This document shows positions 1 through 64,000 of a DNA stretch of 64,000 nt, piece by piece (position 1 is the first letter of the stretch; every line of letters begins with the position of its first letter). The position numbers and the translations under genes were made by a program. The stretch is taken from assembly GCA_964631145.1 (NCBI GenBank), contig CAZVXT010000002.1, positions 1,140-65,139 on the forward strand, read 5' to 3'. The DNA comes from an uncultured Candidatus Saccharibacteria bacterium. GTDB taxonomy: Bacteria > Patescibacteriota > Doudnabacteria > UBA920. Below the pieces are notes generated by a model, which saw only the letters and a program-made list of their open reading frames with translations, did not search any database and was not told where the DNA came from.

Positions 1-274
1 CAATACCAGAAATTTCTTTAGCCGCATCACAAAAACGTGCGTAATCTGCCTCCTCCGCTGTGTTTGTAGGTCTTTTTGAGAGGTCAGTTGTTCTAATAAC
101 CATCAATGATTTATTTGGAGCGTATTGATCAAGTAATTTCAAAATCCCTACAATTCGTTTTGAATCATATCGGTTGTGTTGCGAGAAATGAAGTCCTCGA
201 TACTTATCGTCAGAGATTCTTTTTGTAATAAACTCTAACGCTTTATTTCCTTGGTTAATATCAATTAATGCCAT
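1..274 (-). CDS. Hypothetical protein, 5' end only. ATG at 272-274 on the minus strand; the ORF runs open to the window start in a frame different from the upstream MTase. Possibly the partner (e.g. nuclease) of the methyltransferases.
   Basis: Manual translation of the reverse complement of 1..274 gives MALIDINQGNKALEFITKRISDDKYRGLHFSQHNRYDSKRIVGILKLLDQYAPNKSL... with no stop. It is not in the ORF track because it runs off the window edge. Confidence 0.3.
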   Translation of the reverse strand, partial: MALIDINQGNKALEFITKRISDDKYRGLHFSQHNRYDSKRIVGILKLLDQYAPNKSLMVIRTTDLSKRPTNTAEEADYARFCDAAKEISGI

Positions 275-1043
275 ATTCTTTGAGATTCTTTTTTGATAAT
301 TCTACATATTTTTTATCCATGTCTGAACACAGATAATTTCTTTGTAACCTGTTGGCGGCTACAGCAGTAGTACCACTTCCAACAAAACAATCCATAACCA
401 GGTCTCCTTTTTTTGAACTTGCCTTAATAATCCTTTCAACTAGGTCAAGAGGTTTTGGTGTTAAGTGACCCATCTTTTGTGTTTTACCGTTTACCTTTCT
501 TTTATGTCTTTCACTTGTTATGTGCCATACCTCGCCACAAAAACGACCCTCAGGGTTCGGAAACCATCTTTTACCATTTTTTAATATGCCTTTTTCTGCG
601 GCGTGTTGCATTCTTTCTGTCGATTCGTAAGGTATTCGAATATCGTTGTAGTTGAAAGTGTGCTTATTTGATTTTGTAAAAAAAAGTATTGTCTCCTGAC
701 CATTACTATATTTTTTCTTTGAAGCGCCCATACCGTCACGTTTATCCCAAGTTATCCAATTTTGAAATACCATTTTTTTTGAAACTAGATACTGCAAAAT
801 AAAAGCAGAGTTGTACGGCGTATTAAATACGTACAAACTTCCATTACTTTTTAATTTATCAATAACCAAATCAAGCCATGCGTAGGTAAAATCCAAAAAT
901 TCCTTTTGAGACCTGAAAGTATCCCAATCAGCCTTATGCATATTATAAGGTGGGTCAATTACAGCAAGATCAATAGAATTATTATCAACCTTTTTAAGGA
1001 AGTCGAAACAGTCTAGGTTGTAGATTTTATTAATTTCTAGCAT
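261..1043 (-). CDS. Beta-class DNA methyltransferase, N6-adenine type. Motif IV (DPPY) precedes a C-terminal motif I (FxGxG).
   Basis: Protein contains 'LAVIDPPYNM' (DPPY catalytic motif) near the N-terminus and 'DCFVGSGTTAVAA' (AdoMet-binding motif I) near the C-terminus. This order is typical of the PF01555 N6/N4 MTase family. Confidence 0.8.
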   Translation of the reverse strand: MLEINKIYNLDCFDFLKKVDNNSIDLAVIDPPYNMHKADWDTFRSQKEFLDFTYAWLDLVIDKLKSNGSLYVFNTPYNSAFILQYLVSKKMVFQNWITWDKRDGMGASKKKYSNGQETILFFTKSNKHTFNYNDIRIPYESTERMQHAAEKGILKNGKRWFPNPEGRFCGEVWHITSERHKRKVNGKTQKMGHLTPKPLDLVERIIKASSKKGDLVMDCFVGSGTTAVAANRLQRNYLCSDMDKKYVELSKKNLKEYGIN

Positions 1044-1045
1044 AA

Positions 1046-1876
1046 CTAGTCTTTTAATTTTAACTTAATAACCCTTTCATAACTTTTTGATATTTCGTAA
1101 CCTACATACTTTCTCCCTAACTCCTTTGCAACTTTAAGTGTAGTGCCTGAACCAGCAAATGGGTCCAAAACCGTTTCGCCAAAAAAAGTAAATAGTTTTA
1201 CACATCTCCTAACTATTTCCTCAGGCATAATTGCTGAGTGTTCTCCGAAAGCAATATCTCCCTTACCAGGGATCGGGATGTTCCATATTTGTTTCGTAAG
1301 TTCAACCCATTCTTTTTGAGTCAATTTACTTTTTTCTTTTATGTCTTTTGGAACATTATTTTCTGGTTGTCCATCTTTAACAAACACGGTAATAAACTCA
1401 ATTGTATTTTGGGCATAAAAATTACGTGGATATGGATAACTTCCAAACATTAACTTCTTTGAGGGATTGGTTCTATTCCAAATGTATACATCCATCAAAA
1501 AAAGACCTGTACCGTTCAAAATTGAATGTTCAATATCACTATTAATATTAAAAATATGTCTGTTGTAGTGAGTAATTAAATTCTTTTTTAACATCGGCAT
1601 TAACGGAGTATTAACAATTAATTTTCCGTTTGGCTTCAACACTCTTTCACACTCTTTCCAAACCGCTAACATTTCTTTAATATATTTTGAATAGTCAGAA
1701 ATATCTCCAATTTGTCCCTTGGCTTTTGCTGCTTGTTTTTTTTCTTGACGACCATCGAGAGAATAGTCTTTGATATTAAAATACGGTGGACTAGTTACGA
1801 TCAATTGCACAGAGTTATCAGGTAACTCCTTCATGTTTCTCGCATCCTTAAAAAATACTTTGTTGTTATATTCCAT
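1046..1876 (-). CDS. Beta-class DNA methyltransferase, N4-cytosine or N6-adenine type, with an SPPY motif.
   Basis: 'LIVTSPPYFN' (SPPY motif IV) is N-terminal and 'DPFAGSGTTLKVA' (motif I) is C-terminal. It lies 3 nt from the adjacent MTase and on the same strand. Confidence 0.8.
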   Translation of the reverse strand: MEYNNKVFFKDARNMKELPDNSVQLIVTSPPYFNIKDYSLDGRQEKKQAAKAKGQIGDISDYSKYIKEMLAVWKECERVLKPNGKLIVNTPLMPMLKKNLITHYNRHIFNINSDIEHSILNGTGLFLMDVYIWNRTNPSKKLMFGSYPYPRNFYAQNTIEFITVFVKDGQPENNVPKDIKEKSKLTQKEWVELTKQIWNIPIPGKGDIAFGEHSAIMPEEIVRRCVKLFTFFGETVLDPFAGSGTTLKVAKELGRKYVGYEISKSYERVIKLKLKD

Positions 1877-1880
1877 AAAA

Positions 1881-2087
1881 TTATTTTTTCAATTGCTTTT
1901 TTGCAATTTTCACATTTGAGGTTATTTGCAAAAAAATCTCAAGGTCTTTTTCATTAATTCTCCAATAGCCGACCTTTGATGCTTTTAATTTGCCCTCATG
2001 AATGTAGCGAAATACAGAGCGTTCACTAACACGGAGAACCTCTGCAACTTCTTTTGTATTAAGAAATTTTGTAGTCATATTTTTCAT
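1881..2087 (-). CDS. Excisionase / MerR-type HTH DNA-binding protein (Xis-like).
   Basis: 'LNTKEVAEVLRVSERSVFRYIHEGKLKASKVGYWRINEKDLEIFL' is a classic HTH_17/excisionase-family signature. The likely start is MKNMTTKF (ATG at 2085-2087), preceded by AGGAGG 7 nt upstream; the track ORF starts 15 codons earlier. Confidence 0.6.
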   Translation of the reverse strand: MKNMTTKFLNTKEVAEVLRVSERSVFRYIHEGKLKASKVGYWRINEKDLEIFLQITSNVKIAKKQLKK

Positions 2088-2150
2088 TTGGTCTCCTCCT
2101 TCCATTTTAACTTTTATGAAAACATATGTCAAAGTGTGTCATATTGTTTC

Positions 2151-2179
2151 TTGATTAAATAATACGGTGGAGTTATAAT
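2151..2179 (+). promoter_or_regulatory. Sigma-70-like promoter, TTGATT-17-TATAAT, driving the GC-rich RNA and cargo genes.
   Basis: ttgatt (2151-2156), a 17-nt spacer, then tataat (2174-2179). It is divergent from the Xis-like gene. Confidence 0.4.
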
Positions 2180-2186
2180 AAATATG

Positions 2187-2340
2187 CTACCCATAGAAAT
2201 TATCGTACCCGCATAGGGCAGACGCACGTTTTTTGTGTCCAACATAGTTGTGACCAAAGACGGGCAACTGTCCCTGCCACAACTACGCCCTTGCGGCGAT
2301 AGTCTCTGTGGGTAGCCAGGTCAACGGTTGCCCCTTTTTT
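2187..2340 (+). ncRNA. Candidate structured sRNA or cis-acting leader of ~155 nt. It is GC-rich, has a closing 12-bp stem, and ends in an intrinsic terminator.
   Basis: It begins 7 nt after the -10 element. The 5' gctacccataga pairs with the 3' tctgtgggtagc (G-U compatible), and tagttgtg pairs with cacaacta. It ends with gggcaac...gttgcccc+TTTTTT at 2326-2340. GC content is far above the ~33% surroundings. There is no ORF. Confidence 0.35.
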
Positions 2341-2396
2341 GTAATTAGTTAGGCGTACCGATAACTTGATTAATAATTAAAGTTATTCAAACGTCT

Positions 2397-2900
2397 ATGA
2401 AAAATATAATAAAAAATTTGGCGATTACATTTTTATTTGTCGCCATTATGTATGTTTTGTTTGCCTTTGAGAAAGACCTACTTCTTAAAATCGTATTTAT
2501 TTTATTCTTGATTTTTGTTGCAGATTGGATTTGGAGGGTTGTACAAAAAGAACGCATAAAAAATCCTGATTACGTTGCAAAACAGGTAGCAAAAAGTCTC
2601 AAAAAATGGAGAGAGGATGCTAAGTTTTGGATTGATAGACAGAACCCTGAATATATTCAAGCCAACAACCAATTTAATGAATTTGAATCAATATATTTCA
2701 AACTTTGGGAAAAGTTCCTTCATGACAAAAATAAACGACTTGAAATAGTTAGAGACTGGGCAACCTTTATCGAATCGCAGTTAAAAGCATTGGCTATTAA
2801 CTCAGACGACATAGATCCTGAATCAAAAAAGAAGTATGGCTATTTGCAAATAAGGATTGAGGAAATAAAAAAGCGTTTTGATAAGTTGAATAAGGAATAA
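2397..2900 (+). CDS. Hypothetical membrane protein with two N-terminal transmembrane helices and a cytoplasmic helical domain. It is cargo of the integrative element.
   Basis: 167-aa ORF. The N-terminus 'LAITFLFVAIMYVLFAF...IVFILFLIFVADWIW' is hydrophobic. No recognisable family. Confidence 0.55.
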   Translation: MKNIIKNLAITFLFVAIMYVLFAFEKDLLLKIVFILFLIFVADWIWRVVQKERIKNPDYVAKQVAKSLKKWREDAKFWIDRQNPEYIQANNQFNEFESIYFKLWEKFLHDKNKRLEIVRDWATFIESQLKALAINSDDIDPESKKKYGYLQIRIEEIKKRFDKLNKE

Positions 2901-2956
2901 TTTGCCCCAGGGCAAATGTTCGATAAATACTACGTAAAATAGTAAAATGAAGTGAT

Positions 2957-3841
2957 ATGGGTGCAGATTTAACCAAACCTAAATTAACCATTGCCGAAGT
3001 TTCTATGGGTTATACAAAACCTGTGGACCGTTCGGATCGAATGCTTATTGACCTTAAGCGTCTTTTGATTTTATTAAAAGATGAATCATTTTTTAACACG
3101 ATAGATAATTTGTGGTCAAAATTAAAACTCCCTGAGTTGGCGGCCCAGGAGGACTTGGAAAACAAAGGATTAGTAACCCTACCACATCGAGTTGGTATTA
3201 ATTCAAAATACTTAAATTCTATTTCAGTAGATGCTAGAGAGACGATCGAAAAAGAAGTTTATTCAAAAGTACTAAAGAAGTATGAATTGAGTTTTAATTT
3301 TTATCCTTTTATTGAATTTTATTTACTTTATCACTCACTCCTGAGGTTAAGAGAACCTATTTCGCCAGTACAGCCAAATCCCAAAATGTATAACCTATAC
3401 AAGAAATATCCTCTTGAGTTTTTAAGGAATCCTCACACGACAAGCGATATCAATTTTTTCATAATGAAAGCAAAAACAGCAATGTCTTTACATAAATACA
3501 AAGCAGATAAAGACGACCTTTCGCTATTGCGAGATTTGAAAACTATTCTACAAATTAACAAAAACAAAGAACGTGGCGGTAGTATTGAAAAAATAAATAA
3601 ATTCTTAATAGCCTTAAAATCTATCGAAGTTCATGGTAAGGAAATCGGTAGAGATTGTGATGGTAGAAAAGTCATAAACACATATGCAATGCTATCGGCA
3701 GATTTTATTCCATTGGATTTTGAACTGATACCAGGTAACAACCTTTCAATTTTTAAGAAAAAGCAAAAACTAGAATCTGATAACTTAAGAAAAGCAATAC
3801 AAAGAGCAGAAAAGTTAAAGAATAAATTACTAAAAAATTAA
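2957..3841 (+). CDS. Hypothetical cytoplasmic protein, cargo of the integrative element, with no recognisable domain.
   Basis: 294-aa ORF located 57 nt after the previous gene and on the same strand. A terminator follows at 3873-3898. Confidence 0.55.
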   Translation: MGADLTKPKLTIAEVSMGYTKPVDRSDRMLIDLKRLLILLKDESFFNTIDNLWSKLKLPELAAQEDLENKGLVTLPHRVGINSKYLNSISVDARETIEKEVYSKVLKKYELSFNFYPFIEFYLLYHSLLRLREPISPVQPNPKMYNLYKKYPLEFLRNPHTTSDINFFIMKAKTAMSLHKYKADKDDLSLLRDLKTILQINKNKERGGSIEKINKFLIALKSIEVHGKEIGRDCDGRKVINTYAMLSADFIPLDFELIPGNNLSIFKKKQKLESDNLRKAIQRAEKLKNKLLKN

Positions 3842-3872
3842 GTTCCACTTAGCGAATGAGCCGCTTGATATA

Positions 3873-3898
3873 ACTCCAGTATGAGACTGGAGTTTTTT
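3873..3898 (+). terminator. Intrinsic terminator.
   Basis: actccagt-atgag-actggag followed by TTTTTT. Confidence 0.6.
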
Positions 3899-4189
3899 CT
3901 TGTCTCAAGACGTCGGGTGCAAAGTGGATCTATTCCACTTCCGAGAAAAGGTCAACTGCACCCTGATCTCTATCGGAAGTGAAATAGGTCCATTTTCTAT
4001 TTCACCCAAATGACTAAAAGGTCGAAAAACATATGGTAAGCGATAAAGCACTACAAGAACTAAAAGAAGTATTCCAATTGGAAAAAGGATACATTCCTGA
4101 GGAAAAGGAATTAGTGCTTTATGCTACCAAATTATTAACCCTAATGGACCATGTCTTTAAGCCAATAAAAAAGGACTGGGTGCAGAAAC

Positions 4190-4726
4190 ATGAACAACAA
4201 CAAACAGGAAATAAAACCGAACCGTGATAAGCCTGGATACTCAGGTGGTAACACTTGGATTGATAGATTTGAAAGAAAAACTTTCAATGCAAGCGAATCA
4301 TACAAAAGGTTTGATAAATCCATTCTAAGAAAAAAAGATAAAGCTACTCGATTATTCATTGATAATGAATTTATTGAAAAAGGATATCTTGCTGCTTTAC
4401 CTCATCAAACAATATCCGTGTACATGGCACTTATTAAGCACTGCAACACTAAAACCCAAACAGCATTCCCTTCACATAAAACCCTACAAAGACTAGCTGG
4501 GATAAAAAACAAAAATTCACTGATTGCTAGCATCTCAATTCTTGAGGATCTGAACATAATTAAAGTCATAAGAAGTAAAGGAGGTGTGAATTGTTCGAAT
4601 CACTATGGGTTTGTAAATTCTGATTATTGGATAGGGATTAATCCTGCATATCGGTTCAAAAAATTCAGAATCAAACAGTATCAAAATAATAAAGATGAGT
4701 ATCAAAAAGATGATAGCAATGAGTAA
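4190..4726 (+). CDS. Winged-HTH replication-initiator-like protein (phage/plasmid DnaD/RepA-like HTH_36 type).
   Basis: 'ISVYMALIKHCNTKTQTAFPSHKTLQRLAGIKNKNSLIASISILEDLNIIKV' matches the pattern of phage replisome-organiser / replication-initiator wHTH domains. Confidence 0.45.
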   Translation: MNNNKQEIKPNRDKPGYSGGNTWIDRFERKTFNASESYKRFDKSILRKKDKATRLFIDNEFIEKGYLAALPHQTISVYMALIKHCNTKTQTAFPSHKTLQRLAGIKNKNSLIASISILEDLNIIKVIRSKGGVNCSNHYGFVNSDYWIGINPAYRFKKFRIKQYQNNKDEYQKDDSNE

Positions 4727-4810
4727 CAAAATTGATACTCTAACTAACCTAATGAAACTAACCGATTTAACTAACCGAAGTGCAAAAAATTTGCACTGTT
4801 TGGGAAAAAT

Positions 4811-5059
4811 ATGAGACCCAAATGGCTAGAGGAATATCAGAATAGAATCCTTAAAAAGTTCGAGTATCGAAACTTGAATGGAACTTTTGCTAAGGGAAAC
4901 CCAGGAGGTCCTGGCAGACCAAGAGTTGATTTCCTTAAGCGTGCTGGAATTTACCGCAAAGTACCTCTTGAGCATATGTCTCCTGAAATGAGAGAGATAT
5001 CACTTAGAGCAGAACGTGGTGATTACAAGGCACTCAAAATTATTAAAGACTCGTTGTAA
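4811..5059 (+). CDS. Small phage-like protein with a GNPGGPGRPR motif, possibly terminase small-subunit-like or DNA-binding.
   Basis: 82-aa ORF. A 'KGNPGGPGRPR' motif of this kind occurs in terminase small subunits and other phage DNA-binding proteins. Confidence 0.35.
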   Translation: MRPKWLEEYQNRILKKFEYRNLNGTFAKGNPGGPGRPRVDFLKRAGIYRKVPLEHMSPEMREISLRAERGDYKALKIIKDSL

Positions 5060-5247
5060 AAATTGCCCCAGGGCAACAAATAAACCGAGAAAACCGACAA
5101 ATTCATTCCCCCAAGGAAATCAAAATTTGTTCCCAGGAACAAAAATAAACGGTGAAAACGGACAAAATCACACAAAAGTCACTGGAGTTATGCCAATCCA
5201 CTAGACTTCTATTAAAAATTAAGGCATGTTCGTAATAAGAAAACCCT

Positions 5248-6909
5248 ATGAAAAACCCACAAGATAACACAATCAAATACTTTATTTACGCCCGTAAGTC
5301 GAGCGAGGATAAAGAAAAGCAGGTCGCCTCAATTGGTGACCAATTAGAAGTACTAAACAAGGTCGCAAAGCAAAACAAATTAAACATAGTAGAAATTTAT
5401 GAGGAATCACAATCAGCCAAAGAACCAGGCAGACCACAGTTCAATACCATGCTCGCACGAATTGCTAAAGGCGATGCTAATGGGATACTTTGTTGGAAAC
5501 TTGATCGGTTGGCTCGCAATCCTCTTGATGGTGGGCAAATAAACTGGATGGTGCAGAAAGGCATAATTCAAATTATTAAAACCAACGAGAGAGACTACTT
5601 CCCAAGCGATAACGTTCTCATGATGCAAGTTGAGCTAGGAATGGCGAACCAATACTTGCGAGACCTTTCAACTAACGTAAAGAGAGGTTTAGCAAAAAAG
5701 ATACGAGACGGCTGGCTACCAAGTCTTGCACCGATCGGATACTTAAACGATAGAACTAACGAAAAAGGAAACCGTACAATAATGAAAGACCCCGAAAGGT
5801 TTGATATTGTAAGGAGAATTTGGGACCTTGCACTTACTGGAACTTATACAGTCCCACAGTTATGGGAAATAGCCTACAGGGATTTAGGGCTAAGAACAGT
5901 TCAAAGAAAAAACAGTGGTGGTAGACCAATATCAAAAAGCGGAATGTACTCACTACTAACAAACCCTTTTTATTACGGAATGATTCGCTATCCTGAAAAG
6001 ACTGGCGAATTAAACCAGGGCAAACACGAACCAATGATAACGGTCCAAGAATTCGAGCGTGTTCAAGAGATAATGGGCAAACGTGATGCAATACGACCAC
6101 AAAAAGAAACCTTTGCTTTTACAGGGCTAATGAAGTGCGGAAGCTGTGGTTGCTCGATAACTGCCGAGAGTAAAGTAAAGAAATGCAAAAACGGGAATAG
6201 TCACTACTACACGTACTACCACTGCACTAAAAAGAAAGTAGACATTAAATGCGAGGAAAAGTGCGTTGAGGTTAGAAAGTTAGAAGTTATGTTCAAAGAG
6301 AAACTCGCAGATTTACAGATATCAGACGCTTTCAAAGCCTGGGCAATAAAACACTTGCATGAAGTAAGGACCGTGGAAGCAGACAGTAACAAAGTTGCGG
6401 TGAGCGCAGCCTCAAAGGAATTAACCAGCGTATTGGACCAAATACGAGCGTTATCACTTAACTACATGTCTCCGCAAAACATAAACAGATCAATAATGAC
6501 TGAGAGTGAATACCTTGAAATCAAAAACGATTTATTAAAAAAGAAAGGTGCTGCTGAGAATAGAGTTCAATCAACATCAAATGAATTAGAGTCATGGATG
6601 GAATTAAGTGAAAAAACTTTTAACCTCGCATACTATGCAAGCGTTTGGTTTGAAAATGGAACGAATGAGCAACGTAAAGCAATAATGTCTTGTTTAGGCT
6701 CGAACCTCACACTAAAAGACGGAAAAGTCCAACTATACCTGCATCCTTTCCTAGAAACGCTAATTGAAAACAAAAAATCAGTGAGTGTTGAAACGGTCCA
6801 CGCTCGAACCTCCAAAAAGTCAATGATACAAACACAAAACGCCGCTTTCGGCGACGTTTGTACTACTTGGCTCGGGAGCTGGGATTCGAACCCAGGACCG
6901 ATCGGTTAA
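5248..6909 (+). CDS. Large serine recombinase (phage-type integrase). Its 3' end overlaps tRNA-Asn.
   Basis: The N-terminal resolvase catalytic domain is 'YARKSSEDKEKQ...GDQ' with the catalytic Ser and 'LDRLARN'. A recombinase domain and a zinc ribbon 'CGSCGCS...YYHCTKKK' follow. The last ~14 codons lie within the tRNA sequence. Confidence 0.9.
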   Translation: MKNPQDNTIKYFIYARKSSEDKEKQVASIGDQLEVLNKVAKQNKLNIVEIYEESQSAKEPGRPQFNTMLARIAKGDANGILCWKLDRLARNPLDGGQINWMVQKGIIQIIKTNERDYFPSDNVLMMQVELGMANQYLRDLSTNVKRGLAKKIRDGWLPSLAPIGYLNDRTNEKGNRTIMKDPERFDIVRRIWDLALTGTYTVPQLWEIAYRDLGLRTVQRKNSGGRPISKSGMYSLLTNPFYYGMIRYPEKTGELNQGKHEPMITVQEFERVQEIMGKRDAIRPQKETFAFTGLMKCGSCGCSITAESKVKKCKNGNSHYYTYYHCTKKKVDIKCEEKCVEVRKLEVMFKEKLADLQISDAFKAWAIKHLHEVRTVEADSNKVAVSAASKELTSVLDQIRALSLNYMSPQNINRSIMTESEYLEIKNDLLKKKGAAENRVQSTSNELESWMELSEKTFNLAYYASVWFENGTNEQRKAIMSCLGSNLTLKDGKVQLYLHPFLETLIENKKSVSVETVHARTSKKSMIQTQNAAFGDVCTTWLGSWDSNPGPIG

Positions 6910-6942
6910 CAGCCGATAGCTCTACCGCTGAGCTACTCCCGA
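6868..6942 (-). tRNA. tRNA-Asn (anticodon GTT), 75 nt with encoded CCA.
   Basis: The reverse complement is TCGGGAG-TA-GCTC-AGCGGTA-GAGC-T-ATCGG-CTGTTAA-CCGAT-CGGTC-CTGGG-TTCGAAT-CCCAG-CTCCCGA-G-CCA. This is a canonical cloverleaf with a 7-nt anticodon loop and GTT at positions 34-36. Confidence 0.9.
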
Positions 6943-7067
6943 ATATTCAATTTTTTGATCCTTATTATATTACCAAACCTTTATATATTTTTCAATCCCT
7001 GTTTTAACATATGTAAAAAGTCAAATAAATGATATAATTATAATACAAAAAACAGTGTTGTATCGAA

Positions 7068-8876
7068 ATGAAAAATCAAAATTCATTCAAAAATAAAGAT
7101 ATTTTAAGTGGCGGTTTTACGATAATTGAAGTCGTTATTGGAATCGGTATCCTTATAATTTTACTTGTAGGAGTTTTGGGTGCATATAATTCTTTAACTC
7201 GTTCAACCTTAGGGGCAAGACAGCAGGCAATTATAACTTCATTAGCTGCTCAGAATAGTGAAATTATCAGGAATATGTCATACAGTTCTGTAGGGACTAT
7301 TAACGGTAACCCTAATGGAGTTTTGTCGGATTATAGCAATCCAACTAATGTTACGATTGAAGGTACGGTATATTCAACATATTATGAGGTGGCATATATA
7401 GATGACCCTGCTGATGGTACAATTTTGGCTGGAACAGATCCTGCTCCAAATGACTACAAACAAATAAAGATGTTTGTAAAGAATAATTCTACAAATGTAA
7501 TAACTCCTTTTATTACTAATGTTGCCCCAGCGGGATTAGAAGGACTTAATAATGCAGGGGCTTTAGTTATTAATGTTTTGGATTCTAACGGGCAAGCAGT
7601 TGCTAATGCAAATATTCATATCCAAAGTGTTGGAATATCTCCAGCAATTATTTTGGATCGTCAATCTGATTTAACTGGCAATTGGGTTGAAGTAGGGCTA
7701 CCGGCAGGAGCTAATGCCTATAATATCACTGTGACAAAAAATGGTTATTCTACTGATAAAACATACCCAATTACCTTAGGTAATCCTAATCCTACTAAAC
7801 CAGATTCAACAGTTGTCAATGGTCAGATAACTCAAATCAGCTTTGCTATAGATACGTTGGGTAATTTGACAATAAAGACTTTAAATCAAACTTGCCAGGC
7901 GATTAATGGAATAAATTTGAACGTTGCCGGATCAAAAATTATTGGTAGTACACCAACAGTTTTGAAATATAGCAATAATTTTACTTCATCATCCGGACAA
8001 GTTGCGTTAAATAATATTGAATGGGATACTTATACACCCACTTTATTAACTGGTCAAAGTTATATGGTTTATGGCTCATCGCCAATCCAGCAAATTACTG
8101 TTTTACCAAGTGCTTCCCAAACTTTTTCTCTAATATTAGGACCGGTGTCTACAAATAGTTTGCTAGTAATTGTAAAAGATTCGGCTACGAAGACTGCTTT
8201 AGAAGGAGCTTCGGTGAGATTGACTAATAGTAGTCCTAGCTACGATCAATCTAAAGTAACCGGCGGTAGTATTTGGCAGCAAACAGACTGGACAGGTGGT
8301 TTAGGTCAAGATAATTTTACCGATTCTACAAAGTACAAAACTCAAGATACTAATATTACCACTACTGGGGTGCCTAATGCATTGCGTCTTCAGCAGCTTA
8401 GTGGAAATTATGTTGCAAGTGGTTGGTTAGAATCGTCCAGTTTTGATACTGGTGCCTCAAGTAATTATACAACTATATCTTGGTCACCAGCATCACAAGT
8501 GGCAGGGGCAGTTGTTAAGTTCCAATTAGCTAGTAATAATGATAATACTACATGGAGCTATAAAGGTCCTGACGGAACCTCAGGTTCTTATTATACAATT
8601 GCGGGATCAAATATTGCTGCAGTTCACGACGGTGATCGTTATATTCGTTATAAGGTTTATCTATCAACTTCAGATACTACTAAGACACCTGTGTTAACAA
8701 GTATGGTGATAAATTATGTTTCTGGATGTTTTACTCCAGGACAAGTTATGTTTCCAAGCTTAACAGCTAATAATAATTATTCTGTTAATATTTCTTTACC
8801 TGGATACCAGGATAAAACAGTTAATAATTTAAATATTTCTGGAAATCAAACATTAGAAGTATTGCTTTCACAATGA
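7068..8876 (+). CDS. Large type IV pilin-like / pseudopilin protein with a prepilin-type N-terminus.
   Basis: The N-terminus is 'LSGG|FTIIEVVIGIGILIILLVGVLG': a class III signal, Gly followed by F at +1, Glu at +5, and a hydrophobic helix. It has 602 aa and is Thr/Ser/Asn-rich. Confidence 0.6.
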   Translation: MKNQNSFKNKDILSGGFTIIEVVIGIGILIILLVGVLGAYNSLTRSTLGARQQAIITSLAAQNSEIIRNMSYSSVGTINGNPNGVLSDYSNPTNVTIEGTVYSTYYEVAYIDDPADGTILAGTDPAPNDYKQIKMFVKNNSTNVITPFITNVAPAGLEGLNNAGALVINVLDSNGQAVANANIHIQSVGISPAIILDRQSDLTGNWVEVGLPAGANAYNITVTKNGYSTDKTYPITLGNPNPTKPDSTVVNGQITQISFAIDTLGNLTIKTLNQTCQAINGINLNVAGSKIIGSTPTVLKYSNNFTSSSGQVALNNIEWDTYTPTLLTGQSYMVYGSSPIQQITVLPSASQTFSLILGPVSTNSLLVIVKDSATKTALEGASVRLTNSSPSYDQSKVTGGSIWQQTDWTGGLGQDNFTDSTKYKTQDTNITTTGVPNALRLQQLSGNYVASGWLESSSFDTGASSNYTTISWSPASQVAGAVVKFQLASNNDNTTWSYKGPDGTSGSYYTIAGSNIAAVHDGDRYIRYKVYLSTSDTTKTPVLTSMVINYVSGCFTPGQVMFPSLTANNNYSVNISLPGYQDKTVNNLNISGNQTLEVLLSQ

Positions 8877-9505
8877 TAAAAAATAAAACTCGGCAAATAT
8901 TTAACAAAGGGTTTACTTTAATCGATGTGGTTATATCGGTTGCAATTTTTACTATGATTATTTCGGGAATCATTGCATTAACCTCATCGATATTAGTTGA
9001 TAGTAGTCGTCAAGCCATGACCTTATCTAATTCTGATCAGTCTCGTAAGTTAAGCTTTCAGATTATGCAAGAACTACGAAACGCTAACTATGGCAATGAT
9101 GGTTCTTATCCAATAGCTGGTGCTGATGATCAACAATTAATATTTTTTAGCAATATTGATAGTGATGTGCAAGTAGAGCGTATAAGATATTATTTATCTA
9201 ACGGAAAACTATATAGAGGGGTTGTAGAGCCAACAGGAACTCCACCAACTTATAATACAGCAAATGAAGTTTCTAGAGTTGTACAAAATGATGTAGCAAA
9301 CGGAAGTGTCCCTATATTTTATTATTATCCAGATACATACACTGGTACTGGTAGTGCGTTATCACAGCCTGTCAACTATACAAAAGTGAAATTAATAACT
9401 TTAAATTTACGTGTTTATACCAAAGTGGCAAAAAGCGCTTCGGATTATTTTACAATTCAAGCAAGTACAGCAATACGTAGTTTGAAAAGCAATATAGGAA
9501 GCTAA
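8873..9505 (+). CDS. Pilin-like (minor pilin / pseudopilin) protein.
   Basis: 'NKG|FTLIDVVISVAIFTMIISGIIAL' is a prepilin-like N-terminus with an acidic residue at +5 (D). It overlaps the upstream gene by 4 nt. Confidence 0.55.
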   Translation: MIKNKTRQIFNKGFTLIDVVISVAIFTMIISGIIALTSSILVDSSRQAMTLSNSDQSRKLSFQIMQELRNANYGNDGSYPIAGADDQQLIFFSNIDSDVQVERIRYYLSNGKLYRGVVEPTGTPPTYNTANEVSRVVQNDVANGSVPIFYYYPDTYTGTGSALSQPVNYTKVKLITLNLRVYTKVAKSASDYFTIQASTAIRSLKSNIGS

Positions 9506-10926
9506 TGAATATATTATTAAGCAAAAAATTTAAGCAAAATGGTTCTATTATAGTTTTTGAAGTGTTAATTATCTTTGTGTTTTCTGTAGTGATGCTGGCG
9601 GTAATGGCTATGGCAGCAGGGCAATTTAGAATTTTACGTTCGACTGCAGTTAAAGAACAAGCTTTTCAGATAGCCGAATCTGGTATTAATTATTACCAAT
9701 GGCATTTGGCTCATTTTCCTAATGACTTTAAAGATGGTACTGGGGCTGCTCCTTCTAATCAAACTAATTTTACAAACCCTTGTTATTTGCATTCTTATCA
9801 AGACAAAGATACTAACGCAACAATTGGTTACTATTGTTTAGAAATTACACCACCATTAGTAGGATCTACTATAGTTACTATTAAATCCACTGCTTATGCG
9901 GTATCTAATCCAAAAATTAAAAGAGTTATCACTTCAAGATATGGAATTCCATCTTTGGCTAAATATTCATTCTTAACTAATAGTGATGTCTGGATAGGTA
10001 ATACAGAATCTGTAGTTGGTGCTATGCATTCGAACGGAGGTATAAGATTTGATGGCTCATCAACCGGACCTACAACATCTGCTAAAACCACTTACACATG
10101 TCAGTCTTACCATGGGTGTAGTCCGGCTAGCACTAAAGCCGGGATATGGGGGAATGCTAACCAGGCAACTAAAAATTTGTGGTCTTATCCAGTGCCTAAT
10201 GTTGACTTTTCTGCTATGACTTCCAACTTAGCTTCTTTAAAAACTTCTGCTCAAAATGGGGGTTTGTACTTAGCTCCCTCTAATGCTCAAGGCTATTCTT
10301 TAGTATTTAATTCAAATGGAACTATCTCTGTTTATAAAGTAACTTCATTACGATCTACACCTACAGGTTATGATGTAAATAATGTTGCTCATAATGAAGA
10401 TTTGGATTATAACGCTCGTACCTTACTTTCTCAGGCTAGTATTCCAAGTAATGGAGTAATTTATATCGAAGATCAGGTCTGGGTGGAAGGAACCGTTGCA
10501 GGTCGTGCTATAGTCGCAGCCGCAAAATTGCCATACAATAGTTCTACTGCACCAAGTATTATAATTCCAAATAATATTAATTATACTGTTAAAGATGGTA
10601 CTGTATCGTTAGGATTGTTGGCTCAAAATAATATTTTAGTAAGTTATTATTCGCCCAATATTTTAAATATTGACGCTGCTTTAATTGCACAAAATGGCAG
10701 TGTGCAAAGATTTTACTATGCTAATGATGTGAAAACATCACTTACCACATATGGTACAGTTGCAAGTTATGGAACTTGGACATGGAATTGGTCCAGCGGT
10801 AATTCTATAGTTTCTGGTTATCAGTCTACTGTGACGACTTATGATTCTAATTTGTTGTACGCTCCACCTCCAAGTTTTCCTTTAGCTTCTAGTAGTTATC
10901 AGCAAATTAGTTGGGTTAGTAATTAA
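9505..10926 (+). CDS. Pilin-like large protein with an atypical prepilin N-terminus.
   Basis: 'QNGSIIVFEVLIIFVFSVVMLAVMAMAAGQ' is a G-hydrophobic-E pattern with the Glu at +6 rather than +5. It is translationally coupled to the previous gene by a 1-nt overlap. Confidence 0.45.
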   Translation: MNILLSKKFKQNGSIIVFEVLIIFVFSVVMLAVMAMAAGQFRILRSTAVKEQAFQIAESGINYYQWHLAHFPNDFKDGTGAAPSNQTNFTNPCYLHSYQDKDTNATIGYYCLEITPPLVGSTIVTIKSTAYAVSNPKIKRVITSRYGIPSLAKYSFLTNSDVWIGNTESVVGAMHSNGGIRFDGSSTGPTTSAKTTYTCQSYHGCSPASTKAGIWGNANQATKNLWSYPVPNVDFSAMTSNLASLKTSAQNGGLYLAPSNAQGYSLVFNSNGTISVYKVTSLRSTPTGYDVNNVAHNEDLDYNARTLLSQASIPSNGVIYIEDQVWVEGTVAGRAIVAAAKLPYNSSTAPSIIIPNNINYTVKDGTVSLGLLAQNNILVSYYSPNILNIDAALIAQNGSVQRFYYANDVKTSLTTYGTVASYGTWTWNWSSGNSIVSGYQSTVTTYDSNLLYAPPPSFPLASSSYQQISWVSN

Positions 10927-10931
10927 AATAT

Positions 10932-11318
10932 ATGAACAAAATTATCAGTTTAGCATTTGTTATTTTTATGTTCCCGAGCATAGCGTACGCTACGGCAAGA
11001 GTGCCAAGTGGACAAATGCCAAATTTACCACCATTGCAACAAATTGATTTTGGGGTGCAACCTAATTACAGTAATAATATTCAAACTGAGGATCAGGCTG
11101 AACAAAACTCTAGTACACAAACCCATTCTACAGAACAGTCATTTGATAAGCAAAATTTAGACAATGAAGGGGTGGCTGATGTCAAACAAGTGGTTGTGCC
11201 CAAAACAGAAACAAGTTCTCATAATTGGTTGACCTATTTAATTATACTCTTTTTATTAATGATTATAGGATTGGCTACCTTTTTGGTTTTTAAAAACTAT
11301 TCTAAAAATATTAAATAA
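10932..11318 (+). CDS. Secreted protein with a Sec signal peptide and a C-terminal TM anchor followed by a basic tail; pilus-cluster associated.
   Basis: The N-terminus is 'IISLAFVIFMFPSIAYA'. The C-terminus is 'WLTYLIILFLLMIIGLATFLVFKNYSKNIK'. Confidence 0.5.
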   Translation: MNKIISLAFVIFMFPSIAYATARVPSGQMPNLPPLQQIDFGVQPNYSNNIQTEDQAEQNSSTQTHSTEQSFDKQNLDNEGVADVKQVVVPKTETSSHNWLTYLIILFLLMIIGLATFLVFKNYSKNIK

Positions 11319-11358
11319 GTCTACTATAGAAACCATTTTATTAGTCAACTTATAAGTT

Positions 11359-11655
11359 ATGGTAATTATCAAGTTAAAATTTTATAAAATTATAATGCTA
11401 AGTTTGATATTTGTTGCAGGGCAATTATGGTTAAAACCTGTTTTAGCAGATAGTTCAGATAATATTCGATCACAACAAGCAAGTAGAGTGATAATAGATG
11501 AGACTGTAACTTCTCAACAGCAAGATGGCTCAACTAATATTGCAACTTTAATTTTTTCTGTGATTGGATCTTTGGGTTTGTTTGGCATTGCCTTTTTGGC
11601 AATTAGAAGTTTTTATAATAATTCTAAGCAGAATAAAAAACCAAATGATAATTAA
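11359..11655 (+). CDS. Small secreted protein with a C-terminal TM anchor and basic tail.
   Basis: A signal peptide is followed by 'LADSSD...', and the C-terminus is 'IATLIFSVIGSLGLFGIAFLAIRSFYNNSKQNKK'. Confidence 0.45.
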   Translation: MVIIKLKFYKIIMLSLIFVAGQLWLKPVLADSSDNIRSQQASRVIIDETVTSQQQDGSTNIATLIFSVIGSLGLFGIAFLAIRSFYNNSKQNKKPNDN

Positions 11656-12934
11656 GAACTTTATTCAATTAGCTACAACACCTGTCAGAAAGCAGGCTTT
11701 GTTAATTGCAGAAGCTGGATTAGAGGCAATTAACACGACCAGAATAATGCAAAGAGATTTTTCTTACGATGCTAAATCGGACACTTTGTATATTAAAGGA
11801 CAAAAGTTTGATTTATCAAAGTATAAGAGAGTTTTAGTAGTTGGCGGTGGTAAAGTGGTTGCAGAAGCTGCTGTGATTATCGAACAACAATTGGGTAGTA
11901 GATTGTCTGCGGGGTTGGTAATAGACTTAGTTGCTAGCAAGACTTCTATTATACAAGGCAGAATTGGCACTCATCCTTTGCCAAGTTCGGCAAATGTCTC
12001 CGCAACTCAAGAGATGATTTCTATGCTCTCGGAGTGCACGGAAAATGATTTGGTAATAGCAGTAATTGCGGGTGGTGGTAGTAGTTTGATGTGTGCTCCC
12101 GCAGAAATAACTTTAGATGAAGAGCGCCAGTTAACCAAAACTTTAATGCATAGCGGCGCAAGCATTATAGAAATTAATACTGTTCGGAAGCATATGAGTT
12201 TGATAAAAGGTGGTGGTTTGGCTAAGTTTGCCCATCCAGCTACAGTCATTGGTTTGATATTTAGCGACGTGCCTGGGGATGATTTAACAGAAGTGGCAAG
12301 TGGACCAACTTTTAAAGACGATTCGACTATAAATGACGCCATGGCAATATTGCAAAAATATAGTATTTTGCAAAAATGCAGTATGGATAGTTGTGGCTTA
12401 ACAGAAAGTCCAAAAGCTAGTCACTATTTTGATAAAGTTACTAATATTATGTTTTGTTCTGCCAAAGATGCTTTAAATGCAATGGTGGAGAAGTCAAAAA
12501 ATTTGGGATTGAAACCACGAATATGGCAAACCGCTTTTGAAGGCGAAGCTTCAGTCTTAGCTAAAACTATTTTGGATCAAGCAAAGCCAGGAGAATGTTT
12601 GCTTGCCGCTGGTGAAAGCGTAGTAACCATACCACCAGATGCAGTAGGGGGCAGTGGGGGGCGTAATCAAGAAATGGCTTTGTCGGCAATGACTTACATT
12701 GATGATAATGCGGTGTTTGCCGCGATAGCCTCTGATGGACATGATAATAGCGATGTTGCTGGGGCGATAGTAGATCTGCATACCAAGCGTCTAGCTCGAA
12801 AAACCGGAGTTAATGTGCAAGAATATCTAAAGAGGCACGATGAATATCAGCTAATGCTAGATTTATCTGCCAGCTTAGTTACTGGTTTGACCGGATCCAA
12901 TGTTTCAGATTTTATAATTTGTATTAAAGAATAA
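11645..12934 (+). CDS. Glycerate 2-kinase (MOFRL family).
   Basis: 'VLVVGGGKVVAEAA' and the C-terminal 'GGSGGRNQEMALSA' signature are characteristic of the MOFRL/DUF4147 glycerate kinase family. The start was chosen at ATG 11645 to avoid a 90-nt overlap with the upstream gene; the track starts at 11564. Confidence 0.65.
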   Translation: MIIKNFIQLATTPVRKQALLIAEAGLEAINTTRIMQRDFSYDAKSDTLYIKGQKFDLSKYKRVLVVGGGKVVAEAAVIIEQQLGSRLSAGLVIDLVASKTSIIQGRIGTHPLPSSANVSATQEMISMLSECTENDLVIAVIAGGGSSLMCAPAEITLDEERQLTKTLMHSGASIIEINTVRKHMSLIKGGGLAKFAHPATVIGLIFSDVPGDDLTEVASGPTFKDDSTINDAMAILQKYSILQKCSMDSCGLTESPKASHYFDKVTNIMFCSAKDALNAMVEKSKNLGLKPRIWQTAFEGEASVLAKTILDQAKPGECLLAAGESVVTIPPDAVGGSGGRNQEMALSAMTYIDDNAVFAAIASDGHDNSDVAGAIVDLHTKRLARKTGVNVQEYLKRHDEYQLMLDLSASLVTGLTGSNVSDFIICIKE

Positions 12935-12937
12935 TCT

Positions 12938-13900
12938 ATGAATATTACAACTTACGAGCTTTCTAAAGCTGATAATCTTTTTCTTAAAAATAATTTAAAA
13001 GGATCTGTTCTTCGTACTAATCAAAATGCTCTTATTAAATTAATTAAGCCAGATTTGTGGTCTGAAGGATTAATTGTTCATAGTGGCTCTCGAATTGGAC
13101 TTGATGTGCTTAAAAACTTACCTAATTTAAAATTCATATTAACCAGAACAGCTGGGGTTGATCATATCGATGAAAAAGCTTGTCAAAAATTAGGAATAAA
13201 GTTATTACATTTACCTGGTCAAAACGCACGCTCTGTAGCAGAGTTTGCAATGGGTTTGATTTTGACCACTTCTCGTCAGATCTTTGCCTCAGCAGCAGCT
13301 TTAAAAAAGCAATTAAAATTTCCAAAAGCAGTATATTACGGACATGAACTGCAAGGTAAGACTTTGGGTGTTGTGGGCACTGGTGCGATAGGAAAGAATC
13401 TTATTACTATCGCAAAGCTTGGCTTTGGTATGAATGTTATTGCTTTTGATGTTATGCAAGACAAGCAGGCAGAAAAAGACTTGGGTTTTGAGTACGTTAC
13501 ATTACCTGATTTGCAATCACAAGCAGACATAATTAGCTTGCATGCTCCATTAACCAAGCAAACTGCTGGTATGGTAAATGATGCATTTATTAATGCTTGC
13601 AAAAATGGATTGATTTTAATTAACACCGCCCGCGGCGGTTTGGTTAAAAGCTCTGCTATATTGAAGGCATTGCAATCCAAGAAAATGATTGGTTATGGTA
13701 CCGATGTTTTTGGAGAAGAATGTGGTCTTCGAGGACAAAAAATCACAGCTGCACAAAAAGCTCAGTTAGCTTTAGATAAAAAGTTGATCCGCCACCCTCT
13801 TGTTGTTGCTACTCCTCATATGGCGCATGCGACTGTTGACTCTAATGACCGCATAAATCAGCAAACAGTCAGCTTAATTTTAGATATAATTAAAAGCTAA
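12938..13900 (+). CDS. D-isomer-specific 2-hydroxyacid dehydrogenase (hydroxypyruvate/glycerate dehydrogenase-like).
   Basis: Contains the NAD-binding motif 'GKTLGVVGTGAIGKNL', 'DIISLHAPLTKQTAGMVN', and catalytic-region motifs of the D-2-hydroxyacid dehydrogenase family. Confidence 0.8.
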   Translation: MNITTYELSKADNLFLKNNLKGSVLRTNQNALIKLIKPDLWSEGLIVHSGSRIGLDVLKNLPNLKFILTRTAGVDHIDEKACQKLGIKLLHLPGQNARSVAEFAMGLILTTSRQIFASAAALKKQLKFPKAVYYGHELQGKTLGVVGTGAIGKNLITIAKLGFGMNVIAFDVMQDKQAEKDLGFEYVTLPDLQSQADIISLHAPLTKQTAGMVNDAFINACKNGLILINTARGGLVKSSAILKALQSKKMIGYGTDVFGEECGLRGQKITAAQKAQLALDKKLIRHPLVVATPHMAHATVDSNDRINQQTVSLILDIIKS

Positions 13901-14060
13901 GTTTTGCATATATCTTAACAATGCCCACAATAAATTAATACTCTAAAATATTTTTGTGGATAAGGCTTGTCGTACAATATTTAAGGCGCTTAAACTTTAA
14001 TGTTTAAGTGCTTTTTACTTTATTGAGTTCTACTATATCTAGCGTTATAATTTTAATAGT

Positions 14061-14076
14061 CACACTATATTTGGTG
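14061..14076 (+). promoter_or_regulatory. Candidate NrdR box (16-bp palindrome) ~25 nt upstream of nrdR.
   Basis: cACACTATATTTGGTGg matches the published NrdR-box consensus acaCwAtATaTwGtgt. Confidence 0.4.
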
Positions 14077-14100
14077 GCTGACAATATTAATAAAAATAAA

Positions 14101-14547
14101 ATGAAGTGCCCAAAATGCCTAAATTCGGACACAAAAGTTGTGGACTCTCGTCCTGTAGAAGACTTTGGAGCAATTCGTAGGCGTAGAGAATGCGAAAAAT
14201 GCGGTTTTAGATTTTCCACTTACGAACAAATCGAAATTTTAGATTTATCAGTACAAAAACGAAATGGCACCTGTCAGCCATATTCTAGAGATAAATTAGA
14301 AAGAGGTTTGCGAAGAGCTTTTCAAAAGCGAAATATAACAGATTTTATGTTTCGCAAAACAATCTCCGAAATAGAACAGGAAATTCAAAAGAAGTCTGGT
14401 TCTGGTCAAATCGCTAGTGATATTATAGGCGATATTGTAATGAAGACTATTAGGAAAGTAGATAAGGTGGCTTATATTAGGTTTGCCAGCGTTTATAGAC
14501 AATTTGAAGATATTGAAGAATTTAAACAGGCATTGTCTAAGTTATAA
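14101..14547 (+). CDS. nrdR: Transcriptional repressor NrdR.
   Basis: Contains the 'MKCPKCLNSDTKVVDSRPVEDFGAIRRRRECEKCGFRFSTYE' zinc ribbon followed by an ATP-cone. The start was set at MKCP (ATG 14101). Confidence 0.85.
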   Translation: MKCPKCLNSDTKVVDSRPVEDFGAIRRRRECEKCGFRFSTYEQIEILDLSVQKRNGTCQPYSRDKLERGLRRAFQKRNITDFMFRKTISEIEQEIQKKSGSGQIASDIIGDIVMKTIRKVDKVAYIRFASVYRQFEDIEEFKQALSKL

Positions 14548-14587
14548 TCTAATCAATTTAAAGAATTATTATTAAAAACCAAAATAC

Positions 14588-17500
14588 ATGTTTTATACCA
14601 AGCATACTCAAATCAAGAAGCGTAGCGGCGACGTTGTATCATTTGACCCTCAAAAAATTTATATTGCTGTCAGTAGAGCATATCAAGCTGTAACTAAACA
14701 AGAAAACCAACCTCTGTATCAAGAGGTAACCTTGGCTGTGTTATTAGAACTGGATCAAAATTATGCAGATAGATTGCCTAGTGTTGAAGATATTCAAAAT
14801 ATAGTAGAAAAGGAACTTATGGCAAAAGGCTTGTTCGATGTCGCGAAAGACTATATTATTTATCGCTACGAGCATGCTAAGCAGCGCGAAGAAAAAAAGA
14901 TTGAAACTCTAGAAAAATTAGTAACCATTGGTCTAACCATTACAAAGCGTAATGGCAATAAAGAAGTATTTTCTTCTGACAAGGTCCGCAAAACTTTAAG
15001 CCACTTTATCGGTGGTTATGAAAAAGAAATTGATTTAGACGCTGTTGTTACTCAGCTTGGTATGGAAATTTATGATGATATTACTACTGCCGAAATCGAA
15101 CGCGCTTTAATAATGGTGCTTCGCTCTTATGCCGAGCTAGACCCTGCGTATTCTTATGTTGCTGCAAGGGCTTTACTAAACAGAGCTTATAAGCAAGTTA
15201 TTGGTTTTGATAAAATTGACTTTAATAATTTGGATAATCAATTGCGCGATCAGCTTAAATTGAGTATTCAAAACGGTGTTGCTATTGGTAAACTTGATCC
15301 AAAATTGCTGCTTTTTGATATTGATAGATTGGCTGCTGCACTAAACCGTGAACGCGATAATTACCATACTTACTTAAGCGCTCAAACATTAATTGATCGT
15401 TACTTTATTTCTAATCCTGTAACTAAAGACTTGTATGAAGTGCCACAGTTGTTTTGGATGCGTGTAGCAATGGGATTGTCTTTAAATGAAGCAAATAAAG
15501 AAGAAGCTGCTATCCAATTTTATAGCATTATGTCTACTTTGCATTTTGTTCCATCTACCCCAACTTTATTTCATGCAGGAACTACTAGACCACAGCTTTC
15601 ATCTTGTTATTTAACAACCATTGAAGATTCTTTAGATCATATTTTTAAGTCTATTAGTGACAATGCACAGTTATCTAAGTGGAGTGGTGGTATTGGCAAT
15701 GACTGGACCAAAGTACGCGGTACTGGATCTTTGATTAAAGGTACAGGCGTAGAAAGTCAGGGTACTATTCCATTTTTGAAAATTGCTAACGATACTACAG
15801 TTGCAATTAACCGTAGCGGTAAGCGCCGTGGTGCAACTTGTGCTTACATGGAAACTTGGCACTATGACATTGAAGACTTTTTAGAACTTCGTAAAAACAC
15901 TGGAGACGAACGTCGCCGTACTCACGATATGAATACTGCTAATTGGGTGCCAGATTTATTTATCAAGCGTGTAAAGAGCGATGGCATGTGGACTTTATTT
16001 AGTCCTGACGAAACTCCAGATTTGCATGAACTTTATGGACAGGCATTTGAACGTCGTTACGAAGCTTACGAGCAAATGGTTGATGAAGGAAAGATTCGTA
16101 CTTTCAAGCGTATGCCGGCTAAAGATTTGTGGCGCAAAATGCTAACAATGCTTTTCGAAACTGGTCATCCATGGATTACTTTTAAAGACCCTTCTAATGT
16201 CCGCAGTCCTCAAGACCATTGTGGTGTGGTGCATAGCTCTAATTTGTGTACAGAAATTACACTTAATACTTCTGCGGAAGAAACTGCAGTTTGTAATTTA
16301 GGTTCTGTTAACTTGGCAAAGCATATTACCGGCGGTAAATTAGACATGGCGCGTTTACAATACACTGTTGCCACTGCAATGCGTATGCTTGATAATGTTA
16401 TTGACCTTAATTTTTATCCAACTATAGAAGCTCGTAATTCTAACATGAAGCACCGCCCTGTAGGTTTGGGTGTTATGGGCTTTCATGATGCGCTTTATAT
16501 GCAAGGTATTAATTTTGACAGCGAAGCGATGCTAGAATTTGCAGATCGTTGTGGTGAAGCTGTGGCTTATTATTCTATTTTGGGATCTTCTCAATTAGCT
16601 GCAGAACGTGGGAGTTATGCATCATTCCGTGGCAGTAAGTGGGATAGAGGATTGTTGCCATTGGATACTTTAGACTTGTATGAAAAAGAACGTGGTGTCC
16701 CAATTGATGTACCTCGCACTTCAACACTAGATTGGAGTATTGTCAGAGAATCTATTGCTAAATATGGTATGCGTAATTCTAACTGTATGGCGATTGCTCC
16801 AACAGCAACTATTTCTAATATTGCAGGAAGTATTCCTTCTATCGAGCCTATTTATAAAAATATTTATGTTAAGGCTAATCAAAGCGGAGATTTTATTGTT
16901 GTAAATGAATATTTAATTAATGATATGAAAGCTGCTGGTTTATGGAATCCTCAAATGCTTGCCATGCTTAAATATAATGATGGTAATTTGGCGGCTATCC
17001 CGGATATACCTCAGGAGCTTCGAGATAAATATAAAGAAGTGTTTCAAATAGACCCTCGTTGGTTGGTTAAAGCTGCTGCTTACCGCGGTAAGTGGATTGA
17101 CCAAAGCCAATCACTTAACATCTTTTATGGTGGCAAGAGTGGTAAGGATATTAATGATATTTACTTGTACGCTTGGGATATGGGCGTGAAAACTACTTAT
17201 TACTTGCGTACCATGGCGGCAAGCCAAGTAGAAAAGTCTACGGTTAATACTTCCGAATTTGGTAATACTCATTTACGCGGACAAAATATAGAAGTAGAAA
17301 CCATGGTTGTGACAGCTACAGAAAATTCTGCTCAAATAGTTGATGTTGTAGAAACTGTATCAGCGAGCTCTACAAATCCAGAACCTCAGATTCAAAAGAC
17401 TGTAGAAAAATATGAAGTTCCTGCTGTAACAGAGCAGCAGTCCACTGGTAATAATACTATCAAGGTAGAACCATCATTAAATGCTGGGATGGTAAATGGG

Positions 17501-17590
17501 GGATTTGCAGCAGCCGCGGCTTCAGTTCTTGGTACAGAGCAGTTTAAGGTTTGTAGACTTGACGATCCTTACTGTGAAGCTTGCCAGTAG
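14588..17590 (+). CDS. nrdA: Ribonucleoside-diphosphate reductase alpha subunit (class I) with an N-terminal ATP-cone and an unusually long low-complexity C-terminal extension ending in CxxC.
   Basis: It carries an ATP-cone N-terminus, catalytic-core motifs (e.g. 'NLCTEI', 'SNCMAIAPTATIS'), and the C-terminus '...CRLDDPYCEACQ'. A beta-subunit gene follows. Confidence 0.9.
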   Translation: MFYTKHTQIKKRSGDVVSFDPQKIYIAVSRAYQAVTKQENQPLYQEVTLAVLLELDQNYADRLPSVEDIQNIVEKELMAKGLFDVAKDYIIYRYEHAKQREEKKIETLEKLVTIGLTITKRNGNKEVFSSDKVRKTLSHFIGGYEKEIDLDAVVTQLGMEIYDDITTAEIERALIMVLRSYAELDPAYSYVAARALLNRAYKQVIGFDKIDFNNLDNQLRDQLKLSIQNGVAIGKLDPKLLLFDIDRLAAALNRERDNYHTYLSAQTLIDRYFISNPVTKDLYEVPQLFWMRVAMGLSLNEANKEEAAIQFYSIMSTLHFVPSTPTLFHAGTTRPQLSSCYLTTIEDSLDHIFKSISDNAQLSKWSGGIGNDWTKVRGTGSLIKGTGVESQGTIPFLKIANDTTVAINRSGKRRGATCAYMETWHYDIEDFLELRKNTGDERRRTHDMNTANWVPDLFIKRVKSDGMWTLFSPDETPDLHELYGQAFERRYEAYEQMVDEGKIRTFKRMPAKDLWRKMLTMLFETGHPWITFKDPSNVRSPQDHCGVVHSSNLCTEITLNTSAEETAVCNLGSVNLAKHITGGKLDMARLQYTVATAMRMLDNVIDLNFYPTIEARNSNMKHRPVGLGVMGFHDALYMQGINFDSEAMLEFADRCGEAVAYYSILGSSQLAAERGSYASFRGSKWDRGLLPLDTLDLYEKERGVPIDVPRTSTLDWSIVRESIAKYGMRNSNCMAIAPTATISNIAGSIPSIEPIYKNIYVKANQSGDFIVVNEYLINDMKAAGLWNPQMLAMLKYNDGNLAAIPDIPQELRDKYKEVFQIDPRWLVKAAAYRGKWIDQSQSLNIFYGGKSGKDINDIYLYAWDMGVKTTYYLRTMAASQVEKSTVNTSEFGNTHLRGQNIEVETMVVTATENSAQIVDVVETVSASSTNPEPQIQKTVEKYEVPAVTEQQSTGNNTIKVEPSLNAGMVNGGFAAAAASVLGTEQFKVCRLDDPYCEACQ

Positions 17591-17596
17591 GCGATA

Positions 17597-17713
17597 GGTT
17601 TACATTTTTCGATAACTACTTCGTTGTAAATTCCGTTCCTCGTTCGACGTAGTTATTACTACGTCTCACTCAGTACTCATTTACGCCTCGTATTTATTCG
17701 AAAAATGTAAACC
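17597..17713. repeat. Nested palindrome between nrdA and nrdB. A 15-bp perfect outer IR encloses a 12-bp inner IR.
   Basis: ggtttacatttttcg (17597-17611) pairs with cgaaaaatgtaaacc (17699-17713). The inner ataactacttcg (17612-17623) pairs with cgacgtagttat (17645-17656) with one mismatch. Confidence 0.5.
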
Positions 17714-17816
17714 TTAATGTATGCCTCAAACTATACAGTTTCATATAGAGAAAATTAATCAGAAATTATTTTTCATAAAGAGAAGTAAGATCAATAATTA
17801 GAAGACTATTAATAAA

Positions 17817-18851
17817 ATGCCAATTTCAAAAACAGATCAGAGAGTAAATATAAATGACCGCCGTATTATTAACGGTACTGATGCTGATGTAATTCAGCTA
17901 TATCCAATGAAGCATAAGTTTGCTTGGGAAGCATATAATGCGGGCAATGCTAACCATTGGTTGCCTACAGAAATTAGTATGCAAAAAGATATCGAGCAAT
18001 GGAAGTCTTCCGCAGTTCTTAGCGACGAAGAGCGCCGTGCCTTCGAAACAGTGCTTGGATTTTTTACCACAGCCGATTCTATCGCTGCGAATAATATTGT
18101 GATGGCAACATACAAGCACATCACTTCTCCAGAATGTCGCATGTATTTGCTGCGTCAGGCTTATGAGGAAGCCATTCATACTCATGCATATCAATATATT
18201 GTAGAGAGCTTAGCTTTGGATGAAGGAAAGATTTTTAATATGTATCGCGAAGTGGGGGCTATTTATGATAAAGCTTCTTTCGTTTTGACTTTTAATGAAG
18301 GTATTTTTGATCCAAATTTTAAAACAGGAACTCTTCAATCTGATCAAAAGTTCTTAGAAAACATTGTTGTCTTTTCTTTAATTATGGAAGGTATTTTCTT
18401 CTATAGCGCATTTGCTGTTATGTTTGGATTCCAACGTCAAAACAAAATGGTAGGTAGTGCAGAGCAAATCCAATACATCATGCGTGACGAATCTCAGCAT
18501 CTTAACTTTGGTATCAATTTGATTAATACAATCAAAGAAGAACAACCAGAAGTGTGGACTCCAGAGTTTCAGCAACACATCATTAACTTGGTTAAAGAAG
18601 CTGCTGTTATGGAATATACTTTTGCTCAAACTGTTTTCCCTAAAGGTATTTTTGGTATGAATGCTGAAGGTTTTAAGCAGTACATTGAACATATTGCAGA
18701 CCGTCGTTTAAATAGCATTGGCTTGTCAAGTCAATTTAATGTTCAAAATCCTTTCCCATGGATGAGCGAAGCTGTGGATCTTAACAAAGAAAAGAACTTC
18801 TTCGAAACTCGCGTTACCGAATACCAAACCGGCGGTACTTTAGATTGGTAA
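17817..18851 (+). CDS. nrdB: Ribonucleoside-diphosphate reductase beta subunit (class I, ferritin-like di-metal).
   Basis: Metal-ligand motifs 'EAIHTHAYQYI' and 'MRDESQHLNFG' are present, and the C-terminal tail has the typical R2 length. Confidence 0.85.
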   Translation: MPISKTDQRVNINDRRIINGTDADVIQLYPMKHKFAWEAYNAGNANHWLPTEISMQKDIEQWKSSAVLSDEERRAFETVLGFFTTADSIAANNIVMATYKHITSPECRMYLLRQAYEEAIHTHAYQYIVESLALDEGKIFNMYREVGAIYDKASFVLTFNEGIFDPNFKTGTLQSDQKFLENIVVFSLIMEGIFFYSAFAVMFGFQRQNKMVGSAEQIQYIMRDESQHLNFGINLINTIKEEQPEVWTPEFQQHIINLVKEAAVMEYTFAQTVFPKGIFGMNAEGFKQYIEHIADRRLNSIGLSSQFNVQNPFPWMSEAVDLNKEKNFFETRVTEYQTGGTLDW

Positions 18852-18866
18852 TATCCAGCTTAAACT

Positions 18867-18893
18867 AACCCCTAGATTTTTCTAGGGGTTTTT
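18867..18893 (+). terminator. Intrinsic terminator after nrdB.
   Basis: aacccctag-atttt-tctaggggtt followed by TTT. Confidence 0.6.
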
Positions 18894-18939
18894 AGTATAA
18901 TTGATAGGCTTTAGAGTTTAGCAATAAGGAGGTCTTATT

Positions 18940-19017
18940 ATGAAAATATTACAAAAATTTTGGGATTTGATTAATCCTTTAAACTGGTGCCCATTTAACT
19001 GGCGAAATATTTTTTAA
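18940..19017 (+). CDS. Candidate small protein of 25 aa, Trp-rich, with a perfect Shine-Dalgarno sequence.
   Basis: AAGGAGG (18926-18932) lies 7 nt upstream of the ATG. The product is MKILQKFWDLINPLNWCPFNWRNIF. A hairpin terminator follows at 19024-19058. Confidence 0.3.
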   Translation: MKILQKFWDLINPLNWCPFNWRNIF

Positions 19018-19036
19018 CAATAAAAAAGCGTTGACC

Positions 19037-19783
19037 TTACGGCAACGCTTTTATTTTTTGCAGTGAACCATTCTTTGATAGTAAACTTTTAATTTCCGGG
19101 TGTTTATTGAGATATTTTTTTAAAGATAAAGGAATAATATTTACCTGGTCAATTACTTTAAGATTAGGAAAGCGCGAGCTAATATATTTATTGAGGATTG
19201 AGTAGTGTGTGCAACCTAAGATTATTGATTTAATTTTCTTATCTATATTTTTTTGTATAATACTTAAGGCTTGCTGGTTCGCAAGCTTTTTATTTTTAAA
19301 TTCTATTATTGCAGCTAAATCAGGCATTGCTTGTTGTATTAAATTTACATCTCCCAGTTTTTTTTGGAGCTCAATTTGGTAAACATTGCTGCGAACCGTG
19401 CTTGGTGTTGCAAGTAATAGACAAGGGAAGTCATGTTGTGTAATATTTTCTATAGTCGGTACTATCACTCCTAATACCTTTTTATCAGGATGGTATTTTG
19501 GTAGCCATTGTTGCTGGACATACCTTAGTGCTTTAGCTGATGCGGTATTGCAGGCTATGATAACTAGTTGGCATTTATGCTGAAATAATATTTCTAAGTT
19601 ATTGATTACAATCCTTCGCAATTGTGTCTGGGTTTTATCACCGTATGGCAAATTTTTTGTATCTGATAAAAAACAGTAAGAATATTGAGGTAAAATCTTT
19701 CTTACTGCCTTTAAAATTTGCAAACCTCCTTTGCCAGAATCAAAGAATCCAATATTGTATTTATTGCTTTGCATTTTATTCAA
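19037..19783 (-). CDS. murI: Glutamate racemase.
   Basis: Contains 'IGFFDSGKGGL', 'NLPYGDK', 'VIIACNTASA' and 'ILGCTHYS', the hallmarks of MurI. Confidence 0.85.
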   Translation of the reverse strand: MNKMQSNKYNIGFFDSGKGGLQILKAVRKILPQYSYCFLSDTKNLPYGDKTQTQLRRIVINNLEILFQHKCQLVIIACNTASAKALRYVQQQWLPKYHPDKKVLGVIVPTIENITQHDFPCLLLATPSTVRSNVYQIELQKKLGDVNLIQQAMPDLAAIIEFKNKKLANQQALSIIQKNIDKKIKSIILGCTHYSILNKYISSRFPNLKVIDQVNIIPLSLKKYLNKHPEIKSLLSKNGSLQKIKALP

Positions 19784-20252
19784 ACAATTTATCCAAATCT
19801 TTGGTGTGATTAATGTCTGTAGTTTTAATCAATCTAATAAAGTAATGCTTGGCAAGCTGATTAAGTTCGTTTTCTATGTCTGGAGCAAGAGTGTAAGGGG
19901 AGATCCAGATGCTATTCTGCCACTTTTTAAACCCTAATGATACCAGTTTGGCACGGAGTACGGTTCGTACTTGGCGCTGAGCTTCTGGTATGTCAAAAAT
20001 TACTAGTTTCCATACACCATCTCGTTCTTTGGCAATAGTATGCAGCACTATTTCTGCTTCTTCTCCCAAACTGTAACGATCGTTATTAAATTCTGTAAAT
20101 CCAATACTGTTTAGTCTAAACAAAGTATCGTAAACTTGTTTTTTGCTGTAATCGGGTGTGAAAATTTTGTAAAGCTGGTGCAGCATTTGCGGACCATGCT
20201 GTTTTATATACATTAAAATTTTTTGAGATAGCTCTGAAAGTGGTCGAGACAT
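19776..20252 (-). CDS. PaaX-like regulator: an N-terminal winged helix fused to a Cas2/VapD-like domain.
   Basis: The N-terminus 'LSQKILMYIKQHGPQMLHQLYKIF' is wHTH-like. The C-terminus 'DGVWKLVIFDIPEAQRQVRTVLRAKLVSLGFKKWQNSIWISP' resembles the Cas2-fold core seen in PaaX-family proteins. Confidence 0.35.
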   Translation of the reverse strand: MSRPLSELSQKILMYIKQHGPQMLHQLYKIFTPDYSKKQVYDTLFRLNSIGFTEFNNDRYSLGEEAEIVLHTIAKERDGVWKLVIFDIPEAQRQVRTVLRAKLVSLGFKKWQNSIWISPYTLAPDIENELNQLAKHYFIRLIKTTDINHTKDLDKLFE

Positions 20253-20366
20253 AATATAAATTTAACTATTTGTATATTAACCATTCTATTTTTTTGGCGC
20301 AACTCTTTTTTTAAAGAAATCCACTATTCATTTGTGGTATAATTTATTAGAAAGTTAGTAGTAATT

Positions 20367-21179
20367 ATGGCAACTTCTAATACACTTATAATAAAATTTC
20401 CACATCGAATATCTTTGTCTCATGCTTCCAAGCTAACAGGCTATCATCAAGACTATTTAGGTCAACTTTGTCGTGTTGGTAGGATCAAAGCTACAAAAAT
20501 TGGAAGAAATTGGTACACTACCCAAGCTGAACTTCAAAACTTAGTTAGTCCTCAAGATTTTGATGTCTCTCAATTTGGCACAGAAGTCGAAATAGAAAAA
20601 CCAATTTATAGCATAGATGGAATTAAACAAAAAATAGAACCAGAACCAGAACAGTCAGTGTCTGCCGTTAGTAAGGTAGTTATTAAACCTATTGCTACAA
20701 CACAAACAGATCGAAAGCAACATCATTTACAAAGCCTTGTTAACAGAATTAAACTGGATCAATTGCAAGAGCGTATTGAGAGGATCGAAGGCGCTGTTGA
20801 GAAGCTAGAGAATGTTGTAAGTAAGCAAGACCAAACTTTGTCAGAACTTGGAACTAAGCACTTTGTTCCTTTACAACATCGATACTCTCCAAATCTAGAG
20901 ATTTTTATAAAAGATAGTCAAGGTATTAACGAGATGCTTATGCCTAAAAACCAGAATAAGATAATTGATCAAGATGAACATGATACTTGGTCTTTGCTAG
21001 ACTGGTTAAAATTTGTAGCTACTGCAGGATTTGCAGCAGTGGTGATGATTCTAATAATTTCTAGTATTACACACACAAGCAATCAGACATCAACTGCAAT
21101 ATATCAGAACCATAATATACTTTCAGGTAGTGTGGCTGGTGTGGTAGATGACTTGCAGGGCGGCATACAAAATAAGTAG
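20367..21179 (+). CDS. Membrane-anchored HTH protein: an excisionase/MerR-type HTH, a coiled coil, and a C-terminal TM.
   Basis: 'ISLSHASKLTGYHQDYLGQLCRVGRIKATKIGRNWYTTQAEL' is HTH_17-like. A coiled-coil stretch 'LDQLQERIERIEGAVEKLENVV' is followed by the TM segment 'FVATAGFAAVVMILIISSI'. Confidence 0.55.
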   Translation: MATSNTLIIKFPHRISLSHASKLTGYHQDYLGQLCRVGRIKATKIGRNWYTTQAELQNLVSPQDFDVSQFGTEVEIEKPIYSIDGIKQKIEPEPEQSVSAVSKVVIKPIATTQTDRKQHHLQSLVNRIKLDQLQERIERIEGAVEKLENVVSKQDQTLSELGTKHFVPLQHRYSPNLEIFIKDSQGINEMLMPKNQNKIIDQDEHDTWSLLDWLKFVATAGFAAVVMILIISSITHTSNQTSTAIYQNHNILSGSVAGVVDDLQGGIQNK

Positions 21180-21274
21180 GTTGTGGGTAATGTTGATGTT
21201 TTTTACAAACTTAGTGCTATAATTAATATATACGTAAAATAAAAACTAATATTTTATAAGAAAGGATTTTTTTA

Positions 21275-21856
21275 ATGTCAGGAGACATGAATAACAAACC
21301 TTTGACAGGCGATATGCCAAGTCAAATGCATAAATATGGTAATCGCAGTAACTTACCTTGGGTAATACTCGCAGTTATTATATTATTAGTCATCGTAGGA
21401 GCTGTGTTGTTTAGAGATAGATTATTCCCTAAATCAGAAATGATGGGTCAAAACTCTAAACAAGAAGAGAAGAGTTCTGGATACCAAGCTGTATTCTTAA
21501 CAAATGGACAAGTTTACTTCGGTAAATTATCTGATATGAGCGCTAGCTATGCAACCTTAAAAGATATCTATTACCTACAAGTTACTCAACCACCTCTACA
21601 AGGTTCTCAGAACGGACAACAACAGCAACAACAAAACCAATTAGCATTAGTTAAACTTGGTAATGAGTTGCATGGTCCAGTTGATACAATGAAGATTAAC
21701 AGAGATCAAATCTTGTTCTTCGAAGATATCAAAGAAGATGGTAGAGTTGTACAAGCAATTCGTGAATATCAAAAGAATCCACCACCTGCTAACAACAACC
21801 AAACTCAACAACAATCTACAACCCCAGCTACACAAACACCTACTGGAACTAAATAA
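21275..21856 (+). CDS. Hypothetical membrane protein with Gln/Thr-rich low-complexity regions.
   Basis: It has an N-terminal TM 'WVILAVIILLVIVGAVLF' and a poly-Q stretch 'QNGQQQQQQNQ'. A terminator follows at 21864-21886. Confidence 0.5.
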   Translation: MSGDMNNKPLTGDMPSQMHKYGNRSNLPWVILAVIILLVIVGAVLFRDRLFPKSEMMGQNSKQEEKSSGYQAVFLTNGQVYFGKLSDMSASYATLKDIYYLQVTQPPLQGSQNGQQQQQQNQLALVKLGNELHGPVDTMKINRDQILFFEDIKEDGRVVQAIREYQKNPPPANNNQTQQQSTTPATQTPTGTK

Positions 21857-21912
21857 TCAATTTAACCCCTTCATAGAAGGGGTTTTGATTTAATTAAGAT
21901 AACTTATAAAAT

Positions 21913-21940
21913 AAAAATCTCCGCATAAGCGGAGTTTTTT
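21913..21940 (-). terminator. Intrinsic terminator downstream of rplT.
   Basis: On the minus strand: aaaaaactccgc-ttat-gcggagatttt. Confidence 0.55.
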
Positions 21941-21941
21941 A

Positions 21942-22292
21942 TTATGCTGCTGCAACTTCTTTAACCATCTTATCAAATGCTTTTGGCATTCTGATTGCAA
22001 GTTCTGATAACATTTTTTTGTTAACAGTAATGCCTTGCTTTTTAAGGCGGTAAGAGAATTTGCTCCAGGTTGTATCGTTTTCACGAAGAGCTGCACCTAG
22101 TCTTAGTAACCATAATGCACGCATATCGCGTTTCTTAGTGCGACGATCTCTGTAAGAGTAAGAGTCAGCTTTTAAAAGAGCTTGTCTTGCTGATGCAAAG
22201 TTTGTAGAACGGCGGTTATCAAAACCTTTAGCTCTTTTTATAAGATTTTTACGGCGTTTGTGTGCTGCAACGCCACGTTTAATTCTTGTCAT
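21942..22292 (-). CDS. rplT: 50S ribosomal protein L20.
   Basis: 'MTRIKRGVAAHKRRKNLIKRAKGF...YRDRRTKKRDMRALWLLRLGAA' is a strong L20 signature. Confidence 0.9.
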   Translation of the reverse strand: MTRIKRGVAAHKRRKNLIKRAKGFDNRRSTNFASARQALLKADSYSYRDRRTKKRDMRALWLLRLGAALRENDTTWSKFSYRLKKQGITVNKKMLSELAIRMPKAFDKMVKEVAAA

Positions 22293-22295
22293 AGA

Positions 22296-22490
22296 TTATT
22301 TGTGAACAATTAAAGAGTTAATTCGACTGTTGTCTGTGCTTAGTGAAGTGTCACGGCGTTTGTTGGTTGTTACTTTGCCAGTTTCGCGAGAGTTGAAATG
22401 ATCTTGACCACTAACTCTGTGCATGACTTTTCCAGAAGCTGTTTTTCGGAAGCGCTTTGCAGTTCCTTGATGGGTTTTTGCTTTCGGCAT
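22296..22490 (-). CDS. rpmI: 50S ribosomal protein L35.
   Basis: 'MPKAKTHQGTAKRFRKTASGKVMHR' is the L35 N-terminal signature. The gene sits in the classic infC-rpmI-rplT order. Confidence 0.85.
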   Translation of the reverse strand: MPKAKTHQGTAKRFRKTASGKVMHRVSGQDHFNSRETGKVTTNKRRDTSLSTDNSRINSLIVHK

Positions 22491-22526
22491 ATTTATAAAA
22501 TTATTTTGTGAAATTAAAGTTATTTA

Positions 22527-23033
22527 CTACTTTGTAGGTGCAATGGTCATGCTTAGTGTGTTACCAGCTTTCTTTTTTTCAACTTCAACTCTATAGGGGA
22601 CAGTTAAAGCTGTAATAAAGGTTTCAAGCTGTTTTTCTGCAACACTGATAAATGCTTGTTCTCGACCACGCATGCGTAATTCTAGTTTTACCCAGTCTCC
22701 ATCGCTTAAAAATTCATCTGCCTTTTTGGATTTATTTTGAATATCTCCTAAAGCAATCTTTGTACTTAAGCGAATGGTTTTGACTTCAACTTTTTTGACC
22801 TTCTTTTTTTGCTGTTGTTCTAGCTTTTTCTGTTGATATTTAAATTTATCAAAGGCCATAAGTTTTACTACTGGAGGCTTTGCATTAGGGGAAATTTCTA
22901 TTAAATCTAGACCATGTTCTTCCGCAAGTGCGAGAGCTTTGTCTATAGAAATAATGCCTAATTGCTCACCTTCGTCATTTAATAGACGAACTTCCGGAGC
23001 AGTAATTTGTTTATTTATTCTTGTTTTAAACAA
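22527..23033 (-). CDS. infC: Translation initiation factor IF-3.
   Basis: Contains 'INKQITAPEVRLLNDEGEQLGIISIDKALALAEEHGLDLIEISPNAKPPVVKLMAF' and the C-terminal 'ELRMRGREQAF'. Confidence 0.85.
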   Translation of the reverse strand: MFKTRINKQITAPEVRLLNDEGEQLGIISIDKALALAEEHGLDLIEISPNAKPPVVKLMAFDKFKYQQKKLEQQQKKKVKKVEVKTIRLSTKIALGDIQNKSKKADEFLSDGDWVKLELRMRGREQAFISVAEKQLETFITALTVPYRVEVEKKKAGNTLSMTIAPTK

Positions 23034-23156
23034 TTTTTTGGGTAATTAATAACCATTAACTACGCTAAATTATAACTTTTATTAACAATTTTGTCAAAAC
23101 CTGTTTTTATGAGATAATTATTATAAAGATTCTGCAGTATTGTCTATAAAATATTT

Positions 23157-24563
23157 ATGTCGTTAGGCAATGCTCTCATTGATTATAGAAACAAAATGCA
23201 AAAAAAACCACTAGTTACTAAAATTGCTGAAGCGCCAGCAAGGGCTTTGGAAAATGCTGTTTTATCTAGCGAAAAAGCTTTATCAACCATTAACCGACCT
23301 TTTAAGCAGGTTGAAGGATTTTGGTATGCCCTCGGACCAGGATTAATTACTGGTGCTTCTGACGACGATCCAAGTGGTGTTGCTACTTATTCTCAGACAG
23401 GTGCAAAATACGGACTGTCTTTGTTATGGTTAGCTCCTTTAACATTTCCTTTGATGAGTGTGATTCAAGAAATGTGCGCCCGAATTGGTATGGCAACCGG
23501 TAGAGGGCTTGCAGCCAATATTAGGTTAAAATATTCAGCAAAGATTTTATATGTTTTAGCGGCAATGTTGTTTTTTACTAACACTTTCAATTTGGCTGCA
23601 GATATGGGAGCAATGGCAGAGGCAACAAAATTGATGTTTCCTTCTACTAATACAGTTGTAACGCTAGTTGTTTTTGCGATAGTAAGTTTGGGTTTGCAGA
23701 TTTTTGTTTCTTACTCTGGTTACGCTAAGGTATTGAAGTACTTAACTTTTGTTTTGCTTCTATATATTGCTACGGCACTTACTTTGCCAAATTTATCTTG
23801 GGCAAATATTTTTCACCAAACAATTTGGCCAAATATTACATGGAGTAAAGATTTGTTTATTATGATATGTGCTATTTTGGGTACAACTATATCTCCATAT
23901 TTGTTTTTCTGGCAGACTTCACAAGAAGTAGAGGAGCGTAAACAGCAAGGACACTTAAACCTTAAATTGCGTCATCAATCCTTAAAAAAAGAAGAAGTAA
24001 GTAGAATGCGCTTCGATGTTGTAGCTGGGATGTTTTTTTCAAATTTGGTCATGTACTTTATTATTGTTACTTGCGCCTCGGTATTATTTCCACAAGGTAT
24101 AGTAGTAGAAAGTGCTGCACAAGCTGCAGAAGCATTAAGACCATTAGCTGGAAATGAAGCTTATACCTTGTTTGCTTTAGGTATTATCGGAACTGGATTA
24201 TTAGCTGTACCTGTTTTATCTGGAAGCGCTGCATATGCACTAGCGGAAAGTTTTAAATGGTCCTCAGGTTTTAGTAAAGGACTTAAGCATGCGTATGCTT
24301 TTTATGGCGTGATTATAATTGCCATGCTGTTAGGGTTGTTATTTAATCTGTTTGGATTTAATCCAATAAAGATGTTAATTTACTCTGCAGTTTTAAATGG
24401 TATATTGGCTCCGGTAATAATTTATTTTTTGGTCAAAATTTCTGCTGATAAAGAGATTATGGGAAAATGGGTAAATGGTAAATTTGCCAACATTGTCGGA
24501 TCTTTAGTTTTTGTCTTAATGTCTCTTGCAGCAGTTGCTGCTATTTACTCAATTTTTATATAA
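23157..24563 (+). CDS. NRAMP-family divalent cation transporter with a non-canonical metal-binding site.
   Basis: 'GPGLITGASDDDPSGVATYSQTGAKYGLSLLWL' aligns to the NRAMP TM1 motif, but it has DDPSG where DPGN is expected. The TM6 segment 'GTTISPY' replaces the canonical A-x-M-P-H. The protein is 468 aa with ~11 TMs. Confidence 0.75.
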   Translation: MSLGNALIDYRNKMQKKPLVTKIAEAPARALENAVLSSEKALSTINRPFKQVEGFWYALGPGLITGASDDDPSGVATYSQTGAKYGLSLLWLAPLTFPLMSVIQEMCARIGMATGRGLAANIRLKYSAKILYVLAAMLFFTNTFNLAADMGAMAEATKLMFPSTNTVVTLVVFAIVSLGLQIFVSYSGYAKVLKYLTFVLLLYIATALTLPNLSWANIFHQTIWPNITWSKDLFIMICAILGTTISPYLFFWQTSQEVEERKQQGHLNLKLRHQSLKKEEVSRMRFDVVAGMFFSNLVMYFIIVTCASVLFPQGIVVESAAQAAEALRPLAGNEAYTLFALGIIGTGLLAVPVLSGSAAYALAESFKWSSGFSKGLKHAYAFYGVIIIAMLLGLLFNLFGFNPIKMLIYSAVLNGILAPVIIYFLVKISADKEIMGKWVNGKFANIVGSLVFVLMSLAAVAAIYSIFI

Positions 24564-24598
24564 AATAAAACAACCTAATTAGGTTGTTTGTAATTATA

Positions 24599-24889
24599 TT
24601 ATTGAAGTTCACCAACATAATACTTTTCTTGTTCTTTCCAGCAAAGCACTGCCGATTCTTGAGTATTACCTTGTCTAGGAACTTTCCATTCTTTGCCCTC
24701 CGACGCATATTGTCTGCTGTCATCTACACGGCAATTGTATAAAAGTTCGCCGTTTACATCTACTAAAGTATAATACTTCCCGACATAAGCTCCGCCAGGG
24801 AATCCTTCGTTGTAAGGAAATCCTGACATATCTCTTTTTCTAGTTAAGCATCGTAAATCCCAATTAGGACTTTTTTGTAATTCTGCCAT
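24599..24889 (-). CDS. Hypothetical protein.
   Basis: 96-aa ORF flanked by terminators; no recognisable motif. Confidence 0.45.
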   Translation of the reverse strand: MAELQKSPNWDLRCLTRKRDMSGFPYNEGFPGGAYVGKYYTLVDVNGELLYNCRVDDSRQYASEGKEWKVPRQGNTQESAVLCWKEQEKYYVGELQ

Positions 24890-24924
24890 AATGCTCCATT
24901 TGAAAAATGTTTAACCTTGATTTT

Positions 24925-25233
24925 TTAGTTATTTTTTAGGTAATAGGCACTGAATATTGCCAATCCATAGTAAGCAATGCCAAAAATTATAAATAGTGTT
25001 ATTAAATAAGAGGGCAATTCATAATATGTATTATAATAATATCCGGCAATTGCAACTGCGAATGCAATTGCTTCTATTACTATTCTTAAGGTGTTTTTTA
25101 TTTTTCCAGTAACGGCTAGTGTGCTTAATGTTATTAAGCTTATCGTAGCTAAATAATAGTTTAAGCTATAAATAGCCAAAAGTAATCCCATTACTCTAAA
25201 TAATACTACAGCAGTTGATGTAAATATTCTCAT
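24925..25233 (-). CDS. Small polytopic membrane protein.
   Basis: 102 aa with three hydrophobic helices and a Tyr-rich sequence. Confidence 0.45.
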   Translation of the reverse strand: MRIFTSTAVVLFRVMGLLLAIYSLNYYLATISLITLSTLAVTGKIKNTLRIVIEAIAFAVAIAGYYYNTYYELPSYLITLFIIFGIAYYGLAIFSAYYLKNN

Positions 25234-25447
25234 ATTTCCTCCATATTTTTAAAGACTTATTCAAATCCAAATATTCTTTGGATTTAATATCCTAACATTA
25301 TTTGACTAAAAAGTCAATGCTATTTATTTGGCATATTTTATTTTAATACCCTTGACAAATAGCTTAAAAAAACTTATTTTAATAAATCTGGAAGATTTGC
25401 TGAAAGGCAATTATTTTAGCAGATAAAAATAAATTTAGGAGGAAGTT

Positions 25448-26536
25448 ATGGAAACACATAAATCATTAGTATTGTCTATATATAATTCTATATTTGGCAA
25501 TGACAAAATTGAGGAAGACGACAAGGTTTGGAAAGAGTGGTCGGAGTTGCATGGTGAATATCATGATCTGTTAGATTTGATGAAAGCCGATGTGCGCGAT
25601 CAATTTAAGGCTCGTGCAGTATCCATATTATTGGCACCGGATTTAAATTATTTACCATTTAAATGGAAGGAAAAAATTTTTCGCGCTTCATCAAAAAACT
25701 ATTTATCTTTAATAGGTAAAATCCCGCTTGAGTTATTTTCAAGTGACTTATTGAGCTTTGCGACCCAATTATTATATGAAAATATTGGTTTTGTTAGAAA
25801 GCTTCCAGATGGAGAAACTAAAGATAAATTGTTATTTTACTATAACAGCTATATTATTTCTTTTCTTGGAGCAATTAAAGAACCTAATCCATATATTGGA
25901 GTTTTATTTGAATATTTTCAGATTAATGATATTTACCCATTTTGTGGGATGGATGATTCTTCTGGTTACAATCCGTTTGCCGATTTGTTAAGAGTTGAGA
26001 ATGTGTCAGAAAACTGGAAGAAGCTTGCTGACAAAAAGATGCGTGATGTTATTATGTCCGAAATTAATGCTGGTTGCGAACCTCGTGCAGATTGGGAAGT
26101 GGCATTAGATTGCTATGCTGATATAATTCAGCTTATGCTGCATTCTGATCATTATCCCTATAGTGACGCATTGTTTGCATCTCAGATCGAATTTATTTTG
26201 AGCTTGCCACAGATAGATGATCGAAAATTGTTTAACGAGTGGCATATTGAAAAAATTCTAAAACGTTTGGATGGAGAAGATAATAAGCAGCTTCGCCATC
26301 GTTTTGCAAGACATGTGGTTTTGGGAAAAAGCCCTGATAGTAATAGGTTTCCTGTATATAGCCCAGAAACCAAAGCTGCTGCTGAGCACATACTTGAAGA
26401 ATTTAAAGATGATGCCGAGCTTATAGCTATTTTGCAGCCTATATATAATGAAGGCTTAGAAAATATTCGCCAGAGTAATCTAAATCAAAAAAAGACCGCA
26501 GCAAAGAATGCTGCTGCCTTATCTAATATGAAATAA
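25448..26536 (+). CDS. Hypothetical cytoplasmic protein.
   Basis: 362-aa ORF. GGAGG lies upstream at 25437-25441. A terminator hairpin follows at 26559-26596. Confidence 0.55.
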   Translation: METHKSLVLSIYNSIFGNDKIEEDDKVWKEWSELHGEYHDLLDLMKADVRDQFKARAVSILLAPDLNYLPFKWKEKIFRASSKNYLSLIGKIPLELFSSDLLSFATQLLYENIGFVRKLPDGETKDKLLFYYNSYIISFLGAIKEPNPYIGVLFEYFQINDIYPFCGMDDSSGYNPFADLLRVENVSENWKKLADKKMRDVIMSEINAGCEPRADWEVALDCYADIIQLMLHSDHYPYSDALFASQIEFILSLPQIDDRKLFNEWHIEKILKRLDGEDNKQLRHRFARHVVLGKSPDSNRFPVYSPETKAAAEHILEEFKDDAELIAILQPIYNEGLENIRQSNLNQKKTAAKNAAALSNMK

Positions 26537-26649
26537 CGATTTATATAATCAAAAATAACAGCCGCAGATTGCTATCATTAGCAACTGCGGCTTTTTATTA
26601 TTCAAAAAACTATTAAGTCTTTATAATAATTTAAGTGGACATAATGTTA

Positions 26650-27138
26650 TTATGGTTCATCAGTCCAAATTACACCTACGCCAAATAAAACAATAGATAA
26701 TATACCCCAATAGAATACAATGGCGTTATGAGGGTAAACACTTATTCCTTGAGGCGCTGTAACTGATGAGGAATTATCAAGTAGTGTTTCTCTCAGCTTC
26801 ATTAAGACATTACTTTTTTCAAGTTGTGTTGCCTCTGGTTTAACTTGCTTTAATTCTTCTAAGGCTGATTTTAAATTGCTATACCAAAAACTAACATCTT
26901 CATCAGGTGCTTGCCACAAAACAGAAGTGTAGCCGCTAGTCATTTGTTCCTTTTCGATATAAGAAATAGCGGTCTCCATTTCTTTTGTCGCAATTTCTAC
27001 GGTGTTAGCATCACCGGCACGTTTAAGATACCCTTCACAATTACGATCAAAGACAAAATATGTTTGAATCCTGTATCCCGTCCATGCTAAGAATTACAAA
27101 AGCATTACTATTGTAAAAACTATAGCTTTAATATTCAT
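26650..27138 (-). pseudogene. Secreted/anchored protein gene interrupted by an in-frame TAA directly after its signal peptide. Either a pseudogene or a sequencing error.
   Basis: The minus-strand translation is MNIKAIVFTIVMLL*FLAWTGYRIQTYFVFDRNCEGYLKRAGDANTVEIATKEMETAISYIEKEQ..., all in one frame. The track ORF 26650..26979 (METAIS...) is its 3' portion. The C-terminus has a TM segment 'ILSIVLFGVGVIW'. Confidence 0.4.
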
Positions 27139-27419
27139 TATAATATTTCCTCCATTTTTAGAATACCAGCTTATGTTGACTAATGATATTAGTACATTTA
27201 CCTTAATACGTCAAGCATCGTTTAAATTAAAAGACCCAGCATTATACTTGCCAGGTCTTTGGTAAAAATTCAATCATCGTCTTTACTGCCGAAATGAGAA
27301 GTAGTCATTTTAATTATTTAATTTTTTATATATAAAGCCTTTACAAATATATTTATTTTATTTATAATTTATTTCAGAGTGCTTTTTACTCTAAAAATAC
27401 AAAATTTTAAGGAGATTTT

Positions 27420-27941
27420 ATGAAAAAAATGTTTTTGACATTTTCTGTGTTGTTTTTTGCTTGTTTGCTTGGGATGAGTTTTCTTTTGCCTATATCTAGT
27501 GCTTCAAATGATGGTGCAAATGGTTCGGCAAATGAAAAATTGAAATATGAAAAAGCAATCGTAGATCCTGATGGGTCCTTGGATGTCCCGGACGGTTATC
27601 GTAGAGTGCCGATCAATTTTACTGAAAAATCAGAAGCAAAAGCAAAAGATCAATGGTTGCAAGCTTATGGTAATATGGAAGGTTATTCTTTGGAAAAAGC
27701 TAAGAAAATTACCTTTATTGCAAAAAATGGAACAGCACCGTGTGCCTGTAGTATGTCTGGGGCGTGTTATGTTTATTACCCCAAAACTCGACAAAGTGCA
27801 GAGCATTGTGAACCAGACTGCAATACTGTATGTTTGACCGGAATGGCTTGCAAAAAACCGGAAGAAAATTTGGATAAAGCTCTTTCGTTGTCTTACGATC
27901 CGAAAAAGTATTTAAACCAAACAAACAACAACGTAGAATAG
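27420..27941 (+). CDS. Secreted Cys-rich protein.
   Basis: The signal peptide is 'MKKMFLTFSVLFFACLLGMSFLLPISSA'. The C-terminal half contains eight Cys (CAC, CY, CEPDC, CL, C). A terminator follows at 27963-27996. Confidence 0.55.
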   Translation: MKKMFLTFSVLFFACLLGMSFLLPISSASNDGANGSANEKLKYEKAIVDPDGSLDVPDGYRRVPINFTEKSEAKAKDQWLQAYGNMEGYSLEKAKKITFIAKNGTAPCACSMSGACYVYYPKTRQSAEHCEPDCNTVCLTGMACKKPEENLDKALSLSYDPKKYLNQTNNNVE

Positions 27942-27997
27942 TGTCATAAATAATTGAAAATTAAGGGTTTTTGCGCATTTTCAAAAACCCTTTTTTA

Positions 27998-28039
27998 TTT
28001 TGCCAAATTAAAAGCATCCTTAGAGGCTTTTTTGGTGGA
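27998..28039. repeat. Direct repeat copy A (~42 nt), a terminator-like element. Copy B is at 28535-28579.
   Basis: Copy A is ttttgccaaattaaaagcatccttagaggcttttttggtgga. Copy B is tttctgccaaattaaaagcagcctataaggctgctttttggtgga. They share the 16-nt block tgccaaattaaaagca and the tail tttttggtgga. Confidence 0.5.
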
Positions 28040-28171
28040 CATCATTTAAAAAATATAATTTAAATCTTGTAAATAAGCCTTTGATTAAATTTGGACAAAA
28101 CTGTATTAAAAATAAAAAGCCTAAGACTTTGTATGTCATAGACTTTGTTTTTGCTTTCTAGTGAACAGGAT

Positions 28172-28489
28172 TCAAAAATTCCAATTTAAATTTTGTGTTA
28201 CAGAAGCATCTAATTTATAAATTACTAATTCGGGCATTTTTCCAGAGTTAATGGTAACTCCTGGTCTTTGAATTGATTTTAGAATATCTTCCTCTGAAGA
28301 GGGGACCAGTTGGTAAGAATCTGGGCTGCCTACAAATTTGTATTCTCCGGTTTTTCCATTAACGAAGCTTCCATCCTCAAATTTTATTTCGCTATCATTA
28401 ATTTCTTTTAAAGGTTTGTCAGTAAAAATTATGACCGGACCTAGTTCTATAAGCTTAGCTGCGGCAATTTTTTGCATATTTTCCTCCAA
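28172..28489 (-). CDS. Hypothetical small protein flanked by the direct repeats.
   Basis: 105-aa ORF. Confidence 0.45.
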   Translation of the reverse strand: MEENMQKIAAAKLIELGPVIIFTDKPLKEINDSEIKFEDGSFVNGKTGEYKFVGSPDSYQLVPSSEEDILKSIQRPGVTINSGKMPELVIYKLDASVTQNLNWNF

Positions 28490-28534
28490 TTTTTAACTTG
28501 TGATATGACCTCAAACTTTAACATATTATATTGT

Positions 28535-28579
28535 TTCTGCCAAATTAAAAGCAGCCTATAAGGCTGCTTTTTGGTGGAG
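28535..28579. repeat. Direct repeat copy B.
   Basis: See copy A. It contains the hairpin gcagcctataaggctgc followed by a T-run. Confidence 0.5.
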
Positions 28580-28722
28580 TGAGTCGAGAGGGTTGGCAAA
28601 CTTTGATAAAGAGCATAACTATCTTCACTTGACATACATTAGCAAATATGCTATAATATGTCAAATACAAAAATCTGGTTTTGTGAGCCAAAAATACACT
28701 AAAATTTACTGGAGGAAATCAA

Positions 28723-29169
28723 ATGTTATATACTATTTTGGCTACTATCGCTTCAATCAATTCTTTCTTAGCTGTTATTCTTTTGCTGACTTTCTATTAT
28801 CTCAAGCTGAGATATGGAATATATGGGATGACTGAGAGAGTTAATCGGCTCGCCGGCACTCGTGCCATCGCTCTGGTTCAGATTTACGCCCATCTTTCGC
28901 TTGCGGTCTGGATTGCTTTAGCTCTTCCGTGGATAGATCTTTTCACGGTTCAAAAGCTCTCGTATTTCAAAGACGGAGGCGTGGACAGCTATCTCGGCTG
29001 GATGACGAGCAGACAGGCGAGCATTTACTTCGTGCTGATGTTCTTTAACATTCTCGGTGCGAAAGCTGCTCTGCCCGTTGGCGAACTTGCTTCTTTGCTT
29101 CGTAGAGGCAGAGTCCGCATGATGAAGTGGGGTATTTTCTTCGTTTGGAAGCCCGAAGAAGTGTCCTAG
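28723..29169 (+). CDS. Hypothetical membrane protein whose 3' two-thirds is markedly GC-rich; likely horizontally acquired.
   Basis: 148-aa ORF. From ~28840 onwards the sequence is ~50% GC against a ~33% background. A strong terminator lies at 29197-29233 (gaccgttc...gaacggtc + T6). It lies ~185 nt from the ssrA 3' end, a known island-integration hotspot. Confidence 0.5.
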   Translation: MLYTILATIASINSFLAVILLLTFYYLKLRYGIYGMTERVNRLAGTRAIALVQIYAHLSLAVWIALALPWIDLFTVQKLSYFKDGGVDSYLGWMTSRQASIYFVLMFFNILGAKAALPVGELASLLRRGRVRMMKWGIFFVWKPEEVS

Positions 29170-29353
29170 TATCCATGCGAGAATCATTTCGCACTGACCG
29201 TTCTGAACTTTCGAGTTTGGAACGGTCTTTTTTATATAAGATAAGTTAGTTTTACTCTCCCGCTATCTATCTCAAAAAAGACAATTTTGGTAAACTAAAA
29301 AACACCTATACAAAGATTGGTGTTTTTATCAAAAGGTTTAAACTTTTTTCATT

Positions 29354-29740
29354 TGGTGGAGATGGCGGGAGTTAAACCCGCGTCCAAAATTTCTTAACCA
29401 ATTTATTGTTCACAAGATTAGTTCGTTATTTTACTGCATGCCATTCAACGAACAACTAAGCATACAGTTTAAAATACTTCTTTTCGATATTGTTACGTAT
29501 TTCAAATAACAATATTATAGCTTCTATTGTCTAGCTAATCTTTACCCAAAGCAGAGGTAAAGGGCTAGTGCACGAACCAATGTTAGGCAAGTGCAGGTTG
29601 TAGGGTTGCATTAGAAAATGCAGCTACAACTTTGTTCCATGCGTTAGCACGTAAGATTGCTTGTAAGATTAATGAGCTTGCAAGCTGGCTCATCTTGCAT
29701 ATAAAGAGATTGTAAAATTCTGTCAAAATCCAACATCCCC
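29354..29740 (-). ncRNA. ssrA: tmRNA (SsrA).
   Basis: The 5' end GGGGAUGUUGGAUUUUGACAG matches the consensus GGGGcuGAUUcUGGAUUCGAC. The 3' tRNA-like end GGACGCGGGUUUAACUCCCGCCAUCUCCACCA contains the T-arm and ACCA. A candidate tag ORF ...ANAWNKVVAAFSNATLQPALA-UAA is present in the middle. Confidence 0.8.
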
Positions 29741-29800
29741 AAATTTTATGTTTGCAAGGTAATTACCCCGCAAAAATGTATTTTAAATATACGGTAAATA

Positions 29801-29829
29801 TTGACATTTGTCAAGGAGTCTGCTAATAT
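29801..29829 (+). promoter_or_regulatory. Consensus sigma-70 promoter, TTGACA-17-TAATAT, overlapping a TTGAC-ATTT-GTCAA palindrome.
   Basis: ttgaca (29801-29806), a 17-nt spacer, then taatat (29824-29829). The palindrome ttgacatttgtcaa overlaps the -35 element. The SD aagggagg lies at 29843-29850, before the ATG at 29859. Confidence 0.45.
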
Positions 29830-29858
29830 ATGACAAATTATAAAGGGAGGACAAAATT

Positions 29859-30533
29859 ATGTCATCAGATAGAATTATCTCTCAAATTAAATTTGAGAAA
29901 ATGTTTACCGCCAATAAATATTTTTTGATTGGTGCAAAGCTTAACTTAGCCTTAAAGGCATTGGAGTTTGGTAGAGAATATCATACTGGTCTTCGTAAAG
30001 ACGGCTCGCCAGAGTATAGTCATCAGCTTTCGCAGATGCTTTATCTGCAATCGCTCATTGGCTTGATGAAGCATCCGCAAGAAACCCTTGCCGCTGTGGC
30101 ATTGCACGATGTAAAAGAAGATTATGGTATTCAATCCAACAGAGTGCCGCCAGGCATGATGCCAGTTACTTACGAATTAATAGAAAAAGAATTTGGCAGT
30201 ATGGTAGCAGAATCCGTAGATTTGATGGATAAAAACCGCTTAGGCTCCAAAATGTCAGACGATCAATATTACGATCCTATTGCATTAAATCCAATTGCTT
30301 CTATTGTTAAGCCTGCAGATAGAGTGCATAACTTTTATACTATGGTCGGTGCATTTACCAAAGAAAAGCAAATTTCATATATGGAAGTTGGACGAAATTA
30401 TGTTTTGCCGCTCGTTAAAGCAGCCGGCAAAAACTTTCCTGAGCAACTGCCAGTGTATCAAAATTTAGGTTATGTTCTGAAGATGCAAATAGAATTAATT
30501 TCTGTAGGATTAGAAATACCAGCAGGAATTTAG
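29859..30533 (+). CDS. HD-domain (p)ppGpp hydrolase-like protein (SpoT/RelA-type HD, small alarmone hydrolase-like).
   Basis: 'RKDGSPEYSHQLSQMLYL', 'AAVALHDVKEDYG' and 'KPADRVHNF' align with the SpoT HD-domain motifs RKSGEPYIIHPL / ALLHDVIEDT / KLADRLHNM. Confidence 0.55.
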   Translation: MSSDRIISQIKFEKMFTANKYFLIGAKLNLALKALEFGREYHTGLRKDGSPEYSHQLSQMLYLQSLIGLMKHPQETLAAVALHDVKEDYGIQSNRVPPGMMPVTYELIEKEFGSMVAESVDLMDKNRLGSKMSDDQYYDPIALNPIASIVKPADRVHNFYTMVGAFTKEKQISYMEVGRNYVLPLVKAAGKNFPEQLPVYQNLGYVLKMQIELISVGLEIPAGI

Positions 30534-30580
30534 TTTACTTAAAGGCGTATAATTTACGTCTTTTTATTTTTATAAAAAAT

Positions 30581-31114
30581 TTGTTAGGGTGTATAATTAA
30601 AGTAACAATTAAAACATTTATTATGTTCAAGGATTTAAAACATAAAGCATTTGTGCCTTGGGTATTATTAATTATCCGGGTGTATGTTGGCTGGACATGG
30701 TTAGAAGCAGGATATGCTAAAATTACTAGTTCGGCGTGGGTGGGAAGTAATGCAGGAACTGCTCTGACTGGATTTTTAAAAGCATCCCTAGCTAAAACAT
30801 CGGGCGAGCATCCAGATGTGCAAGCTTGGTATGTATGGTTAATTCAGCATATTGCTTTGCCAAATGCGGCTGTATTTTCTTACTTAGTTTCGCTTGGAGA
30901 ATTATTTGTGGGCATTGGATTGATTTTAGGAATCTTCAGTTTGTTAGCGACTAAGTTTGGATTGTTTATGAATTTTAATTATTTGTTAGCTGGTGCAGTA
31001 AGTATTAATCCGCAATTAATTTTGCTAGAGTTAATATTATTGTGGGGTGGTAAGCGTACCGAAAAATACGGCTTAGATTATTTTAGACATAAGCATTTAA
31101 ATAAAAAGGATTAA
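30581..31114 (+). CDS. DoxX-family membrane protein.
   Basis: It has four TMs and a DoxX-like N-terminal segment 'WVLLIIRVYVGWTWLEAGYAKI'. Confidence 0.5.
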   Translation: MLGCIIKVTIKTFIMFKDLKHKAFVPWVLLIIRVYVGWTWLEAGYAKITSSAWVGSNAGTALTGFLKASLAKTSGEHPDVQAWYVWLIQHIALPNAAVFSYLVSLGELFVGIGLILGIFSLLATKFGLFMNFNYLLAGAVSINPQLILLELILLWGGKRTEKYGLDYFRHKHLNKKD

Positions 31115-31168
31115 TATATAATTTATATTAGGGTTATTTAAAATTTAACAAAAATCTGCAACAAGTAA

Positions 31169-31251
31169 GACATATGGTATTCTCACTAGTCCTCGCTCTA
31201 TTATATAAATTCAAAAATAGAACTGCGGAATTCGTTCGAATACTATATGTC
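31169..31251 (+). repeat. Conserved structured terminator-like element, copy 1: a long hairpin with a 14-bp outer stem, a conserved internal core, and a T-run.
   Basis: The outer stem is gacatatggtattc / gaatactatatgtc. The core is tcactagtcctcgctcta-[AT loop]-atagaactgcggaattcgttc. It is followed by tttcttttt. Copy 2 is at 38157-38244. Confidence 0.5.
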
Positions 31252-31277
31252 TTTCTTTTTATATCTGTCTTCTAGTA

Positions 31278-31305
31278 AAAAACCCGGCATAAGCCGGGTT
31301 TATTT
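31278..31305 (-). terminator. Intrinsic terminator for the minus-strand gene 31306..31722.
   Basis: cccggc-ataa-gccggg flanked by A/T runs. Confidence 0.55.
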
Positions 31306-31722
31306 TTACTTCTTTTTTGACACTGCCTTTTTTGCAGTTTTTGCTGCCTTGGCTACTTTTTTAGTTGCCTTTGGTAATACTTTTTTTACAGAGTTTTTAG
31401 CAGAATCAAATTGATCTTTAATCGCATCCCAATTAGACTTTAACTCGCTAGTCACCATCACTAATTCTTGAGTGTCGATATTCTTGATGTCTTTATAATT
31501 TTTGGAAATAGTGTCTACGATTTTGTTATAAGAACTTTTAGTTGCTTTTTGGGTTTTGTGTAATTCTGCAACCACATCGTTTTGAAGATCTTTAGCCCAC
31601 TTGCTAATCTTTTTTCTATTTTTAGCATTTTTGCCAGTAAGTAAATATACACTAGCTGCTGCGGCTGCAAGAGCGGTTAATCCTACACCTGCCGCGATAA
31701 TTTGTTTTTGTTGTTTCTTCAT
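31306..31722 (-). CDS. Hypothetical Lys-rich protein with an N-terminal TM/signal segment.
   Basis: 138 aa. The N-terminus is 'IIAAGVGLTALAAAAASVYLL' and the C-terminus is KKxAK-rich. Confidence 0.45.
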   Translation of the reverse strand: MKKQQKQIIAAGVGLTALAAAAASVYLLTGKNAKNRKKISKWAKDLQNDVVAELHKTQKATKSSYNKIVDTISKNYKDIKNIDTQELVMVTSELKSNWDAIKDQFDSAKNSVKKVLPKATKKVAKAAKTAKKAVSKKK

Positions 31723-31726
31723 AAAA

Positions 31727-32008
31727 TTACTTTCTTTTCTTATTTTTAAATATTTGCTTGAGGGACATGTTTTTTATAAAGCCCAGAATAGTTGAAATAC
31801 TAACTCCTTTTTCTTTGATATTGTTTCTTAATTCGCTTAAATCTTCCGAAACAATTTCAGCACCACGCTTGGCAGTATGTAAAACAGTTTTAATAGTCCT
31901 TAATAGGTATATTAAATAGAGTAGGGCAATAATAATTAATGCTGAAATAAGCACTATTGCACTGCCTGTGATTATAAAAAATAAGTCAGATATTGATAAG
32001 CCATTCAT
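31727..32008 (-). CDS. Small membrane protein.
   Basis: 93 aa with one TM 'IITGSAIVLISALIIIALLYLIYLL'. The stop and start are 4 nt from the neighbouring gene. Confidence 0.4.
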   Translation of the reverse strand: MNGLSISDLFFIITGSAIVLISALIIIALLYLIYLLRTIKTVLHTAKRGAEIVSEDLSELRNNIKEKGVSISTILGFIKNMSLKQIFKNKKRK

Positions 32009-32023
32009 AAAGTAATTATACCA

Positions 32024-32578
32024 CTATTTATCTAGATATCTCTTAAATAATTCTTCTAGAACAATTTGATACTGTTTTCGGATATTTTCATCGTAACCAA
32101 TTTCTATAACCTCATCATTAAGATTGGTGGCATTACTTGTCCAATTATAAGATCCGCTAAAGTAAGATTTTTCTGTTACTAAAGTTTTGATATGCATTAT
32201 TGCACTATGATCTTGAAATCCAATAGGAATACCAGCTTGTTGCAACTCTTTGATAATCGCAGCTTGTTCTTTAATTTGAGCAGTTTGATCTTTGTCGACA
32301 ACTCCTTTTATGGTTATGCCTCTATATTTTGCTCCTAGCAAAGCATCTTTAATATCTTGCCGAGTAAAAGTATAAATAGCAAAATAAATAAATTGATCAG
32401 CGTTTTGAATTTCTTTAATTAGCTTTTGATTGGCTTGTGTTTGCTGATTATAGTAAACCCGTACCGCGGGTTTGCTGTAGGAAATTGGTCTGTATACCCA
32501 CGAGTAATATAGCTGTCCAATAGTTGCTATAAGTAGTGCGATAATTACAAAATAAATAATGTCTTTATATATACGCAT
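32024..32578 (-). CDS. Phospholipase D / Nuc-like single-HKD-domain protein with an N-terminal TM.
   Basis: 'MHIKTLVTEKSYFSGSYNWTSNA' fits the HxK-x4-(D/E)-x5/6-GSxN (HKD) motif. The N-terminal TM is 'IIYFVIIALLIATIGQLYY'. Confidence 0.5.
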   Translation of the reverse strand: MRIYKDIIYFVIIALLIATIGQLYYSWVYRPISYSKPAVRVYYNQQTQANQKLIKEIQNADQFIYFAIYTFTRQDIKDALLGAKYRGITIKGVVDKDQTAQIKEQAAIIKELQQAGIPIGFQDHSAIMHIKTLVTEKSYFSGSYNWTSNATNLNDEVIEIGYDENIRKQYQIVLEELFKRYLDK

Positions 32579-32636
32579 GACTTAATTATATTACATACTT
32601 TTCAAGTTTTAATAAAACAGACCAATGCGATCTGTT

Positions 32637-33068
32637 TTATACAAGCTTTTTAATTTCTCTTTTAGTATCTCTGGTTTTGATATATTCTCGTTTGTCTTGC
32701 TTTTTGCGACCTCTACCAATACCAATTTTAATCTTTACTAAATTTTTATTTCCAATATAAATTTCTAATGGCACAATAGTAAAGCCTTTATCTAGTCCTG
32801 TAATTTGATTCAACTCTTTTTGGGTTAAAAGCAATGTGCGGGTGTGAGTCGGGTCGTATCCTTCAGCTGGGGCATATTTATACTGACCAATATGGGTATT
32901 TATTAGCACCACATTGTTGCCATTAATTTTGACATAGCTTCCAGTTAAAGAAACATTGCCTGATTTTGCAGCCTTAACTTCGGCACCAGACAACATTAAA
33001 CCGGCATCATAGGTGTCCTTGATGTCATAGTCTAACCTTGCTCGTTTGTTGGTAGCTAATATCTTCAT
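32637..33068 (-). CDS. smpB: SsrA-binding protein SmpB.
   Basis: Contains 'NKRARLDYDIKDTYDAGLMLSGAEVKAAKSGNVSLTGSYV' and 'DPTHTRTLLLTQKEL', which are SmpB hallmarks. Confidence 0.85.
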   Translation of the reverse strand: MKILATNKRARLDYDIKDTYDAGLMLSGAEVKAAKSGNVSLTGSYVKINGNNVVLINTHIGQYKYAPAEGYDPTHTRTLLLTQKELNQITGLDKGFTIVPLEIYIGNKNLVKIKIGIGRGRKKQDKREYIKTRDTKREIKKLV

Positions 33069-33147
33069 ATATGTATTTTACCAGTTTGAAAAAGCTTTTC
33101 AAATGATATATAATTGCTTAGAAATTTATATTAATAAAGGAGGTTTT

Positions 33148-33294
33148 ATGTCTTTAAAGAAATCTTTATTATTTAAAGAATTGGGAGAACAGCTTAGAAT
33201 ATTGTTTAAAAATATTATGAAAAATTCGGAAAATACCGATTATATTTATTCAGTTTTGAAGCATCTTAAAGTTTTAAATAAAAATCTATCTTAA
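33148..33294 (+). CDS. Candidate small protein of 48 aa with a strong SD.
   Basis: AAGGAGG (33137-33143) lies 4 nt before the ATG at 33148. The product is MSLKKSLLFKELGEQLRILFKNIMKNSENTDYIYSVLKHLKVLNKNLS. The track shows a longer form starting at 33046 that would overlap the smpB start. Confidence 0.35.
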   Translation: MSLKKSLLFKELGEQLRILFKNIMKNSENTDYIYSVLKHLKVLNKNLS

Positions 33295-33335
33295 AATAAA
33301 ACAGTCGCTAGTTTTTTAAGCGGTTGTTTTTATTT

Positions 33336-35711
33336 TTATTGCTTGCTGCTAAAGTTTTTCAAAGCGTTATTATCTTTTGTTGCCCCTAATATATAATAAA
33401 GTCTATTATTCTCTGTAAATGCGTATCCGTGCTCGTATATTCCTTTGATATTAAATTGATAAACATCTTTATTATCAATTTTTTCTTGTGTGATATTAGA
33501 GATATTGCTTTGTGAAGATAAGAAGTTTTTAAGTCCTTCCATATTTGCTCCCTGAGCTTGATATGTTTGAATGTCTATAACTCCATTTGCAGCCTGAAAA
33601 GTTACTTCATTAGCAGTTTGTTTGGTAACTTGCCAATCTTTTGGTTTATCAAAAGAGAATTTTAATTGGTCATTATTGTAATTTTCTACTTGAGGTTGGT
33701 TATCAGTTTGCGGTGCGGTTAAGTTTTGATTACTTGTATTGTTTGAATCTGATGGTTCTTGTCCTCGTAAAAATTCAATTGAATTTCTTGGATCATCTGA
33801 TGAACCGGTGACTACTATTTCTGGGTTAGAAGAATTTTTGTCTTTGGAGTTTTGGCTAGCAATTATAACCCCACCAATTATCACTGCTGCTAACAGAATT
33901 CCTAAGTATAATTTTGCTCTAGATTTTTTTGTAGGTGTAGGAGTACTGGTGTTGTCGTTTGATAGTGGCTGTGCCAGAGGAGTGTAAGAATTGCTCCCAC
34001 TGTTATTTTCTTCAGCATCAGTTTCTGGTCCTTGTTCTTCTGGATGCAGATTTTGGTTATTGGATAATTGGGTAGATACTAATATGCCCAAAACAATAAA
34101 GATAATGCCATAGACCATTACTGTTTTATTAGCATCTACAATACCTTGTTGGGTAATTTGCTTTAGCTCGTTAGTAATAGTTTGAGGTAGTGGGTTATTG
34201 TTGGTGCTAGCATTGCCTCCAAAAGATATATCAGAAATATTTTTGGATACATTTTGCTCAATGGTAGTCTTTGCTTGATCAGGAATTATTTTGCTATCTG
34301 CGATGCTGGTGTTAACATTGCTTGTTAAAGCTGAAAGAAGAACAGCTCCTAATATAGCAGATCCCAATGTTTGCCCAACCATACGTAAGGTATTGTTTAC
34401 TCCAGAAGCTTCACCTGCTTCTTGAGCAGAAACTGCTGACAAAGTAATGTTGCTAACTTGAGCCATAATTAGCCCCATGCCAAAACCAAAAATAATAAAT
34501 CCTGGAGCTAGGTGCCATGCAGTAGCATCAACTTTTAAGCTATAGATTAAAACTAAAAAAGCAAGAGCGCTAAGGCTTAAGCCAATTTGTACTAATCTTT
34601 TTGGTTTGATGTATTTGATTAAGACTGCAGATAGAGGTGCGGCAACTAAAAGAGCTAAGGACATTGGTAATAGTGTTAGTCCTGTGTGTAGAGCATCAAG
34701 TCCACGTACTGCTTGCAAAAATACTGGTATGGTAAAGAACAATCCAGATTGTCCTAGTGCTAAAATTGCTGTTGTTGCCGAGCCAACCACAAATTGTTTG
34801 TTTCTAAATAGATTTAAAGAGAGTAGAGGAGTGGATCCTCTGTTTTCGTAGTATCGTTCCCAAAACATAAAGCCAGCTAAGATAATCAAACCTAGAACGA
34901 TAAACAAAGGTGTGGCAGAAAGACTGCCTAAATTAAGAGTGTGGTGTAAAAATACCAATTGTTCTTTAGCCTTAAACCACCCAAAAGTAGATGCTTGGAT
35001 AAATCCAAAAACAATAGATAATAAACCTAAAGAGGATAATAAAATTCCAATAAAGTCGATTTTTGATTTTGTACGTAGTTGATGATTTTCTTTAATTAAT
35101 AAAGAGCCAATTAAAACTAAGGCTACTACTAAAATATTAATTCTAAAGCCCCAGCGCCAGCTATAATTGGTTGTTAGCCAGCCACCCAAAATTGGACCAA
35201 TTGCAGAAGAGGCCGCTGCGATTCCACCCCATACACCAAAAGCTACGGCACGGTCTCGTCCTTTATAGTTAGTAACCAATAAGGAAGCTGTTGCAGGCAT
35301 CATTAATGCTGCCCCAATTCCTTCTACTATAGCTTCGCCGGTTATCATAAAGCCAATGCTCTTACTGATAGAAGCTAAAAAAGATCCAATAGCAAAAATG
35401 ATTGCACCGATCACAAACATTTTTTTGCGACCAAAAAGATCGCCAAGTCTACCACCGGTAATAGTAAATGCAGCAAGAATTAATGAGTAGATTGTAATTA
35501 CCCATTGCATGCTGTGTAGATTAGTATTTAGATCTTTGATGATTGTTTTAAGGCTGACATTTAGCAAAGTTGTATCAATAACAATAATTGCTAATGCCAA
35601 GCTCAGCACTACTAAACCAGCCCATTTTTTAACAAAAGGCTGGTTGCTCATATTAATGTGCTCTGGTTGCTCATTTTGATCTGATTGAAGAATTGAATTG
35701 TCTACGTTCAT
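33336..35711 (-). CDS. MFS transporter (DHA2/EmrB-like, 14 TMs) with a ~300-aa C-terminal extracytoplasmic extension.
   Basis: 'GRLGDLFGRKKMF' and 'WRWGFRINI' are MFS motifs, and multiple TMs are present. The C-terminal 300 aa is hydrophilic and Asn/Ser/Gln-rich, and follows a final TM. Confidence 0.8.
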   Translation of the reverse strand: MNVDNSILQSDQNEQPEHINMSNQPFVKKWAGLVVLSLALAIIVIDTTLLNVSLKTIIKDLNTNLHSMQWVITIYSLILAAFTITGGRLGDLFGRKKMFVIGAIIFAIGSFLASISKSIGFMITGEAIVEGIGAALMMPATASLLVTNYKGRDRAVAFGVWGGIAAASSAIGPILGGWLTTNYSWRWGFRINILVVALVLIGSLLIKENHQLRTKSKIDFIGILLSSLGLLSIVFGFIQASTFGWFKAKEQLVFLHHTLNLGSLSATPLFIVLGLIILAGFMFWERYYENRGSTPLLSLNLFRNKQFVVGSATTAILALGQSGLFFTIPVFLQAVRGLDALHTGLTLLPMSLALLVAAPLSAVLIKYIKPKRLVQIGLSLSALAFLVLIYSLKVDATAWHLAPGFIIFGFGMGLIMAQVSNITLSAVSAQEAGEASGVNNTLRMVGQTLGSAILGAVLLSALTSNVNTSIADSKIIPDQAKTTIEQNVSKNISDISFGGNASTNNNPLPQTITNELKQITQQGIVDANKTVMVYGIIFIVLGILVSTQLSNNQNLHPEEQGPETDAEENNSGSNSYTPLAQPLSNDNTSTPTPTKKSRAKLYLGILLAAVIIGGVIIASQNSKDKNSSNPEIVVTGSSDDPRNSIEFLRGQEPSDSNNTSNQNLTAPQTDNQPQVENYNNDQLKFSFDKPKDWQVTKQTANEVTFQAANGVIDIQTYQAQGANMEGLKNFLSSQSNISNITQEKIDNKDVYQFNIKGIYEHGYAFTENNRLYYILGATKDNNALKNFSSKQ

Positions 35712-35858
35712 AAAATATAGTTAACGAATTTACATTATACTGTTTTTAAGCATATAAATCAAATCTTGAATTATTATAATTTAACACCCATTATTGGAGT
35801 TTCATAAAATAAAAGACCGTTAAAATTAACGGTCCGAGAAAAGTTTATTTCTCATTTC

Positions 35859-36287
35859 TTATAATCCCGGATCGTTTGTGCCCGGGTCTTCATAAAACAT
35901 TAAAAATATTTGCAGTAGCATAGGGACTGATTTTTTCAACTCAGCTTTTGTTGCCGGAATATTTTGAAATTTTATTTCGACTTGATCATAACCTGCAAAA
36001 AATATCATGCCGGTAAAATCATGATCTGTCATTAAACTTTCCGCTGTGTCTTTGGCTGCAATAACCGGTTGACCAGTTTTAATATCCAGCACAACGTAAA
36101 CTGATTCGCCAGCATCGGTAAAAGGTTTTGAAAATTTAACACTCAGTTTGTTTGGTGTATCGAAGTTAAAAGTTGCCGTAACATCATTTGGCATGACGTA
36201 GGTTTCGTCGTTTGCGTAAGCAAAAGAAGTGGTAGTTAAAACCAACATGGCGCACGCCATGACTAAAATTTTAATGTATTTTTTCAT
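35859..36287 (-). CDS. Secreted protein with a signal peptide.
   Basis: The signal peptide is 'MKKYIKILVMACAMLVLTTTSFAYA', and the protein is 142 aa. A terminator lies at 35808-35834. Confidence 0.5.
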   Translation of the reverse strand: MKKYIKILVMACAMLVLTTTSFAYANDETYVMPNDVTATFNFDTPNKLSVKFSKPFTDAGESVYVVLDIKTGQPVIAAKDTAESLMTDHDFTGMIFFAGYDQVEIKFQNIPATKAELKKSVPMLLQIFLMFYEDPGTNDPGL

Positions 36288-36383
36288 TGGTCCTCCGTTC
36301 TATAATAGAACTTATATTTCTAACATATTTATTATTATTTGTCAATATTGGGATAAAACTAAAATATTTAGTATAATTTAGCT

Positions 36384-38120
36384 ATGAAATTTTATATTGG
36401 ACAGTTAATTTCTGAGGCTATTAAACAAATTAGTCCTGAAGAAAGCGAAGCGATTTTATCTGCTGCTACTTTTGATGTGTCTTATCCAAAACCAGAGTTT
36501 GGTGACTATGCCAGCAATGCAGCTATGATGCTTTTCAAAAATTTTAATGTAAAACCTGCCTCAAACCCCGCAGAATTTGCCAAGTTGATTGCAAAAACTG
36601 CTTTTGAAATTGATAAAAATAAGACTTTTTCTAAAATTGAAAATGCAGGCGGTTTTATTAATTTTACTTTAGCTAATAGTTATTTGCTTTTTAATTTAAA
36701 TCAAATTTTAGAACAGAAAAATAATTTTGGACTGCAAGAAAAAAAGGATGGTGAAAAGATTCTATTAGAATATTTTCAGCCTAATGTTGCCAAGCCTCTT
36801 CATTTGGGTCATTTGGAAAATGGAATTTTTGGTGACAGCTTATTTAAGTTGTTAACAGCGACTGGTAAAATCGTTGAATCAGATACTCATCTAGGGGACT
36901 GGGGAACTCAGTTTGGTCTTTTGTTATTGGCTTTCAAAATGTGGGGAGATATGTCAGTTATCGAGCAGGATCCTATTGTTGAACTTAATAAATTATATGT
37001 AAAAATTAACCAAGAAATTGAAAGCAATCCCGGGCTTCGAGAACAAGGAAAAGCTGAATTTGTAAAGTTGGAGCAGGGTGATCAGCAAAACTATGATCTA
37101 TGGCAAAAATTTAAGGAATGGAGCTGGCAAGAATACGATTTTATGTATAAAGAGGTTGGTATAAGGCAAGCTGATCACGATTTCCCAGAAAGTTTTTATA
37201 TAGACTTGATGCCAAAAGTGTTAGACATGCTTAACTCAAAAGGTTTGCTTGTTCAGTCTGAGGGTGCACAAATTGTCAATTTAGAACAGTTTAATTTGGG
37301 TATTGCTGTTGTGGTAAAGTCCGATGGTGGTACAACATATCTGCTTCGCGATTTAGCCACTTATATTCACCGTAAAGAAATGGGTTTTGCTAAACAGTTT
37401 TATGTAGTTGATGTGCGCCAGTCTCATGCCTTGGCTCAGACATTTAAAATTTTACAGTTGTTAGGTGTTATTGATAATAATTTTGAAGCCAAACATATTG
37501 CTTACGGATTTTTAAAATTACCTGATGGTGCAATGAGTACTCGTAAGGGTACTGTTATCGGTGCCAAAGAGTTATATGAGGATGCGAGAGCTGCGTCTCT
37601 AAAAATTGTAGAACAAAAGAATCCAGATCTAGAAGATAAAGAAAGTGTATCTAAAATAATTGCAAATGCAGCGATAAAATATTTTATTTTATCGCGCAAT
37701 CTAAAAAACGATATTATTTTTGATAAAGAAAATTCTTTATCGTTTGAAGGAAACACTGGTCCTTATTTGCAGTATACTCATGCACGTATTTGTGGGATTA
37801 CCAGAAAGGTGGGGATAGAAGCTTCTAATATAAATCCTAGCTTTGATCAAATCAATACTAGCGAACAGTTAGTACTGAGAAAGCTACAGCAATATCAGGC
37901 AGTTGTTAATTCTGCGGCAGATAATTTCTTGCCAAACACCTTATGTTCTTATTTATTTGAATTGTCTCAAGATTTTAATAATTTTTATGAACATAACTCT
38001 GTGGTTAATGCTGATTCGGAAGGTTCAAAACAGCTTAGGTTGGCTATTTCTGTAGCCACTGCACAAGTTATAAAAAATGGTTTGGACTTATTGGGTATTA
38101 CTGCTCCACAACAGATGTAG
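36384..38120 (+). CDS. argS: Arginine--tRNA ligase.
   Basis: Contains the class I HIGH motif 'PNVAKPLHLGHLENG' and a C-terminal DALR anticodon-binding region. The length of 578 aa is consistent with ArgS. Confidence 0.9.
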   Translation: MKFYIGQLISEAIKQISPEESEAILSAATFDVSYPKPEFGDYASNAAMMLFKNFNVKPASNPAEFAKLIAKTAFEIDKNKTFSKIENAGGFINFTLANSYLLFNLNQILEQKNNFGLQEKKDGEKILLEYFQPNVAKPLHLGHLENGIFGDSLFKLLTATGKIVESDTHLGDWGTQFGLLLLAFKMWGDMSVIEQDPIVELNKLYVKINQEIESNPGLREQGKAEFVKLEQGDQQNYDLWQKFKEWSWQEYDFMYKEVGIRQADHDFPESFYIDLMPKVLDMLNSKGLLVQSEGAQIVNLEQFNLGIAVVVKSDGGTTYLLRDLATYIHRKEMGFAKQFYVVDVRQSHALAQTFKILQLLGVIDNNFEAKHIAYGFLKLPDGAMSTRKGTVIGAKELYEDARAASLKIVEQKNPDLEDKESVSKIIANAAIKYFILSRNLKNDIIFDKENSLSFEGNTGPYLQYTHARICGITRKVGIEASNINPSFDQINTSEQLVLRKLQQYQAVVNSAADNFLPNTLCSYLFELSQDFNNFYEHNSVVNADSEGSKQLRLAISVATAQVIKNGLDLLGITAPQQM

Positions 38121-38156
38121 TTTGATATTTAGCGTAATCACTAAGGTAAAATAAAA

Positions 38157-38244
38157 AGTATTTGATAATATTTTCACTAGTCCTCGCTCTATAAATAAAT
38201 ATATAAATAGAGCTGCGGAATTCGTTCAAATATTATCAAATACT
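38157..38244 (+). repeat. Conserved structured terminator-like element, copy 2. Its outer stem covaries with that of copy 1.
   Basis: The outer stem is agtatttgataatatt / aatattatcaaatact, a different sequence from copy 1 with the same geometry. The core tcactagtcctcgctcta-[AT loop]-atagagctgcggaattcgttc is conserved. It is followed by ttttt. Confidence 0.5.
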
Positions 38245-38689
38245 TTTTAAAAGATTGCAAAAAAAGAAGCCGCTGCGATATTTATTTGATCGCTAGCGGC
38301 TTTTGTCTACCCATTGGTAGACTGCGTCGAATTAGACAAGCGGTATTTCCGTATGCAGACTGTCTGCACTGTGCCCAATTGCACCGGCATCCGTTTGGCG
38401 TATCTATAGCCGGCAGTGTTCGCGGGCGAATCCGCTTCTCTTTTTATCGAAAGGGAACGTGGTTACAAGGAGCATTATAATCGCCGGCTAATATGGCGGC
38501 ATCTTCGCCGATCTTGTACCACATATTAGAATTTGTTCCCCCTTCATCGAAGGAAATATAATATCATAATAACAAGGTTTTGTCAACTGTGTATTGAGTT
38601 CTTTGAGAGAATCTATTTTATATAATCCAAAAAATAAAAAATTGTCACGATGGTAAATTTATTGTAAAATTAAGAAACTATAATTAAAT

Positions 38690-41680
38690 ATGTCTGATAT
38701 ACATATGAATACACAAGAATCAGAAACAAAAGCACCTGTTTCTAATAATCCAGATTTTGCAAAACTAGAACAAGAGGTTTTGGAAGGTTGGAAAAAAGAC
38801 AAAATTTTTGAAGAATCTCTTCATAAAACTAAAAACGGTAAGCCTTATATTTTTTATGATGGACCACCGTTTGCTACGGGGACTCCGCATTATGGACATT
38901 TATTAGGATCTACTGTTAAAGACGTTTTTGGGCGTTACCAAACTATGAATGGACGATTTGTGCGCCGTGTTTGGGGTTGGGATTGTCACGGTTTGCCAAT
39001 CGAAAATATAGTAGAGCAAAAATTACAAATTTCTGGCAAGAAGCAAATTGAAGAACTCGGCGTTGATAAATTTAATGCAGAATGTCGTACTAATGTTTTA
39101 ACTTATGTAGATGCATGGGGTGATATGATCGAGCGCATGGGTCGCTGGGTTGATTTTGACAATTCTTACAAGACCATGGATACCAAATTTATGGAAAGTG
39201 TTTGGTGGGGTCTAAAACAAATTTGGGATAAAGGATTGATCTACGAAGATAATAAAGTTTTGATGTATTGTAGCAGGTGTCAAACACCGGTTAGCAATTT
39301 TGAAGTGGCAATGGACAACAGTTATAAAGATGTCACCGAAAACTCTGTCTTTGTAAAATTTAAATTACTGTCTCGCCAGCGCATTGTAGATGACTTAATT
39401 GATGATAAAACTTATGTATTGGCTTGGACTACTACTCCATGGACTCTGCCTGGTAATACTGCGCTAAATATCGGCGGTGATATTGCCTATGTTATGGTAG
39501 AAAATAATGGCGAAAATTATATTTTAGCCAAAGATAGACTAGAAGTATTAGAGGGCGAGTACGAAGTTAAAGCAGAATTTACAGCTAGATCTTTGGAGGG
39601 TTTAAGCTATGAACCTCTCTATGCCGGAGTAATTGATAATCCAGATGGGACTGCTCATAAAATTTATATTGAAGATTATGTTACAACAGAAGACGGTACT
39701 GGTGTTGTGCATAATGCAGCGATGTATGGTGAAGAAGATTATGAAGCAGCAAAGCGCCGAAATCTTCCAAAGCAACATATATTGGATAACTCGGGAAATT
39801 ATACAGATCGTGTTCCAGAATATTTGCGAGGTTTGTTCTTTAAAGATGCAGACAAAGTCGTTTTAAAAGATTTGCAAAGTAAGCAGTTGGTTTACAAAAT
39901 TTTTGCTAATACTCATAGTTATCCTCACTGTTGGCGATGTAGTACTCCTTTGTACTACAGTGCTTTGCCGGCATGGTTTATTAATATTCAAAAGATAAAA
40001 TCTCGTCTATTAGAATTAAACCAAAATATTAATTGGTATCCAGGTCATTTGCGCGATGGACGTTTTGCCAAATCTGTAGAAACAGCTCCGGATTGGAATA
40101 TTTCTCGCAACCGTTATTGGGCAACAGCGTTGCCATTTTGGAAGTGCCAAACTTCTGGATGTAATAATCAAGTTTGTGTGGGTTCTGTTTCTGAACTAAA
40201 ACAGAAGTCGGTAAACTTTGATGAAGTTTATCCTAACTATCAAGCAAATAACCTAAACGCATTGGATTTGCACAAGCCATACATTGATCAAGTAAAGTTG
40301 TCTTGTGAAAGTTGTGGCGGCAAGATGAGTCGTGTTCCAGAAGTTGTAGATTGTTGGGTAGAGAGCGGCTCTATGCCTTTTGCGGAGCTTCATTATCCAT
40401 TTGAAAATCAAGAATTGTTTGCCAGTCGTTACCCAGCAGATTTTGTAGCAGAATACATAGCTCAAACCAGGGCGTGGTTTTATGTTATGCATGTAATAGG
40501 TACGATTATCTTTGATAAAGAGCCATTTAAGAATGTGGTAACAACAGGTAATATTTTGGCAGAAGATGGTAGTAAAATGAGCAAGAGTAAAAAGAATTAT
40601 CCTGACCCACAATTATTGATTGATAGCTATGGTATAGATCCAATGCGTTTTTACATGATGTCTGCTCCGGTAATGAATGCTGATGATCTTAGTTTTTCTG
40701 AAAAAGGTGTTGCAGAAATTAATCGCAAGTTGTCATTGATTTTATTTAATGTATGGCAATTCTTTAGAATGTATTCTTCAGAAAAAGTTAGTTTAGCCGA
40801 ACCTTCAGCAAATCATGTGTTGGATCAGTGGGTTTTAGCTCATTTAAAGCAAACCCAAATTGAAGTTACTAAACAATTAGATGCTTATAATACTGTCAAA
40901 GCATGTCGTGCTATCCAAGATTTTGTCACTCAACTATCTACTTGGTATGTGCGTCGCAGTCGCGATCGCATTAAGCAAGGCGGTGAGGCTGGTAAGCAAG
41001 CTTTACAAGTATTTGGTTATACGTTAGTTGAACTGACAAAGTTACTCGCTCCAATAATGCCTTTTATCGCAGAAAGATTGTACCAAGATTTAACTGGTAA
41101 TAAATCTGTTCATTTAGAGTCATGGAGTAAGGTTGAAAGTTTTGATCAGCAGTTATTGCAAGATATGGAAAGTATGAGATCTTTAGTCGAGTTAGGTTTA
41201 TCTCTTCGTAAAGAGCATAATCTTAAACTTAGACAGCCTTTAGCGGTATTACAATACGCTTTGCCTGATAGTGCAAATATATCTGATCAACTAAAAAATA
41301 TTCTTTTAGAAGAATTAAATGTAAAAGCTGTGAAGTTAATAGATGTCGATGTTGAAGATGGTTTTGTAGAAAAAGCTGATAATGGTATGGTGGTTAGATT
41401 AGATACAAAATTAACCCCAGAGTTAGAGCAAGAGGGGTTAGCTAGAGAAATTGAACGCCAGATTCAAGATCTCCGCAAGAAGAGTGGTTTGAAAATTGGA
41501 CAACAAGTTGTGCTTTATTACAATTCTTCTGATGAAGACATTGCTGCTGCTCTAAGTTTAGTAGACAAACAAAAAACTTTTATTACAGATATCAAGGTTG
41601 ACCCAGAAGTTGAAGCTGATTACGAAGCTCAGGTGGTTGTAAACAGTAAACCTTTATGGATTGGATTGAGTCTGGTTTAA
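38690..41680 (+). CDS. ileS: Isoleucine--tRNA ligase (type 2, lacking a C-terminal zinc-finger extension).
   Basis: 'PPFATGTPHYGHLLGS' is the HIGH motif, and 'GSKMSKSKKNYPDP' is the KMSKS motif. The editing domain is present. The protein is 996 aa. Confidence 0.95.
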   Translation: MSDIHMNTQESETKAPVSNNPDFAKLEQEVLEGWKKDKIFEESLHKTKNGKPYIFYDGPPFATGTPHYGHLLGSTVKDVFGRYQTMNGRFVRRVWGWDCHGLPIENIVEQKLQISGKKQIEELGVDKFNAECRTNVLTYVDAWGDMIERMGRWVDFDNSYKTMDTKFMESVWWGLKQIWDKGLIYEDNKVLMYCSRCQTPVSNFEVAMDNSYKDVTENSVFVKFKLLSRQRIVDDLIDDKTYVLAWTTTPWTLPGNTALNIGGDIAYVMVENNGENYILAKDRLEVLEGEYEVKAEFTARSLEGLSYEPLYAGVIDNPDGTAHKIYIEDYVTTEDGTGVVHNAAMYGEEDYEAAKRRNLPKQHILDNSGNYTDRVPEYLRGLFFKDADKVVLKDLQSKQLVYKIFANTHSYPHCWRCSTPLYYSALPAWFINIQKIKSRLLELNQNINWYPGHLRDGRFAKSVETAPDWNISRNRYWATALPFWKCQTSGCNNQVCVGSVSELKQKSVNFDEVYPNYQANNLNALDLHKPYIDQVKLSCESCGGKMSRVPEVVDCWVESGSMPFAELHYPFENQELFASRYPADFVAEYIAQTRAWFYVMHVIGTIIFDKEPFKNVVTTGNILAEDGSKMSKSKKNYPDPQLLIDSYGIDPMRFYMMSAPVMNADDLSFSEKGVAEINRKLSLILFNVWQFFRMYSSEKVSLAEPSANHVLDQWVLAHLKQTQIEVTKQLDAYNTVKACRAIQDFVTQLSTWYVRRSRDRIKQGGEAGKQALQVFGYTLVELTKLLAPIMPFIAERLYQDLTGNKSVHLESWSKVESFDQQLLQDMESMRSLVELGLSLRKEHNLKLRQPLAVLQYALPDSANISDQLKNILLEELNVKAVKLIDVDVEDGFVEKADNGMVVRLDTKLTPELEQEGLAREIERQIQDLRKKSGLKIGQQVVLYYNSSDEDIAAALSLVDKQKTFITDIKVDPEVEADYEAQVVVNSKPLWIGLSLV

Positions 41681-41685
41681 AATAT

Positions 41686-41714
41686 AAAAAACTTCCCAAA
41701 CGGGAAGTTTTTTA
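41686..41714 (+). terminator. Intrinsic terminator after ileS.
   Basis: cttccc-aaac-gggaag followed by TTTTTT. Confidence 0.65.
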
Positions 41715-41775
41715 TATTAAGACGCATCACTCGATAAAATTTATAGTTACATAACTATTTTGATATAATATACAT

Positions 41776-42480
41776 ATGCAAGCTAAAGATTTAATGACAA
41801 CTAAAGTAGTGACCGTGACTCCAGATACTCTTGTAAGTGAAGTGGCAGAAATCATGCACAAGTATCATTACAGTGGGTTGCCTGTTGTAAATGCAGATAA
41901 TCATGTTTTAGGTACGATCTCAGAAAGAGATTTTATTACTTCTGATTCTAATTTATACTTACCAACATATATCCAGATGCTTTCCAATATGGATTATGTT
42001 CAAGGTGCACATAAAAAATTGCCTTATGTGGTAGAACAGGTTGTTAATGCTAAAGCTAAAGATATTATGAATCAAAGTGTCCCTTTTGCTAGACCTGACA
42101 CTAGTATAGAAGACTTGGCTCGTATGTTTGGTGAGCAAAGAGCAAATCCTATACCAGTTACAGATAGCTCTAATCTATTGTTGGGTATTATTTCTCGTAG
42201 TGACCTGATTAAATTCTTTTCTCCATCAGAAGTAAGATCTACTTATGTCCCAGATACTCGACCTATCCCAAAAGAAAGATTAATTGATACTCAAGTTAAA
42301 TTTACTGAAAGCCATTTTTTAAAAAACTTTGCTTATATTGCAAAAGCCAAAGCAAATATTTGGTTAACAGCAACAGTTGTTTTGGTTTTGGTGGCATTTT
42401 TAGCAGGTGTGTTTTATGTCGCAGATCCTTTTGTTTTTGGTAAAAGCAATACTCCAAGCTCGCAAACAAAAAAACCATGA
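41776..42480 (+). CDS. CBS-domain pair protein with a C-terminal TM anchor.
   Basis: Two CBS motifs are present ('DLMTTKVVTVTPDTLVSEVAEIMHKYHYSGLPVV' and 'DIMNQSVPFARPDTSIEDLARMF'). The C-terminal TM is 'WLTATVVLVLVAFLAGVFYV'. Confidence 0.7.
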   Translation: MQAKDLMTTKVVTVTPDTLVSEVAEIMHKYHYSGLPVVNADNHVLGTISERDFITSDSNLYLPTYIQMLSNMDYVQGAHKKLPYVVEQVVNAKAKDIMNQSVPFARPDTSIEDLARMFGEQRANPIPVTDSSNLLLGIISRSDLIKFFSPSEVRSTYVPDTRPIPKERLIDTQVKFTESHFLKNFAYIAKAKANIWLTATVVLVLVAFLAGVFYVADPFVFGKSNTPSSQTKKP

Positions 42481-43196
42481 TGGATTTAAACTGCCAAGGT
42501 TTTTTGATTAAGCAACAAGATTTAGGCGAAGCTGATAAGCTTTGCACTTTTTTTACGCTCGAAAATGGAAAGTTTAGAGCCGTTGCAAAAAGCGTGAAAA
42601 AAATGCAAAGCAAGTTGGCGGGAAGTTTGCAATATGGACAATTGATCTCTCTCCAAACTGCAGGGAGATCCTCGCTTCCGACTATTATTGGTGCTTCGGT
42701 TTTAGAAAGTTATGATTCACTTCAAAACAATTATTTGTGTAGTTTAATATGGTTTGCTGTTGCAGAGATCATAAATATTTTGGTTGTAGATGGGCAAGAG
42801 CAGGAAAGACTGTTTAACTTTACGAAGGTATTTTTAAACAACCTTAACAATATAGATCAAAAAAAACAAGCTATGAATTTGCTAACTTGGTTTATAATTA
42901 TTGCCCTAGATTTAACCGGCTTTGGTATTAAGCAGTTAGAAAATCCGGCTCAGCAGATTTATTTTAGTTTAAGTGCTGGAGGTTTTGTAAATTCCTATGA
43001 AGATGGGGGAGTTTTGATAGATAAAACTGATTATCAAAAGTTTATTTCGCTTTTAGATTACAATAATTTTCACCCAGAAATTTTGTTTTCTATTTCGCTT
43101 TTACAACTAGTCGTCAAATTTACTGAATTTCAATTTGATAAGAAGCTAAAATCATTAAATATATTGCTATCGTGGTATAATGATAATAAAGAATAG
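42477..43196 (+). CDS. recO: DNA repair protein RecO, lacking the zinc-finger motif.
   Basis: The N-terminal OB-fold pattern 'GFLIKQQDLGEADKLCTFFTLENGKFRAVAKSVKKMQSKLAGSLQYGQLISL' parallels E. coli RecO '[50 protein letters not shown]'. Confidence 0.55.
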   Translation: MMDLNCQGFLIKQQDLGEADKLCTFFTLENGKFRAVAKSVKKMQSKLAGSLQYGQLISLQTAGRSSLPTIIGASVLESYDSLQNNYLCSLIWFAVAEIINILVVDGQEQERLFNFTKVFLNNLNNIDQKKQAMNLLTWFIIIALDLTGFGIKQLENPAQQIYFSLSAGGFVNSYEDGGVLIDKTDYQKFISLLDYNNFHPEILFSISLLQLVVKFTEFQFDKKLKSLNILLSWYNDNKE

Positions 43197-43215
43197 TAAT
43201 TAGTTTTCATATCTT

Positions 43216-45024
43216 ATGGCTGATTTTGAACCACAAGAAGTAAAGGGTCCTAGCAAAAATCCTACACAAGAAAATATAATAACACCAGCTGAGCCTTCAG
43301 AGTTTTCTTTGCCTGTTAGTAGAGCTTCTAGAATTAAGCAGTTTTACTCTGATAATAAATGGTATGTTTGGGCAATTATCGCTGGGCTATTAATTATCGC
43401 TGGTTTGGCGGTATATGCTTTTTATCCACGTAAAGTAGAGCGCACCCAGGAAGCAAAAGTACAGATTGATATAAGTAGTCCAGAAACAGTAGCTACTGGA
43501 GGAGAAGTGGTTTATAAAATTCGAGTTCAAAACAATGACAGTGCTAAGTTGACCGATATGCATTTGGAATTAGTTTATGATACTGGCATGTCGTATGTTA
43601 CAAGTAGTCCTAAGTCAGAAAATTTATCAGGCACGCAGTTTAATGTACCAGATTTATCAAGTGGACAAAACGCAGTAGTGATTGTAAAAACTTTGGCTCA
43701 AGGCAATGTAAATGATCAAAAACGTTTAGTGGTGAGGTTAAATTATAGATTTGAAAATTTCAACTCTCCTTTTGTTACAGAGCAATCTTCAACTGTTCGA
43801 TTAATTGCTGCTGATGTTAATCTGGATATCAATGGACCTGATAAGGTGAATAATGGAGATACGGTAAAATACGACATCTTCTACCGAAATAATTCTAAAA
43901 AAGATATTGATAATGCAAGAATTCAACTAACATATCCAGAAGGTTTTAGTTTTGATTCTAGTACACCGCAACCATCATTGGGTAATAATATTTGGAATGT
44001 GGGCTCTATAAAATCTCAAACAAGTGGAAAGATCTCACTTCAAGGTGTATTTAAGGGTGCAAAGGCTGGTCAAAAGTCCGATTTCAAAGCAGAATTTTTG
44101 GTTATTGATGACAGTGGAAATTTTTACACTCAATCCAGCGTTACTAATGAAATTGAAATTCAGGATCAACCATTAGTTGTAGAACAAAAATTTATTGACA
44201 ATAATGGGGGTATTGTAAAACCCGGTGATAGTGTCACTGTCGAAATTAGCTTCCGAAATAATACTTCAATAGCTAATACAGGCGTTCAGCTAGTTGCTCA
44301 AATTGACTCTAATAGTGTTGTTGCTTCATCTATTCAGGCAGAATCAGCTTATGTTCAAGATAAAACTATTACTTGGAATGGGTCTTCATTAGGAATCTTA
44401 GAAAGCCTTAACTCGGCAGATGAAGGCAAGGTGCGATATACGTTTACAGTTGCAAACCCTGCAAGTAAACTTGATACTAATATTACAATTAGTAATAAGA
44501 TTAAAATTAAATCTAATCAAAATACTACATTTATAAACGGCTCTCCAATTTCGGTTAAAGTTTCTAGTCCGTCGACAATGTCCGGTAAGGCAGAATATTC
44601 TTCTGGTCAAAACCCTCCTCAGGTAGGAAAATCTTCTAGTTATAAAGTTGCTTTATCTTTAACAAATTCTAGCAATGATTATCGAGAGGGTGTTGTGATC
44701 GCATATGTTCCTGTTGGTGTGACATTAGATGCTGCTACAATTTCTAATCAAGAAAAGAATTTGGTTAAATATGATTCTTCTACAGGAAAACTGGTTTGGT
44801 CCTTAGGCAAACTTTCTGCTTATAGCGGGGTAGGACAATCTCCAAGAACGTTAACTTTTAATGTTAAATTTACACCCGGAAGCAATCAGGTAGGAAAAGA
44901 AGTTGTATTATTAAAGACAATAACATTTACAGCTAAAGATGATTTTACCGATCAAAATATTAACCTTGATACGCAAGATTTAAGCTCTGATACTGGCAAT
45001 GGAAATGGACGAGTGATCCAATAA
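43216..45024 (+). CDS. Cell-surface protein with an N-terminal TM and repeated beta-rich (DUF11/CARDB-like) domains.
   Basis: It has a TM 'WAIIAGLLIIAGLAVYAF' and recurring ~100-aa segments, each with a 'G..V.Y.I...N' pattern. A terminator follows at 45029-45060. Confidence 0.5.
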   Translation: MADFEPQEVKGPSKNPTQENIITPAEPSEFSLPVSRASRIKQFYSDNKWYVWAIIAGLLIIAGLAVYAFYPRKVERTQEAKVQIDISSPETVATGGEVVYKIRVQNNDSAKLTDMHLELVYDTGMSYVTSSPKSENLSGTQFNVPDLSSGQNAVVIVKTLAQGNVNDQKRLVVRLNYRFENFNSPFVTEQSSTVRLIAADVNLDINGPDKVNNGDTVKYDIFYRNNSKKDIDNARIQLTYPEGFSFDSSTPQPSLGNNIWNVGSIKSQTSGKISLQGVFKGAKAGQKSDFKAEFLVIDDSGNFYTQSSVTNEIEIQDQPLVVEQKFIDNNGGIVKPGDSVTVEISFRNNTSIANTGVQLVAQIDSNSVVASSIQAESAYVQDKTITWNGSSLGILESLNSADEGKVRYTFTVANPASKLDTNITISNKIKIKSNQNTTFINGSPISVKVSSPSTMSGKAEYSSGQNPPQVGKSSSYKVALSLTNSSNDYREGVVIAYVPVGVTLDAATISNQEKNLVKYDSSTGKLVWSLGKLSAYSGVGQSPRTLTFNVKFTPGSNQVGKEVVLLKTITFTAKDDFTDQNINLDTQDLSSDTGNGNGRVIQ

Positions 45025-45128
45025 CATAAAAACACCTCTTAAACTAAGAGGTGTTTTTTTGATTGACTATTTATTGTATTTGTATTAAAATAATAAGCTT
45101 TAAGCATAAAATTTTAGGAGGAAAAATT

Positions 45129-45779
45129 ATGTGGTATTTTTTAGCTTTCATGTCAGGGGTTGTCTTTACTTCGGCAATATTTTTTGCTATTAAATCAAAA
45201 AGAAAAAATGAGATTATTAAAGCGATAGAGAAATTAGATCAGCCGGATCCAAATGATTTCGTTAACCCAGATTTTAATATGGAAGAACCTCTGCTGTTGG
45301 TGTGGAATTTATTTAATCGTGAATATAAAATGAAAAGATTTTTTTCTTATAAAATATTTGATGATAACAGAATCAATTGGGATATGTTGGCTACTTTAGA
45401 GACTAGGGAAATTGCTCGATGCGAAAATTTTGACTTAGCAGTTGTAAAGAATCATATGGATCGTGCAGTGTGTGCTATGGCTAGATCGGGTTTTAGTTTG
45501 CACGAATATCAATCAATTTACAATGAAGCCTTATATTATTATATTCGCCAACAGATTAAATATTTTGAAAAATTTGATTTATCCGAAGATAATAGCAATA
45601 AAAAATCTACCAAGATTGATAACGCTACTATGAGGCAAATTATTGGAAATATTAATTTGATGACTGGTGATGATAATTACGGTCTTGATCAGATATACAA
45701 ACATTTTTCTGTAGAAAACTATAAAGAAACGCTCCGTGATATTATTGGCATGCTCAAAAAAGCTCAACCACAAATATGA
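45129..45779 (+). CDS. Hypothetical protein with an N-terminal TM.
   Basis: The start was set at ATG 45129, where AGGAGG lies 8 nt upstream; the track ORF starts at 45063. The N-terminus is 'MWYFLAFMSGVVFTSAIFFAI'. Confidence 0.5.
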   Translation: MWYFLAFMSGVVFTSAIFFAIKSKRKNEIIKAIEKLDQPDPNDFVNPDFNMEEPLLLVWNLFNREYKMKRFFSYKIFDDNRINWDMLATLETREIARCENFDLAVVKNHMDRAVCAMARSGFSLHEYQSIYNEALYYYIRQQIKYFEKFDLSEDNSNKKSTKIDNATMRQIIGNINLMTGDDNYGLDQIYKHFSVENYKETLRDIIGMLKKAQPQI

Positions 45780-45871
45780 TTTATTAATCCAGGCAGTTAT
45801 AAGCTTGGATTTTTATTTTGTATAAATAGCTAATAAAAAACTACTAGATGCAATCTAGTAGTTTTAATTTT

Positions 45872-47095
45872 TTATGGATGGATAATTCCTTTAATTCTGG
45901 AATCGTCTATATCTAGTACGCGGTGAGTAGTAATAAACAATCCTTCATAATTCCATTCGCTAATATAAACTTGGTCGCCAACAACTTTTTCTATATAAGC
46001 AACGTGTCCATATCTGCGATTTTCATTTGTTACTAAGATGGCTCCAGCGGCAGGGTTCTTATCTACAGTGGCACCGTATGCCTTAGAGTTTGCAATCCAT
46101 TGGTTAGCGTTTCCGCCCCATTTAATACCTGCAACTTTTCTTGCAACATAATCTGTACAATATCCAGCAGCAAATTTATGGTTTCCGCTAACGCTTTGTG
46201 CTTTAGGAATGGCTGGTTTAAATTTAGCCGGAGTTTGTTGTTGATTATCAGTTGGCTTTTGTGGCTTAGGTTTTTCTTGAGGAAGGCTGCCACCAGGAAT
46301 TATTAAGTATTCGCCCAAATCAACGTTATCTTCTTCATCTTCTAAACCGTTATACGAAACTATTTTTTTGATATCAGCGTTATAAGTTTTTGCGATATCA
46401 GTTAAAGTTAAGTTTGGGTTACTGTATTGAACAACGATACCATCAATAGGGGGTATTATTAACTGCCATCCAGGCTTTAATGCATTATTCGGTAAGCTGT
46501 TAGTTTCTCTAATTGTTTTTGGAGTAACTTTAAACTTTTCTGCAACAGTGTAAACAGTATCAAAAGGTTGTGTCTCATAAACTTGAACTTGTCTACTAAC
46601 TAACTTTTGTATACTGTCTGGATTTGATTTACTTATCCCACTATCGTCAATAGTTGCTTCTGCGATCAAGTTGTTTTGTTCTGTAGAAGATAAGACTTGG
46701 TTAAAGTCACTTGCTTCTGCTTGAGAGAAGATTCCTTCAGAGCTGATAGTGGTTCTGATAGAATTTTGTTTATCAGCTAACTGAGGGTTTAAGCTTTGGT
46801 GTCCTTGCAAAAAATTATTTGCTAAACTTTTATCCAAATAATCTATTTTAGATTTTATTGGGTTAAATGCTATTAAGTTTGAAATTGCTACTACGGCAAC
46901 AATTGCAATAACTAATAATTCGCTAGAAAAGTTTAAACCAAAATCTAAAATATCGAATTTATGTTTTACCTGAACTGATGGGTAATGATTAGTGTAAGCT
47001 TTGCCTAAAAATGGTTGCTTACGTTTTATCAAATGCCAAATCTTTTTAAAATAATATTGGATCATAAACCAATATAATTTTATTTGTTTGTACAA
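45872..47095 (-). CDS. Peptidoglycan hydrolase with an N-terminal TM, two LysM domains and a C-terminal CHAP domain.
   Basis: The LysM-like segments are 'YTVAEKFKVTPKTIRETNSLPNNALKPGWQLIIP' and 'LTDIAKTYNADIKKIVSYNGL...GEYLIIPG'. The CHAP segment 'GYCTDYVARKV...YGHVAYIEKV' carries the catalytic Cys/His. Confidence 0.75.
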   Translation of the reverse strand: MYKQIKLYWFMIQYYFKKIWHLIKRKQPFLGKAYTNHYPSVQVKHKFDILDFGLNFSSELLVIAIVAVVAISNLIAFNPIKSKIDYLDKSLANNFLQGHQSLNPQLADKQNSIRTTISSEGIFSQAEASDFNQVLSSTEQNNLIAEATIDDSGISKSNPDSIQKLVSRQVQVYETQPFDTVYTVAEKFKVTPKTIRETNSLPNNALKPGWQLIIPPIDGIVVQYSNPNLTLTDIAKTYNADIKKIVSYNGLEDEEDNVDLGEYLIIPGGSLPQEKPKPQKPTDNQQQTPAKFKPAIPKAQSVSGNHKFAAGYCTDYVARKVAGIKWGGNANQWIANSKAYGATVDKNPAAGAILVTNENRRYGHVAYIEKVVGDQVYISEWNYEGLFITTHRVLDIDDSRIKGIIHP

Positions 47096-47442
47096 ACGAG
47101 ATAATATTTTTTTATAGTGCGTTATATTTTGACCTTTTCATTGAGAGGTAGTTAAGATAGATAATCTATATTAACAGATTAATAATTCCCAATGATTATC
47201 GATAATAAAATCTACAGAAACTCTAACCCTCTTATCTGTAACTTTATTAAAGATTTTAAGTAAAATAATCAATGACTTATCAAGTGTATCAAGCATTTAG
47301 AACCCAAACAAGGGTTTTTGTGGATACGTTTTAATTAGACCCATATTTGAGGCATCTTTTATTTAAATCCGCTTAAATAAAGCAAAAAATAGCTTATTTT
47401 AACCTATGATTTACTCTATATATTAATGTTATAATTTACTTA

Positions 47443-49557
47443 ATGAACTTAGATATTTTAAATCAACCACAACGACAAGCCGTTACTGCAGATCTTGGTC
47501 CGGTTTTGGTGTTGGCAGGAGCTGGCAGCGGCAAAACCAGAGTTTTGACATACCGAATTGCTTATTTAATAGAGCAGGGTATGATGCCTGCAGATAAAAT
47601 TTTGGCTGTAACTTTTACAAATAAGGCAGCCAAAGAAATGCAAACAAGGATTAATAAATTGCTTACTTCAAATAAAGTTATTAAATCTGCCGGTCAACCA
47701 TCTCTTGGTACATTTCACTCTATTGGCGCTCGTATACTTCGCCACGACATTGCAAATCTTGGTTATACTCCCAATTTTGTTATTTTTGATTCTGATGATA
47801 CCAAAAAAATATTAGTAGATATTTTAAAAGAGTTAGATGTTCCAAAGCAATATGGACCAGGATTATTTAAAGCGTATATTTCTGGTGCAAAAAATTTGTT
47901 ACAATCTCCATCTCAAATGGATTTGGGGCTTGAAGGTAATTTCCATAACATGGTACAAGAGGTTTATATCCGTTACCAAAATTTTTTGGTCAGACAAAAT
48001 GCATTAGACTTTGATGACTTGTTAATGCTACCTATTAAATTATTTGAAAATTTTCCAGAGGTTTTACGCAAGTATCAAACTAAATGGCAGTATATATTGG
48101 TAGACGAGTATCAAGATACAAACCAGGCTCAATATATGTTTTTGCATTTGTTAGCAAAAAATAAAAATCTTTTTGTGGTTGGTGATGATGCTCAGAGTAT
48201 TTATGGTTTCCGGGGAAGTAATATTGCTAACATTTTAAATTTTGAAAAAGATTTTGGCGGAAGCTTAGTAATTAAATTAGAACAAAACTATCGTTCTACA
48301 AAAAATATTTTAGCTGCAGCTCAAAAAGTTATAGAACTTAATAGCGAACAGAAACCTAAAAGCTTATGGACAGATAATAATAGTGGTGAGAGGGTAATTA
48401 TTAAAGAGGCTTATGATGGTCGTGATGAAGCTAGATATGTAGCAAAGAAAATTATTAAACTATCAAGCCCCGATCTTGATAATGAATTAGAGTATGAAGT
48501 GGAGCAAGAATCTACAAGCTCTTATTCCATTCTCGATCATTTTCTAAAAAAGAATAATCAATCATATGGCTCCGGCAGCTTTTTACAGTTACCAAGTAAT
48601 CATTCAAGTTTAAAAGAATTTGCTGTCTTGTATCGAACTCATGCTCAAAGTCGCCAGTTAGAAGAAGTTTTTATTAGTGCAGGAATACCTTATCAGATTA
48701 TCGGGGGCGTAAAATTTTATGAGCGACGTGAAATTAAAGATGTGATTTCATTTTTGCGCCTTATATCTAATCCTCAAGATTTGTTATCTATTAAAAGAGT
48801 AATAAATCTGCCTCCGCGAGGACTGGGTCCAAAAGCGGTAGACCAAATTTCTAATTTTATCTTGTCATTGCCTAATGGATTGTCTCATGGTGAACTAGCG
48901 ACATATTTACCAGGGTTGGGTTTACCTGCAAAACAGAAAACTTCTGTAAATGATTTTTTTGCCACCTTACATAAATGTACTATTATCCCAGCAGAAGCAA
49001 CATTATCAGAGTTGTTAAAAGTGATATTAAAACAGTTTAATATAGAGTCAATATATACCGATGGTACTGATGATGGAGAGAATCGCAAAGAAAACATTAA
49101 AGAACTAGTAACCGTTACGGCAAAATTTGATAACCAAAATTGGCAAGAGTCTTTGCCTGTATTTTTGGAAGAAGTTGCTTTAATAACAGATTTAGATACA
49201 ATGGGTGAAAAAGGTGATAGTGTAACCATGATGACTTTGCATGCGGCTAAAGGTTTGGAATTTGATACAGTATTTTTTGTTGGATTGGAGGAAGGTATAC
49301 TCCCTCACAGTCAAAGTTTATTAAGCGCTAGTGATTTGGCAGAAGAAGTTAGATTGGCATACGTTGGTTTAACTAGAGCAAGGCAAAGACTATTTTTATT
49401 ATATGCTCAGAGTAGGCAAATTTATGGAAGCACTCAGGCGAGCACTCCTTCAAGAATTTTGCAAGCTCTGCCTAGTGATGCAGTTAAATATGATGGACCT
49501 GTAAATAATTTATTATCTTCCTCAGAAGATGGAGAATTAAGCTACGAACCGTTTTAA
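47443..49557 (+). CDS. pcrA: ATP-dependent DNA helicase UvrD/PcrA.
   Basis: 'LNQPQRQAV', the Walker A 'GAGSGKTRVLTYRIAYL', and 'TFTNKAAKEM' are present, along with the UvrD-family motifs through VI. Confidence 0.9.
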   Translation: MNLDILNQPQRQAVTADLGPVLVLAGAGSGKTRVLTYRIAYLIEQGMMPADKILAVTFTNKAAKEMQTRINKLLTSNKVIKSAGQPSLGTFHSIGARILRHDIANLGYTPNFVIFDSDDTKKILVDILKELDVPKQYGPGLFKAYISGAKNLLQSPSQMDLGLEGNFHNMVQEVYIRYQNFLVRQNALDFDDLLMLPIKLFENFPEVLRKYQTKWQYILVDEYQDTNQAQYMFLHLLAKNKNLFVVGDDAQSIYGFRGSNIANILNFEKDFGGSLVIKLEQNYRSTKNILAAAQKVIELNSEQKPKSLWTDNNSGERVIIKEAYDGRDEARYVAKKIIKLSSPDLDNELEYEVEQESTSSYSILDHFLKKNNQSYGSGSFLQLPSNHSSLKEFAVLYRTHAQSRQLEEVFISAGIPYQIIGGVKFYERREIKDVISFLRLISNPQDLLSIKRVINLPPRGLGPKAVDQISNFILSLPNGLSHGELATYLPGLGLPAKQKTSVNDFFATLHKCTIIPAEATLSELLKVILKQFNIESIYTDGTDDGENRKENIKELVTVTAKFDNQNWQESLPVFLEEVALITDLDTMGEKGDSVTMMTLHAAKGLEFDTVFFVGLEEGILPHSQSLLSASDLAEEVRLAYVGLTRARQRLFLLYAQSRQIYGSTQASTPSRILQALPSDAVKYDGPVNNLLSSSEDGELSYEPF

Positions 49558-49558
49558 T

Positions 49559-50383
49559 ATGAATATAGAAACCTTAAAACAAAAACTTGCAGATTTTGGA
49601 CTTAGCCCAAATAAAACATATGGGCAGAATTTTTTAATGGATGAAATTGTCTTACAGGATATGGTTGATGAAGCTGAAGTTAATAAGGATGATATAGTTA
49701 TTGAAGTTGGTCCTGGTATTGGCAACTTAACTTCATTTTTAATTGCTAAGGCAAAGCAAGTTATTGCTATAGAAAAAGACGATCAATTTGTATCTGTTTT
49801 AAATCATTTAAAAAATAAAAATAAAAATTTCAATTATCAGTTATCCGATATCTTGCATACAGATATTGCAAATTTAGTAGGGGAGTCAAAATATAAAGTT
49901 GTAGCAAATATTCCATACTATATTACAGGTAAGATAATTCAAAAATTTTTATCTTTAAACAATAAACCTCAAAGTCTAACTTTGTTAGTTCAAAAAGAAG
50001 TGGCACAAAATTTAAGTGCTCCAGTAGGCAAATTAAACTTGTTAGCTATATCGGTTCAATTATACGCTGATGTAAAAATGTTAACGGTTGTTCCTGCTAT
50101 GAAATTTTACCCAGCACCGAAAGTTGATAGTGCTGTTGTGCAAATTATTTTGCATGATCACTCTAAGTATGTAAATTATGATGAAAAGAAGTTGTTCAAG
50201 ATTTTGAAAGCTTGCTTCTTAGGAAAGCGAAAACAACTTCATAACACTTTAGTTAATAATTTAAAATTAGAAAAGACTGTGGTAGAGACTGTATTAGATG
50301 AATGCAATATATCAGCCAACTCTCGTCCTCAGCAATTATCGATTGATCAATGGATAAATTTATCAAACAAAATTAATTTATAA
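49559..50383 (+). CDS. rsmA: 16S rRNA (adenine1518/1519-N6)-dimethyltransferase.
   Basis: 'YGQNFLMDEIVLQDMV' and 'VIEVGPGIGNLT' are KsgA/RsmA hallmarks. The start is 2 nt after the pcrA stop. Confidence 0.9.
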   Translation: MNIETLKQKLADFGLSPNKTYGQNFLMDEIVLQDMVDEAEVNKDDIVIEVGPGIGNLTSFLIAKAKQVIAIEKDDQFVSVLNHLKNKNKNFNYQLSDILHTDIANLVGESKYKVVANIPYYITGKIIQKFLSLNNKPQSLTLLVQKEVAQNLSAPVGKLNLLAISVQLYADVKMLTVVPAMKFYPAPKVDSAVVQIILHDHSKYVNYDEKKLFKILKACFLGKRKQLHNTLVNNLKLEKTVVETVLDECNISANSRPQQLSIDQWINLSNKINL

Positions 50384-50401
50384 TTTTAGATAATCAAATT
50401 T

Positions 50402-50494
50402 AAAACAAGATTGAATTTTTTGCAACACTTCCAGAACTCTATTATTAAAATTATTTATAGAGTGAGGATGAGTTTAAAAATTCAATCTTGTTTT
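50402..50494. repeat. Perfect 19-bp inverted repeat separated by 55 nt, in a convergent intergenic region. Possibly a bidirectional terminator or long hairpin.
   Basis: aaaacaagattgaattttt (50402-50420) pairs with aaaaattcaatcttgtttt (50476-50494). Confidence 0.5.
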
Positions 50495-50614
50495 TTATAT
50501 TTTATAAATATAAGATGCAAAACTGCGTACCAGAGATTTTGTCTATAATTATTCTGGAGATGGTTTGGTTAGAACTGTAAAAATTGTTACTTAAATATTT
50601 CGTAATAAGTTGGT

Positions 50615-51109
50615 TTAATATATCAACTTAACTTTATCTCCAACTCTAACATTATTTTTTTGACTCCAATTTCCGTTTACTTCTAAAACATAATCTATCT
50701 CAGATGGGGGATAGAAAACAGGAAGTTGATTGAGTGGAGTTTTGATGTCTGGAGCTGCAACGTTTTGATTTATAGAAATAATTACATTATCCTTAATCCA
50801 AATTAAATCTAAATTAAAGTTCATTTCTTTCATCCAAAACCCAGGAGTATTATTTGCATCTTTTGTAAAATCAAAAAGCATTCCGGCGTCATCATTTAGT
50901 TTGGATCTATTTGATAACCCTTGCTGTTTTTGTTTATCTGTCACAGCTAACTCAACGTTTAATATTTTTGAATTTATATCTAACTGTTTGACATATTTTG
51001 AGCTTGAGATTTTGGTTTGTTCAGTGGCTTGTGATGCGTTTAAGTTTGCTTGATTACTGCATCCAGAAGCCAAGAAAATCAGGCAGAGTAGGGGAAGTAT
51101 TTTTTTCAT
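50615..51109 (-). CDS. DUF192-family lipoprotein.
   Basis: The lipobox is 'LLCLIFLASGCS'. The C-terminal 'GFWMKEMNFNLDLIWIKDNVIISI...YVLEVNGNW...VGDKV' matches DUF192/COG1430. The start was set at MKKILPL (ATG 51109); the track ORF starts at 51325. Confidence 0.55.
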   Translation of the reverse strand: MKKILPLLCLIFLASGCSNQANLNASQATEQTKISSSKYVKQLDINSKILNVELAVTDKQKQQGLSNRSKLNDDAGMLFDFTKDANNTPGFWMKEMNFNLDLIWIKDNVIISINQNVAAPDIKTPLNQLPVFYPPSEIDYVLEVNGNWSQKNNVRVGDKVKLIY

Positions 51110-51206
51110 AAATATAACTTGATTTTTTTGTTTAAATCTGCTATAATTATAATATAAAGTGATAGATTTCTGAAATAAAAACCAAAAAACAACTAAATAA
51201 ATTGCA

Positions 51207-51575
51207 ATGTACAGTAAGTTTGAAAAAAATAAACTTATTAAAATAGCTACTTTTGTAGTGCTTTTTTTGTTGTCAATACAAATAATATCTTTTCCAAAAT
51301 ATACATTGGCTGCTGTTTTGAGCAAGCCATTTGGGGGAGTAATTATATCGTATGTTCCTTCAACACCGCTATGTCCAGTTCCTCATACTTTGATCTATGA
51401 TTTTAAAACAAGGTTGTCATTTGGGATTGCTGTTTTGCCATCGTCTGTAGTTTATGCGTATGCAAATTTATTTAAGCCTGGTACATTTGTTTTGGGTAAA
51501 GCTGGTACAGTAAGCATTACATGCGCATTGCCATATTTAATTTATCCAATTATACAAGTAGGTACTTCTAAATAA
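51207..51575 (+). CDS. Small membrane/secreted protein, the first gene of the T4SS-like operon.
   Basis: 122 aa with an N-terminal TM 'IATFVVLFLLSIQIISF' and a second hydrophobic stretch 'FGIAVLPSSVVYAYA'. Confidence 0.4.
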   Translation: MYSKFEKNKLIKIATFVVLFLLSIQIISFPKYTLAAVLSKPFGGVIISYVPSTPLCPVPHTLIYDFKTRLSFGIAVLPSSVVYAYANLFKPGTFVLGKAGTVSITCALPYLIYPIIQVGTSK

Positions 51576-51580
51576 AAAAA

Positions 51581-52276
51581 ATGAAATTATTTATTGAAAA
51601 ATTAAATAATGCTGGTTTTAATAAAAACCATTTCCAATTAATTGGATTGGCAATGATTGTTTTTGTCATTCTAATTTTTGCTAAATCAGAAATTAGTTTG
51701 AAGTCTCTAGTTACTCAAGCCGATTCTAAACCGGAGATACTTACTTATGAAGATGCTTTAAAGCAAGTATCATCTAATAATAAAGTTAACTCAGATCAGT
51801 TTAATAAAGATTTGGAAAATCAATTTGCTCTTCTTGATAGAGGGCAAGCAGATGGAAAGGTGTTAGGAGAGGCGATTGGGATTGGTGCAATTCCAGATTC
51901 TTCTGAGTTAGCTGTGCCCGAAGCTTTTAATGAATATCCGGTTGTAACTTCAAATGATAATTCTTCAGTTGCAATTGCTAATTATCAAAATGCCATTACG
52001 AATATCGAAGCAAGATATGGCACAGTAGAGATGTTGGCGGATTTAAATTCGGATGATAAGCAAATGATAAATTCTAGTTTGGCAAAGTGGAAAAATTTAT
52101 TATTAGAAATTTCAAAAATAAATGTTCCATCTAGTTTGGCAGAAAGCCATAAAAATAAAATCGTATACTACTATGCAATTATGAAAACCGGAGAAGTGTA
52201 TGCAGGGCAACTAGATGAATCTAAATTATCGTATTACTTAAAAATAATGTTAAGCTACGCAAATAAGGTGCAGTAA
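51581..52276 (+). CDS. Bitopic membrane protein: a short cytoplasmic N-terminus, one TM, and a ~190-aa extracytoplasmic domain. Possibly a VirB8-like scaffold.
   Basis: The TM is 'LIGLAMIVFVILIFA'. The topology and size match VirB8/TcpC-like components, but the assignment rests on architecture only. Confidence 0.35.
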   Translation: MKLFIEKLNNAGFNKNHFQLIGLAMIVFVILIFAKSEISLKSLVTQADSKPEILTYEDALKQVSSNNKVNSDQFNKDLENQFALLDRGQADGKVLGEAIGIGAIPDSSELAVPEAFNEYPVVTSNDNSSVAIANYQNAITNIEARYGTVEMLADLNSDDKQMINSSLAKWKNLLLEISKINVPSSLAESHKNKIVYYYAIMKTGEVYAGQLDESKLSYYLKIMLSYANKVQ

Positions 52277-52277
52277 A

Positions 52278-54269
52278 ATGAAAAACAAAAATAAAAAAAT
52301 TCAAAAAATAATTGCTAGCTCATTATTATTACTTGTAATGTTGCCAACTTTTGTATCTGCTCAAAGTTTGCTTGGAGGATTGGATACTGTACCTGTTAAT
52401 GATGGGAGTCTTAATTCTAAGTTTGGATTTGACCAAGGGGCTTTGGGAGGGACAGTTGGCACTATCGTTAAAATAGCAGACCAGATCAACAAGATTAAGG
52501 CAGGGCTATCTTCAGTGTGTGCTAAAACAATTGAAGCCTTGGGTACTGCTACAGATGTGAGTGATTATATTTCTAAAGCACAAAATAATCCAGCTTTCTG
52601 GCAACAGATTTTAGGTGGCAGTGCGGTAGAGGCTACAACTATTACAGTTCAAATCCAATTTTTGAATGCAACTTTTGCGTGTGTTAAAAATTTTAATGAA
52701 AGCTTAAAGGATGTAAAGCCTGGAACTTTTGAAGAGTCTCAAAACTTGCAAAAACTTATTACTCACTACGGAGATATACAAACTCAATTGAGTGGGAAGA
52801 TTGAAAGCTTAAATGCGAGAGCGAGTGCAAGCTGGAAAGATGTGTTAAAAGCTGTGATGGTTAAAATGATTTTAACCTTGAACAAAAATTTAACTACAGA
52901 ACTAGTGAATGGTTTAGTTCAGAAATACAGAATAGAGGACTACTTGGCATATGGAGATGCGGTAGCTACTCAGTTGTATTCTATGAAATACATTAATGAA
53001 AATTATTCTGGTGATGCGCGTACTCAAATGATGTTGCGTTCTTTAGTACAAAGCCAGAAGTTTCCAGAAAAAGCAGCGACTGCGATGACCTTTGCAAATC
53101 AAATGGCACAAGAGCAGTTAAATAAATCTTGCGATGGTGTAAAGGATATAGAATCATCAGATACAGAAAGTTATCTAAGATGTATATCAGCATATGGACA
53201 AGCAGAAACTAGCCCCGCTTATCAATACATGCAAGCTTTAGATAAAACTTCTGTGGTATTAGCAGCTGCAAAAAATAGTACTGCGCAAGAAATTGCAACT
53301 AGTAATGGTTTTGCACCGCCTCGCGATTGTAGTGGGTCTGTTGCAGCGCAGCAACAAATTGATAGTAGTTATGATCAGGCAGTAAGTGATTTGGAAACTG
53401 CAAAAAGAACTACAGAGCTATTGTTAGATGCTTATACCAAAAACCCAACTCCTGCTCAAGAGGCAGAGTACAATAAAGCTTTTGCCGCAGAGCAAATTGC
53501 AGAAGACAAATTAAACAATTTAAGCAAAAACACTAAAACCCCTGTCATAGATATTTGTAAAGCAATTACCGCACCAAGCAATTTTGTTTCTGATCAGATT
53601 AATAATTTCTTAAAACAACATTTGGATCAAGCTTCCCAATTAAAGAGTGATAACTTGCCATTTTATGCAAACTTCTTAAGCGACGTTGCAAGTAACTTTT
53701 TAACCAACTTAATTGTGGGTGGAAAAAGCACTGGTCAAGTATTTAAGGAAGCTGGTTATCAGGCATTAGGCGGCACAATTGTGGCATTGTCTGACGCTCA
53801 AAAGCAAGCTGCTAAAAATACAACTGGTCCAATTACTCCAGGTAAAATAACCGAAGGGTATGTAAAGATTTATGCTAGAGAAGTGGTTAATAGTGATTTG
53901 ACCGGTGATAATACCACTACTTTAAGTGCTGGCAAGAACTATGCGATCGTCGTAGACTTTAAAGACTTGGTTAGTACTGGTGACGCTAACTATACACCAG
54001 TAAGAATGGTTGTTAGCGGAGTAGCGGGCGGTCCGTTAAACTTTGATATTAGCTCTGCAGAATTGAATAGCGGTACTGTCACTTTTGATGTGAGTAACGC
54101 TACAAAATCCTTTACAGTTAAAGTTTTGTTATATTCTAAGTTGGCTGGTACACCAGAAAACTTAATTAGAGCTGAAGGTTGGAGTCAAAACTTTGGAGTT
54201 GGGGTTGTACAAGGCGTAAGTACTGTAAGTTTTTATCCACGCGGTACTTTTGCCCCTAGAGGGAATTAA
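52278..54269 (+). CDS. Large secreted protein of 663 aa in the T4SS-like operon.
   Basis: The signal peptide is 'IIASSLLLLVMLPTFVSAQS'. It starts 1 nt after the previous stop. A terminator hairpin lies at 54301-54332. Confidence 0.5.
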   Translation: MKNKNKKIQKIIASSLLLLVMLPTFVSAQSLLGGLDTVPVNDGSLNSKFGFDQGALGGTVGTIVKIADQINKIKAGLSSVCAKTIEALGTATDVSDYISKAQNNPAFWQQILGGSAVEATTITVQIQFLNATFACVKNFNESLKDVKPGTFEESQNLQKLITHYGDIQTQLSGKIESLNARASASWKDVLKAVMVKMILTLNKNLTTELVNGLVQKYRIEDYLAYGDAVATQLYSMKYINENYSGDARTQMMLRSLVQSQKFPEKAATAMTFANQMAQEQLNKSCDGVKDIESSDTESYLRCISAYGQAETSPAYQYMQALDKTSVVLAAAKNSTAQEIATSNGFAPPRDCSGSVAAQQQIDSSYDQAVSDLETAKRTTELLLDAYTKNPTPAQEAEYNKAFAAEQIAEDKLNNLSKNTKTPVIDICKAITAPSNFVSDQINNFLKQHLDQASQLKSDNLPFYANFLSDVASNFLTNLIVGGKSTGQVFKEAGYQALGGTIVALSDAQKQAAKNTTGPITPGKITEGYVKIYAREVVNSDLTGDNTTTLSAGKNYAIVVDFKDLVSTGDANYTPVRMVVSGVAGGPLNFDISSAELNSGTVTFDVSNATKSFTVKVLLYSKLAGTPENLIRAEGWSQNFGVGVVQGVSTVSFYPRGTFAPRGN

Positions 54270-54478
54270 GAACTTTAAAAACATAACAATAAAAACCGCT
54301 GATCATATAATCAGCGGTTTTTCTTATAAAAGATTTTTTAGATTGAAGAGTATATTTTTTGAATTTTCAATCCTTAAAATTGATTTTAAATTATATAAAA
54401 TTTAATTTGGGTTTTACACATCTAATATGGTATAATTATTTTAAGTTTTGAGATAAATTTTACCAAAATTTTAAGACC

Positions 54479-57400
54479 GTGAATCAGAAACAAACATCAA
54501 AATTACACAATAAATTTAGAAACAAATTTTTGATTTTTAAGAAGCCTTTACTCCTATTTTTGGCTTTTGTTTTGTTAATGCCGATTGTTATAACATTGAC
54601 AAACACTGCAAAAGCCGGGGCTTCTTTTAATTTTTCAGAAAGCGGAACTTTATCTGACGAATCAAAGACAGGAAATTGCCCTGTTAACAAAATGCCTTTT
54701 AAATCTGTGATTGAAGTGAATAAGCCTCAAAATGCAGGTGGACTGCTTTCTAATAGCACTTTTACTACAGGTATCAATCAGGATTTGAAGTTTTATGTTA
54801 GCATGGAGGTGACAAATAATACTGGAATAAGAGGTGCGGTAGATAGTGTATCTGGTGGTGCGGCAAACTTTCAAACGATAGTTGATAACTGTAAGGCTCA
54901 GGCAGAAGCTGGCAAGATTAACCTAAGGGCAGTTATAGATTATAAAAGATTTACAGTAGCTGGTAATAACCCTTATATTGCTGCTGGTCAATTGCGTACC
55001 CCAGCAGTAACAATGACTTTTGGGAATGGTAAATTAGAAGCCAATTTAACAACTAAAATCCCAACTTCAAGTTTGGGTGGAGCTATTGTTGGTGACAATA
55101 GTCCTAGTTCGACAGGTGATAGAATAATTGTTTCATTTGAGGTCACTGCAAATGTAGGGACTACTTGGAATCGAAATATTAGTGGAACTGGAATAACTGG
55201 ACTACTTCAAAAGGCTAATGTAAATGATGAATCTGTAACTCAGGCTGTAAATCAATCTAAAGAAGTTGGAACTAGTACAACTGTGGATTTGCAAGACGTT
55301 GCAAAATCTTTAACTTTGGATAGTACAAAAGATAAAAAAGGATTTGAAACAGTTTATAGATACGCTGAAGATCAAAAGGATACAGATTCTGCAAGGCAAG
55401 GTAAAATTCAAATTCCGTTTTATTTAAGCTGGAAAGGTACTGGATCACCTCCGTTGTTAAATTCTCCTTTGATTAGGCAACAAGACGCTCTTTTTAAAGG
55501 GGCTTTAGATGGCTTCTACTTGGGTATCTCTAAAGAGTATAAAAATGACAAATCAACTCCGCAATGTGGTAGTACTATCACGGATTTTTGGTGTACTTCA
55601 TTAATTTTAGATCAGGCTCCAAAACAAGCTAGAGAATTAGATGTTCAAGACACTTTGAATTTATCTTATGCAAATATATCTGCTTTAGACACAGATACCG
55701 CAGCTGCTTCTACTGCAACCACCAAACCAAAGTTGGTCAAAAAAGCCGTTGCTTTGCCTATGGTATCAGTTAAGGCAAGCAATGATAATGCAGTAATGAC
55801 TAATAATTCATCTGCTATTACTATCGAAGTTTATGCAACCTTTGAAGATTTGAAAAAAGCTTGCCAAGAAGCAGATGCAAATGCTGATTGTTCTAAACCA
55901 GAAAATTTATATTACGGACATAAATATACAGAAGTAACAACTACAGGAGCCCAAGATTCTAAAGATACAACCGCTAAAACTTTAATTGATTTTCTTCGTC
56001 GCGTTGTTGTTGATATTACATTGCTGCTTACAGGATTAATTTATAAGATTTTTTCATTCATTTTAGTCCCAGTATTAAAAGCACTCTTAAGTATTCATCC
56101 ATATGAAGATAAATTTGTAGATTTTATCTACCCTGGTTGGGTTATTATTAGAAACCTGACTAACATTGCATTTATCATTGCCCTTCTTGTTATGGGGTTA
56201 AAAGTTATGTTTAGACAAGAAGGGGTAGGTAATAGCCAAGGGTTTTTAGTTCGCCTAATTTTAATGGCATTGTTAGTTAATTTTAGCTTAGTTATAGGTC
56301 AAAGCGTGGTAGCCATAGCAGACACGGTACAGTCTCAATTTTTACCAGAAAATAATAAGGTACTCGAAGTTCTGGGTCAGAAATTAATGGTAGACCCTGT
56401 AATTATATTTAGAGATAGCTTAAATGACCCTAATAATAATTTTTCTGAAACCCCTGCTGCAAGTGATATTTTTAAACCAATAGTTTTGTTGGTGTTATCT
56501 ATAGCTTCATTTTTTGCTTTTGTTGCATTAGCTGGTCTTATCTTTGTACGTATTATTATGCTTTGGGTTTTGTATATGGTTTCGCCATTTGCATATTTTG
56601 GTAGACTCCTTAAAGAAACGCAAAAGTATGCTGATCAATGGTGGAGTGAATTTATAAAGCAGACCATGACAGTACCAATACTCGCTTTCTTCTTAAATAT
56701 CACAGCTTTAATGGCAACTACATTTGCTGTTCGCACAGGAAGCTCTGTAACTGTTTCTCCGGCAAACGAATATCTGCTTGGCGGTATTACTGGAGATTTG
56801 GCAACTTTTACCATCACAGTTATTTCTCATTTTGTTGTTTTGATATTTTTGGGCGCAGGAATGGTCTATGCAACATCTGCTGGAGGTATTGGCTCTAAAG
56901 CGGTTGTTAAATATGCTAAGAAAGGGTTTGATAACTTTACTACCAGACCTGCTAAATGGGCATATAATCAAGCTAAAGATTTGGGTAAGTATGGAGTTAA
57001 ACAAGGCAAACTATTTGGAAAAGACGCTGCAAATACTTTTTACGAACGCAATATCGCTGGTGGTATGCTTGACCTTAAAAAATGGAAAGATAATTGGAAG
57101 TCTTCTGTTGCAGAAACTACTAAAAGACGAAAAGCAGAGAGATTGGCACGTAATGCTCAAAAGCTTGGACCTGGAAACTTATTGCCTAAAGATGCGACAA
57201 GTTGGGCTGAGTTAGGTAAAAATTGGAAACAAGCTGGCAAGTATTTAGCAGCAAAAATTAAAGGACGTGGACCTGATGGCTTATTAAATAATGCTAATAA
57301 ATTCCAAGAAGCATCTCAGATATTAACAGATAATGATCGTGCTGCGTTAATGAGCAGATATGCAAATCATGTAAGTGACAAAGCAGATATTGATCATGAA

Positions 57401-58597
57401 AAGTATTTATTAGAAGATCACGGTGCTATTACTATTGAAAGAGCAACAAAATATAAAGATAATCTCCAAAAAATGGCAGATTCTGCAGACAAGCAGGCTA
57501 AAGATTTAGAAAAAGGTATGCAGAAAAAAATTAATAATGGCACTATTGATGCTAATGGAGAAGAAGCGACTAAGACTAAAAAGAAAATAGCTGATTTAAG
57601 ACAAGATGCACAGCAGTACCAAGATGGGGCTAAGAATCTTGACGCTGCTATTGGTAGAAGTCAGGCTGCAGGCAGCAATGAAGTATCATTAGAAAATAAA
57701 AATGTAGATTTAAATTTGGTCAGCCCGGTATTAAAAGTTGATCAATTATCTATAGACTTAGAGGATGATAGTAAAAAAGCAGCTAAAGTTATCAAAGCAG
57801 ATAAAGAATCTATAGATCTGGATGATAAACGTCGAGAGCAATATGGTATTCAACATATTACTGAAGATCAACAGAAAGATTTTAGGAGGCAAAGTGATTC
57901 TTATCGAGATGAAGCTAAGAGTGTAAATATGGTCACTTCAAAAGAAGGTCAAGCTGCACTTAATATACTTAAGAAAGATGCAGCAGAAAAAATTGAAAAA
58001 ATTGATGATGTGGATGGATTAAAAGAAATTTATAAAGAAGCATTGGCTAAAAATAACTCCGCGTTGGCAGCTGCCATAGCAGAAAAAATGGCTAAAATAG
58101 GTGGATTGGATGACTTGCTTAAGATGAGGGGATTTGATAATAACCTTAAAGATTTTCAAAGATTTATTGATCAAGAGTTTAAAAACTTGGCACCTCAGTT
58201 AAGGTTGCAATTAGGATCGCAAATTTCTTATATTGCTAAAGGTAATGGAAATGCTGTGTTAGGAAATGCAACAACATACGAATATAATAAAGGCACAGGA
58301 GAGGTTGTTGTTAATTGGTCTCAAGAAGGATTGGCTAGTAAAAAGTTGGATGCTAAGCAAAAAAGCGATCGTCCAGATGTTGCTTCTAAGTATAAAAAGA
58401 CAGATATTTCTAAAGAAGCTGGGGGACTATGGTATTTGAACCAAGGTTTTGTGGATGCTATGAATAACTGGAATCCTGCTGCAGTAGACAACTTTGTTAA
58501 GGATGCACCAACTTCATTAGTGAAACATATATTGGACTCGAAAGGTAGCGAGCAAATCAAAACTAGTGTGAAAAATATTTTAAGCAGCGTAGTATAA
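54479..58597 (+). CDS. Giant VirB6/TrbL-like polytopic membrane protein of 1372 aa. It has an N-terminal ~480-aa exported domain, a central multi-TM channel-like region, and a ~570-aa charged coiled-coil C-terminal domain.
   Basis: It has a GTG start and a signal/TM 'LLLFLAFVLLMPIVITLTNTAKA'. At least 7 hydrophobic helices span residues ~500-800 (e.g. 'VVDITLLLTGLIYKIFSFILVPVL' and 'PIVLLVLSIASFFAFVALAGLIFVRIIMLWVLYMVSPFAYF'). The C-terminus is Lys/Glu/Asp-rich. Confidence 0.5.
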   Translation: MNQKQTSKLHNKFRNKFLIFKKPLLLFLAFVLLMPIVITLTNTAKAGASFNFSESGTLSDESKTGNCPVNKMPFKSVIEVNKPQNAGGLLSNSTFTTGINQDLKFYVSMEVTNNTGIRGAVDSVSGGAANFQTIVDNCKAQAEAGKINLRAVIDYKRFTVAGNNPYIAAGQLRTPAVTMTFGNGKLEANLTTKIPTSSLGGAIVGDNSPSSTGDRIIVSFEVTANVGTTWNRNISGTGITGLLQKANVNDESVTQAVNQSKEVGTSTTVDLQDVAKSLTLDSTKDKKGFETVYRYAEDQKDTDSARQGKIQIPFYLSWKGTGSPPLLNSPLIRQQDALFKGALDGFYLGISKEYKNDKSTPQCGSTITDFWCTSLILDQAPKQARELDVQDTLNLSYANISALDTDTAAASTATTKPKLVKKAVALPMVSVKASNDNAVMTNNSSAITIEVYATFEDLKKACQEADANADCSKPENLYYGHKYTEVTTTGAQDSKDTTAKTLIDFLRRVVVDITLLLTGLIYKIFSFILVPVLKALLSIHPYEDKFVDFIYPGWVIIRNLTNIAFIIALLVMGLKVMFRQEGVGNSQGFLVRLILMALLVNFSLVIGQSVVAIADTVQSQFLPENNKVLEVLGQKLMVDPVIIFRDSLNDPNNNFSETPAASDIFKPIVLLVLSIASFFAFVALAGLIFVRIIMLWVLYMVSPFAYFGRLLKETQKYADQWWSEFIKQTMTVPILAFFLNITALMATTFAVRTGSSVTVSPANEYLLGGITGDLATFTITVISHFVVLIFLGAGMVYATSAGGIGSKAVVKYAKKGFDNFTTRPAKWAYNQAKDLGKYGVKQGKLFGKDAANTFYERNIAGGMLDLKKWKDNWKSSVAETTKRRKAERLARNAQKLGPGNLLPKDATSWAELGKNWKQAGKYLAAKIKGRGPDGLLNNANKFQEASQILTDNDRAALMSRYANHVSDKADIDHEKYLLEDHGAITIERATKYKDNLQKMADSADKQAKDLEKGMQKKINNGTIDANGEEATKTKKKIADLRQDAQQYQDGAKNLDAAIGRSQAAGSNEVSLENKNVDLNLVSPVLKVDQLSIDLEDDSKKAAKVIKADKESIDLDDKRREQYGIQHITEDQQKDFRRQSDSYRDEAKSVNMVTSKEGQAALNILKKDAAEKIEKIDDVDGLKEIYKEALAKNNSALAAAIAEKMAKIGGLDDLLKMRGFDNNLKDFQRFIDQEFKNLAPQLRLQLGSQISYIAKGNGNAVLGNATTYEYNKGTGEVVVNWSQEGLASKKLDAKQKSDRPDVASKYKKTDISKEAGGLWYLNQGFVDAMNNWNPAAVDNFVKDAPTSLVKHILDSKGSEQIKTSVKNILSSVV

Positions 58598-58600
58598 ATT

Positions 58601-59605
58601 ATGAACAATGAAGAACTATTAAAAGATGCTTTACAAAGATTGAATGCCAAAAGTGCAGTCGAGCTTTTAAATATGTCTGAAAAAAATCCAAGCATGAACC
58701 TGGATAATATTACTAAGATAAGATTATCTTATGTAAGGATGAATAGTCTTTCGTTGAACAGGCTTACAGATTTGATGCAGCAATCCATTTTGCAAAGCTA
58801 TACTCTGCCAGATTTTCTATTATCAGAAAAAATAGAAACATTTGCAGAGCTGTTATTTGATCCAGAGCAAGAAATTGAGCTTTACGATCGTATAGGATTT
58901 ATTTTGAGCGGCAGCACTGAACGCGTGGTAACGCAAAGTATTACTATTAATGGTAAGGCGGAAGTTGCTACAATTAGCAATTTTATTGCTGACTATATTA
59001 ATACCTTTAATGAAGTTGACCGAGATGCTTTAACTCAACTTAAATATATTAACAATTCTCCTAATGTTAAAGATTTATTAGAAGTTCAGAGAGCTGTAAT
59101 CAAAGATTTGCTTAAGCTATATGATAAAGCTGAAGATATGGTAGTAATGTGGCAAACTCTTCCTACTGTAGAAAATCCAAAACAAATTGAAGAGTTGTTT
59201 GATATACAAGATTATTACCCAGGAATAGAAAAAGCAGAAGAATCAACTGGTTCTAAGGATGCATTTAATGATCAGAGTCAAAATCAAAATGTAATAAAAG
59301 AAGAGCCGGCTAAGGCTGTTGTGCATCAACGCTCAGAACAGCCTGTACTTCCAAAACGTGTTGTCCAACCTATCCCAACAAGGGTAAATGAGCCTCGTGT
59401 TATAGAGGCTTTGACTCCTCAAAATAAAACAAGTACCCCAGCCATGGATGTCTTACGAGCAAATTATTCTCCAAAAGGAATTATGCAGAGCAATGGTACT
59501 AATATAAAAATTAAAGATGAAGTAGACAGATTACAGGAAGATCAAAAAAAATTTGCTGATATTCAAAAAAAGTTAGATGAATTAAAGACTAGAAAGTCTA
59601 AATAA
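58601..59605 (+). CDS. Hypothetical T4SS-operon protein.
   Basis: 334-aa ORF located 4 nt after the previous gene, with a charged C-terminal coiled coil. Confidence 0.45.
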   Translation: MNNEELLKDALQRLNAKSAVELLNMSEKNPSMNLDNITKIRLSYVRMNSLSLNRLTDLMQQSILQSYTLPDFLLSEKIETFAELLFDPEQEIELYDRIGFILSGSTERVVTQSITINGKAEVATISNFIADYINTFNEVDRDALTQLKYINNSPNVKDLLEVQRAVIKDLLKLYDKAEDMVVMWQTLPTVENPKQIEELFDIQDYYPGIEKAEESTGSKDAFNDQSQNQNVIKEEPAKAVVHQRSEQPVLPKRVVQPIPTRVNEPRVIEALTPQNKTSTPAMDVLRANYSPKGIMQSNGTNIKIKDEVDRLQEDQKKFADIQKKLDELKTRKSK

Positions 59606-59613
59606 ATTTTGTT

Positions 59614-60408
59614 ATGAACGAATTAAAAGTTCGACAATTAAAACAGCTGATAAATATTAGTACCGTGTTAAGCCCTCAAGAAAAACAAGAATGGCTTGGT
59701 CTTTTAGAATTGATGAATGATAAACAACTTACTGAATTAGAGCATATATTGGTGCCTAAACCTGCTGTAGAGCCTAAAGTAGAAACAGGTGAAGTAAAGA
59801 CACCGTCTTTAAGCCATATTTCTAGTTTGCCAAATAAAGTGACTATTCCTCAAAACTTTATTAAGTCCACAATTCCTATTAAAGAATCTACTACAGAACC
59901 GATAAAAGTTGCTGTAAATCCTTTAGAAGAAAAACAAAAACAAGCTATCATTAGCAATGAGTCAAATATGGCAGTTGCAGATGGGAAAAATATTGAAGTT
60001 TCTGCTGGGGTGCAACCAAAAAAACAAATTTCAATAATTAGAACTCCTCCTAAAACACCTGATATTAAAGCTGATTTAAATAATATCGAAAGAAATAATA
60101 CAGATATCCCTGAGGTTATACCACCTCCTGCAGAGTTATCAATCGAAGAATTAGAAAATTTATCAGTATCAAATCTAAGAAATTGGGGAGCAAAAGCATT
60201 TATAAAAGTCTTAAGTAAAACAGCATCTGTATATGGTTATTTTGTAACATTGCAAGAATTTGAAAAGAGCCAGTTATATAAAGATTATTTAGAGTATGGT
60301 AGAACCGGCTTGATGATGAATGGTGATTCTAATAAATTAAAGTTAACTCATTCGGAATTTGAGACAATCATAGATTCTATTGCTGCGATGCAGGTTAATA
60401 AGACTTAA
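59614..60408 (+). CDS. Hypothetical T4SS-operon protein.
   Basis: 264-aa ORF. Confidence 0.45.
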   Translation: MNELKVRQLKQLINISTVLSPQEKQEWLGLLELMNDKQLTELEHILVPKPAVEPKVETGEVKTPSLSHISSLPNKVTIPQNFIKSTIPIKESTTEPIKVAVNPLEEKQKQAIISNESNMAVADGKNIEVSAGVQPKKQISIIRTPPKTPDIKADLNNIERNNTDIPEVIPPPAELSIEELENLSVSNLRNWGAKAFIKVLSKTASVYGYFVTLQEFEKSQLYKDYLEYGRTGLMMNGDSNKLKLTHSEFETIIDSIAAMQVNKT

Positions 60409-60454
60409 AATGGTATAATTATTAAGGAGATGTTTATTTAAATTATAAGTAATT

Positions 60455-60901
60455 ATGCAGTTTCCTGTACCACAATTTACAGATGTAGAGGATAAAATTA
60501 TTGCCGGACTTACATTTAAGCAGTTTGGTATTATTTTTGGTGCCGCAGTATTTACATTTGTTATTTATGTTATAACTAAGAACATTCCTATTACCATAGG
60601 CTTTGGAGTATTAACTGGACTTCCTTCATTGGCATTAGTATTTGGTAAGCTCAATGGTAGACCTTTGTATGCTAGCGCCGGAGCATTTATTCAATATTTA
60701 TTTGGCGCAAAAGTGTATACATATCATAAAGCTGGATACAAAGAAGTAGAAATAAATACAGAGATACCTAAAGCAAAACCGGAAGTAGAGAAGATAGATC
60801 GATCTCCTTTAAAGTTGAAAGAACTAACTTATGCATTAGAACAAGGCAGAGAAGAAGAAAATAAAATTTTAGATATTATTAATAAAGATAAGCAAAAATA
60901 G
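60455..60901 (+). CDS. PrgI-family / VirB3-like small membrane protein.
   Basis: 'DVEDKIIAGLTFKQFGIIFGAAVFTFVIYVI' matches the PrgI-family N-terminal motif (..EDKIIgGLTlRQ..). It has two TMs and sits immediately upstream of the VirB4 module, as in Gram-positive T4SSs. Confidence 0.55.
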   Translation: MQFPVPQFTDVEDKIIAGLTFKQFGIIFGAAVFTFVIYVITKNIPITIGFGVLTGLPSLALVFGKLNGRPLYASAGAFIQYLFGAKVYTYHKAGYKEVEINTEIPKAKPEVEKIDRSPLKLKELTYALEQGREEENKILDIINKDKQK

Positions 60902-60906
60902 CTTAC

Positions 60907-61587
60907 ATGGCAGAAAAGAAAAACCAAAACCAAGGACAATCTTCAACTCAAGAATTTTTACAAGTTTCGGAAATTAGAGATAATATTATTATCTTAAAAG
61001 ATGGAACTCTGCGTGCTGTATTAGCTGTTTCTAGCACTAATTTTGATTTAAAGAGCGAAGAAGAACAAAATGCTTTGATTTATTCATATCAGAGATTTTT
61101 AAATTCGCTTGAGTTTAGTATTCAGATTTTGATGCAGAGTCGAAAAATGGAAATTGCTGACTACACAGAAAAGCTTAGGCAGATTATGGATAAGCAGACA
61201 ACCGAGCTTATGAGAATGCAAACCGCAGAATATATAGATTTTATAGATAGGCTCGTAGAATCTGCAAATGTCATGAATAAAAGTTTTTATGTAGTCGTTC
61301 CTTATGATATGAGCGTAAATCCAGGAACAACAAGCTTTTTTAGTAAATTATTTGGAAGCGGTAAAACAAAAGAAATCGAAGATAAAAGAGTAAATCTAGA
61401 AACGTATGGCAAGCAGTTAGACGAACGCGTTACGACAATCGAAAATAATTTAGCAGGCTGTGGTTTAAAAGTTATGAGACTTCAAACAGGGCAATTGATA
61501 GAGTTAATTTATAATTCTTACAATTTTAGTGCAGGTCCTTCTATAGATGCTAGCCAGCTTTCGCAAATCAATATTAAAGCACAGTAA
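60907..61587 (+). CDS. Protein resembling the N-terminal domain of Gram-positive VirB4 (PrgJ/ConE/TraE). It is encoded separately from the ATPase.
   Basis: 'VSEIRDNIIILKDGTLRAVLAVSSTNFDLKSEEEQNALIYSYQRFLNSLEFSIQIL' resembles the N-terminal segment of VirB4-family ATPases. Its stop lies 2 nt before the ATPase ATG. The combined length (226+614 aa) matches a full VirB4, with the Walker A at a position equivalent to residue ~490. Confidence 0.45.
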   Translation: MAEKKNQNQGQSSTQEFLQVSEIRDNIIILKDGTLRAVLAVSSTNFDLKSEEEQNALIYSYQRFLNSLEFSIQILMQSRKMEIADYTEKLRQIMDKQTTELMRMQTAEYIDFIDRLVESANVMNKSFYVVVPYDMSVNPGTTSFFSKLFGSGKTKEIEDKRVNLETYGKQLDERVTTIENNLAGCGLKVMRLQTGQLIELIYNSYNFSAGPSIDASQLSQINIKAQ

Positions 61588-61589
61588 TT

Positions 61590-63434
61590 ATGGGACTATT
61601 TTCATTAAATCAAACTGATTTAGATAAAAAAAAGGCGGAGTTAGCCAATTTAAAAGGGCAAATTTCTGCTGATCAAAAATTATCTGAAGTTGAAAAAGAA
61701 TATCAGGAAGGTATTACACAGCTTCAAGATTTGTTAGCCCCAGCTTCTTTAAAGTTTACTGGTTCTTCTTTCGAATTAAACGGTAAGTTTGGACGCAGCT
61801 TTTTTACTTTGGCTTATCCTAGATTTTTATCTTCCAATTGGCTTTCATTTATTATAAATTCTGAAAGTGCTTTAGATGTATCTATGTTTATCTACCCAAT
61901 AGATTCTGAGATTGTTTTAAAAAAGCTAAAGTCAAAAGTTGGAGAGATTGGCTCGCAGATCATGATTGAGCAAGAAAAAGGGTTGGCTCGCAACCCGATG
62001 TTGGAAACTGCTTATCATGATGTTGAGGATTTACGTGACCAATTACAGCAAGGTACCGAGCATTTCTTTAGATTTGGATTGTATTTTACTTTGTATTCCG
62101 ATAGTTTGGAAGAATTAGATAAGAACTCAAAAATATTAGAAAGCGCCCTTGGGGCTAAGTTAGTTGTAACTAAGAGAGCAATGCTTGCAATTGAACCAGG
62201 CTTTAATTCAACATTGCCTTTAGGACTTGATCAGCTAAATGTTGCAAACAACCTCAATACAAGTCCTTTATCAACGACATTTCCTTTTGTATCTTCTGAT
62301 TTAACTGGTAATGATGGTATTTTGTATGGAGTTAACAGGCATAATAATAGTTTAATTTTGTTTGATCGTTTTCAGATGGAAAATGCTAATTTTGTGGTTT
62401 TTGCTAAGTCCGGTGCAGGAAAAAGTTATGCTGTAAAACTAGAAATTTTGCGATCTTTAATGTTAGGTATAGAAATTATTGTCATAGATCCAGAAAATGA
62501 ATATCAGCATTTAGCCGAAGCTGTAGGTGGTACTTATATAAATATATCTTTAAATTCTGATTTTCGTGTTAATCCATTTGATTTGCCAATCGGTATTGCG
62601 GATGAAGACCCTGCAGATACTTTACGAAGTTCTGTAATTAACTTGATGGGCTTGATGGGGCTTGTATTGGGTAAGCTTGATCCTTCAGAGGAAGCAATTT
62701 TAGATAAAGCTATTTGGCAAACTTATGCTAAAAAAGATATTACCGAAAATACTGATTTTAGAAGTGCAGAAATGCCAATTATGAGCGATTTAATTGAAGT
62801 GCTTTCAGGTATGGTAGGTGGAGAAAGTTTGGCTCTTAGATTAGGTAAATTTACTGAAGGGACTTTTTCTGGATTGCTAAATCAACAAACCAACGTGGTT
62901 TTGCAAAATCAACTTTTGGTCTTTTCTATTAGAGATCTTGAAGATCAACTTCGTCCAATAGCTATGTATATTATTTTAGGACATATTTGGAATGTTGTTA
63001 GAAGTGAGCTTAAAAAGCGTATTTTGGTTTTGGATGAAGCCTGGTTGATGATGCAGCATGAAGATAGCGCTCGTTTTGTTTTTGGTATCGCCAAGCGTGC
63101 ACGTAAATACTACCTAGGTTTAACAACTATTACTCAGGATGTGGCGGATTTTATGGCTAGTCCATATGGAAAACCTATTGTTACCAACTCATCCATACAG
63201 CTATTATTGAAGCAAAGCCCTGCGGCAATTGATGTTGTTGCAGAAACCTTCTTTTTGACTGAAGGTGAAAAATATTTATTACTCGAGAGTGATGTTGGTG
63301 AAGGGATATTTTTTGCTGGATTAAAGCACGCAGCAATAAAAATTTATGCTTCTTATGTCGAAGATCAAATTATTACTACTGATCCAAAACAATTATTAGA
63401 AATAGAAGCCAGTAAAGAAGACTTTAATAATTAG
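61590..63434 (+). CDS. VirB4/TrbE/CagE-family type IV secretion ATPase (C-terminal 614 aa).
   Basis: The Walker A is 'FVVFAKSGAGKSYAV' and the Walker B is 'RILVLDEAWLMM'. 'TITQDVADF' and a CagE_TrbE_VirB-like region lie upstream. Confidence 0.85.
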   Translation: MGLFSLNQTDLDKKKAELANLKGQISADQKLSEVEKEYQEGITQLQDLLAPASLKFTGSSFELNGKFGRSFFTLAYPRFLSSNWLSFIINSESALDVSMFIYPIDSEIVLKKLKSKVGEIGSQIMIEQEKGLARNPMLETAYHDVEDLRDQLQQGTEHFFRFGLYFTLYSDSLEELDKNSKILESALGAKLVVTKRAMLAIEPGFNSTLPLGLDQLNVANNLNTSPLSTTFPFVSSDLTGNDGILYGVNRHNNSLILFDRFQMENANFVVFAKSGAGKSYAVKLEILRSLMLGIEIIVIDPENEYQHLAEAVGGTYINISLNSDFRVNPFDLPIGIADEDPADTLRSSVINLMGLMGLVLGKLDPSEEAILDKAIWQTYAKKDITENTDFRSAEMPIMSDLIEVLSGMVGGESLALRLGKFTEGTFSGLLNQQTNVVLQNQLLVFSIRDLEDQLRPIAMYIILGHIWNVVRSELKKRILVLDEAWLMMQHEDSARFVFGIAKRARKYYLGLTTITQDVADFMASPYGKPIVTNSSIQLLLKQSPAAIDVVAETFFLTEGEKYLLLESDVGEGIFFAGLKHAAIKIYASYVEDQIITTDPKQLLEIEASKEDFNN

Positions 63435-63442
63435 TTATCAAA

Positions 63443-64000
63443 ATGTCAATTGAGGATAATAATGCAATAACTGATAATTCTGTGGTAGAATCTCCAAATA
63501 ATTCTGGAGATTCTTTTGTAGACGACTCTGTAGATTTAATAGATAATCAACCTTCTGGACAGAAGGGGTTTTATGATATTGATACACAAAATCCAAGTAA
63601 GTGGGATATGGCTAAAGCTGCCGCATTTAGAAAGACTAGGCAAAAGTTGATGCGTGCTCCTATGGAGAAATTAGGAGAACAAGTGTTGGGTGATAAGTCA
63701 GGATTTTTGGATGGGCGCGAAACCCCCAGAGAAAAAGCTAAGGAGATTGCTCGTCAAAAAGCCCGTGATTTTGCTAAAAATAAACTAGCAAACAAAATTG
63801 GTAATGAGGGGATTAAAAAAGGTTTAGAAAAAGGATTATCTAAAGGAGCAAGTAAGTTAGCTAAAGATGGGGCAAAAAAACTTGGGAAGGAAGCTGGTAA
63901 AAAAGTTGCAGAAGAAGGCGTAAAGATGGCTGCTAAAGGTACTGCTCAGGCAGCTACCAAAGGGCTTCAAAGCATTATTTCTGGAGCAGCGGTTGCTTCT
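63443..64000 (+). CDS. Hypothetical protein, 5' part only. It has an acidic N-terminus and a Lys/Ala/Gly-rich repeat region, and runs off the window.
   Basis: It is open from ATG 63443 to the window end. The product begins MSIEDNNAITDNSVVESP... and continues ...KGLEKGLSKGASKLAKDGAKKLGKEAGKK... Confidence 0.4.
   Translation, partial: MSIEDNNAITDNSVVESPNNSGDSFVDDSVDLIDNQPSGQKGFYDIDTQNPSKWDMAKAAAFRKTRQKLMRAPMEKLGEQVLGDKSGFLDGRETPREKAKEIARQKARDFAKNKLANKIGNEGIKKGLEKGLSKGASKLAKDGAKKLGKEAGKKVAEEGVKMAAKGTAQAATKGLQSIISGAAVAS

Follow-up and report, generated by a model that had tools for sequence, protein, structure and literature searches.

We propose that the DNA analysed here carries a mobile restriction-gene island in a tiny-genome bacterium, and that integration of this island swaps the tail of its integrase for residues read from a host tRNA gene. 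Bases 1-6873 of the window, by which we mean the whole 64,000-nucleotide stretch, quite probably represent the right-hand 6.9 kb of a ~7.96-kb integrative island in a Patescibacteria chromosome, mobilised by a large serine recombinase whose attachment site attP lies within its own gene (int). The initial annotation had already recognised an integrative element at tRNA-Asn with a large serine integrase, and junction comparisons bear this out. It had also placed the element in a small-genome lineage, in agreement with the best named IleRS matches (Candidatus Doudnabacteria and Patescibacteria group bacteria), which make the host a Patescibacterium (CPR). However, the originally delimited interval 1..6942 is not the whole element, because bases 1..274 (minus strand) encode only the N-terminus of a restriction enzyme. 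In relatives, the region corresponding to the left of the window contains the remainder of the restriction enzyme gene together with ~130 nt of non-coding sequence; attL and the displaced 3' part of int are also found there. The window's own attL is predicted to lie ~1.09 kb left of position 1, where it would read ..T-GCTC-CACATCGTGAACGAAG.. and be accompanied by the int tail fragment.

The recombinase ORF (5248..6909, plus strand, 553 aa) contains Resolvase, Recombinase and Zn_ribbon_recom domains, each scoring above its Pfam cut-off. As first reported, it runs 42 nt (6868..6909) into the 3' half of tRNA-Asn(GTT) (6868..6942, minus strand), the host target gene (attB), which is left intact and is identified by both ARAGORN and Rfam (70.6 bits). 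In the element-encoded part of the integrase (5248..6873, plus strand), the catalytic domain, which has a YARKSS motif, is accompanied by the recombinase domain, a zinc ribbon and a coiled coil, as well as by a linker with predicted disorder (domains according to Pfam); the PDB matches of the integrase are the SPbeta and A118 serine integrases. In the AlphaFold model of homologue P0031 (mean pLDDT 77.5) the folded part extends to about residue 512 and is followed by a low-confidence linker (512-540) and a short helix (539-551).

Comparison of the window with five related loci (L001, L002, L003, L009 and L011) identifies an attR common core, GCTC, at 6870-6873, corresponding to GAGC at tRNA positions 71-74. 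The crossover falls within these four bases, which places the right boundary of the element there. Elements in L001, L002, L003 and L009 are 92-98% identical to that of the window, and yet they are found at three different tRNA-Asn alleles (75-80% identical to each other) with different flanking genes. The DNA common to related elements stops at GCTC on the tRNA side; at the far end, identity among L001, L002 and L003 runs through ..GTGGAGC and is lost beyond it. Since near-identical elements adjoin differing tRNA-Asn alleles and their identity ends at GCTC, the tRNA body belongs to the host, and the earlier suggestion that the element supplies part of it is not supported; element DNA within the tRNA gene is confined to 6868-6869 (CA of CCA), 3' of the core. 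Likewise, the element does not provide the C-terminus of its own integrase at the tRNA. The tail encoded at 6874..6909 (plus strand), GSWDSNPGPIG followed by a stop, lies on the antisense strand of the tRNA and varies with the host allele, ending in WLPG in L001, in WLRW in L009 and in WLGSWDSNPGPIG in both the window and L011, each directly before the stop. The last residues and the stop codon of the integrated-form integrase are thus contributed by the host. As a check, it had been proposed to look for the tRNA 3' segment as a direct repeat; the search found none. Since a serine integrase leaves a repeat of only 4 bp, the lack of a long one is expected and does not refute mobility. The flank-side half of attB, however, varies from host to host. 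For a serine-integrase attB this is unusual, and we count it against our explanation.

In relatives, the last 23 native int codons (LHIVNEVITYFKTTDQYHYIPSFQ and stop) sit at the opposite end of the element, in DNA that for the window lies beyond its left edge. Joining both ends in frame gives ..TTW-LHIVNEVITYFKTTDQYHYIPSFQ and stop, a protein of 565 aa. The reconstituted integrase aligns to residue 561 of 565 with P0031 and to residue 565 with P0018, neither of which adjoins a tRNA. The displaced fragment differs between L001 and L003 by four synonymous and no non-synonymous codons and is under purifying selection. On a single contig, locus L143, whose integrase is 54% identical, combines attL with the same GCTC core, an attR located in tRNA-Asn and the tRNA terminator that was displaced, and its int fragment of 42 codons matches the tails of P0040 and P0018; L143 thus confirms independently both junctions and the split tail. 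With attP inside the int ORF, the C-terminal tail is swapped on integration. Loci L134-L139 are counted against this explanation: they have a 77%-identical integrase with the native tail intact in chromosomal surroundings without a tRNA. The tRNA gene, in turn, is compensated for its loss of a terminator. Immediately past the tRNA 3' end, in DNA that also codes for int, there is a terminator-like hairpin with a T-run (6837..6859, minus strand); its stem is preserved by differing sequences in L011, L134 and L143, and native hairpin-plus-T-run terminators are present outside attL in L143 and L002. The hairpin takes the place of the tRNA gene's own, displaced terminator.

The same arrangement recurs across the integrase family. 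Of 115 close homologues of full length, about 85% have tRNA-antisense peptides (acceptor or T arm) at their C-terminus, in one constant frame, and for this reason the overlap is not a matter of chance. T-loop-antisense tails account for 51/115 and tails of at most five residues for 47/115. Among 143 representatives of 50% clusters (35-52% identity), at least 55 have T-loop-antisense tails and many others have the native DVRT-type tail. The targets across the family include tRNA-Asn, tRNA-Gln and tRNA-Leu.

Besides int, the backbone common to related elements consists of a structured RNA and three proteins, one DUF5681-like (82 aa), one of 64 aa and one with an HTH_17 domain. The HTH_17 protein (1881..2087, minus strand) corresponds to the Xis-like HTH protein noted earlier and does belong to the excisionase family (PF12728, 49.8 bits; TIGR01764, 34.2 bits against a cut-off of 28.8; PADLOC mad1, E 9e-10). 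Its longest ORF reaches 2132, and a ribosome-binding site, GGAGGAG, belongs to the ATG at 2087; a promoter-like site, TTGACA-17-TAAAAT, lies upstream (2132..2104, minus strand). The protein is 72-84% identical in L009, L011 and L012 although their cargo differs. Its gene belongs to the backbone and heads the cargo operon, and the protein may act either as operon controller or as recombination directionality factor. The structured RNA candidate (2186..2340, plus strand, ~155 nt; MFE -70 kcal/mol, z -6.8) ends in a T-run and has its own promoter-like site, TTGATT-17-TATAAT, at 2151-2179. It is kept in L001, L002, L003, L009, L011 and L012, with eight base pairs altered on both sides, and matches no Rfam family. 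Two genes that had been taken for unknown cargo are carried by the nearest relatives as part of the common backbone. One encodes a 167-aa protein with a hydrophobic N-terminus (2397..2900, plus strand; 64-68% identical in L009 and L011; no family matches). The other encodes a 294-aa protein (2957..3841, plus strand) restricted to a narrow clade, with only 12 homologues among 5.8 billion proteins; L011 (74%) and L012 (41%) have homologues, and its AlphaFold model (pLDDT 49.7) is unusable.

Further toward int, a long conserved hairpin (3915..4007, plus strand; RNA fold z -7.3, DNA fold z -4.5), both stems of which covary in L012 as judged by eye, might serve as an origin, as an attenuator or as a small RNA. 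It is located upstream of the genes for the 64-aa protein (4033..4227, plus strand; 48-67% identical in L009, L011 and L012; no family matches) and a 178-aa HTH_36 protein (4190..4726, plus strand; PF13730, 28.7 bits, cut-off 25). The latter had been described as a winged-helix, replication-initiator-like protein; the HTH_36 domain and a weak match to PHROG 678 'replication initiation O-like' (E 3.8e-6) agree with this, but the gene, present in L011, is missing from L009 and L012 and is outside the universal backbone. The 82-aa protein with the GNPGGPGRPR motif (4811..5059, plus strand) was thought to be TerS-like. It instead resembles DUF5681 (the L002 orthologue scores 28.6 bits with PF18932, cut-off 27.5), has no TerS or PHROG match and none in 50,697 phage records, and its gene is directly upstream of int in all clade relatives checked (L009, L011, L012 and L134), making the protein a candidate for an accessory role in the integration module. 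Between this gene and int, palindromes of the TTGCCCCAGGGCAA type and two 39-nt direct repeats (5063..5170, plus strand) are likely operator sites for int; L134 has four copies at the equivalent place, and the window has an extra palindrome copy at 2901-2916.

The cargo is a restriction-modification system. The M2 methyltransferase (1046..1876, minus strand, 276 aa, SPPY motif) matches PF01555 with 162.7 bits and PADLOC MTase_II with E 1.1e-88. Among solved chains, it is closest to a putative modification methylase and to DNA cytosine-N4 methyltransferases, and it is probably the N4-cytosine enzyme that modifies the opposite strand of an asymmetric site. M1 (261..1043, minus strand, 260 aa, DPPY motif; PF01555, 205 bits) is a homologue of the N6-adenine enzyme M.MboIIA, aligning with PDB 1G60 over residues 1-254 (E 5e-127) at roughly 70% identity as estimated by eye from the printed alignment. 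Its stop is overlapped by 14 nt by the start codon of a type II restriction enzyme, of which the window has the N-terminal 91 of 411 codons (1..274, minus strand). The complete gene is present in L001 at 6621-7856, and the enzyme matches PADLOC REase_II PDLC03506 over 7-413 of 416 profile positions (E 1.7e-134). Two beta-class methyltransferases had indeed been listed as cargo, and both N6_N4 genes are there; they are not loose genes, though, but form one operon with the 411-aa enzyme. M2, M1 and R together make up a complete MboII-type type IIS operon with a putative GAAGA recognition site. GAAGA/TCTTC is absent from the element (0 versus 15.9 +/- 3.8 expected; minimum 7 in 200 shuffles), whereas the host part has 153 versus 107 expected. 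The element has presumably purged these sites and would thus be immune to its own enzyme. In relatives, the same slot on the conserved backbone is occupied by type III or MvaI/BcnI systems.

Could the element be something other than a still mobile island? One alternative, which we consider unlikely, is a PICI-like phage satellite, induced and packaged by a helper, with the 82-aa protein as small terminase and the 178-aa protein as replication initiator. The small size, int at one end and the absence of structural genes fit this reading (no capsid, tail or large-terminase genes are visible, just as first observed), as do the AlpA/Xis-family HTH_17 protein and the O-like match of the HTH_36 protein; phage genomes do contain DUF5681 proteins, and helper-dependent transfer may be one route of spread. 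Yet positive support is lacking: Pfam, PHROGs and NCBIfam give no TerS, capsid-morphogenesis, ppi or primase/helicase match, the 82-aa protein has no match in the phage records and its gene is still joined to int in the stripped-down locus L134, the HTH_36 gene is missing from two relatives, the restriction-modification operon takes up ~3 kb of 8 kb, and no related integrase locus was found in IMG/VR.

We give considerably less credence to an immobile remnant, be it a decayed prophage or a fixed island, in which the int-tRNA overlap is a relic. Its appeal is that the integrated int is without its native tail, that SSV-type split integrases are known to be able to lock elements in place, and that neither an excised circle (attP junction) nor an empty attB was seen in scans of viral contigs and local data. 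Metagenome scans were negative too, but the attP query junction had one base missing and the attB query demanded an encoded CCA, probably absent from empty sites. Against a remnant speak the near-identical elements in hosts with divergent tRNA-Asn and flanks, the intactness of all ORFs and folded integrase domains, the purifying selection on the displaced fragment and the cargo turnover on a conserved backbone. In compact genomes, convergent genes often overlap over a short antisense stretch, so that int might simply read through into the tRNA by accident, the true att being elsewhere, for example downstream of int. This is barely credible, as it is already contradicted by the exact end of element-to-element identity at GCTC, by the constant frame and junction position in most close homologues across three tRNA types, and by the matching second junction in L143.

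For the mobile island that we favour, comparison shows the following course of integration. Its attP, 23 codons upstream of the native int stop, recombines with the extreme 3' end of tRNA-Asn at the GAGC core (positions 71-74), and the tRNA stays whole. The last 23 int codons are moved to the far end of the island, and the remaining gene is fused to tRNA antisense, from which it acquires a tail that depends on the host (in the window, GSWDSNPGPIG). No folded domain is lost, the exchanged part being a short C-terminal helix past the linker with predicted disorder, and the opposite strand of the linker DNA encodes a replacement terminator. The HTH_17 gene heads a cargo slot, filled in the window by the MboII-type operon. 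Excision as a circle would presumably restore the 565-aa integrase, with an attP junction reading ACTACTTGGCTCCACATCGTG, and the long hairpin and the HTH_36 protein may allow the circle to replicate for a short time. The island may enter by natural transformation or by phage transduction into new hosts, where the restriction-modification system might both defend the host and stabilise the island by addiction.

Several known systems resemble this island. Like PICI, the element is a small island with an integrase and without structural genes; it differs in its integrase class, in its restriction-modification cargo, and in that packaging and replication modules were not found. Prochlorococcus tycheposons are likewise small cargo-carrying integrative elements by tRNA genes in a streamlined genome without classical transfer machinery; however, 910/937 of them use tyrosine recombinases and a minority large serine recombinases, many have primases, helicases or polymerases, and no split integrase is reported in the text consulted. 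The cargo parallels the MboII system (type IIS, GAAGA) in its M.MboIIA-like M1, second SPPY methyltransferase and restriction enzyme of ~411-416 aa, but here, with a putative recognition site, it is exchangeable cargo of an integrase-driven Patescibacteria island. Islander-type islands also integrate on the 3' side of a tRNA and preserve its function. They use tyrosine integrases and supply a replacement tRNA segment, the displaced fragment forming a 15-50 nt direct repeat, whereas here a replacement terminator is supplied, the repeat is 4 bp and the far end carries no tRNA fragment.

The integrase itself shares its resolvase catalytic domain, recombinase domain, zinc ribbon and coiled coil with the Bxb1, phiC31, A118, SPbeta SprA, CcrAB and XisF integrases, and shares with known large serine integrases the very short att identity, the lack of long direct repeats and the position of int at the element end by attP. 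It departs from them in targeting a tRNA 3' end and in having attP in the int ORF, with exchange of the tail. The attB sites of myxophage Mx8 (IntP/IntX) are in tRNA-Asp genes. This phage has 49 kb, and its Int, a tyrosine recombinase, is a single described case rather than a large clade. Mx8 is similar in that attP lies in the int coding sequence, integration gives int a new 3' end and the altered integrase remains active (PMC6070905). Serine-integrase elements at t(m)RNA genes made up 14/297 in a 2020 survey, where they were termed previously unreported (PMC7192596), and the text of the large serine recombinase survey by Durrant (2022) nowhere mentions tRNA. The 'suicidal' integrases of SSV1, pTN3 and pT26-2 also have attP in int, tRNA targets and a translated att, with int(N) at one end of the integrated element and int(C) at the other; these are tyrosine recombinases 'so far restricted to archaea' (PMC7253208). 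In SSV-type elements integration leaves two inactive gene halves, whereas in the family described here it removes only 23-42 C-terminal residues past the last folded domain.

The tRNA-Asn(GTT) gene at 6868..6942 (minus strand), an ARAGORN call with which Rfam agrees (70.6 bits), shares 42 nt of its 3' half (6868..6909) with an integrase gene, int, running on the plus strand (5248..6909, 553 aa); both the coordinates and the gene list of the initial annotation proved correct on re-checking. The integrase has a Resolvase domain (PF00239, 76.3 bits, residues 12-155), a YxRxS nucleophile motif (within ..YARKSSEDKEKQ..), a Recombinase domain (PF07508, 36.5 bits) and a Zn_ribbon_recom domain (PF13408, 27.3 bits at a cut-off of 25.3), and its PDB matches are the SPbeta and A118 serine integrases. 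With catalytic, recombinase and zinc-ribbon domains, an inserted coiled coil and short att sites, the enzyme is, to judge from its sequence, a bona fide large serine recombinase; attP x attB catalysis, and excision via a directionality factor, are traits of the class and are predicted for this enzyme.

The window opens within the integrative element, with a minus-strand ORF that begins at 274 and exits the left edge. Contigs with the same element were found by exact-sequence look-up of its 260-aa methyltransferase: L001 is 97.6% and L002 ~92% identical to the window element, and L003 to L006 are 95-96% identical over the portions they contain; L009 and L010 were reached via a 95%-identical integrase homologue. 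The tRNA-Asn next to int reads ..CTCCCGAGCCA in the window, ..CCGGGGAGCCA in L001 and L002 and ..CATCGGAGCCA in L009. These three alleles are mutually just 75-80% identical, and the genes past the tRNA also differ. Identity between elements thus extends no further than TGGCTC, and the body of the tRNA belongs to the host. The C-terminus of the integrase varies with the host: before the stop, the window has ..TTWLGSWDSNPGPIG, L001 ..TTWLPG and L009 ..TTWLRW. At the far end, L001, L002 and L003 are identical through ..CACGATGTGGAGC and diverge completely beyond it. The core common to both junctions is the 4-bp GCTC (window 6870-6873; GAGC, tRNA positions 71-74), and the element measures ~7.96 kb in L001. 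The initial annotation had the element supply part of the tRNA, which is not borne out, as the sequence of the tRNA body, right up to the core, goes with the host in the window, L001, L002 and L009. It had also anticipated a direct repeat of the tRNA 3' segment marking the second att site; none is found at the far end in L001-L006, an absence that is predicted for a serine integrase, and the direct repeat was dropped as a criterion of mobility because the integrase belongs to this class.

A shifted half-site motif with a 5-bp offset is known from A118; here, inspection by eye gave no consistent pattern for such an offset between attP and attB half-sites, and the flank-side half of attB showed no conservation between hosts. 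Assemblies break in or beside the tRNA in L001 (tRNA position 51), L002 (position 22) and L007 (window 6867), and breaks at the int-tRNA junction are compatible with population heterogeneity without proving it. L007 is a 64.7-kb Logan contig (SRR12712853) that is 100% identical to window 6867-18876 and stops one base past the tRNA 3' end.

The first feature inward from the far end of the element, which lies left of the window and was read in L001-L003, is a 3' fragment of int, and the two ends can be joined in frame through the core (..ACT ACT TGG CTC CAC ATC GTG AAC .. CAA TAA). The rejoined integrase has 565 aa and the C-terminus ..TTWLHIVNEVITYFKTTDQYHYIPSFQ, which is similar to the tails of those homologues, a minority, that lack a tRNA-antisense end (e.g. 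P0031, P0009, P0018 and P0040). P0031, also of 565 aa, has the tail ..TWLPLVNDVITYFRTNPEYIYIYKP.., and the rejoined protein can be aligned to residue 561 against P0031 and to residue 565 against P0018. Between L001 and L003, all four codon differences in the tail fragment are synonymous. These comparisons show that attP sits within the int ORF and that integration alters and splits the gene. Only 23-42 C-terminal residues are taken off in the process, and the gene is not cut into two inactive pseudogenes. Excision to a circle would restore the 565-aa Int and create the attP junction ACTACTTGGCTCCACATCGTGAACG; the empty attB would read tRNA-Asn ..CCCAGCTCCCGAGC followed by non-element DNA, and attL would read N-T-GCTCCACATCGTG. 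Some 1.1 kb to the left of position 1 would contain the remainder of the ORF that exits the left edge, ~130 nt, a 72-nt int tail fragment whose end reads ..GTGGAGC and, past it, a terminator of tRNA style. The rejoined attP junction had no match in viral contigs or local loci. No empty tRNA-Asn site was seen among 120 mostly unrelated tRNA-Asn genes retrieved with a metagenome pattern requiring ..GAGCCA, which is poorly suited since empty sites probably read GAGC-A or GAGC-T. The same search returned L054, in which a divergent integrase with the terminal tail ..NWLPG lies in the same tRNA allele.

Independent confirmation, again at the level of sequence, comes from L143, a contig of NCBI assembly GCA_964509605.1 whose integrase is 54% identical to that of the window and in which both junctions and both int parts are present together. 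Its attL reads ..TTTCTCTA[GCTC]GACTTAGTG.. and is followed directly and in frame by LDLVREVVTFWKTNKDHIWIPNIKQGFFGITQPTAEEMMSYK and a stop, matching the tails of P0040 and P0018. Its attR, ~7 kb on, reads ..CACTAGG[GCTC]CGGAGACAGGATTCG.., the 3' exon of tRNA-Asn. This tRNA gene (11702-11978, minus strand) is invisible to ARAGORN because it is interrupted by a group I intron (RF00028 in Rfam, 92 bits). Immediately outside attL lies a strong hairpin with a T-run in tRNA orientation, the displaced terminator of tRNA-Asn. In another locus, L144 (11720-12370), the integrase ORF runs through an entire tRNA-Leu(GAG), and an adjoining gene has a faint LAGLIDADG match.

In the window, a terminator-like hairpin with a T-run is found at 6859..6837, on the opposite strand of the linker DNA and ~10 nt beyond the tRNA 3' end, and a terminator-like stem is retained via different sequences in L011, L134 and L143. 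The element thus replaces the tRNA terminator and not the tRNA 3' segment. The other side of the exchange was viewed in an AlphaFold model of P0031 in its native form (47-sequence alignment, mean pLDDT 77.5). The catalytic, recombinase, zinc-ribbon and coiled-coil parts are ordered to ~residue 512, with long helices (357-467) between zinc-ribbon strands, beyond which come a linker predicted with low confidence (512-540) and, at 539-551, a short helix (pLDDT ~58). As order ends at ~512, integration would take off only the short C-terminal helix, and the integrated integrase, keeping all folded domains in this model, is unlikely to be 'suicidal'.

Relatives of the integrase numbered at least 5,735 at E <= 1e-20 and formed 1,827 clusters at 50% identity (E <= 1e-30). 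Tails with the antisense T-loop occur in 51 of 115 full-length close homologues (e.g. ..WDSNPRPIG, ..QDSNLRP and ..EDSNLHAFRRYH), always in the frame GAT TCG AAC = D-S-N; another 47 end at most five residues in, inside the acceptor-stem antisense, and the remaining 17 have other long tails, mostly of the native type. At 35-52% identity, at least 55 of 143 representatives have T-loop tails, and many of the others have a native tail of the h-h-[DE]-[DE]-V-R-T type. DNA sequence confirmed three target genes, tRNA-Asn, tRNA-Gln(CTG) and tRNA-Leu(GAG). On these counts, an integrase tail in tRNA antisense is a trait of the family. Locus searches with single proteins gave one distant match in GTDB genomes and none in IMG/VR.

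Two further settings of the integrase are worth pointing out. The integrase of L134 (8539-11747), and likewise of L135-L139, is 77% identical and keeps a native-type tail intact (..WLRMLNEIRTFFRENPDAEF before the stop). Its sole companion is a 91-aa DUF5681-like gene; the integrase adjoins pheS/pheT on a chromosomal contig without a tRNA and is followed by DNA of unusually high GC content. This integrase may be a remnant, the product of a tandem site or a domesticated copy. In L141 (1-21698) and L142, the native-tail integrase P0031 is surrounded by over 20 kb of DNA that lacks a tRNA and whose genes are mostly unknown; they include those for a RuvC-like protein, a small resolvase, DUF1016/YhcG and HTH proteins. 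Possibly the same integrase clade is used here by an extrachromosomal or larger mobile element.

From the far end inward, the int 3' fragment is followed by a 411-aa restriction enzyme (PADLOC REase_II, E 1.7e-134; unmatched by sequence in PDB, Pfam and NCBIfam), then by M1 (260 aa, 261-1043, minus strand), which is ~70% identical to M.MboIIA (PDB 1G60, E 5e-127), and by M2 (276 aa), which has an SPPY motif and N4-cytosine methyltransferases among its nearest solved relatives. Next come a HTH_17/excisionase-family protein with divergent promoter-like sites and a ~155-nt structured RNA candidate (2186-2340, plus strand; MFE -70 kcal/mol, z -6.8). The latter has a near-consensus promoter-like site (2151-2179), a predicted start at the first base of its long closing stem and a T-run at its end. 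It is kept in every clade relative compared, with eight base pairs changed on both sides, and possibly has a pseudoknot, GGGCAAC/GTTGCCC, that becomes GGGCAG/CTGCCC in L012. The RNA belongs to no Rfam family, and the 12 viral-contig matches from a 16-mer scan for extra copies were all by chance. RNA-guided targeting was ruled out, since the RNA is identical in the window and L001, which have different tRNA alleles.

A 167-aa protein without a family match and a 294-aa protein (only 12 homologues; AlphaFold pLDDT 49.7) follow. Upstream of the 64-aa and 178-aa genes lies a long imperfect hairpin (3915-4007; RNA z -7.3, DNA z -4.5), whose two stems both look covariant in L012; its candidate functions are those of an origin, an attenuator and a small RNA. 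The 64-aa gene lies between this hairpin and the gene for the 178-aa HTH_36 protein, which is absent from L009 and L012. An 82-aa DUF5681-like protein directly precedes a set of palindromes just upstream of int (5063-5170). They conform to TTGCCCCAGGGCAA, and after each comes AAATAAAC(C/G)G(A/T)GAAAAC(C/G)GACAAA. These make two 39-nt direct repeats, with four copies in L134 and an additional palindrome at 2901-2916, after the 167-aa gene; they are probably operator sites. In L009, L011 and L012 (68-95% identical), the int, 82-aa, 64-aa and HTH_17 proteins are always present, as is the structured RNA. The 82-aa gene adjoins int even in the stripped-down loci L134-L139, and this constant place favours a role in the integration module over one in packaging.

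The two methyltransferases (m6A and probably m4C) and the restriction enzyme form a single operon, which by homology is an MboII-type type IIS restriction-modification system. Downstream of HTH_17, the place of this system is taken by another N6_N4 methyltransferase in L009, by type III Mod and Res in L011 and by type III Mod and Res together with AAA_15/21 and SLFN_AlbA_2 proteins in L012; the more distant L143 carries a methyltransferase and an MvaI/BcnI restriction enzyme. By gene content, the elements are modular islands with restriction-modification or defence cargo. MboII recognizes GAAGA/TCTTC. This site is absent from window 1-6869, where 200 dinucleotide-preserving shuffles gave 15.9 +/- 3.8 (minimum 7), and is also absent from the elements of L001 and L002 (16-19 expected across the three elements). 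The 57 kb of the host part (6943-64000) contain 153 sites against 107 expected, a moderate over-representation. Sister backbones with other cargo are depleted as well (1 vs 12.4 in L009, 2 vs 11.9 in L011); the L011 cargo is not (27 vs 20.7). These counts lend indirect support to the predicted recognition of GAAGA by the operon, and would fit a carrier that is not cut by its own enzyme while the host depends on methylation. An island without its own enzyme's site next to 153 sites in 57 kb of host DNA makes a clean case of a selfish restriction-modification carrier. MboII originates from the gammaproteobacterium Moraxella bovis; with a Patescibacteria methyltransferase ~70% identical to M.MboIIA, the cassette may have moved between phyla fairly recently.

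The best named relatives of the window IleRS are from Candidatus Doudnabacteria (64% identical) and a 'Patescibacteria group bacterium', and named integrase homologues come chiefly from Brennerbacteria, Taylorbacteria and Zambryskibacteria. Together they identify the host as a CPR bacterium, in agreement with the small-genome, episymbiont-like host assumed in the initial annotation. Elsewhere in the window, proteins with N-termini that look pilin-like by eye lie right beside the tRNA (7068-9505), a tmRNA with the tag AFSNATLQPALA is found at 29354-29740, and a TraG/VirB4-like P-loop ATPase lies near the right end (61590-63434).

Comparison between elements shows the site, the core, the intact tRNA, a split int with host-dependent tails, a replacement terminator, modular cargo and near-identical copies in divergent hosts. 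Other steps are proposed: the tail helix, the 82-aa or the HTH_17 protein might control direction, the element might replicate transiently and pass between hosts by some route, and addiction to the restriction-modification system might stabilize the island. A joint reading, which we put forward only tentatively and consider rather unlikely as a whole, would be that a large, mostly Patescibacteria-associated clade of serine integrases has specialized on tRNA 3' ends with attP in its own frame, and that exchange of the C-terminal helix acts as a state sensor or directionality switch (native DVRT-like tail in the circle, host tRNA-antisense tail when integrated). The clade would then be the serine-recombinase analogue of Mx8 and of the 'suicidal' integrases of archaea, a single coding stretch would act at once as linker peptide, half-site of attP and replacement tRNA terminator, and these minimal islands would be a main restriction-modification vehicle between CPR lineages. 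Serine integrases are the main tools for insertion of large DNA, and a clade whose natural landing sites are highly conserved tRNA genes and which swaps its tail in an unusual way bears directly on how site choice and directionality are coded. Patescibacteria genomes are tiny, and to our knowledge few mobile elements have been described in them; near-identical 8-kb islands with swappable cargo in hosts with clearly different tRNA-Asn genes offer a concrete vehicle with which gene flow and the turnover of defence systems among these bacteria can be tested.

Among known systems, PICIs were suggested by the initial annotation, which saw a phage satellite with a TerS-like 82-aa protein. PICIs, which a helper phage induces and packages, span ~10-15 kb and pair a tyrosine integrase with regulators next to it (stl/str or alpA), whereas this element has 7.96 kb, a serine integrase and a HTH_17 gene that lies 3 kb from int and heads the restriction-modification operon. 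No ORF has homologues of terS, ppi/cpm or capsid genes in Pfam, PHROGs or NCBIfam, and the 82-aa protein matches neither TerS nor anything in phage records. For a replication module of the PICI kind (primase or rep-helicase plus an origin with iterons), the only candidates in the element are the 178-aa HTH_36 protein with its weak O-like match and the hairpin at 3915-4007 as a possible origin. Searches of Pfam, PHROGs, NCBIfam and PADLOC gave no match to capsid, tail, terminase, primase, helicase or relaxase proteins. On these annotations, PICI membership fails on packaging module, integrase class and size. Islander-type islands differ in having a tyrosine integrase and in regenerating the tRNA 3' segment, with a displaced tRNA fragment at the far end; here the tRNA body is host-specific, and L001-L004 lack such a fragment. 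The nearest ecological analogue is found in tycheposons. A 2020 survey reported t(m)RNA use, called previously unreported, by only 14 of 297 serine-integrase elements (PMC7192596), and the 2022 paper on LSR discovery lacks the word tRNA in its text. The literature searched, with most subscription journals outside its scope, held no description of this integrase clade or of such islands in Patescibacteria; such silence is weak support for novelty.

The target of Mx8 is a tRNA gene, and SSV-type integrases also insert at tRNA genes. An attP inside int is likewise found in Mx8 IntP/IntX (PMC6070905) and in SSV-type integrases (PMC7253208), which are tyrosine recombinases, the SSV type being described as restricted to archaea (PMC7253208). 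Unlike in the SSV type, int is not cut into inactive halves and all folded domains are kept in the island. In its predicted behaviour, the island most resembles Mx8 IntP/IntX and the SSV type, working alike without being a member of either. As attP inside int is known for tyrosine recombinases, a bacterial serine version would show convergent evolution.

Follow-up and report, generated by a model that had tools for sequence, protein, structure and literature searches.

The RNA described below lies in an integrative island within the window (the whole 64,000-nt stretch of DNA that was analysed). Two N6/N4 methyltransferase genes and an HTH_17 gene are located to its left. To its right is a gene for a large serine recombinase (5248–6909; Pfam Resolvase, Recombinase and Zn_ribbon_recom domains), whose 3′-end overlaps a tRNA-Asn gene (6868–6942). 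The three domains, the position at the island edge and the abutting tRNA gene identify the element as a large-serine-recombinase integrative island. The same recombinase-at-tRNA arrangement was found in six other loci, five of them at tRNA-Asn and one (L004) at tRNA-Gln. No att direct repeats marking the left end of the island were detected; such repeats are not expected for serine recombinases.

A preliminary description of this DNA had listed a near-consensus promoter ahead of a GC-rich RNA with a 12-bp closing stem, an intrinsic terminator 57 nt before a two-gene unit (a 2-TM protein of 167 aa and a protein of 294 aa) and a terminator behind that unit, all inside a mobile element and adjoining methyltransferases. 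Each of these features was recovered at the position given there (Table 1). The second terminator, T2, is identical in the window and in loci L001, L006 and L243; since it stands behind ORF2, the operon is punctuated.

Table 1. Features of the RNA, its control region and the adjoining genes (window positions)
Feature	Position	Strand	Basis or remark
HTH_17 gene (AlpA/excisionase-type)	1881..2087	-	Pfam PF12728, 4e-13; first gene of the variable-cargo leftward arm
Leftward promoter-like site TTGACA-17-TAAAAT (HTH_17/cargo arm)	2104..2132	-	11/12 matches
Direct repeat TGTCA-N5-TGTCA	2127..2141	.	between back-to-back promoters; invariant in the window and four aligned loci
Promoter of RNA and rightward operon, TTGATT-17-TATAAT	2151..2179	+	10/12 consensus matches
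Structured RNA, ~157 nt	2184..2342	+	fold energy, covariance model, covariation
P1 5′ strand GCUACCCAUAGA	2186..2197	+	pairs with 2305-2316
P3, variable U-rich hairpin	2221-2239	+	RNA fold
P4 arm, sequence-invariant	2245-2285	+	RNA fold, alignments
P4-loop strand ACCAAAGAC-GGGCAACU	2253..2269	+	complementary to 3′ tail 2326-2342 (long-range/pseudoknot helix)
T1, intrinsic-terminator-like hairpin GGGUAGCC-loop-GGUUGCCC and U-tract	2310..2342	+	hairpin 2310-2333, T-run 2335-2340
Two-tier hairpin over ORF1 start	2348..2397	+	outer stem reaches from -6 to +1 relative to the start codon
ORF1, 167 aa, N-terminal 2-TM hairpin and helical basic tail	2397..2900	+	ORF listing, hydrophobicity
Palindrome TTTGCCCCAGGGCAAA	2901..2916	+	directly after ORF1 stop; motif recurs upstream of recombinase gene
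ORF2, 294 aa, basic alpha/beta protein	2957..3841	+	pI 9.55
Terminator T2 after ORF2	3872..3900	+	hairpin 3872-3894, then T-rich sequence

Comparison of about 20 related islands revealed a conserved rightward arm, in which the RNA is followed by a ‘membrane-protein slot’, by ORF2 (or an unrelated ORF in its stead), by small ORFs and by the serine recombinase. The arm to the left varies and carries type II or type III restriction-modification, AAA_15/SLFN, DUF4411/M78 or ABC transporter genes. The label ‘cargo module’, given to the RNA and gene pair in the preliminary description, therefore had to be dropped, as the stretch from RNA to recombinase is backbone. Some islands also carry a Rep-like HTH_36 gene. 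Palindromes of the GGGCAA/TTGCCC type occur in the island and vary without matching changes in the RNA.

In the window the membrane-protein slot is occupied by ORF1, which has two hydrophobic segments (residues 4–25 and 28–46), represents a family of 14 clusters in 5.8e9 proteins and gave no match to protein families or the PDB. In L004 the slot holds a 31-aa TM peptide instead, and in L005 an ORF resembling a lipoprotein. The ORF2 family counts 56 representatives in 1.84e9 proteins, with no relatives in IMG/VR; close homologues are 285 aa long because of an internal indel. The AF2 model of ORF2 is confident and has no match in the PDB or BFVD. In L007-type islands ORF2 is replaced by an unrelated 269-aa ORF without family matches, which was considered as a hidden ORF2 homologue and rejected (hhalign probability 2.4%). 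A distant ORF2-family gene sits in an unrelated tyrosine-integrase island (L245).

The gene pair had previously been read as an abortive-infection/defence or toxin module carried as cargo, with a membrane effector, a soluble partner and the RNA acting as a riboswitch or sRNA antitoxin. We consider this quite improbable, even though the pair adjoins restriction-modification genes in a mobile element. Neither ORF1 nor ORF2 matched any PADLOC-DB 2.0 family at E ≤ 1, or anything in Pfam or PHROG; the preliminary description, too, had recognised no family for either protein. PADLOC matches were confined to the left-arm methyltransferases and the HTH_17 protein (a weak mad1 match), and the ORF that fills the ORF1 slot in L005 gave none. 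The slot invariably encodes a small protein of the membrane or secreted type, which would be in keeping with superinfection exclusion, and the replacement of ORF2 by an unrelated ORF in some islands resembles what cargo sometimes does; yet in every island the pair keeps its synteny with the recombination backbone, the variable cargo lying on the other arm, and the ORF2 family is also found beside a tyrosine integrase. No tandem repeats were detected in positions 1–7000, the RNA being a single-copy fold, unlike the arrays of type III (ToxIN-like) toxin-antitoxin systems. Of the RNA-based regulation suggested earlier, an attenuator is the best-supported form, whereas an sRNA antitoxin finds no support, given the lack of tandem RNA repeats and the replacement of ORF1 in some islands.

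The RNA and the HTH_17 gene are oriented away from each other, with back-to-back promoter-like sites between them. The mechanically called HTH_17 ORF extends to 2132 (TTG start), while the ATG at 2087 is preceded by a GGAGGAG Shine-Dalgarno sequence and yields a product of 62–68 aa, as in homologues. The gene was found by tblastn in 20 of 22 related loci; L005 gave no match, and the sequences of L010 and L242 end before its position. The –35 element of the leftward promoter-like site falls within a block that is invariant in the locus alignments, and the direct TGTCA repeat between the two promoters is a candidate operator. As a class, promoter-like sites in this DNA are no commoner than in shuffled sequences (13 found versus 12.3 expected). 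The rightward promoter is credible because all homologous loci keep it, at an unchanged distance from the 5′-end of the RNA, with variants such as TTGCTG/TATAAT and TTGAAA/TAAGAT; its –10 element ends 6–7 nt ahead of the first paired base of the RNA. No other promoter-like site was found on the + strand before ORF1, and therefore ORF1 and ORF2 should be expressible only by read-through of T1.

The RNA (2185–2342) folds at –67.9 kcal/mol (z = –5.76), a stability reached by none of 200 shuffled sequences, and has a GC content of 0.49 compared with about 0.31 in its flanks. P1, P1b and P2 together form a long rod, which closes a three-way junction from which P3 and P4 branch. A covariance model detected the RNA once in each of 22 related loci with 130–185 bits (184.5 bits for the window), and scored at most 20 bits on the opposite strand of these loci and in 75 unrelated loci. 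In all 22 loci the RNA is directly upstream of the same operon and in the same orientation. Across 9–10 distinct sequences from about four clades, on which the RNA comparisons rest, 90% of stem cells are paired, versus 34–49% when the structure is slid along the alignment, 13 pairs show double changes, and the covariation score was reached by 0 of 500 shuffles. The RNA is therefore a genuine, conserved and covarying structure. It contains a covarying domain with a sequence-invariant core, as would be expected of the sensor of a riboswitch or attenuator.

Stem cells include 48 G-U and 9 A-C combinations, which places the RNA on the + strand. This asymmetry bears on the idea that the conserved structure acts at the level of DNA, for instance as an oriT, as an origin for single-strand synthesis or as an accessory site of the recombinase, with no transcript being made. 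Both strands fold well and some islands contain the Rep-like HTH_36 gene, but the RNA also occurs in islands that lack it, the promoter and U-tract are kept in the right orientation, and the minus strand reaches only ~20 bits with the covariance model. We regard a DNA-level role as very improbable indeed.

A scan against Rfam 15 gave no match in the RNA at the gathering threshold; in the whole window only tmRNA and tRNA were found. Permissive Rfam scans of 1850–5300 and 2170–2400 returned only chance-level miRNA and snoRNA matches (E ≥ 0.05, far below thresholds). The 14-mer TGTGGGTAGCCAGG from the RNA had only chance matches in genome_contigs and viral_contigs (nhmmer check), a 26-base gapped pattern was found in two JGI contigs and none in IMG/VR, and the leader had no BLASTN matches in collections of phages and plasmids. 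A profile search with alignment A6 contributed almost nothing further. Two other identities were considered and rejected: a mimic of a CRISPR repeat, since the 37-nt GTTGTG...CACAAC unit is the P4 hairpin and occurs in the window just once, outside any array, and a guide (‘bridge’-like) RNA for the recombinase, as by eye only 5 nt are complementary to tRNA-Asn.

The 3′ part of the RNA has mutually exclusive pairing options. The 5′ strand of T1 (2310–2317) is the 3′-end of P1, so that the predicted terminator stem would compete with the sensor helix in the manner of an expression platform. The T1 hairpin is fully paired in nine sequences and shows no double changes. The 3′ strand of T1 can pair with the T1 5′ strand or, together with the U-tract, with the invariant P4 loop. 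The latter helix comprises 15 pairs, all of them formed in nine distinct sequences (135 of 135 cells), with a duplex energy of –16.5 to –20.8 kcal/mol. Two of its pairs are altered on both sides (A-U to G-C), which may stem from just one or two events, and five on one side, pairing always being kept. The forced-terminator state sits 4.3–7.5 kcal/mol above the nested MFE. P1 is very long and stable, and the canonical T1 hairpin should therefore seldom win unaided.

A further structure lies between T1 and the coding sequence. The start-codon hairpin has z-scores of –2.2 to –6, and each of the 10 distinct leader variants has an MFE structure with the A of the AUG in a base pair, the partner sequences differing and compensating between variants. 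ORF1 has no Shine-Dalgarno sequence. Whichever gene fills the ORF1 slot, its start codon is sequestered in this covarying hairpin.

Since either partner of the tail sets a helix beside the U-tract, T1 could act constitutively and release the RNA as a discrete sRNA. In that case a trans-acting RNA of ~155 nt, functioning in a ribonucleoprotein or as an immunity RNA, would end at T1, with the downstream genes expressed by leak-through only; it could resemble the immunity RNAs that P4 (CI) and P1 (C4) derive from leaders, or be a partner of ORF2, s64 or s82. The near-consensus promoter would start transcription exactly at P1, the P4 loop is invariant as expected of a recognition surface, and full complementarity of the 3′ tail, U-tract included, to this loop would give a closed, exonuclease-resistant fold with both ends base-paired. 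The distant ORF2-family gene also neighbours a structured sRNA, Rfam LOOT (75.9 bits). A continuing transcript, however, is favoured by the hairpin at the start codon and by the absence of a promoter specific to the genes, and the RNA was never seen apart from the operon. Repeat searches in the island brought up AT-rich chance repeats only and no conserved external target complementary to the RNA, and the palindromes with GGGCAA/TTGCCC half-sites vary independently of the RNA. A trans-acting RNA therefore seems possible but rather unlikely.

We favour, with a probability of roughly 0.5, a cis-acting leader or attenuator that gates the backbone operon of the island. This operon would comprise the membrane protein, ORF2, small ORFs, sometimes HTH_36, and then the large serine recombinase, the island being inserted at tRNA-Asn. 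A strong promoter with no apparent regulation would transcribe a compact domain, the P1/P2 rod and the three-way junction with the invariant P4 loop. The first gate would be T1, whose 5′ strand is common to P1 and whose 3′ strand and U-tract could pair with the P4 loop instead; the second would be the hairpin burying the ORF1 start codon. T1 would terminate transcription, and read-through would be regulated. The choice of partner for the 3′ strand would be set by a presumed factor (protein, small molecule or other RNA) recognizing the P4 loop or the P1 end, and the partner taken would in turn determine the extent of RNA polymerase read-through. The sense of such a switch could be ON or OFF.

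The RNA stands at the extreme 5′-end of a long same-strand operon with at least two intrinsic terminators, a position also compatible with processive antitermination, in which the RNA would modify polymerase to pass T1, T2 and later hairpins as far as the recombinase. RNAs of this kind (put, EAR, canT, conAn2) are known from phage HK022, the B. subtilis eps operon, Tn916 and pLS20 (PMC11658703). We find this improbable here: the overlap of P1 and the P4 loop with T1 indicates local structural competition rather than polymerase modification, the RNA resembles no Rfam family, and the recombinase gene, which is preceded by a conserved 190-nt region, may have its own promoter.

ORF2 might also belong to the system more directly. 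The protein is basic, and members of its family adjoin the window RNA in serine-recombinase islands and the LOOT RNA in a tyrosine-integrase island. It is conceivable, though we would call it a long shot, that the family are new-fold RNA-binding partners of structured small RNAs, forming an RNA-protein module that would decide between staying integrated and excising or replicating.

Judged from sequence comparison, the RNA is a previously undescribed, evolutionarily conserved element at the head of the core, rather than cargo, operon of a rare tRNA-inserted island (about a dozen protein clusters among 5.8 billion). A literature search on such islands or RNAs in uncultured lineages found nothing specific. 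The island moves restriction-modification and other defence genes between uncultured bacteria. If the RNA gates the operon, it would represent a new class of RNA that governs how such a mobile element switches lifestyle. The leader-attenuator reading, if true, would provide a compact model of pseudoknot-controlled termination, in which a single 3′ strand has two partners that resemble each other (P1 end, P4 loop) and the start-codon hairpin forms a second layer of control. ORF2 adds a confidently predicted fold without a structural relative. Should the ORF2-RNA module prove real, it would be an RNA-protein module not recognized before and would give the LOOT motif its first functional context.

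In certain transcription-terminating riboswitches and attenuators, such as the pbuE adenine ON-switch, the P1 3′ strand doubles as the terminator 5′ strand. The window RNA shares this arrangement, as well as a covarying 5′ domain with a conserved core, a U-tract directly after the terminator and a constant position upstream of the same operon. Unlike riboswitches, it has a P1 with extension of ~19 bp, far too stable for usual ligand tuning, and a terminator 3′ strand with a second, long-range partner in the P4 loop; moreover, it occupies a mobile-element control region rather than the leader of a metabolic gene and has no Rfam match.

The P4 CI RNA and the P1/P7 C4 RNA are leader-encoded immunity RNAs, and Rfam includes the C4 family. 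Like them, the window RNA is a small structured RNA opening an early or backbone operon of a temperate element, with an apparently constitutive promoter and predicted premature termination just downstream. It differs in lacking sequence or covariance-model similarity to them and in having no detectable seqA/seqC-like target sites, its conserved complementarity being only intramolecular.

With HK022 put, B. subtilis EAR, pLS20 conAn2 and Tn916 canT (PMC11658703) the window RNA has in common, in layout alone, a structured RNA placed in cis close to the promoter of a long operon of a mobile element, with internal terminators (T1 and T2). canT likewise controls genes needed after excision. The window RNA has no homology to these RNAs, is much smaller than canT (452 nt) and, unlike them, physically overlaps the first terminator.

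LOOT (Rfam RF03000), an orphan sRNA motif, was found at 4976–5099 of L245. It differs in fold, having four hairpins, lies on the strand opposite to the ORF2 homologue, and its model does not match the window RNA even at E = 10. Its genomic niche is nevertheless equivalent: it lies in the divergent control region of an integrative island in which a distant ORF2-family member is also present. This link suggests a wider use of structured RNAs in the control regions of islands than has been recognized.

The elements that the preliminary description had placed around the leader were all recovered in the sequence: a TTGATT-17-TATAAT promoter, a GC-rich RNA (GC 0.49 vs ~0.31) with a 12-bp closing stem, a terminator-like hairpin with a U-tract (T1) 57 nt upstream of ORF1, ORF1 itself (167 aa, two hydrophobic segments), ORF2 (294 aa, pI 9.55) and a second terminator (T2). 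The RNA folds at -67.9 kcal/mol (z = -5.76 vs shuffles) into a P1/P1b/P2 rod that closes a three-way junction. The other two arms are P3, a U-rich and variable hairpin, and P4, in which both the stem and the 25-nt loop show next to no variation. Neither the gathering thresholds of Rfam 15 nor permissive scans gave a match, and we take the RNA to be a new family without a relative there.

Features of the leader region, its island and the adjoining chromosome
Feature	Position	Strand	Remarks
Partial ORF	1-260	minus	at window start
Two type II N6/N4 methyltransferase genes	261-1043, 1046-1876	minus	left of region studied
HTH_17 gene	1881-2087/2132	minus	small; Shine-Dalgarno GGAGGAG
Direct repeat TGTCA-N5-TGTCA	2127-2141		invariant
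Promoter	2151-2179	+	
Leader RNA	2184-2342	+	
P1 closing stem	2186-2197 / 2305-2316	+	
Segment B	2262-2269	+	GGGCAACU; in P4 loop
Segment C	2310-2317	+	GGGUAGCC; P1 3′ end
T1	2310-2340	+	hairpin and U-tract
RNA linker	2318-2325	+	contains AGGTCAAC
Segment D	2326-2333	+	GGUUGCCC; directly before U-tract
Start-codon hairpin	2348-2397	+	two-tier
ORF1	2397-2900	+	
Palindrome	2901-2916		directly 3′ of ORF1 stop
ORF2	2957-3841	+	
T2 and inverted repeat	3870-4005		T2 3872-3894; 24-nt arms 3921-3944 / 3973-3996
Palindrome/AAATAAACGGTGAAAAC units	5060-5170		upstream of recombinase gene
Large serine recombinase	5248-6909		right end of island; Resolvase + Recombinase + Zn_ribbon_recom
tRNA-Asn	6868-6942	minus	3′ half overlapped by last 42 nt of recombinase gene
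Type IV pilin-like ORFs	from 7068		directly right of tRNA
tmRNA gene	29354-29740	minus	108.6 bits; tag peptide AFSNATLQPALA

Contigs of relatives were fetched through ORF1/ORF2 homologues, and two more through the RNA pattern. With nhmmer and a covariance model (R1), a single copy of the RNA was found per locus in all 22 loci, on the operon strand every time (130-185 bits), while R1 scored ≤20 bits on the opposite strand and in 75 unrelated loci. Nine distinct sequences (alignment A3) support the fold, and a tenth occurs in locus L247. On the structure 90% of 458 cells are paired, as against 34-49% with partners slid; at thirteen pairs both bases have changed, and none of 500 shuffles matched the observed covariation score. 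G-U cells outnumber A-C cells (48 vs 9), which shows that the folded strand is the + strand and that the fold is one of RNA rather than a DNA cruciform, in agreement with the orientation of promoter and U-tract; a DNA-level origin is thus extremely unlikely. Since in every locus 6-7 nt separate the end of the -10 hexamer from the start of P1 pairing, the transcript would begin at P1.

The 3′ strand of T1 can pair in two ways. Segments B and C are look-alikes and D is complementary to each, so that the terminator strand can pair with only one of two partners at a time, of which B lies where the RNA is most conserved. The pairing C:D forms the canonical terminator hairpin; it is kept in all sequences, although covariation is uninformative here because C is invariant. 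Its formation costs P1 the outer 7 bp, and the forced-terminator state is higher in energy than the nested minimum by only 4.3-7.5 kcal/mol. B:D, extended through the U-tract with the purine-rich 2253-2261, makes a 15-pair helix in which 135 of 135 cells are paired (slid controls, 49-68%), with both-side changes at two positions (A-U to G-C) and one-side changes that keep pairing at five. The energy of this duplex, -16.5 to -20.8 kcal/mol, is sufficient for it to rival the nested fold.

Downstream of T1, the ORF1 start codon, along with the 5-6 nt ahead of it, is paired within a second hairpin. This pairing holds in ten of ten leader variants, with differing, compensating stem sequences, and also where another gene fills the ORF1 slot. 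ORF1 lacks a Shine-Dalgarno sequence, in contrast to the HTH_17 gene, and no other promoter-like site was found upstream of it on the + strand. We favor, at about even odds (roughly 0.5), a cis-acting leader that limits and conditions expression of the backbone operon through T1 and the start-codon hairpin. A strong promoter would drive the operon and the leader would restrain its output at two gates, T1, whose strands are common to P1 and the P4 loop, and the hairpin sequestering the start codon. T1 presumably terminates; its read-through may be regulated with either sign, both partners of D putting a helix beside the U-tract, and the invariant P4 loop would be recognized by some factor.

Synteny was established by tblastn of window proteins against related loci and from gene tables. 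The rightward arm, a backbone rather than cargo, has a constant order: RNA, small membrane or secreted protein, ~270-290-aa protein, 64-aa ORF, optional HTH_36 (Rep-O-like) gene, 82-aa ORF and serine recombinase at a tRNA. Its slots are modular, ORF1 giving way to a 31-aa TM peptide in L004 and to a lipoprotein-like ORF in L005, and ORF2 to an unrelated 269-aa ORF (L007, L237, L238, L239). What stays invariant in the arm is the RNA, not the gene pair. The leftward arm, headed by HTH_17 in 20 of 22 loci (undetected in L005; the L010 and L242 sequences do not extend that far), is variable. It carries two type II methyltransferases and a 411-aa ORF (window, L006, L008, L237), a type III-like methyltransferase with ResIII/RE_endonuc, with or without DUF4411/Peptidase_M78 (L001-3, L243), methyltransferase, Res, AAA_15 and SLFN_AlbA (L004), an ABC transporter (L247) or unknown genes (L005). 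ORF1, ORF2 and the slot replacements have no PADLOC, Pfam or PHROGs matches; the preliminary description had likewise recognized no family in the two proteins. Given these blanks and the constancy of the arm, the preliminary reading of the pair as defense or toxin cargo is unsupported, and we consider it very unlikely.

The element is rare and is known solely from metagenome-derived contigs. Among 5.8 billion proteins, ORF1 has 14 homologous clusters and ORF2 12; an exhaustive HMMER search of 1.84 billion proteins with the ORF2 profile gave 56 representatives (E ≤ 1e-3; 130-309 aa, mostly 250-310), with no Pfam domain and no PDB sequence relative. The AlphaFold2 model of ORF2 (51-sequence alignment) is confident (pLDDT 91.9, pTM 0.87), and ORF2 apparently represents a small family with a new fold, in which Y125 is invariant and D66, S83, F115, L124 and R206 nearly so. 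Its basic charge and RNA neighbors would fit nucleic-acid binding. The ORF1 profile matched no solved structure; the membrane or secreted nature of ORF1-slot proteins would fit exclusion or envelope functions. A distant ORF2 member, P0062, lies in an island (L245) that carries a KAP_NTPase gene and ends in a tyrosine integrase. The divergent intergenic control region adjoining its gene contains the Rfam LOOT RNA (RF03000; 4976-5099, minus), which scores 75.9 bits against a gathering threshold of 46.4 and has two terminator-like hairpins after it. This setting may provide a genomic context for the orphan LOOT motif; an RNA-protein partnership, LOOT link included, would be the main gain if true.

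Window 1-6909 is the right-hand portion of an integrative island whose left end lies beyond the window; no att direct repeats were found for it. Since the recombinase gene runs into the tRNA-Asn 3′ half, part of this tRNA comes with the island. A related island (L004, 11490-11561) uses tRNA-Gln instead, and in L005 (11416-11686) a group I intron (Rfam, 91.6 bits) adjoins the recombinase gene. The region studied lies between the HTH_17 gene and the island middle. The partial ORF at the window start, counterpart of the 411-aa gene that L008 and L237 carry downstream of the two methyltransferases, is probably the restriction endonuclease of the cargo restriction-modification system. The TGTCA repeat lies 10 bp upstream of the RNA promoter -35 and overlaps that of the leftward promoter; the HTH_17 protein, a weak match to PADLOC 'mad1' (9e-10), may use it as an operator. 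T2 and the inverted repeat have an identity of virtually 100% across the window, L001, L006 and L243 (flanking ORFs, only ~70-77%), occur only in islands also bearing the HTH_36 gene and share AGGTCAAC with the RNA linker; this block could be an origin or operator. The palindrome/AAATAAACGGTGAAAAC units, in 1-4 copies, recur in equivalent regions of L006, L007, L008, L236, L237, L239 and L240; the palindrome arms covary (TTGCCCCAGGGCAA, TTACCTCAAGGTAA, TTTCCCCAGGGAAA, TTGTTCCCAGGAACAA), the units look like iterons or RNA hairpins, and the same palindrome follows ORF1. The tmRNA and pilin-like ORFs are host chromosome, unrelated to the leader RNA.

Two further readings concern the RNA itself. 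With both ends paired, it might be a discrete and stable RNA that works in trans or in ribonucleoprotein form, in the manner of P4 CI or P1 C4 RNA, which we hold to be possible but unlikely; a processive antiterminator like put, EAR, canT or conAn2 (PMC11658703) seems quite improbable. As a cis-acting gate on a mobile-element operon, the structured leader would probably play an already known kind of role, with unusual wiring.

Follow-up and report, generated by a model that had tools for sequence, protein, structure and literature searches.

What is encoded by the short GC-rich segment that precedes the rightward genes of a small integrative element in an uncultivated low-GC bacterium, and how might it act on these genes? 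The element occupies part of a 64-kb stretch of DNA (the window). Outside the element, the window contains ordinary chromosomal DNA, with genes for ribonucleotide reductase, ArgRS, IleRS, and PcrA, and a tmRNA is located at 29354-29740.

A Structured RNA on the Plus Strand

A preliminary description of the segment had proposed a discrete, non-coding, multi-stem RNA of the plus strand with a promoter and a U-tract end, and we found each of these features within 1 nt. The structured RNA corresponds to positions 2186-2341 of the plus strand (156 nt) and has the sequence GCUACCCAUAGA...UCUGUGGGUAGC CAGGUCA ACGGUUGCCCCUUUUUUG. Its GC content is 52-53% as compared with 34.6% for the 64-kb window, which is lower than the 55-60% given earlier. 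Stops interrupt every plus-strand frame across the RNA, in agreement with the previous statement that the segment contains no ORF; this statement does not extend to the minus strand, where a mechanical 42-aa ORF with a TTG start (2129-2257) overlaps the RNA. The minimum free energy of the RNA is -64.1 kcal/mol versus -41.3 +/- 3.9 kcal/mol in 200 dinucleotide shuffles (z = -5.82), and none of the 200 shuffles matches the real value. The structure exceeds chance, and compensatory changes preserve it in 12 distinct homologs. A covariance model scores the RNA at 157.5 bits and finds a single copy in the window.

All variants share one common architecture that consists of a long P1 helix (19-20 bp), a P2 helix, a three-way junction, a variable P3 hairpin, and a P4 helix with conserved sequence (Table 1). 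The joining segments J1/2, J2/3, and J3/4 differ among variants both in length and in sequence, most of the conservation being found in the helices. Outer P1 pairs gctacccataga (2186-2197) with tctgtgggtagc (2305-2316). The helices of the variants, leaving out the chimera-like locus L027, contain 35 G·U pairs versus 2 A·C pairs, and thus the functional molecule is the plus-strand RNA, neither the DNA nor the opposite strand.

Table 1. Coordinates of the RNA, its helices, and the adjoining transcription signals and gene in the window.
Feature	Position	Strand	Sequence and remarks
Divergent promoter	2104-2132	-	TTGACA-17-TAAAAT; serves the HTH_17 gene (1881-2087) and the leftward methyltransferase operon
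Sigma-70-type promoter of the RNA	2151-2179	+	-35 TTGATT (2151-2156), 17-nt spacer, -10 TATAAT (2174-2179)
P1, 5' strand	2186-2205	+	GCUACCCAUAGA, bulged A, then AUUAUCG; 5'-terminal nucleotide already paired
P2	2209-2219 with 2287-2296	+	CCGCA U AGGGC with GCCCU UGCGG
P3 hairpin	2221-2239	+	U-rich loop; variable, shortened or absent in L011, L019, L021, and L010 (single-sequence folds of all variants)
P4	2245-2252 with 2278-2285	+	UAGUUGUG with CACAACUA (tagttgtg/cacaacta)
Helix X, 5' strand	2254-2271	+	CCAAAGAC GGGCAACUGU; inside the P4 loop
CUGCC	2274-2278	+	Invariant in 12 of 12 variants; unpaired once helix X forms
P1, 3' strand	2297-2316	+	CGAUAGU, C, then UCUGUGGGUAGC; the outer part GGGUAGC is the partner-switching segment
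Alternative canonical terminator hairpin	2310-2333	+	GGGUAGCC (2310-2317) with GGUUGCCC (2326-2333); 8 bp, 8-nt loop, then the U-tract
Helix X, 3' strand	2324-2341	+	ACGGUUGCCC C UUUUUUG; 3' tail including the U-tract 2335-2340
AU-rich hairpin	2361-2386	+	AUAACUU ... AAGUUAU; 10 nt before the ATG at 2397, part of the read-through leader
First downstream gene	2397-2900	+	Encodes an all-helical protein of 167 aa that has a membrane anchor at the N terminus

The Integrative Element and Its Genes

The RNA lies inside a small integrative element that encodes a large serine recombinase and is inserted at a tRNA-Asn gene. To the left of the RNA, on the minus strand, there are the HTH_17 gene, which matches PADLOC mad1, and two genes encoding N6/N4 DNA methyltransferases. 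To the right, on the plus strand, the element encodes a 167-aa membrane-anchored protein, a 294-aa protein, a 64-aa ORF, a 178-aa HTH_36 protein, an 82-aa ORF, and the 553-aa recombinase, which has Resolvase, Recombinase, and Zn_ribbon_recom domains and whose ORF extends into the 3' half of the tRNA-Asn (6868-6942). The RNA had been placed between an Xis gene and the cargo genes. We revise this placement: the HTH_17 gene taken for Xis heads the leftward variable cargo operon, and the rightward genes constitute the conserved backbone. Operator-like GTGTCA direct repeats adjoin the RNA segment.

The first two rightward genes encode proteins with few recognizable features. The 167-aa protein has no match in Pfam, PHROG, or PADLOC; its AlphaFold2 model (pLDDT 76.9) is all helix, with structural matches to generic helical bundles only. 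The 294-aa protein has no known domain, its profile has no match in PDB, and its AlphaFold2 model is unusable (pLDDT 49.6); the family contains many invariant aromatic and basic residues. The 178-aa HTH_36 protein resembles phage O-type replication initiators.

Distribution of the RNA in Related Elements

Homologs of the 294-aa protein form 23 clusters, all from metagenome assemblies, which led us to syntenic elements; a pattern scan of metagenomes added two further loci, L018 and L019. The 12 distinct RNA versions come from the syntenic elements in these metagenome assemblies and are assigned to the window lineage, L005/L025, L018, L012, L010, L011/L019/L032, L021, L030, and the chimera-like L027. 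Wherever a locus extends far enough upstream, the RNA occupies the same place; the one exception, L033, has at this position an analogous long-P1 RNA without a match to the covariance model or to Rfam. The most distant version, in L030, is linked to the others by a weak 27-bit model match (E = 4e-4) together with its syntenic position. Examples of samples in which the element occurs are SRR12712864, ERZ28654503, and JGI 3300013123.

The left arm of these elements varies, with methyltransferase genes in some and type III restriction-modification-like genes, an ABC transporter, or SLFN/AlbA_2 genes in others. The right arm is the conserved one and comprises the RNA, the first gene, the 285-294-aa gene, the replication-initiator-like gene, and the large serine recombinase gene. 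The first gene is always present and intact, and its product differs by lineage: a 150-170-aa membrane protein, a 31-aa hydrophobic peptide, a lipoprotein, or a 93-aa ORF. The elements are inserted at tRNA-Asn, or at tRNA-Gln in the case of L010.

Searches of mobile-element collections gave no further members. For instance, BLASTN of positions 2140-2400 against GenBank phages and PLSDB plasmids produced only chance matches of about 35 nt, and a TBLASTN search of phages and plasmids with the 294-aa protein produced nothing. IMG/VR scans with three motifs yielded only chance matches in GC-rich coding DNA (L001, L020, and L034-L037), and no related loci were found on viral contigs searched with the 167-aa and 294-aa proteins. 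A search of genome contigs with the recombinase retrieved only a 23%-identical protein from Wandonia.

Covariation in P1, P2, and P4

Two pairings proposed in the preliminary description, between the 5' and 3' ends of the segment and between tagttgtg and cacaacta, are real and covary in the relatives; the former corresponds to outer P1 and the latter to P4. Covariation of P1, P2, and P4 was scored on a model-based alignment of 10 versions. In the three helices taken together, 95% of cells are paired, and 12 pairs contain changes on both sides, several of which may be single events, the 12 variants representing about six lineages. The number of cells changed on both sides is 41 versus 15 +/- 3 in shuffles, and pairing falls to 37-47% in slid controls with the partner shifted by 1-3 columns. 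The 18 counted pairs of P1 are formed in 97% of cells, with changes on both sides in six pairs, and the nine pairs of P2 in 91% of cells, with such changes in three pairs. The outer P1 pairs, otherwise invariant, have three compensatory changes in L030 (UUCACCCAC/GUGGGUGAA). In P4, the window version UAGUUGUG/CACAACUA is replaced by the compensatory versions ACGUUGUG/CACAACGU in L005, GCGGUUUG/CAAACCGC in L021, and CUGAUUUG/CAAGUCAG in L030.

A Long-Range Pseudoknot That Includes the U-Tract

The segments gggcaac (2262-2268) and gttgccc (2327-2333), the latter followed by TTTTTT (2335-2340), are complementary and had been described as the stem of a terminator. The pairing is upheld, as it covaries among the relatives, but the terminator hairpin is not: the two strands are about 58 nt apart and their pairing crosses P4, P2, and P1, and thus it forms the core of a pseudoknot rather than a hairpin stem, whereas the canonical hairpin is formed by 2310-2317 and 2326-2333. 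The complete pseudoknot helix, termed helix X, comprises 18 positions and pairs 2254-2271 with 2324-2341; in it, the U-tract is matched to an A-rich stretch further upstream.

Helix X pairs at 16 of the 18 positions in nearly every variant and at 15 of 18 in the L011 lineage. Its alignment was built after the pairing had been noticed, with the segments anchored on the GGG and CCC motifs, and on this alignment seven distinct versions have changes on both sides in seven pairs, a result that none of 500 shuffles equals; pairing amounts to 89% versus 38-60% in slid controls. Changes from A-U to G-C occur among versions of the core. Where a C breaks the U-tract, as in L012 and L010 (UUUCUU), its partner is a G that stands in place of an A in the upstream strand; other lineages have a G·U pair at this position. 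In L030, the tail AUCUGUAU pairs with AUACUGAC with four compensated positions, and the terminator scan found neither a U-tract nor a terminator in this version. Since compensation maintains helix X in L030, which lacks the U-tract, helix X is selected as a helix and not merely as a terminator. The helix X core contributes about -18 kcal/mol when it is added to the P1 state and any loop penalty is disregarded, and simultaneous formation of the 18-bp helix X and P4 may involve some steric strain.

Two Mutually Exclusive States

The alternative hairpin at 2310-2333 has the form of an intrinsic terminator, with eight pairs and an 8-nt loop followed by CTTTTTTG. Scans also identified an 8-bp terminator hairpin in L011 and L012, the loop being 6-8 nt, and none in L030. 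This hairpin is incompatible with both outer P1 and helix X. It shares positions 2310-2316 with the outer 7-8 bp of P1, a mutually exclusive relationship of the kind seen between the aptamer-closing helix and the terminator of transcriptional riboswitches. Across 10 main-family variants, 100% of the hairpin cells pair; the changes are from G-C to G·U only, and none is compensatory. The fold with the terminator hairpin forced lies 2.4-5.3 kcal/mol above the P1-intact state, a low cost that is explained by retention of the inner 12 bp of P1 and of the remaining fold. P1 with helix X is clearly the thermodynamic ground state.

Two states are thereby defined. The first comprises full P1 and the pseudoknot and leaves CUGCC free. 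The second comprises a shortened P1, the terminator hairpin, and a local GGCAR/CUGCC hairpin, and it leaves the 5'-terminal 7 nt free. The local hairpin is formed between CUGCC (2274-2278) and GGCAR (2263-2267), and its R position is paired in 5 of 10 variants and is an A·C mismatch in the other 5. The invariance of CUGCC, although it is unpaired in the predicted ground state, fits a second functional conformation. Another pairing, between the 5' end of the RNA and the P4 loop as an early kinetic trap, was rejected: by eye, it is not conserved in L030.

Promoters and the Read-Through Leader

The promoter mentioned previously for the RNA was identified as TTGATT-17-TATAAT at 2151-2179. Six nucleotides separate the end of its -10 box (2179) from G2186, the inferred start of the RNA. 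Promoter-like sites are found at the equivalent place in L012 (TTGATT-17-TATAAT) and L011 (TTGAAA-17-TAAGAT). The distance from the end of the -10 box to GCUACC is exactly 6 nt in 10 variants, even where the promoter sequence differs; the exception is L030, with a 7-nt spacing and an extended -10. This constant spacing indicates that the RNA starts at its first paired nucleotide. The back-to-back arrangement with the divergent promoter (Table 1) is also present in L012.

Between position 2342 and the ATG at 2397, the promoter scan found no promoter-like site. The first downstream gene is intact and conserved and lacks a promoter-like site of its own, and thus it must be expressed by read-through. 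In all lineages, about 55 nt separate the RNA from the gene, and an AU-rich hairpin precedes the start codon. This hairpin stands at an equivalent place but has another sequence in L012, L010, and L018 (CCUGAAUU/AAUUUAGG), and in L011 (GUUUAUA/UAUAAAC). Further downstream, a conserved hairpin (2900-2917) and a conserved promoter-like site TCGATA-17-TAAAAT (2920-2948) precede the 294-aa gene; with this site present, a cis effect of the RNA may perhaps be confined to the first gene.

Comparison with Known RNA Classes

A comparison with Rfam, recommended in the preliminary description, was carried out and matched the RNA to no family. In the window, Rfam 15 (4227 models) at gathering thresholds identified only a tmRNA and a tRNA, both located elsewhere than the RNA. 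At E <= 10, the region 1900-2600 gave no match within 2186-2312, and at the 3' edge it gave only weak matches to eukaryotic families, namely RUF1 at 2313-2432 (13 bits) and mir-2558 from 2340. The L030 and L033 versions matched no family either. Judging from these searches, the RNA belongs to no described family.

Several specific classes were considered and rejected. A tRNA, a tRNA-like molecule, or a tmRNA does not apply, as ARAGORN and Rfam place only tRNA-Asn (6868-6942) and the tmRNA (29354-29740). Membership in the antisense immunity RNAs of the P1 c4/P4 CI type was not borne out, with no Rfam C4 match and, in nine elements, no conserved complementary site of at least 10 nt. A retron msr-msd would account for the terminal inverted repeat (P1), but there is no reverse transcriptase: no such domain was detected in nine neighboring proteins (Pfam, PADLOC) or in the related loci. 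A guide RNA similar to the IS110 bridge RNA or the IS1111 seekRNA was dismissed, since the recombinase is of the large serine rather than the DEDD type and there is no complementarity to the attachment site. In six elements, including one at a different tRNA, the RNA and the tRNA attachment region have no match of at least 10 nt. The segment CCTGCCACA, which the RNA shares with the 285-aa gene, was examined as a target; it is same-sense and encodes a conserved LPH motif.

Among described systems, the closest likeness in layout is to several regulatory leaders. The RNA resembles attenuating riboswitches and leaders in being a 5' leader from +1 with a multi-helix junction closed by P1, in sharing the 3' strand of P1 with a terminator hairpin before the U-tract, and in apparently occluding the start codon in L030. 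It differs from them in that it has no conserved junction pocket, is found in one mobile-element family only, and has no Rfam match, and in that an internal loop can pair with the terminator's 3' half plus the U-tract, forming the 18-position pseudoknot. As for intrinsic terminators, helix X presents their succession of A-tract, GC-stem, and U-tract in the form of CCAAAGA, GGGCAACUGU/ACGGUUGCCC, and UUUUUU; unlike in a terminator, the two strands enclose a "loop" of 52 nt that pairs with upstream sequence, and the helix is kept where the U-tract is replaced.

RNAs derived from prophage or satellite leaders and acting in trans on the read-through transcript have precedents (PMC4825925). Similar to Gifsy-1 IsrK and P4 CI/P1 c4 (PMC4825925), the RNA belongs to a mobile element, would be made from the promoter of the operon that it precedes, would exist in short terminated and read-through forms, adjoins a regulatory region, and contains repeated, mutually complementary modules (GGGYAG-like and CURCCC-like). 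In contrast to them, it shows no similarity in sequence or model, has no downstream target repeats, folds with a three-way junction and a pseudoknot, and comes from uncultivated low-GC bacteria. HK022 put and EAR are likewise structured RNAs that start a mobile-element operon ahead of a terminator, whereas the RNA described here is not homologous to them and has a different architecture.

Proposed Role of the RNA

Transcription from the element's rightward promoter begins with the RNA, as predicted from the promoter site. The preliminary description had suggested a trans-acting small RNA, a role that we do not favor: no conserved complementary target was found in the elements, and the first gene, lacking its own promoter, points to a cis-acting leader or attenuator. 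We propose, with slightly less than even confidence and from comparative sequence evidence, that the RNA is both a new leader and a small RNA that would act in cis as a folding-dependent termination gate. The GGYUGCCC segment near its 3' end would have a choice between two partners, the P4 loop (forming helix X) and the outer 3' strand of P1 (forming the 8-bp terminator). Which structure is present as RNA polymerase reaches the U-tract would depend on whether the 3' strand of P1 is bound by the 5'-terminal 7-8 nt. Terminated transcripts would form a compact RNA, the two ends of which are enclosed in helices. In read-through transcripts, the RNA would precede the membrane-protein gene as its leader, and it may serve the more distal replication and recombination genes in this way as well. 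Unlike the promoter, fold, covariation, strand, synteny, and exclusive pairings, regulated termination and its trigger are what we infer from these data. Helix X resembles an A-tract/stem/U-tract terminator, and therefore termination could be constitutive and the RNA a plain stable small RNA; if it is only a stable leader or small RNA of this kind, then it represents a routine new RNA motif.

A broader and more doubtful proposal is that the RNA represents a new, self-contained class of RNA switch in integrative elements of uncultivated bacteria, in which a three-way-junction RNA would either hold one 3' segment, along with the U-tract, in an 18-bp pseudoknot or let it form a terminator hairpin with the 3' strand of P1. 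Such an RNA would respond to a signal, be it a protein, another RNA, the polymerase, or a ligand, and decide whether the rightward genes are transcribed; in distant members, the switching strand would act on translation instead. The RNA described here would represent a well-supported new structured family in mobile elements of uncultivated low-GC bacteria, a group with hardly any known regulatory RNAs. It has an unusual architecture in that the 3' half of a terminator and the U-tract are part of a covarying pseudoknot that competes with a conventional hairpin, and it offers a compact test case for co-transcriptional RNA folding that decides termination. It marks the regulatory center of tRNA-targeting serine-recombinase elements with variable defense-type cargo; once understood, it could show how such islands stay quiet or turn active.

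Alternative Explanations

A stand-alone trans-acting small RNA that is always terminated at the U-tract and targets transcripts or proteins of the element or the host, perhaps an immunity RNA like P4 CI, P1 c4, or Gifsy-1 IsrK, is unlikely, even if it is the alternative for which most can be said. The RNA has its own promoter and U-tract, its fold leaves no nucleotide unused between +1 and the expected point of termination and buries both ends, the anatomy of helix X is that of an A-tract/GC-stem/U-tract terminator, and the leader-derived RNAs of prophages and satellites provide precedents (PMC4825925). However, nine elements contain no conserved complementary site of at least 10 nt, and the ground state leaves almost no conserved single-stranded seed; moreover, L030 keeps the fold without a U-tract or a terminator, the downstream gene lacks a separate promoter, and neither Rfam C4 nor other small RNA families match. 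The RNA could instead be a partner or scaffold of an element protein (the 294-aa, 64-aa, or 82-aa product, the O-like initiator, or the recombinase) in replication priming, copy control, or recombination control, which we consider improbable. Its strict linkage to the 285-294-aa gene family in every recovered locus would agree with this, as would the invariant helix sequences and the invariant aromatic and basic residues of a 294-aa family without known matches; yet this linkage is biased, as the loci were found through the 294-aa protein, the model of that protein (pLDDT 49.6) is of no use here, and the RNA has no complementarity of at least 10 nt to the tRNA attachment region. In addition, to our knowledge, no serine recombinase uses an RNA.

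Processive antitermination by analogy with HK022 put or the Bacillus EAR, where the RNA would stay with its polymerase and allow it to read through its own and later terminators, appears still less probable. EAR contains a pseudoknot, as does the present RNA, which is located at +1 of an early-type operon with a terminator immediately after it and whose conserved helices of invariant sequence would suit a contact with a protein or the polymerase. Against this, neither the Rfam model of the eps-associated RNA (EAR) nor any other family matches, and the operon has no clear intrinsic terminators further down, the sole candidate (2900-2917) lacking a plus-strand U-tract. A riboswitch that senses a metabolite or an ion and controls the downstream membrane protein would be in keeping with a 5' leader that has a three-way junction and a pseudoknot, with the 3' strand of P1 shared with the terminator, with the apparent translational platform of L030, and with a membrane protein as the regulated gene. 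We regard it as very unlikely because the helices and not the junctions are the conserved part, the junctions and loops being variable, which is the opposite of typical aptamers; besides, the identity of the regulated gene changes from lineage to lineage (it may encode a 167-aa membrane protein, a lipoprotein, a 31-aa peptide, or a 93-aa ORF), all occurrences of the RNA are in a single family of mobile elements, and Rfam has no riboswitch that matches it. Finally, the long inverted repeats, next to the GTGTCA direct repeats and in an element with a replication-initiator-like gene, might be expected of a DNA-level feature such as a cruciform, an origin, or a protein-binding inverted repeat. The strand-specific pairing (35 G·U versus 2 A·C), the precisely placed promoter and U-tract, and a pseudoknot topology that has no counterpart in DNA make this reading hardly credible.

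A Possible Translational Variant

Returning to the cis-acting leader, its version in L030 has a copy of the P1 5' strand (GUUCACC) directly before the start codon. This copy and the 3' strand of P1 can form 10 bp (-14 kcal/mol), and 0.3% of shuffles are as good. By analogy with riboswitch families, this suggests that in L030 the same switching strand may control translation instead of transcription.

Regulation and gene content of the element arms

Coordinates of the genes and accompanying sites in the variable left arm and the conserved right arm of the integrative element are collected in the table below. The HTH_17 gene, which the preliminary description had read as an excisionase (Xis), instead probably encodes a controller of the variable cargo arm, because it heads the methyltransferase operon, its product matches PADLOC mad1 (methylation-associated defence, 5e-10), and the cargo behind it varies across related elements: in these, the slot of the leftward operon is occupied by type III restriction-modification-like genes, an ABC transporter or SLFN/AlbA_2 genes. 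In the interval that separates the divergent promoters, TGTCA direct repeats (ATGTCAAAGTGTGTCAT, window ~2127-2143, forward strand) follow one another at a distance of one helical turn and overlap with the leftward promoter at its -35 box; these repeats, which are kept in nearly all relatives, likely constitute an operator.

Features in the window outside the structured RNA
Feature	Position	Strand	Remarks
Two N6/N4 methyltransferase genes	1046-1876 and 261-1043	-	Rest of leftward operon
HTH_17 gene	1881-2087	-	First gene of leftward operon
Conserved hairpin TTTGCCCCAGGGCAAA, then promoter-like site	2900-2948	+	3' of stop codon of 167-aa gene
Large serine recombinase ORF	5248-6909	+	3' end antisense to tRNA-Asn
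tRNA-Asn	6868-6942	-	Overlapped by end of recombinase ORF
Large proteins, 602 aa and 210 aa	7068-9505	+	Adjoin tRNA-Asn
tmRNA gene	29354-29740	-	Tag peptide AFSNATLQPALA
VirB4-like conjugation or DNA-import ATPase	61590-63434	+	

On the rightward side, the leader that would be transcribed by read-through of the structured RNA carries an AU-rich hairpin (ATAACTT...AAGTTAT, window 2361-2386, forward strand) 10 nt upstream of the ATG of the 167-aa gene at 2397. A hairpin of another sequence, CCTGAATT/AATTTAGG, occupies the same place in three syntenic loci (L012, L010, and L018) and includes an AGGA Shine-Dalgarno sequence, and the equivalent site in locus L011 forms the hairpin GTTTATA/TATAAAC. 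The AU-rich hairpin may serve as a translational element of this leader. Farther downstream, the promoter-like site TCGATA-17-TAAAAT is conserved and ends 8 nt upstream of the ATG at 2957, which implies that the 294-aa gene and the genes following it would form a second, nearly leaderless transcription unit.

The 3' half of the tRNA-Asn gene contains the end of the recombinase ORF, and thus the 3' end of the tRNA is supplied by the element. The related elements are inserted at tRNA-Asn, with L010 at tRNA-Gln. The left end of the element in the window either lies past coordinate 1 or was not located.

Divergent versions of the RNA and a different RNA at the equivalent position

The version in L027 (777-933) resembles a chimera, its 5' half being of the window type and its 3' half of the type found in locus L005, so that the inner part of P1 and part of P2 are unable to pair; its predicted fold reaches only -50.9 kcal/mol. 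Either the assembly has joined two versions into a chimera, or natural recombination has produced an RNA whose structure is broken. In L033, the most distant element, no member of the RNA family was found; the equivalent position (741-866) holds a different structured RNA, with a three-way junction and a long P1 of similar end sequences (GUACCCAUUCAC/GUGAAUGGGUAC-AGGAC), which lacks helix X and has no match to the covariance model of the family or to Rfam. The upstream sequence GAAUGGGU in L033 could be a competitor for the same strand. In L030, which holds a distant family member, a copy of the RNA 5' strand (GTTCACC) lies at 6444-6463, directly in front of the first ORF's start codon, and could base-pair with the P1 3' strand over a length of 10 bp.

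Other genes in the window

Prepilin-type N-terminal segments in the 602-aa and 210-aa proteins suggest a gene cluster for type IV pili or pseudopilins, and the VirB4-like ATPase may be part of another mobile element or of a competence system.
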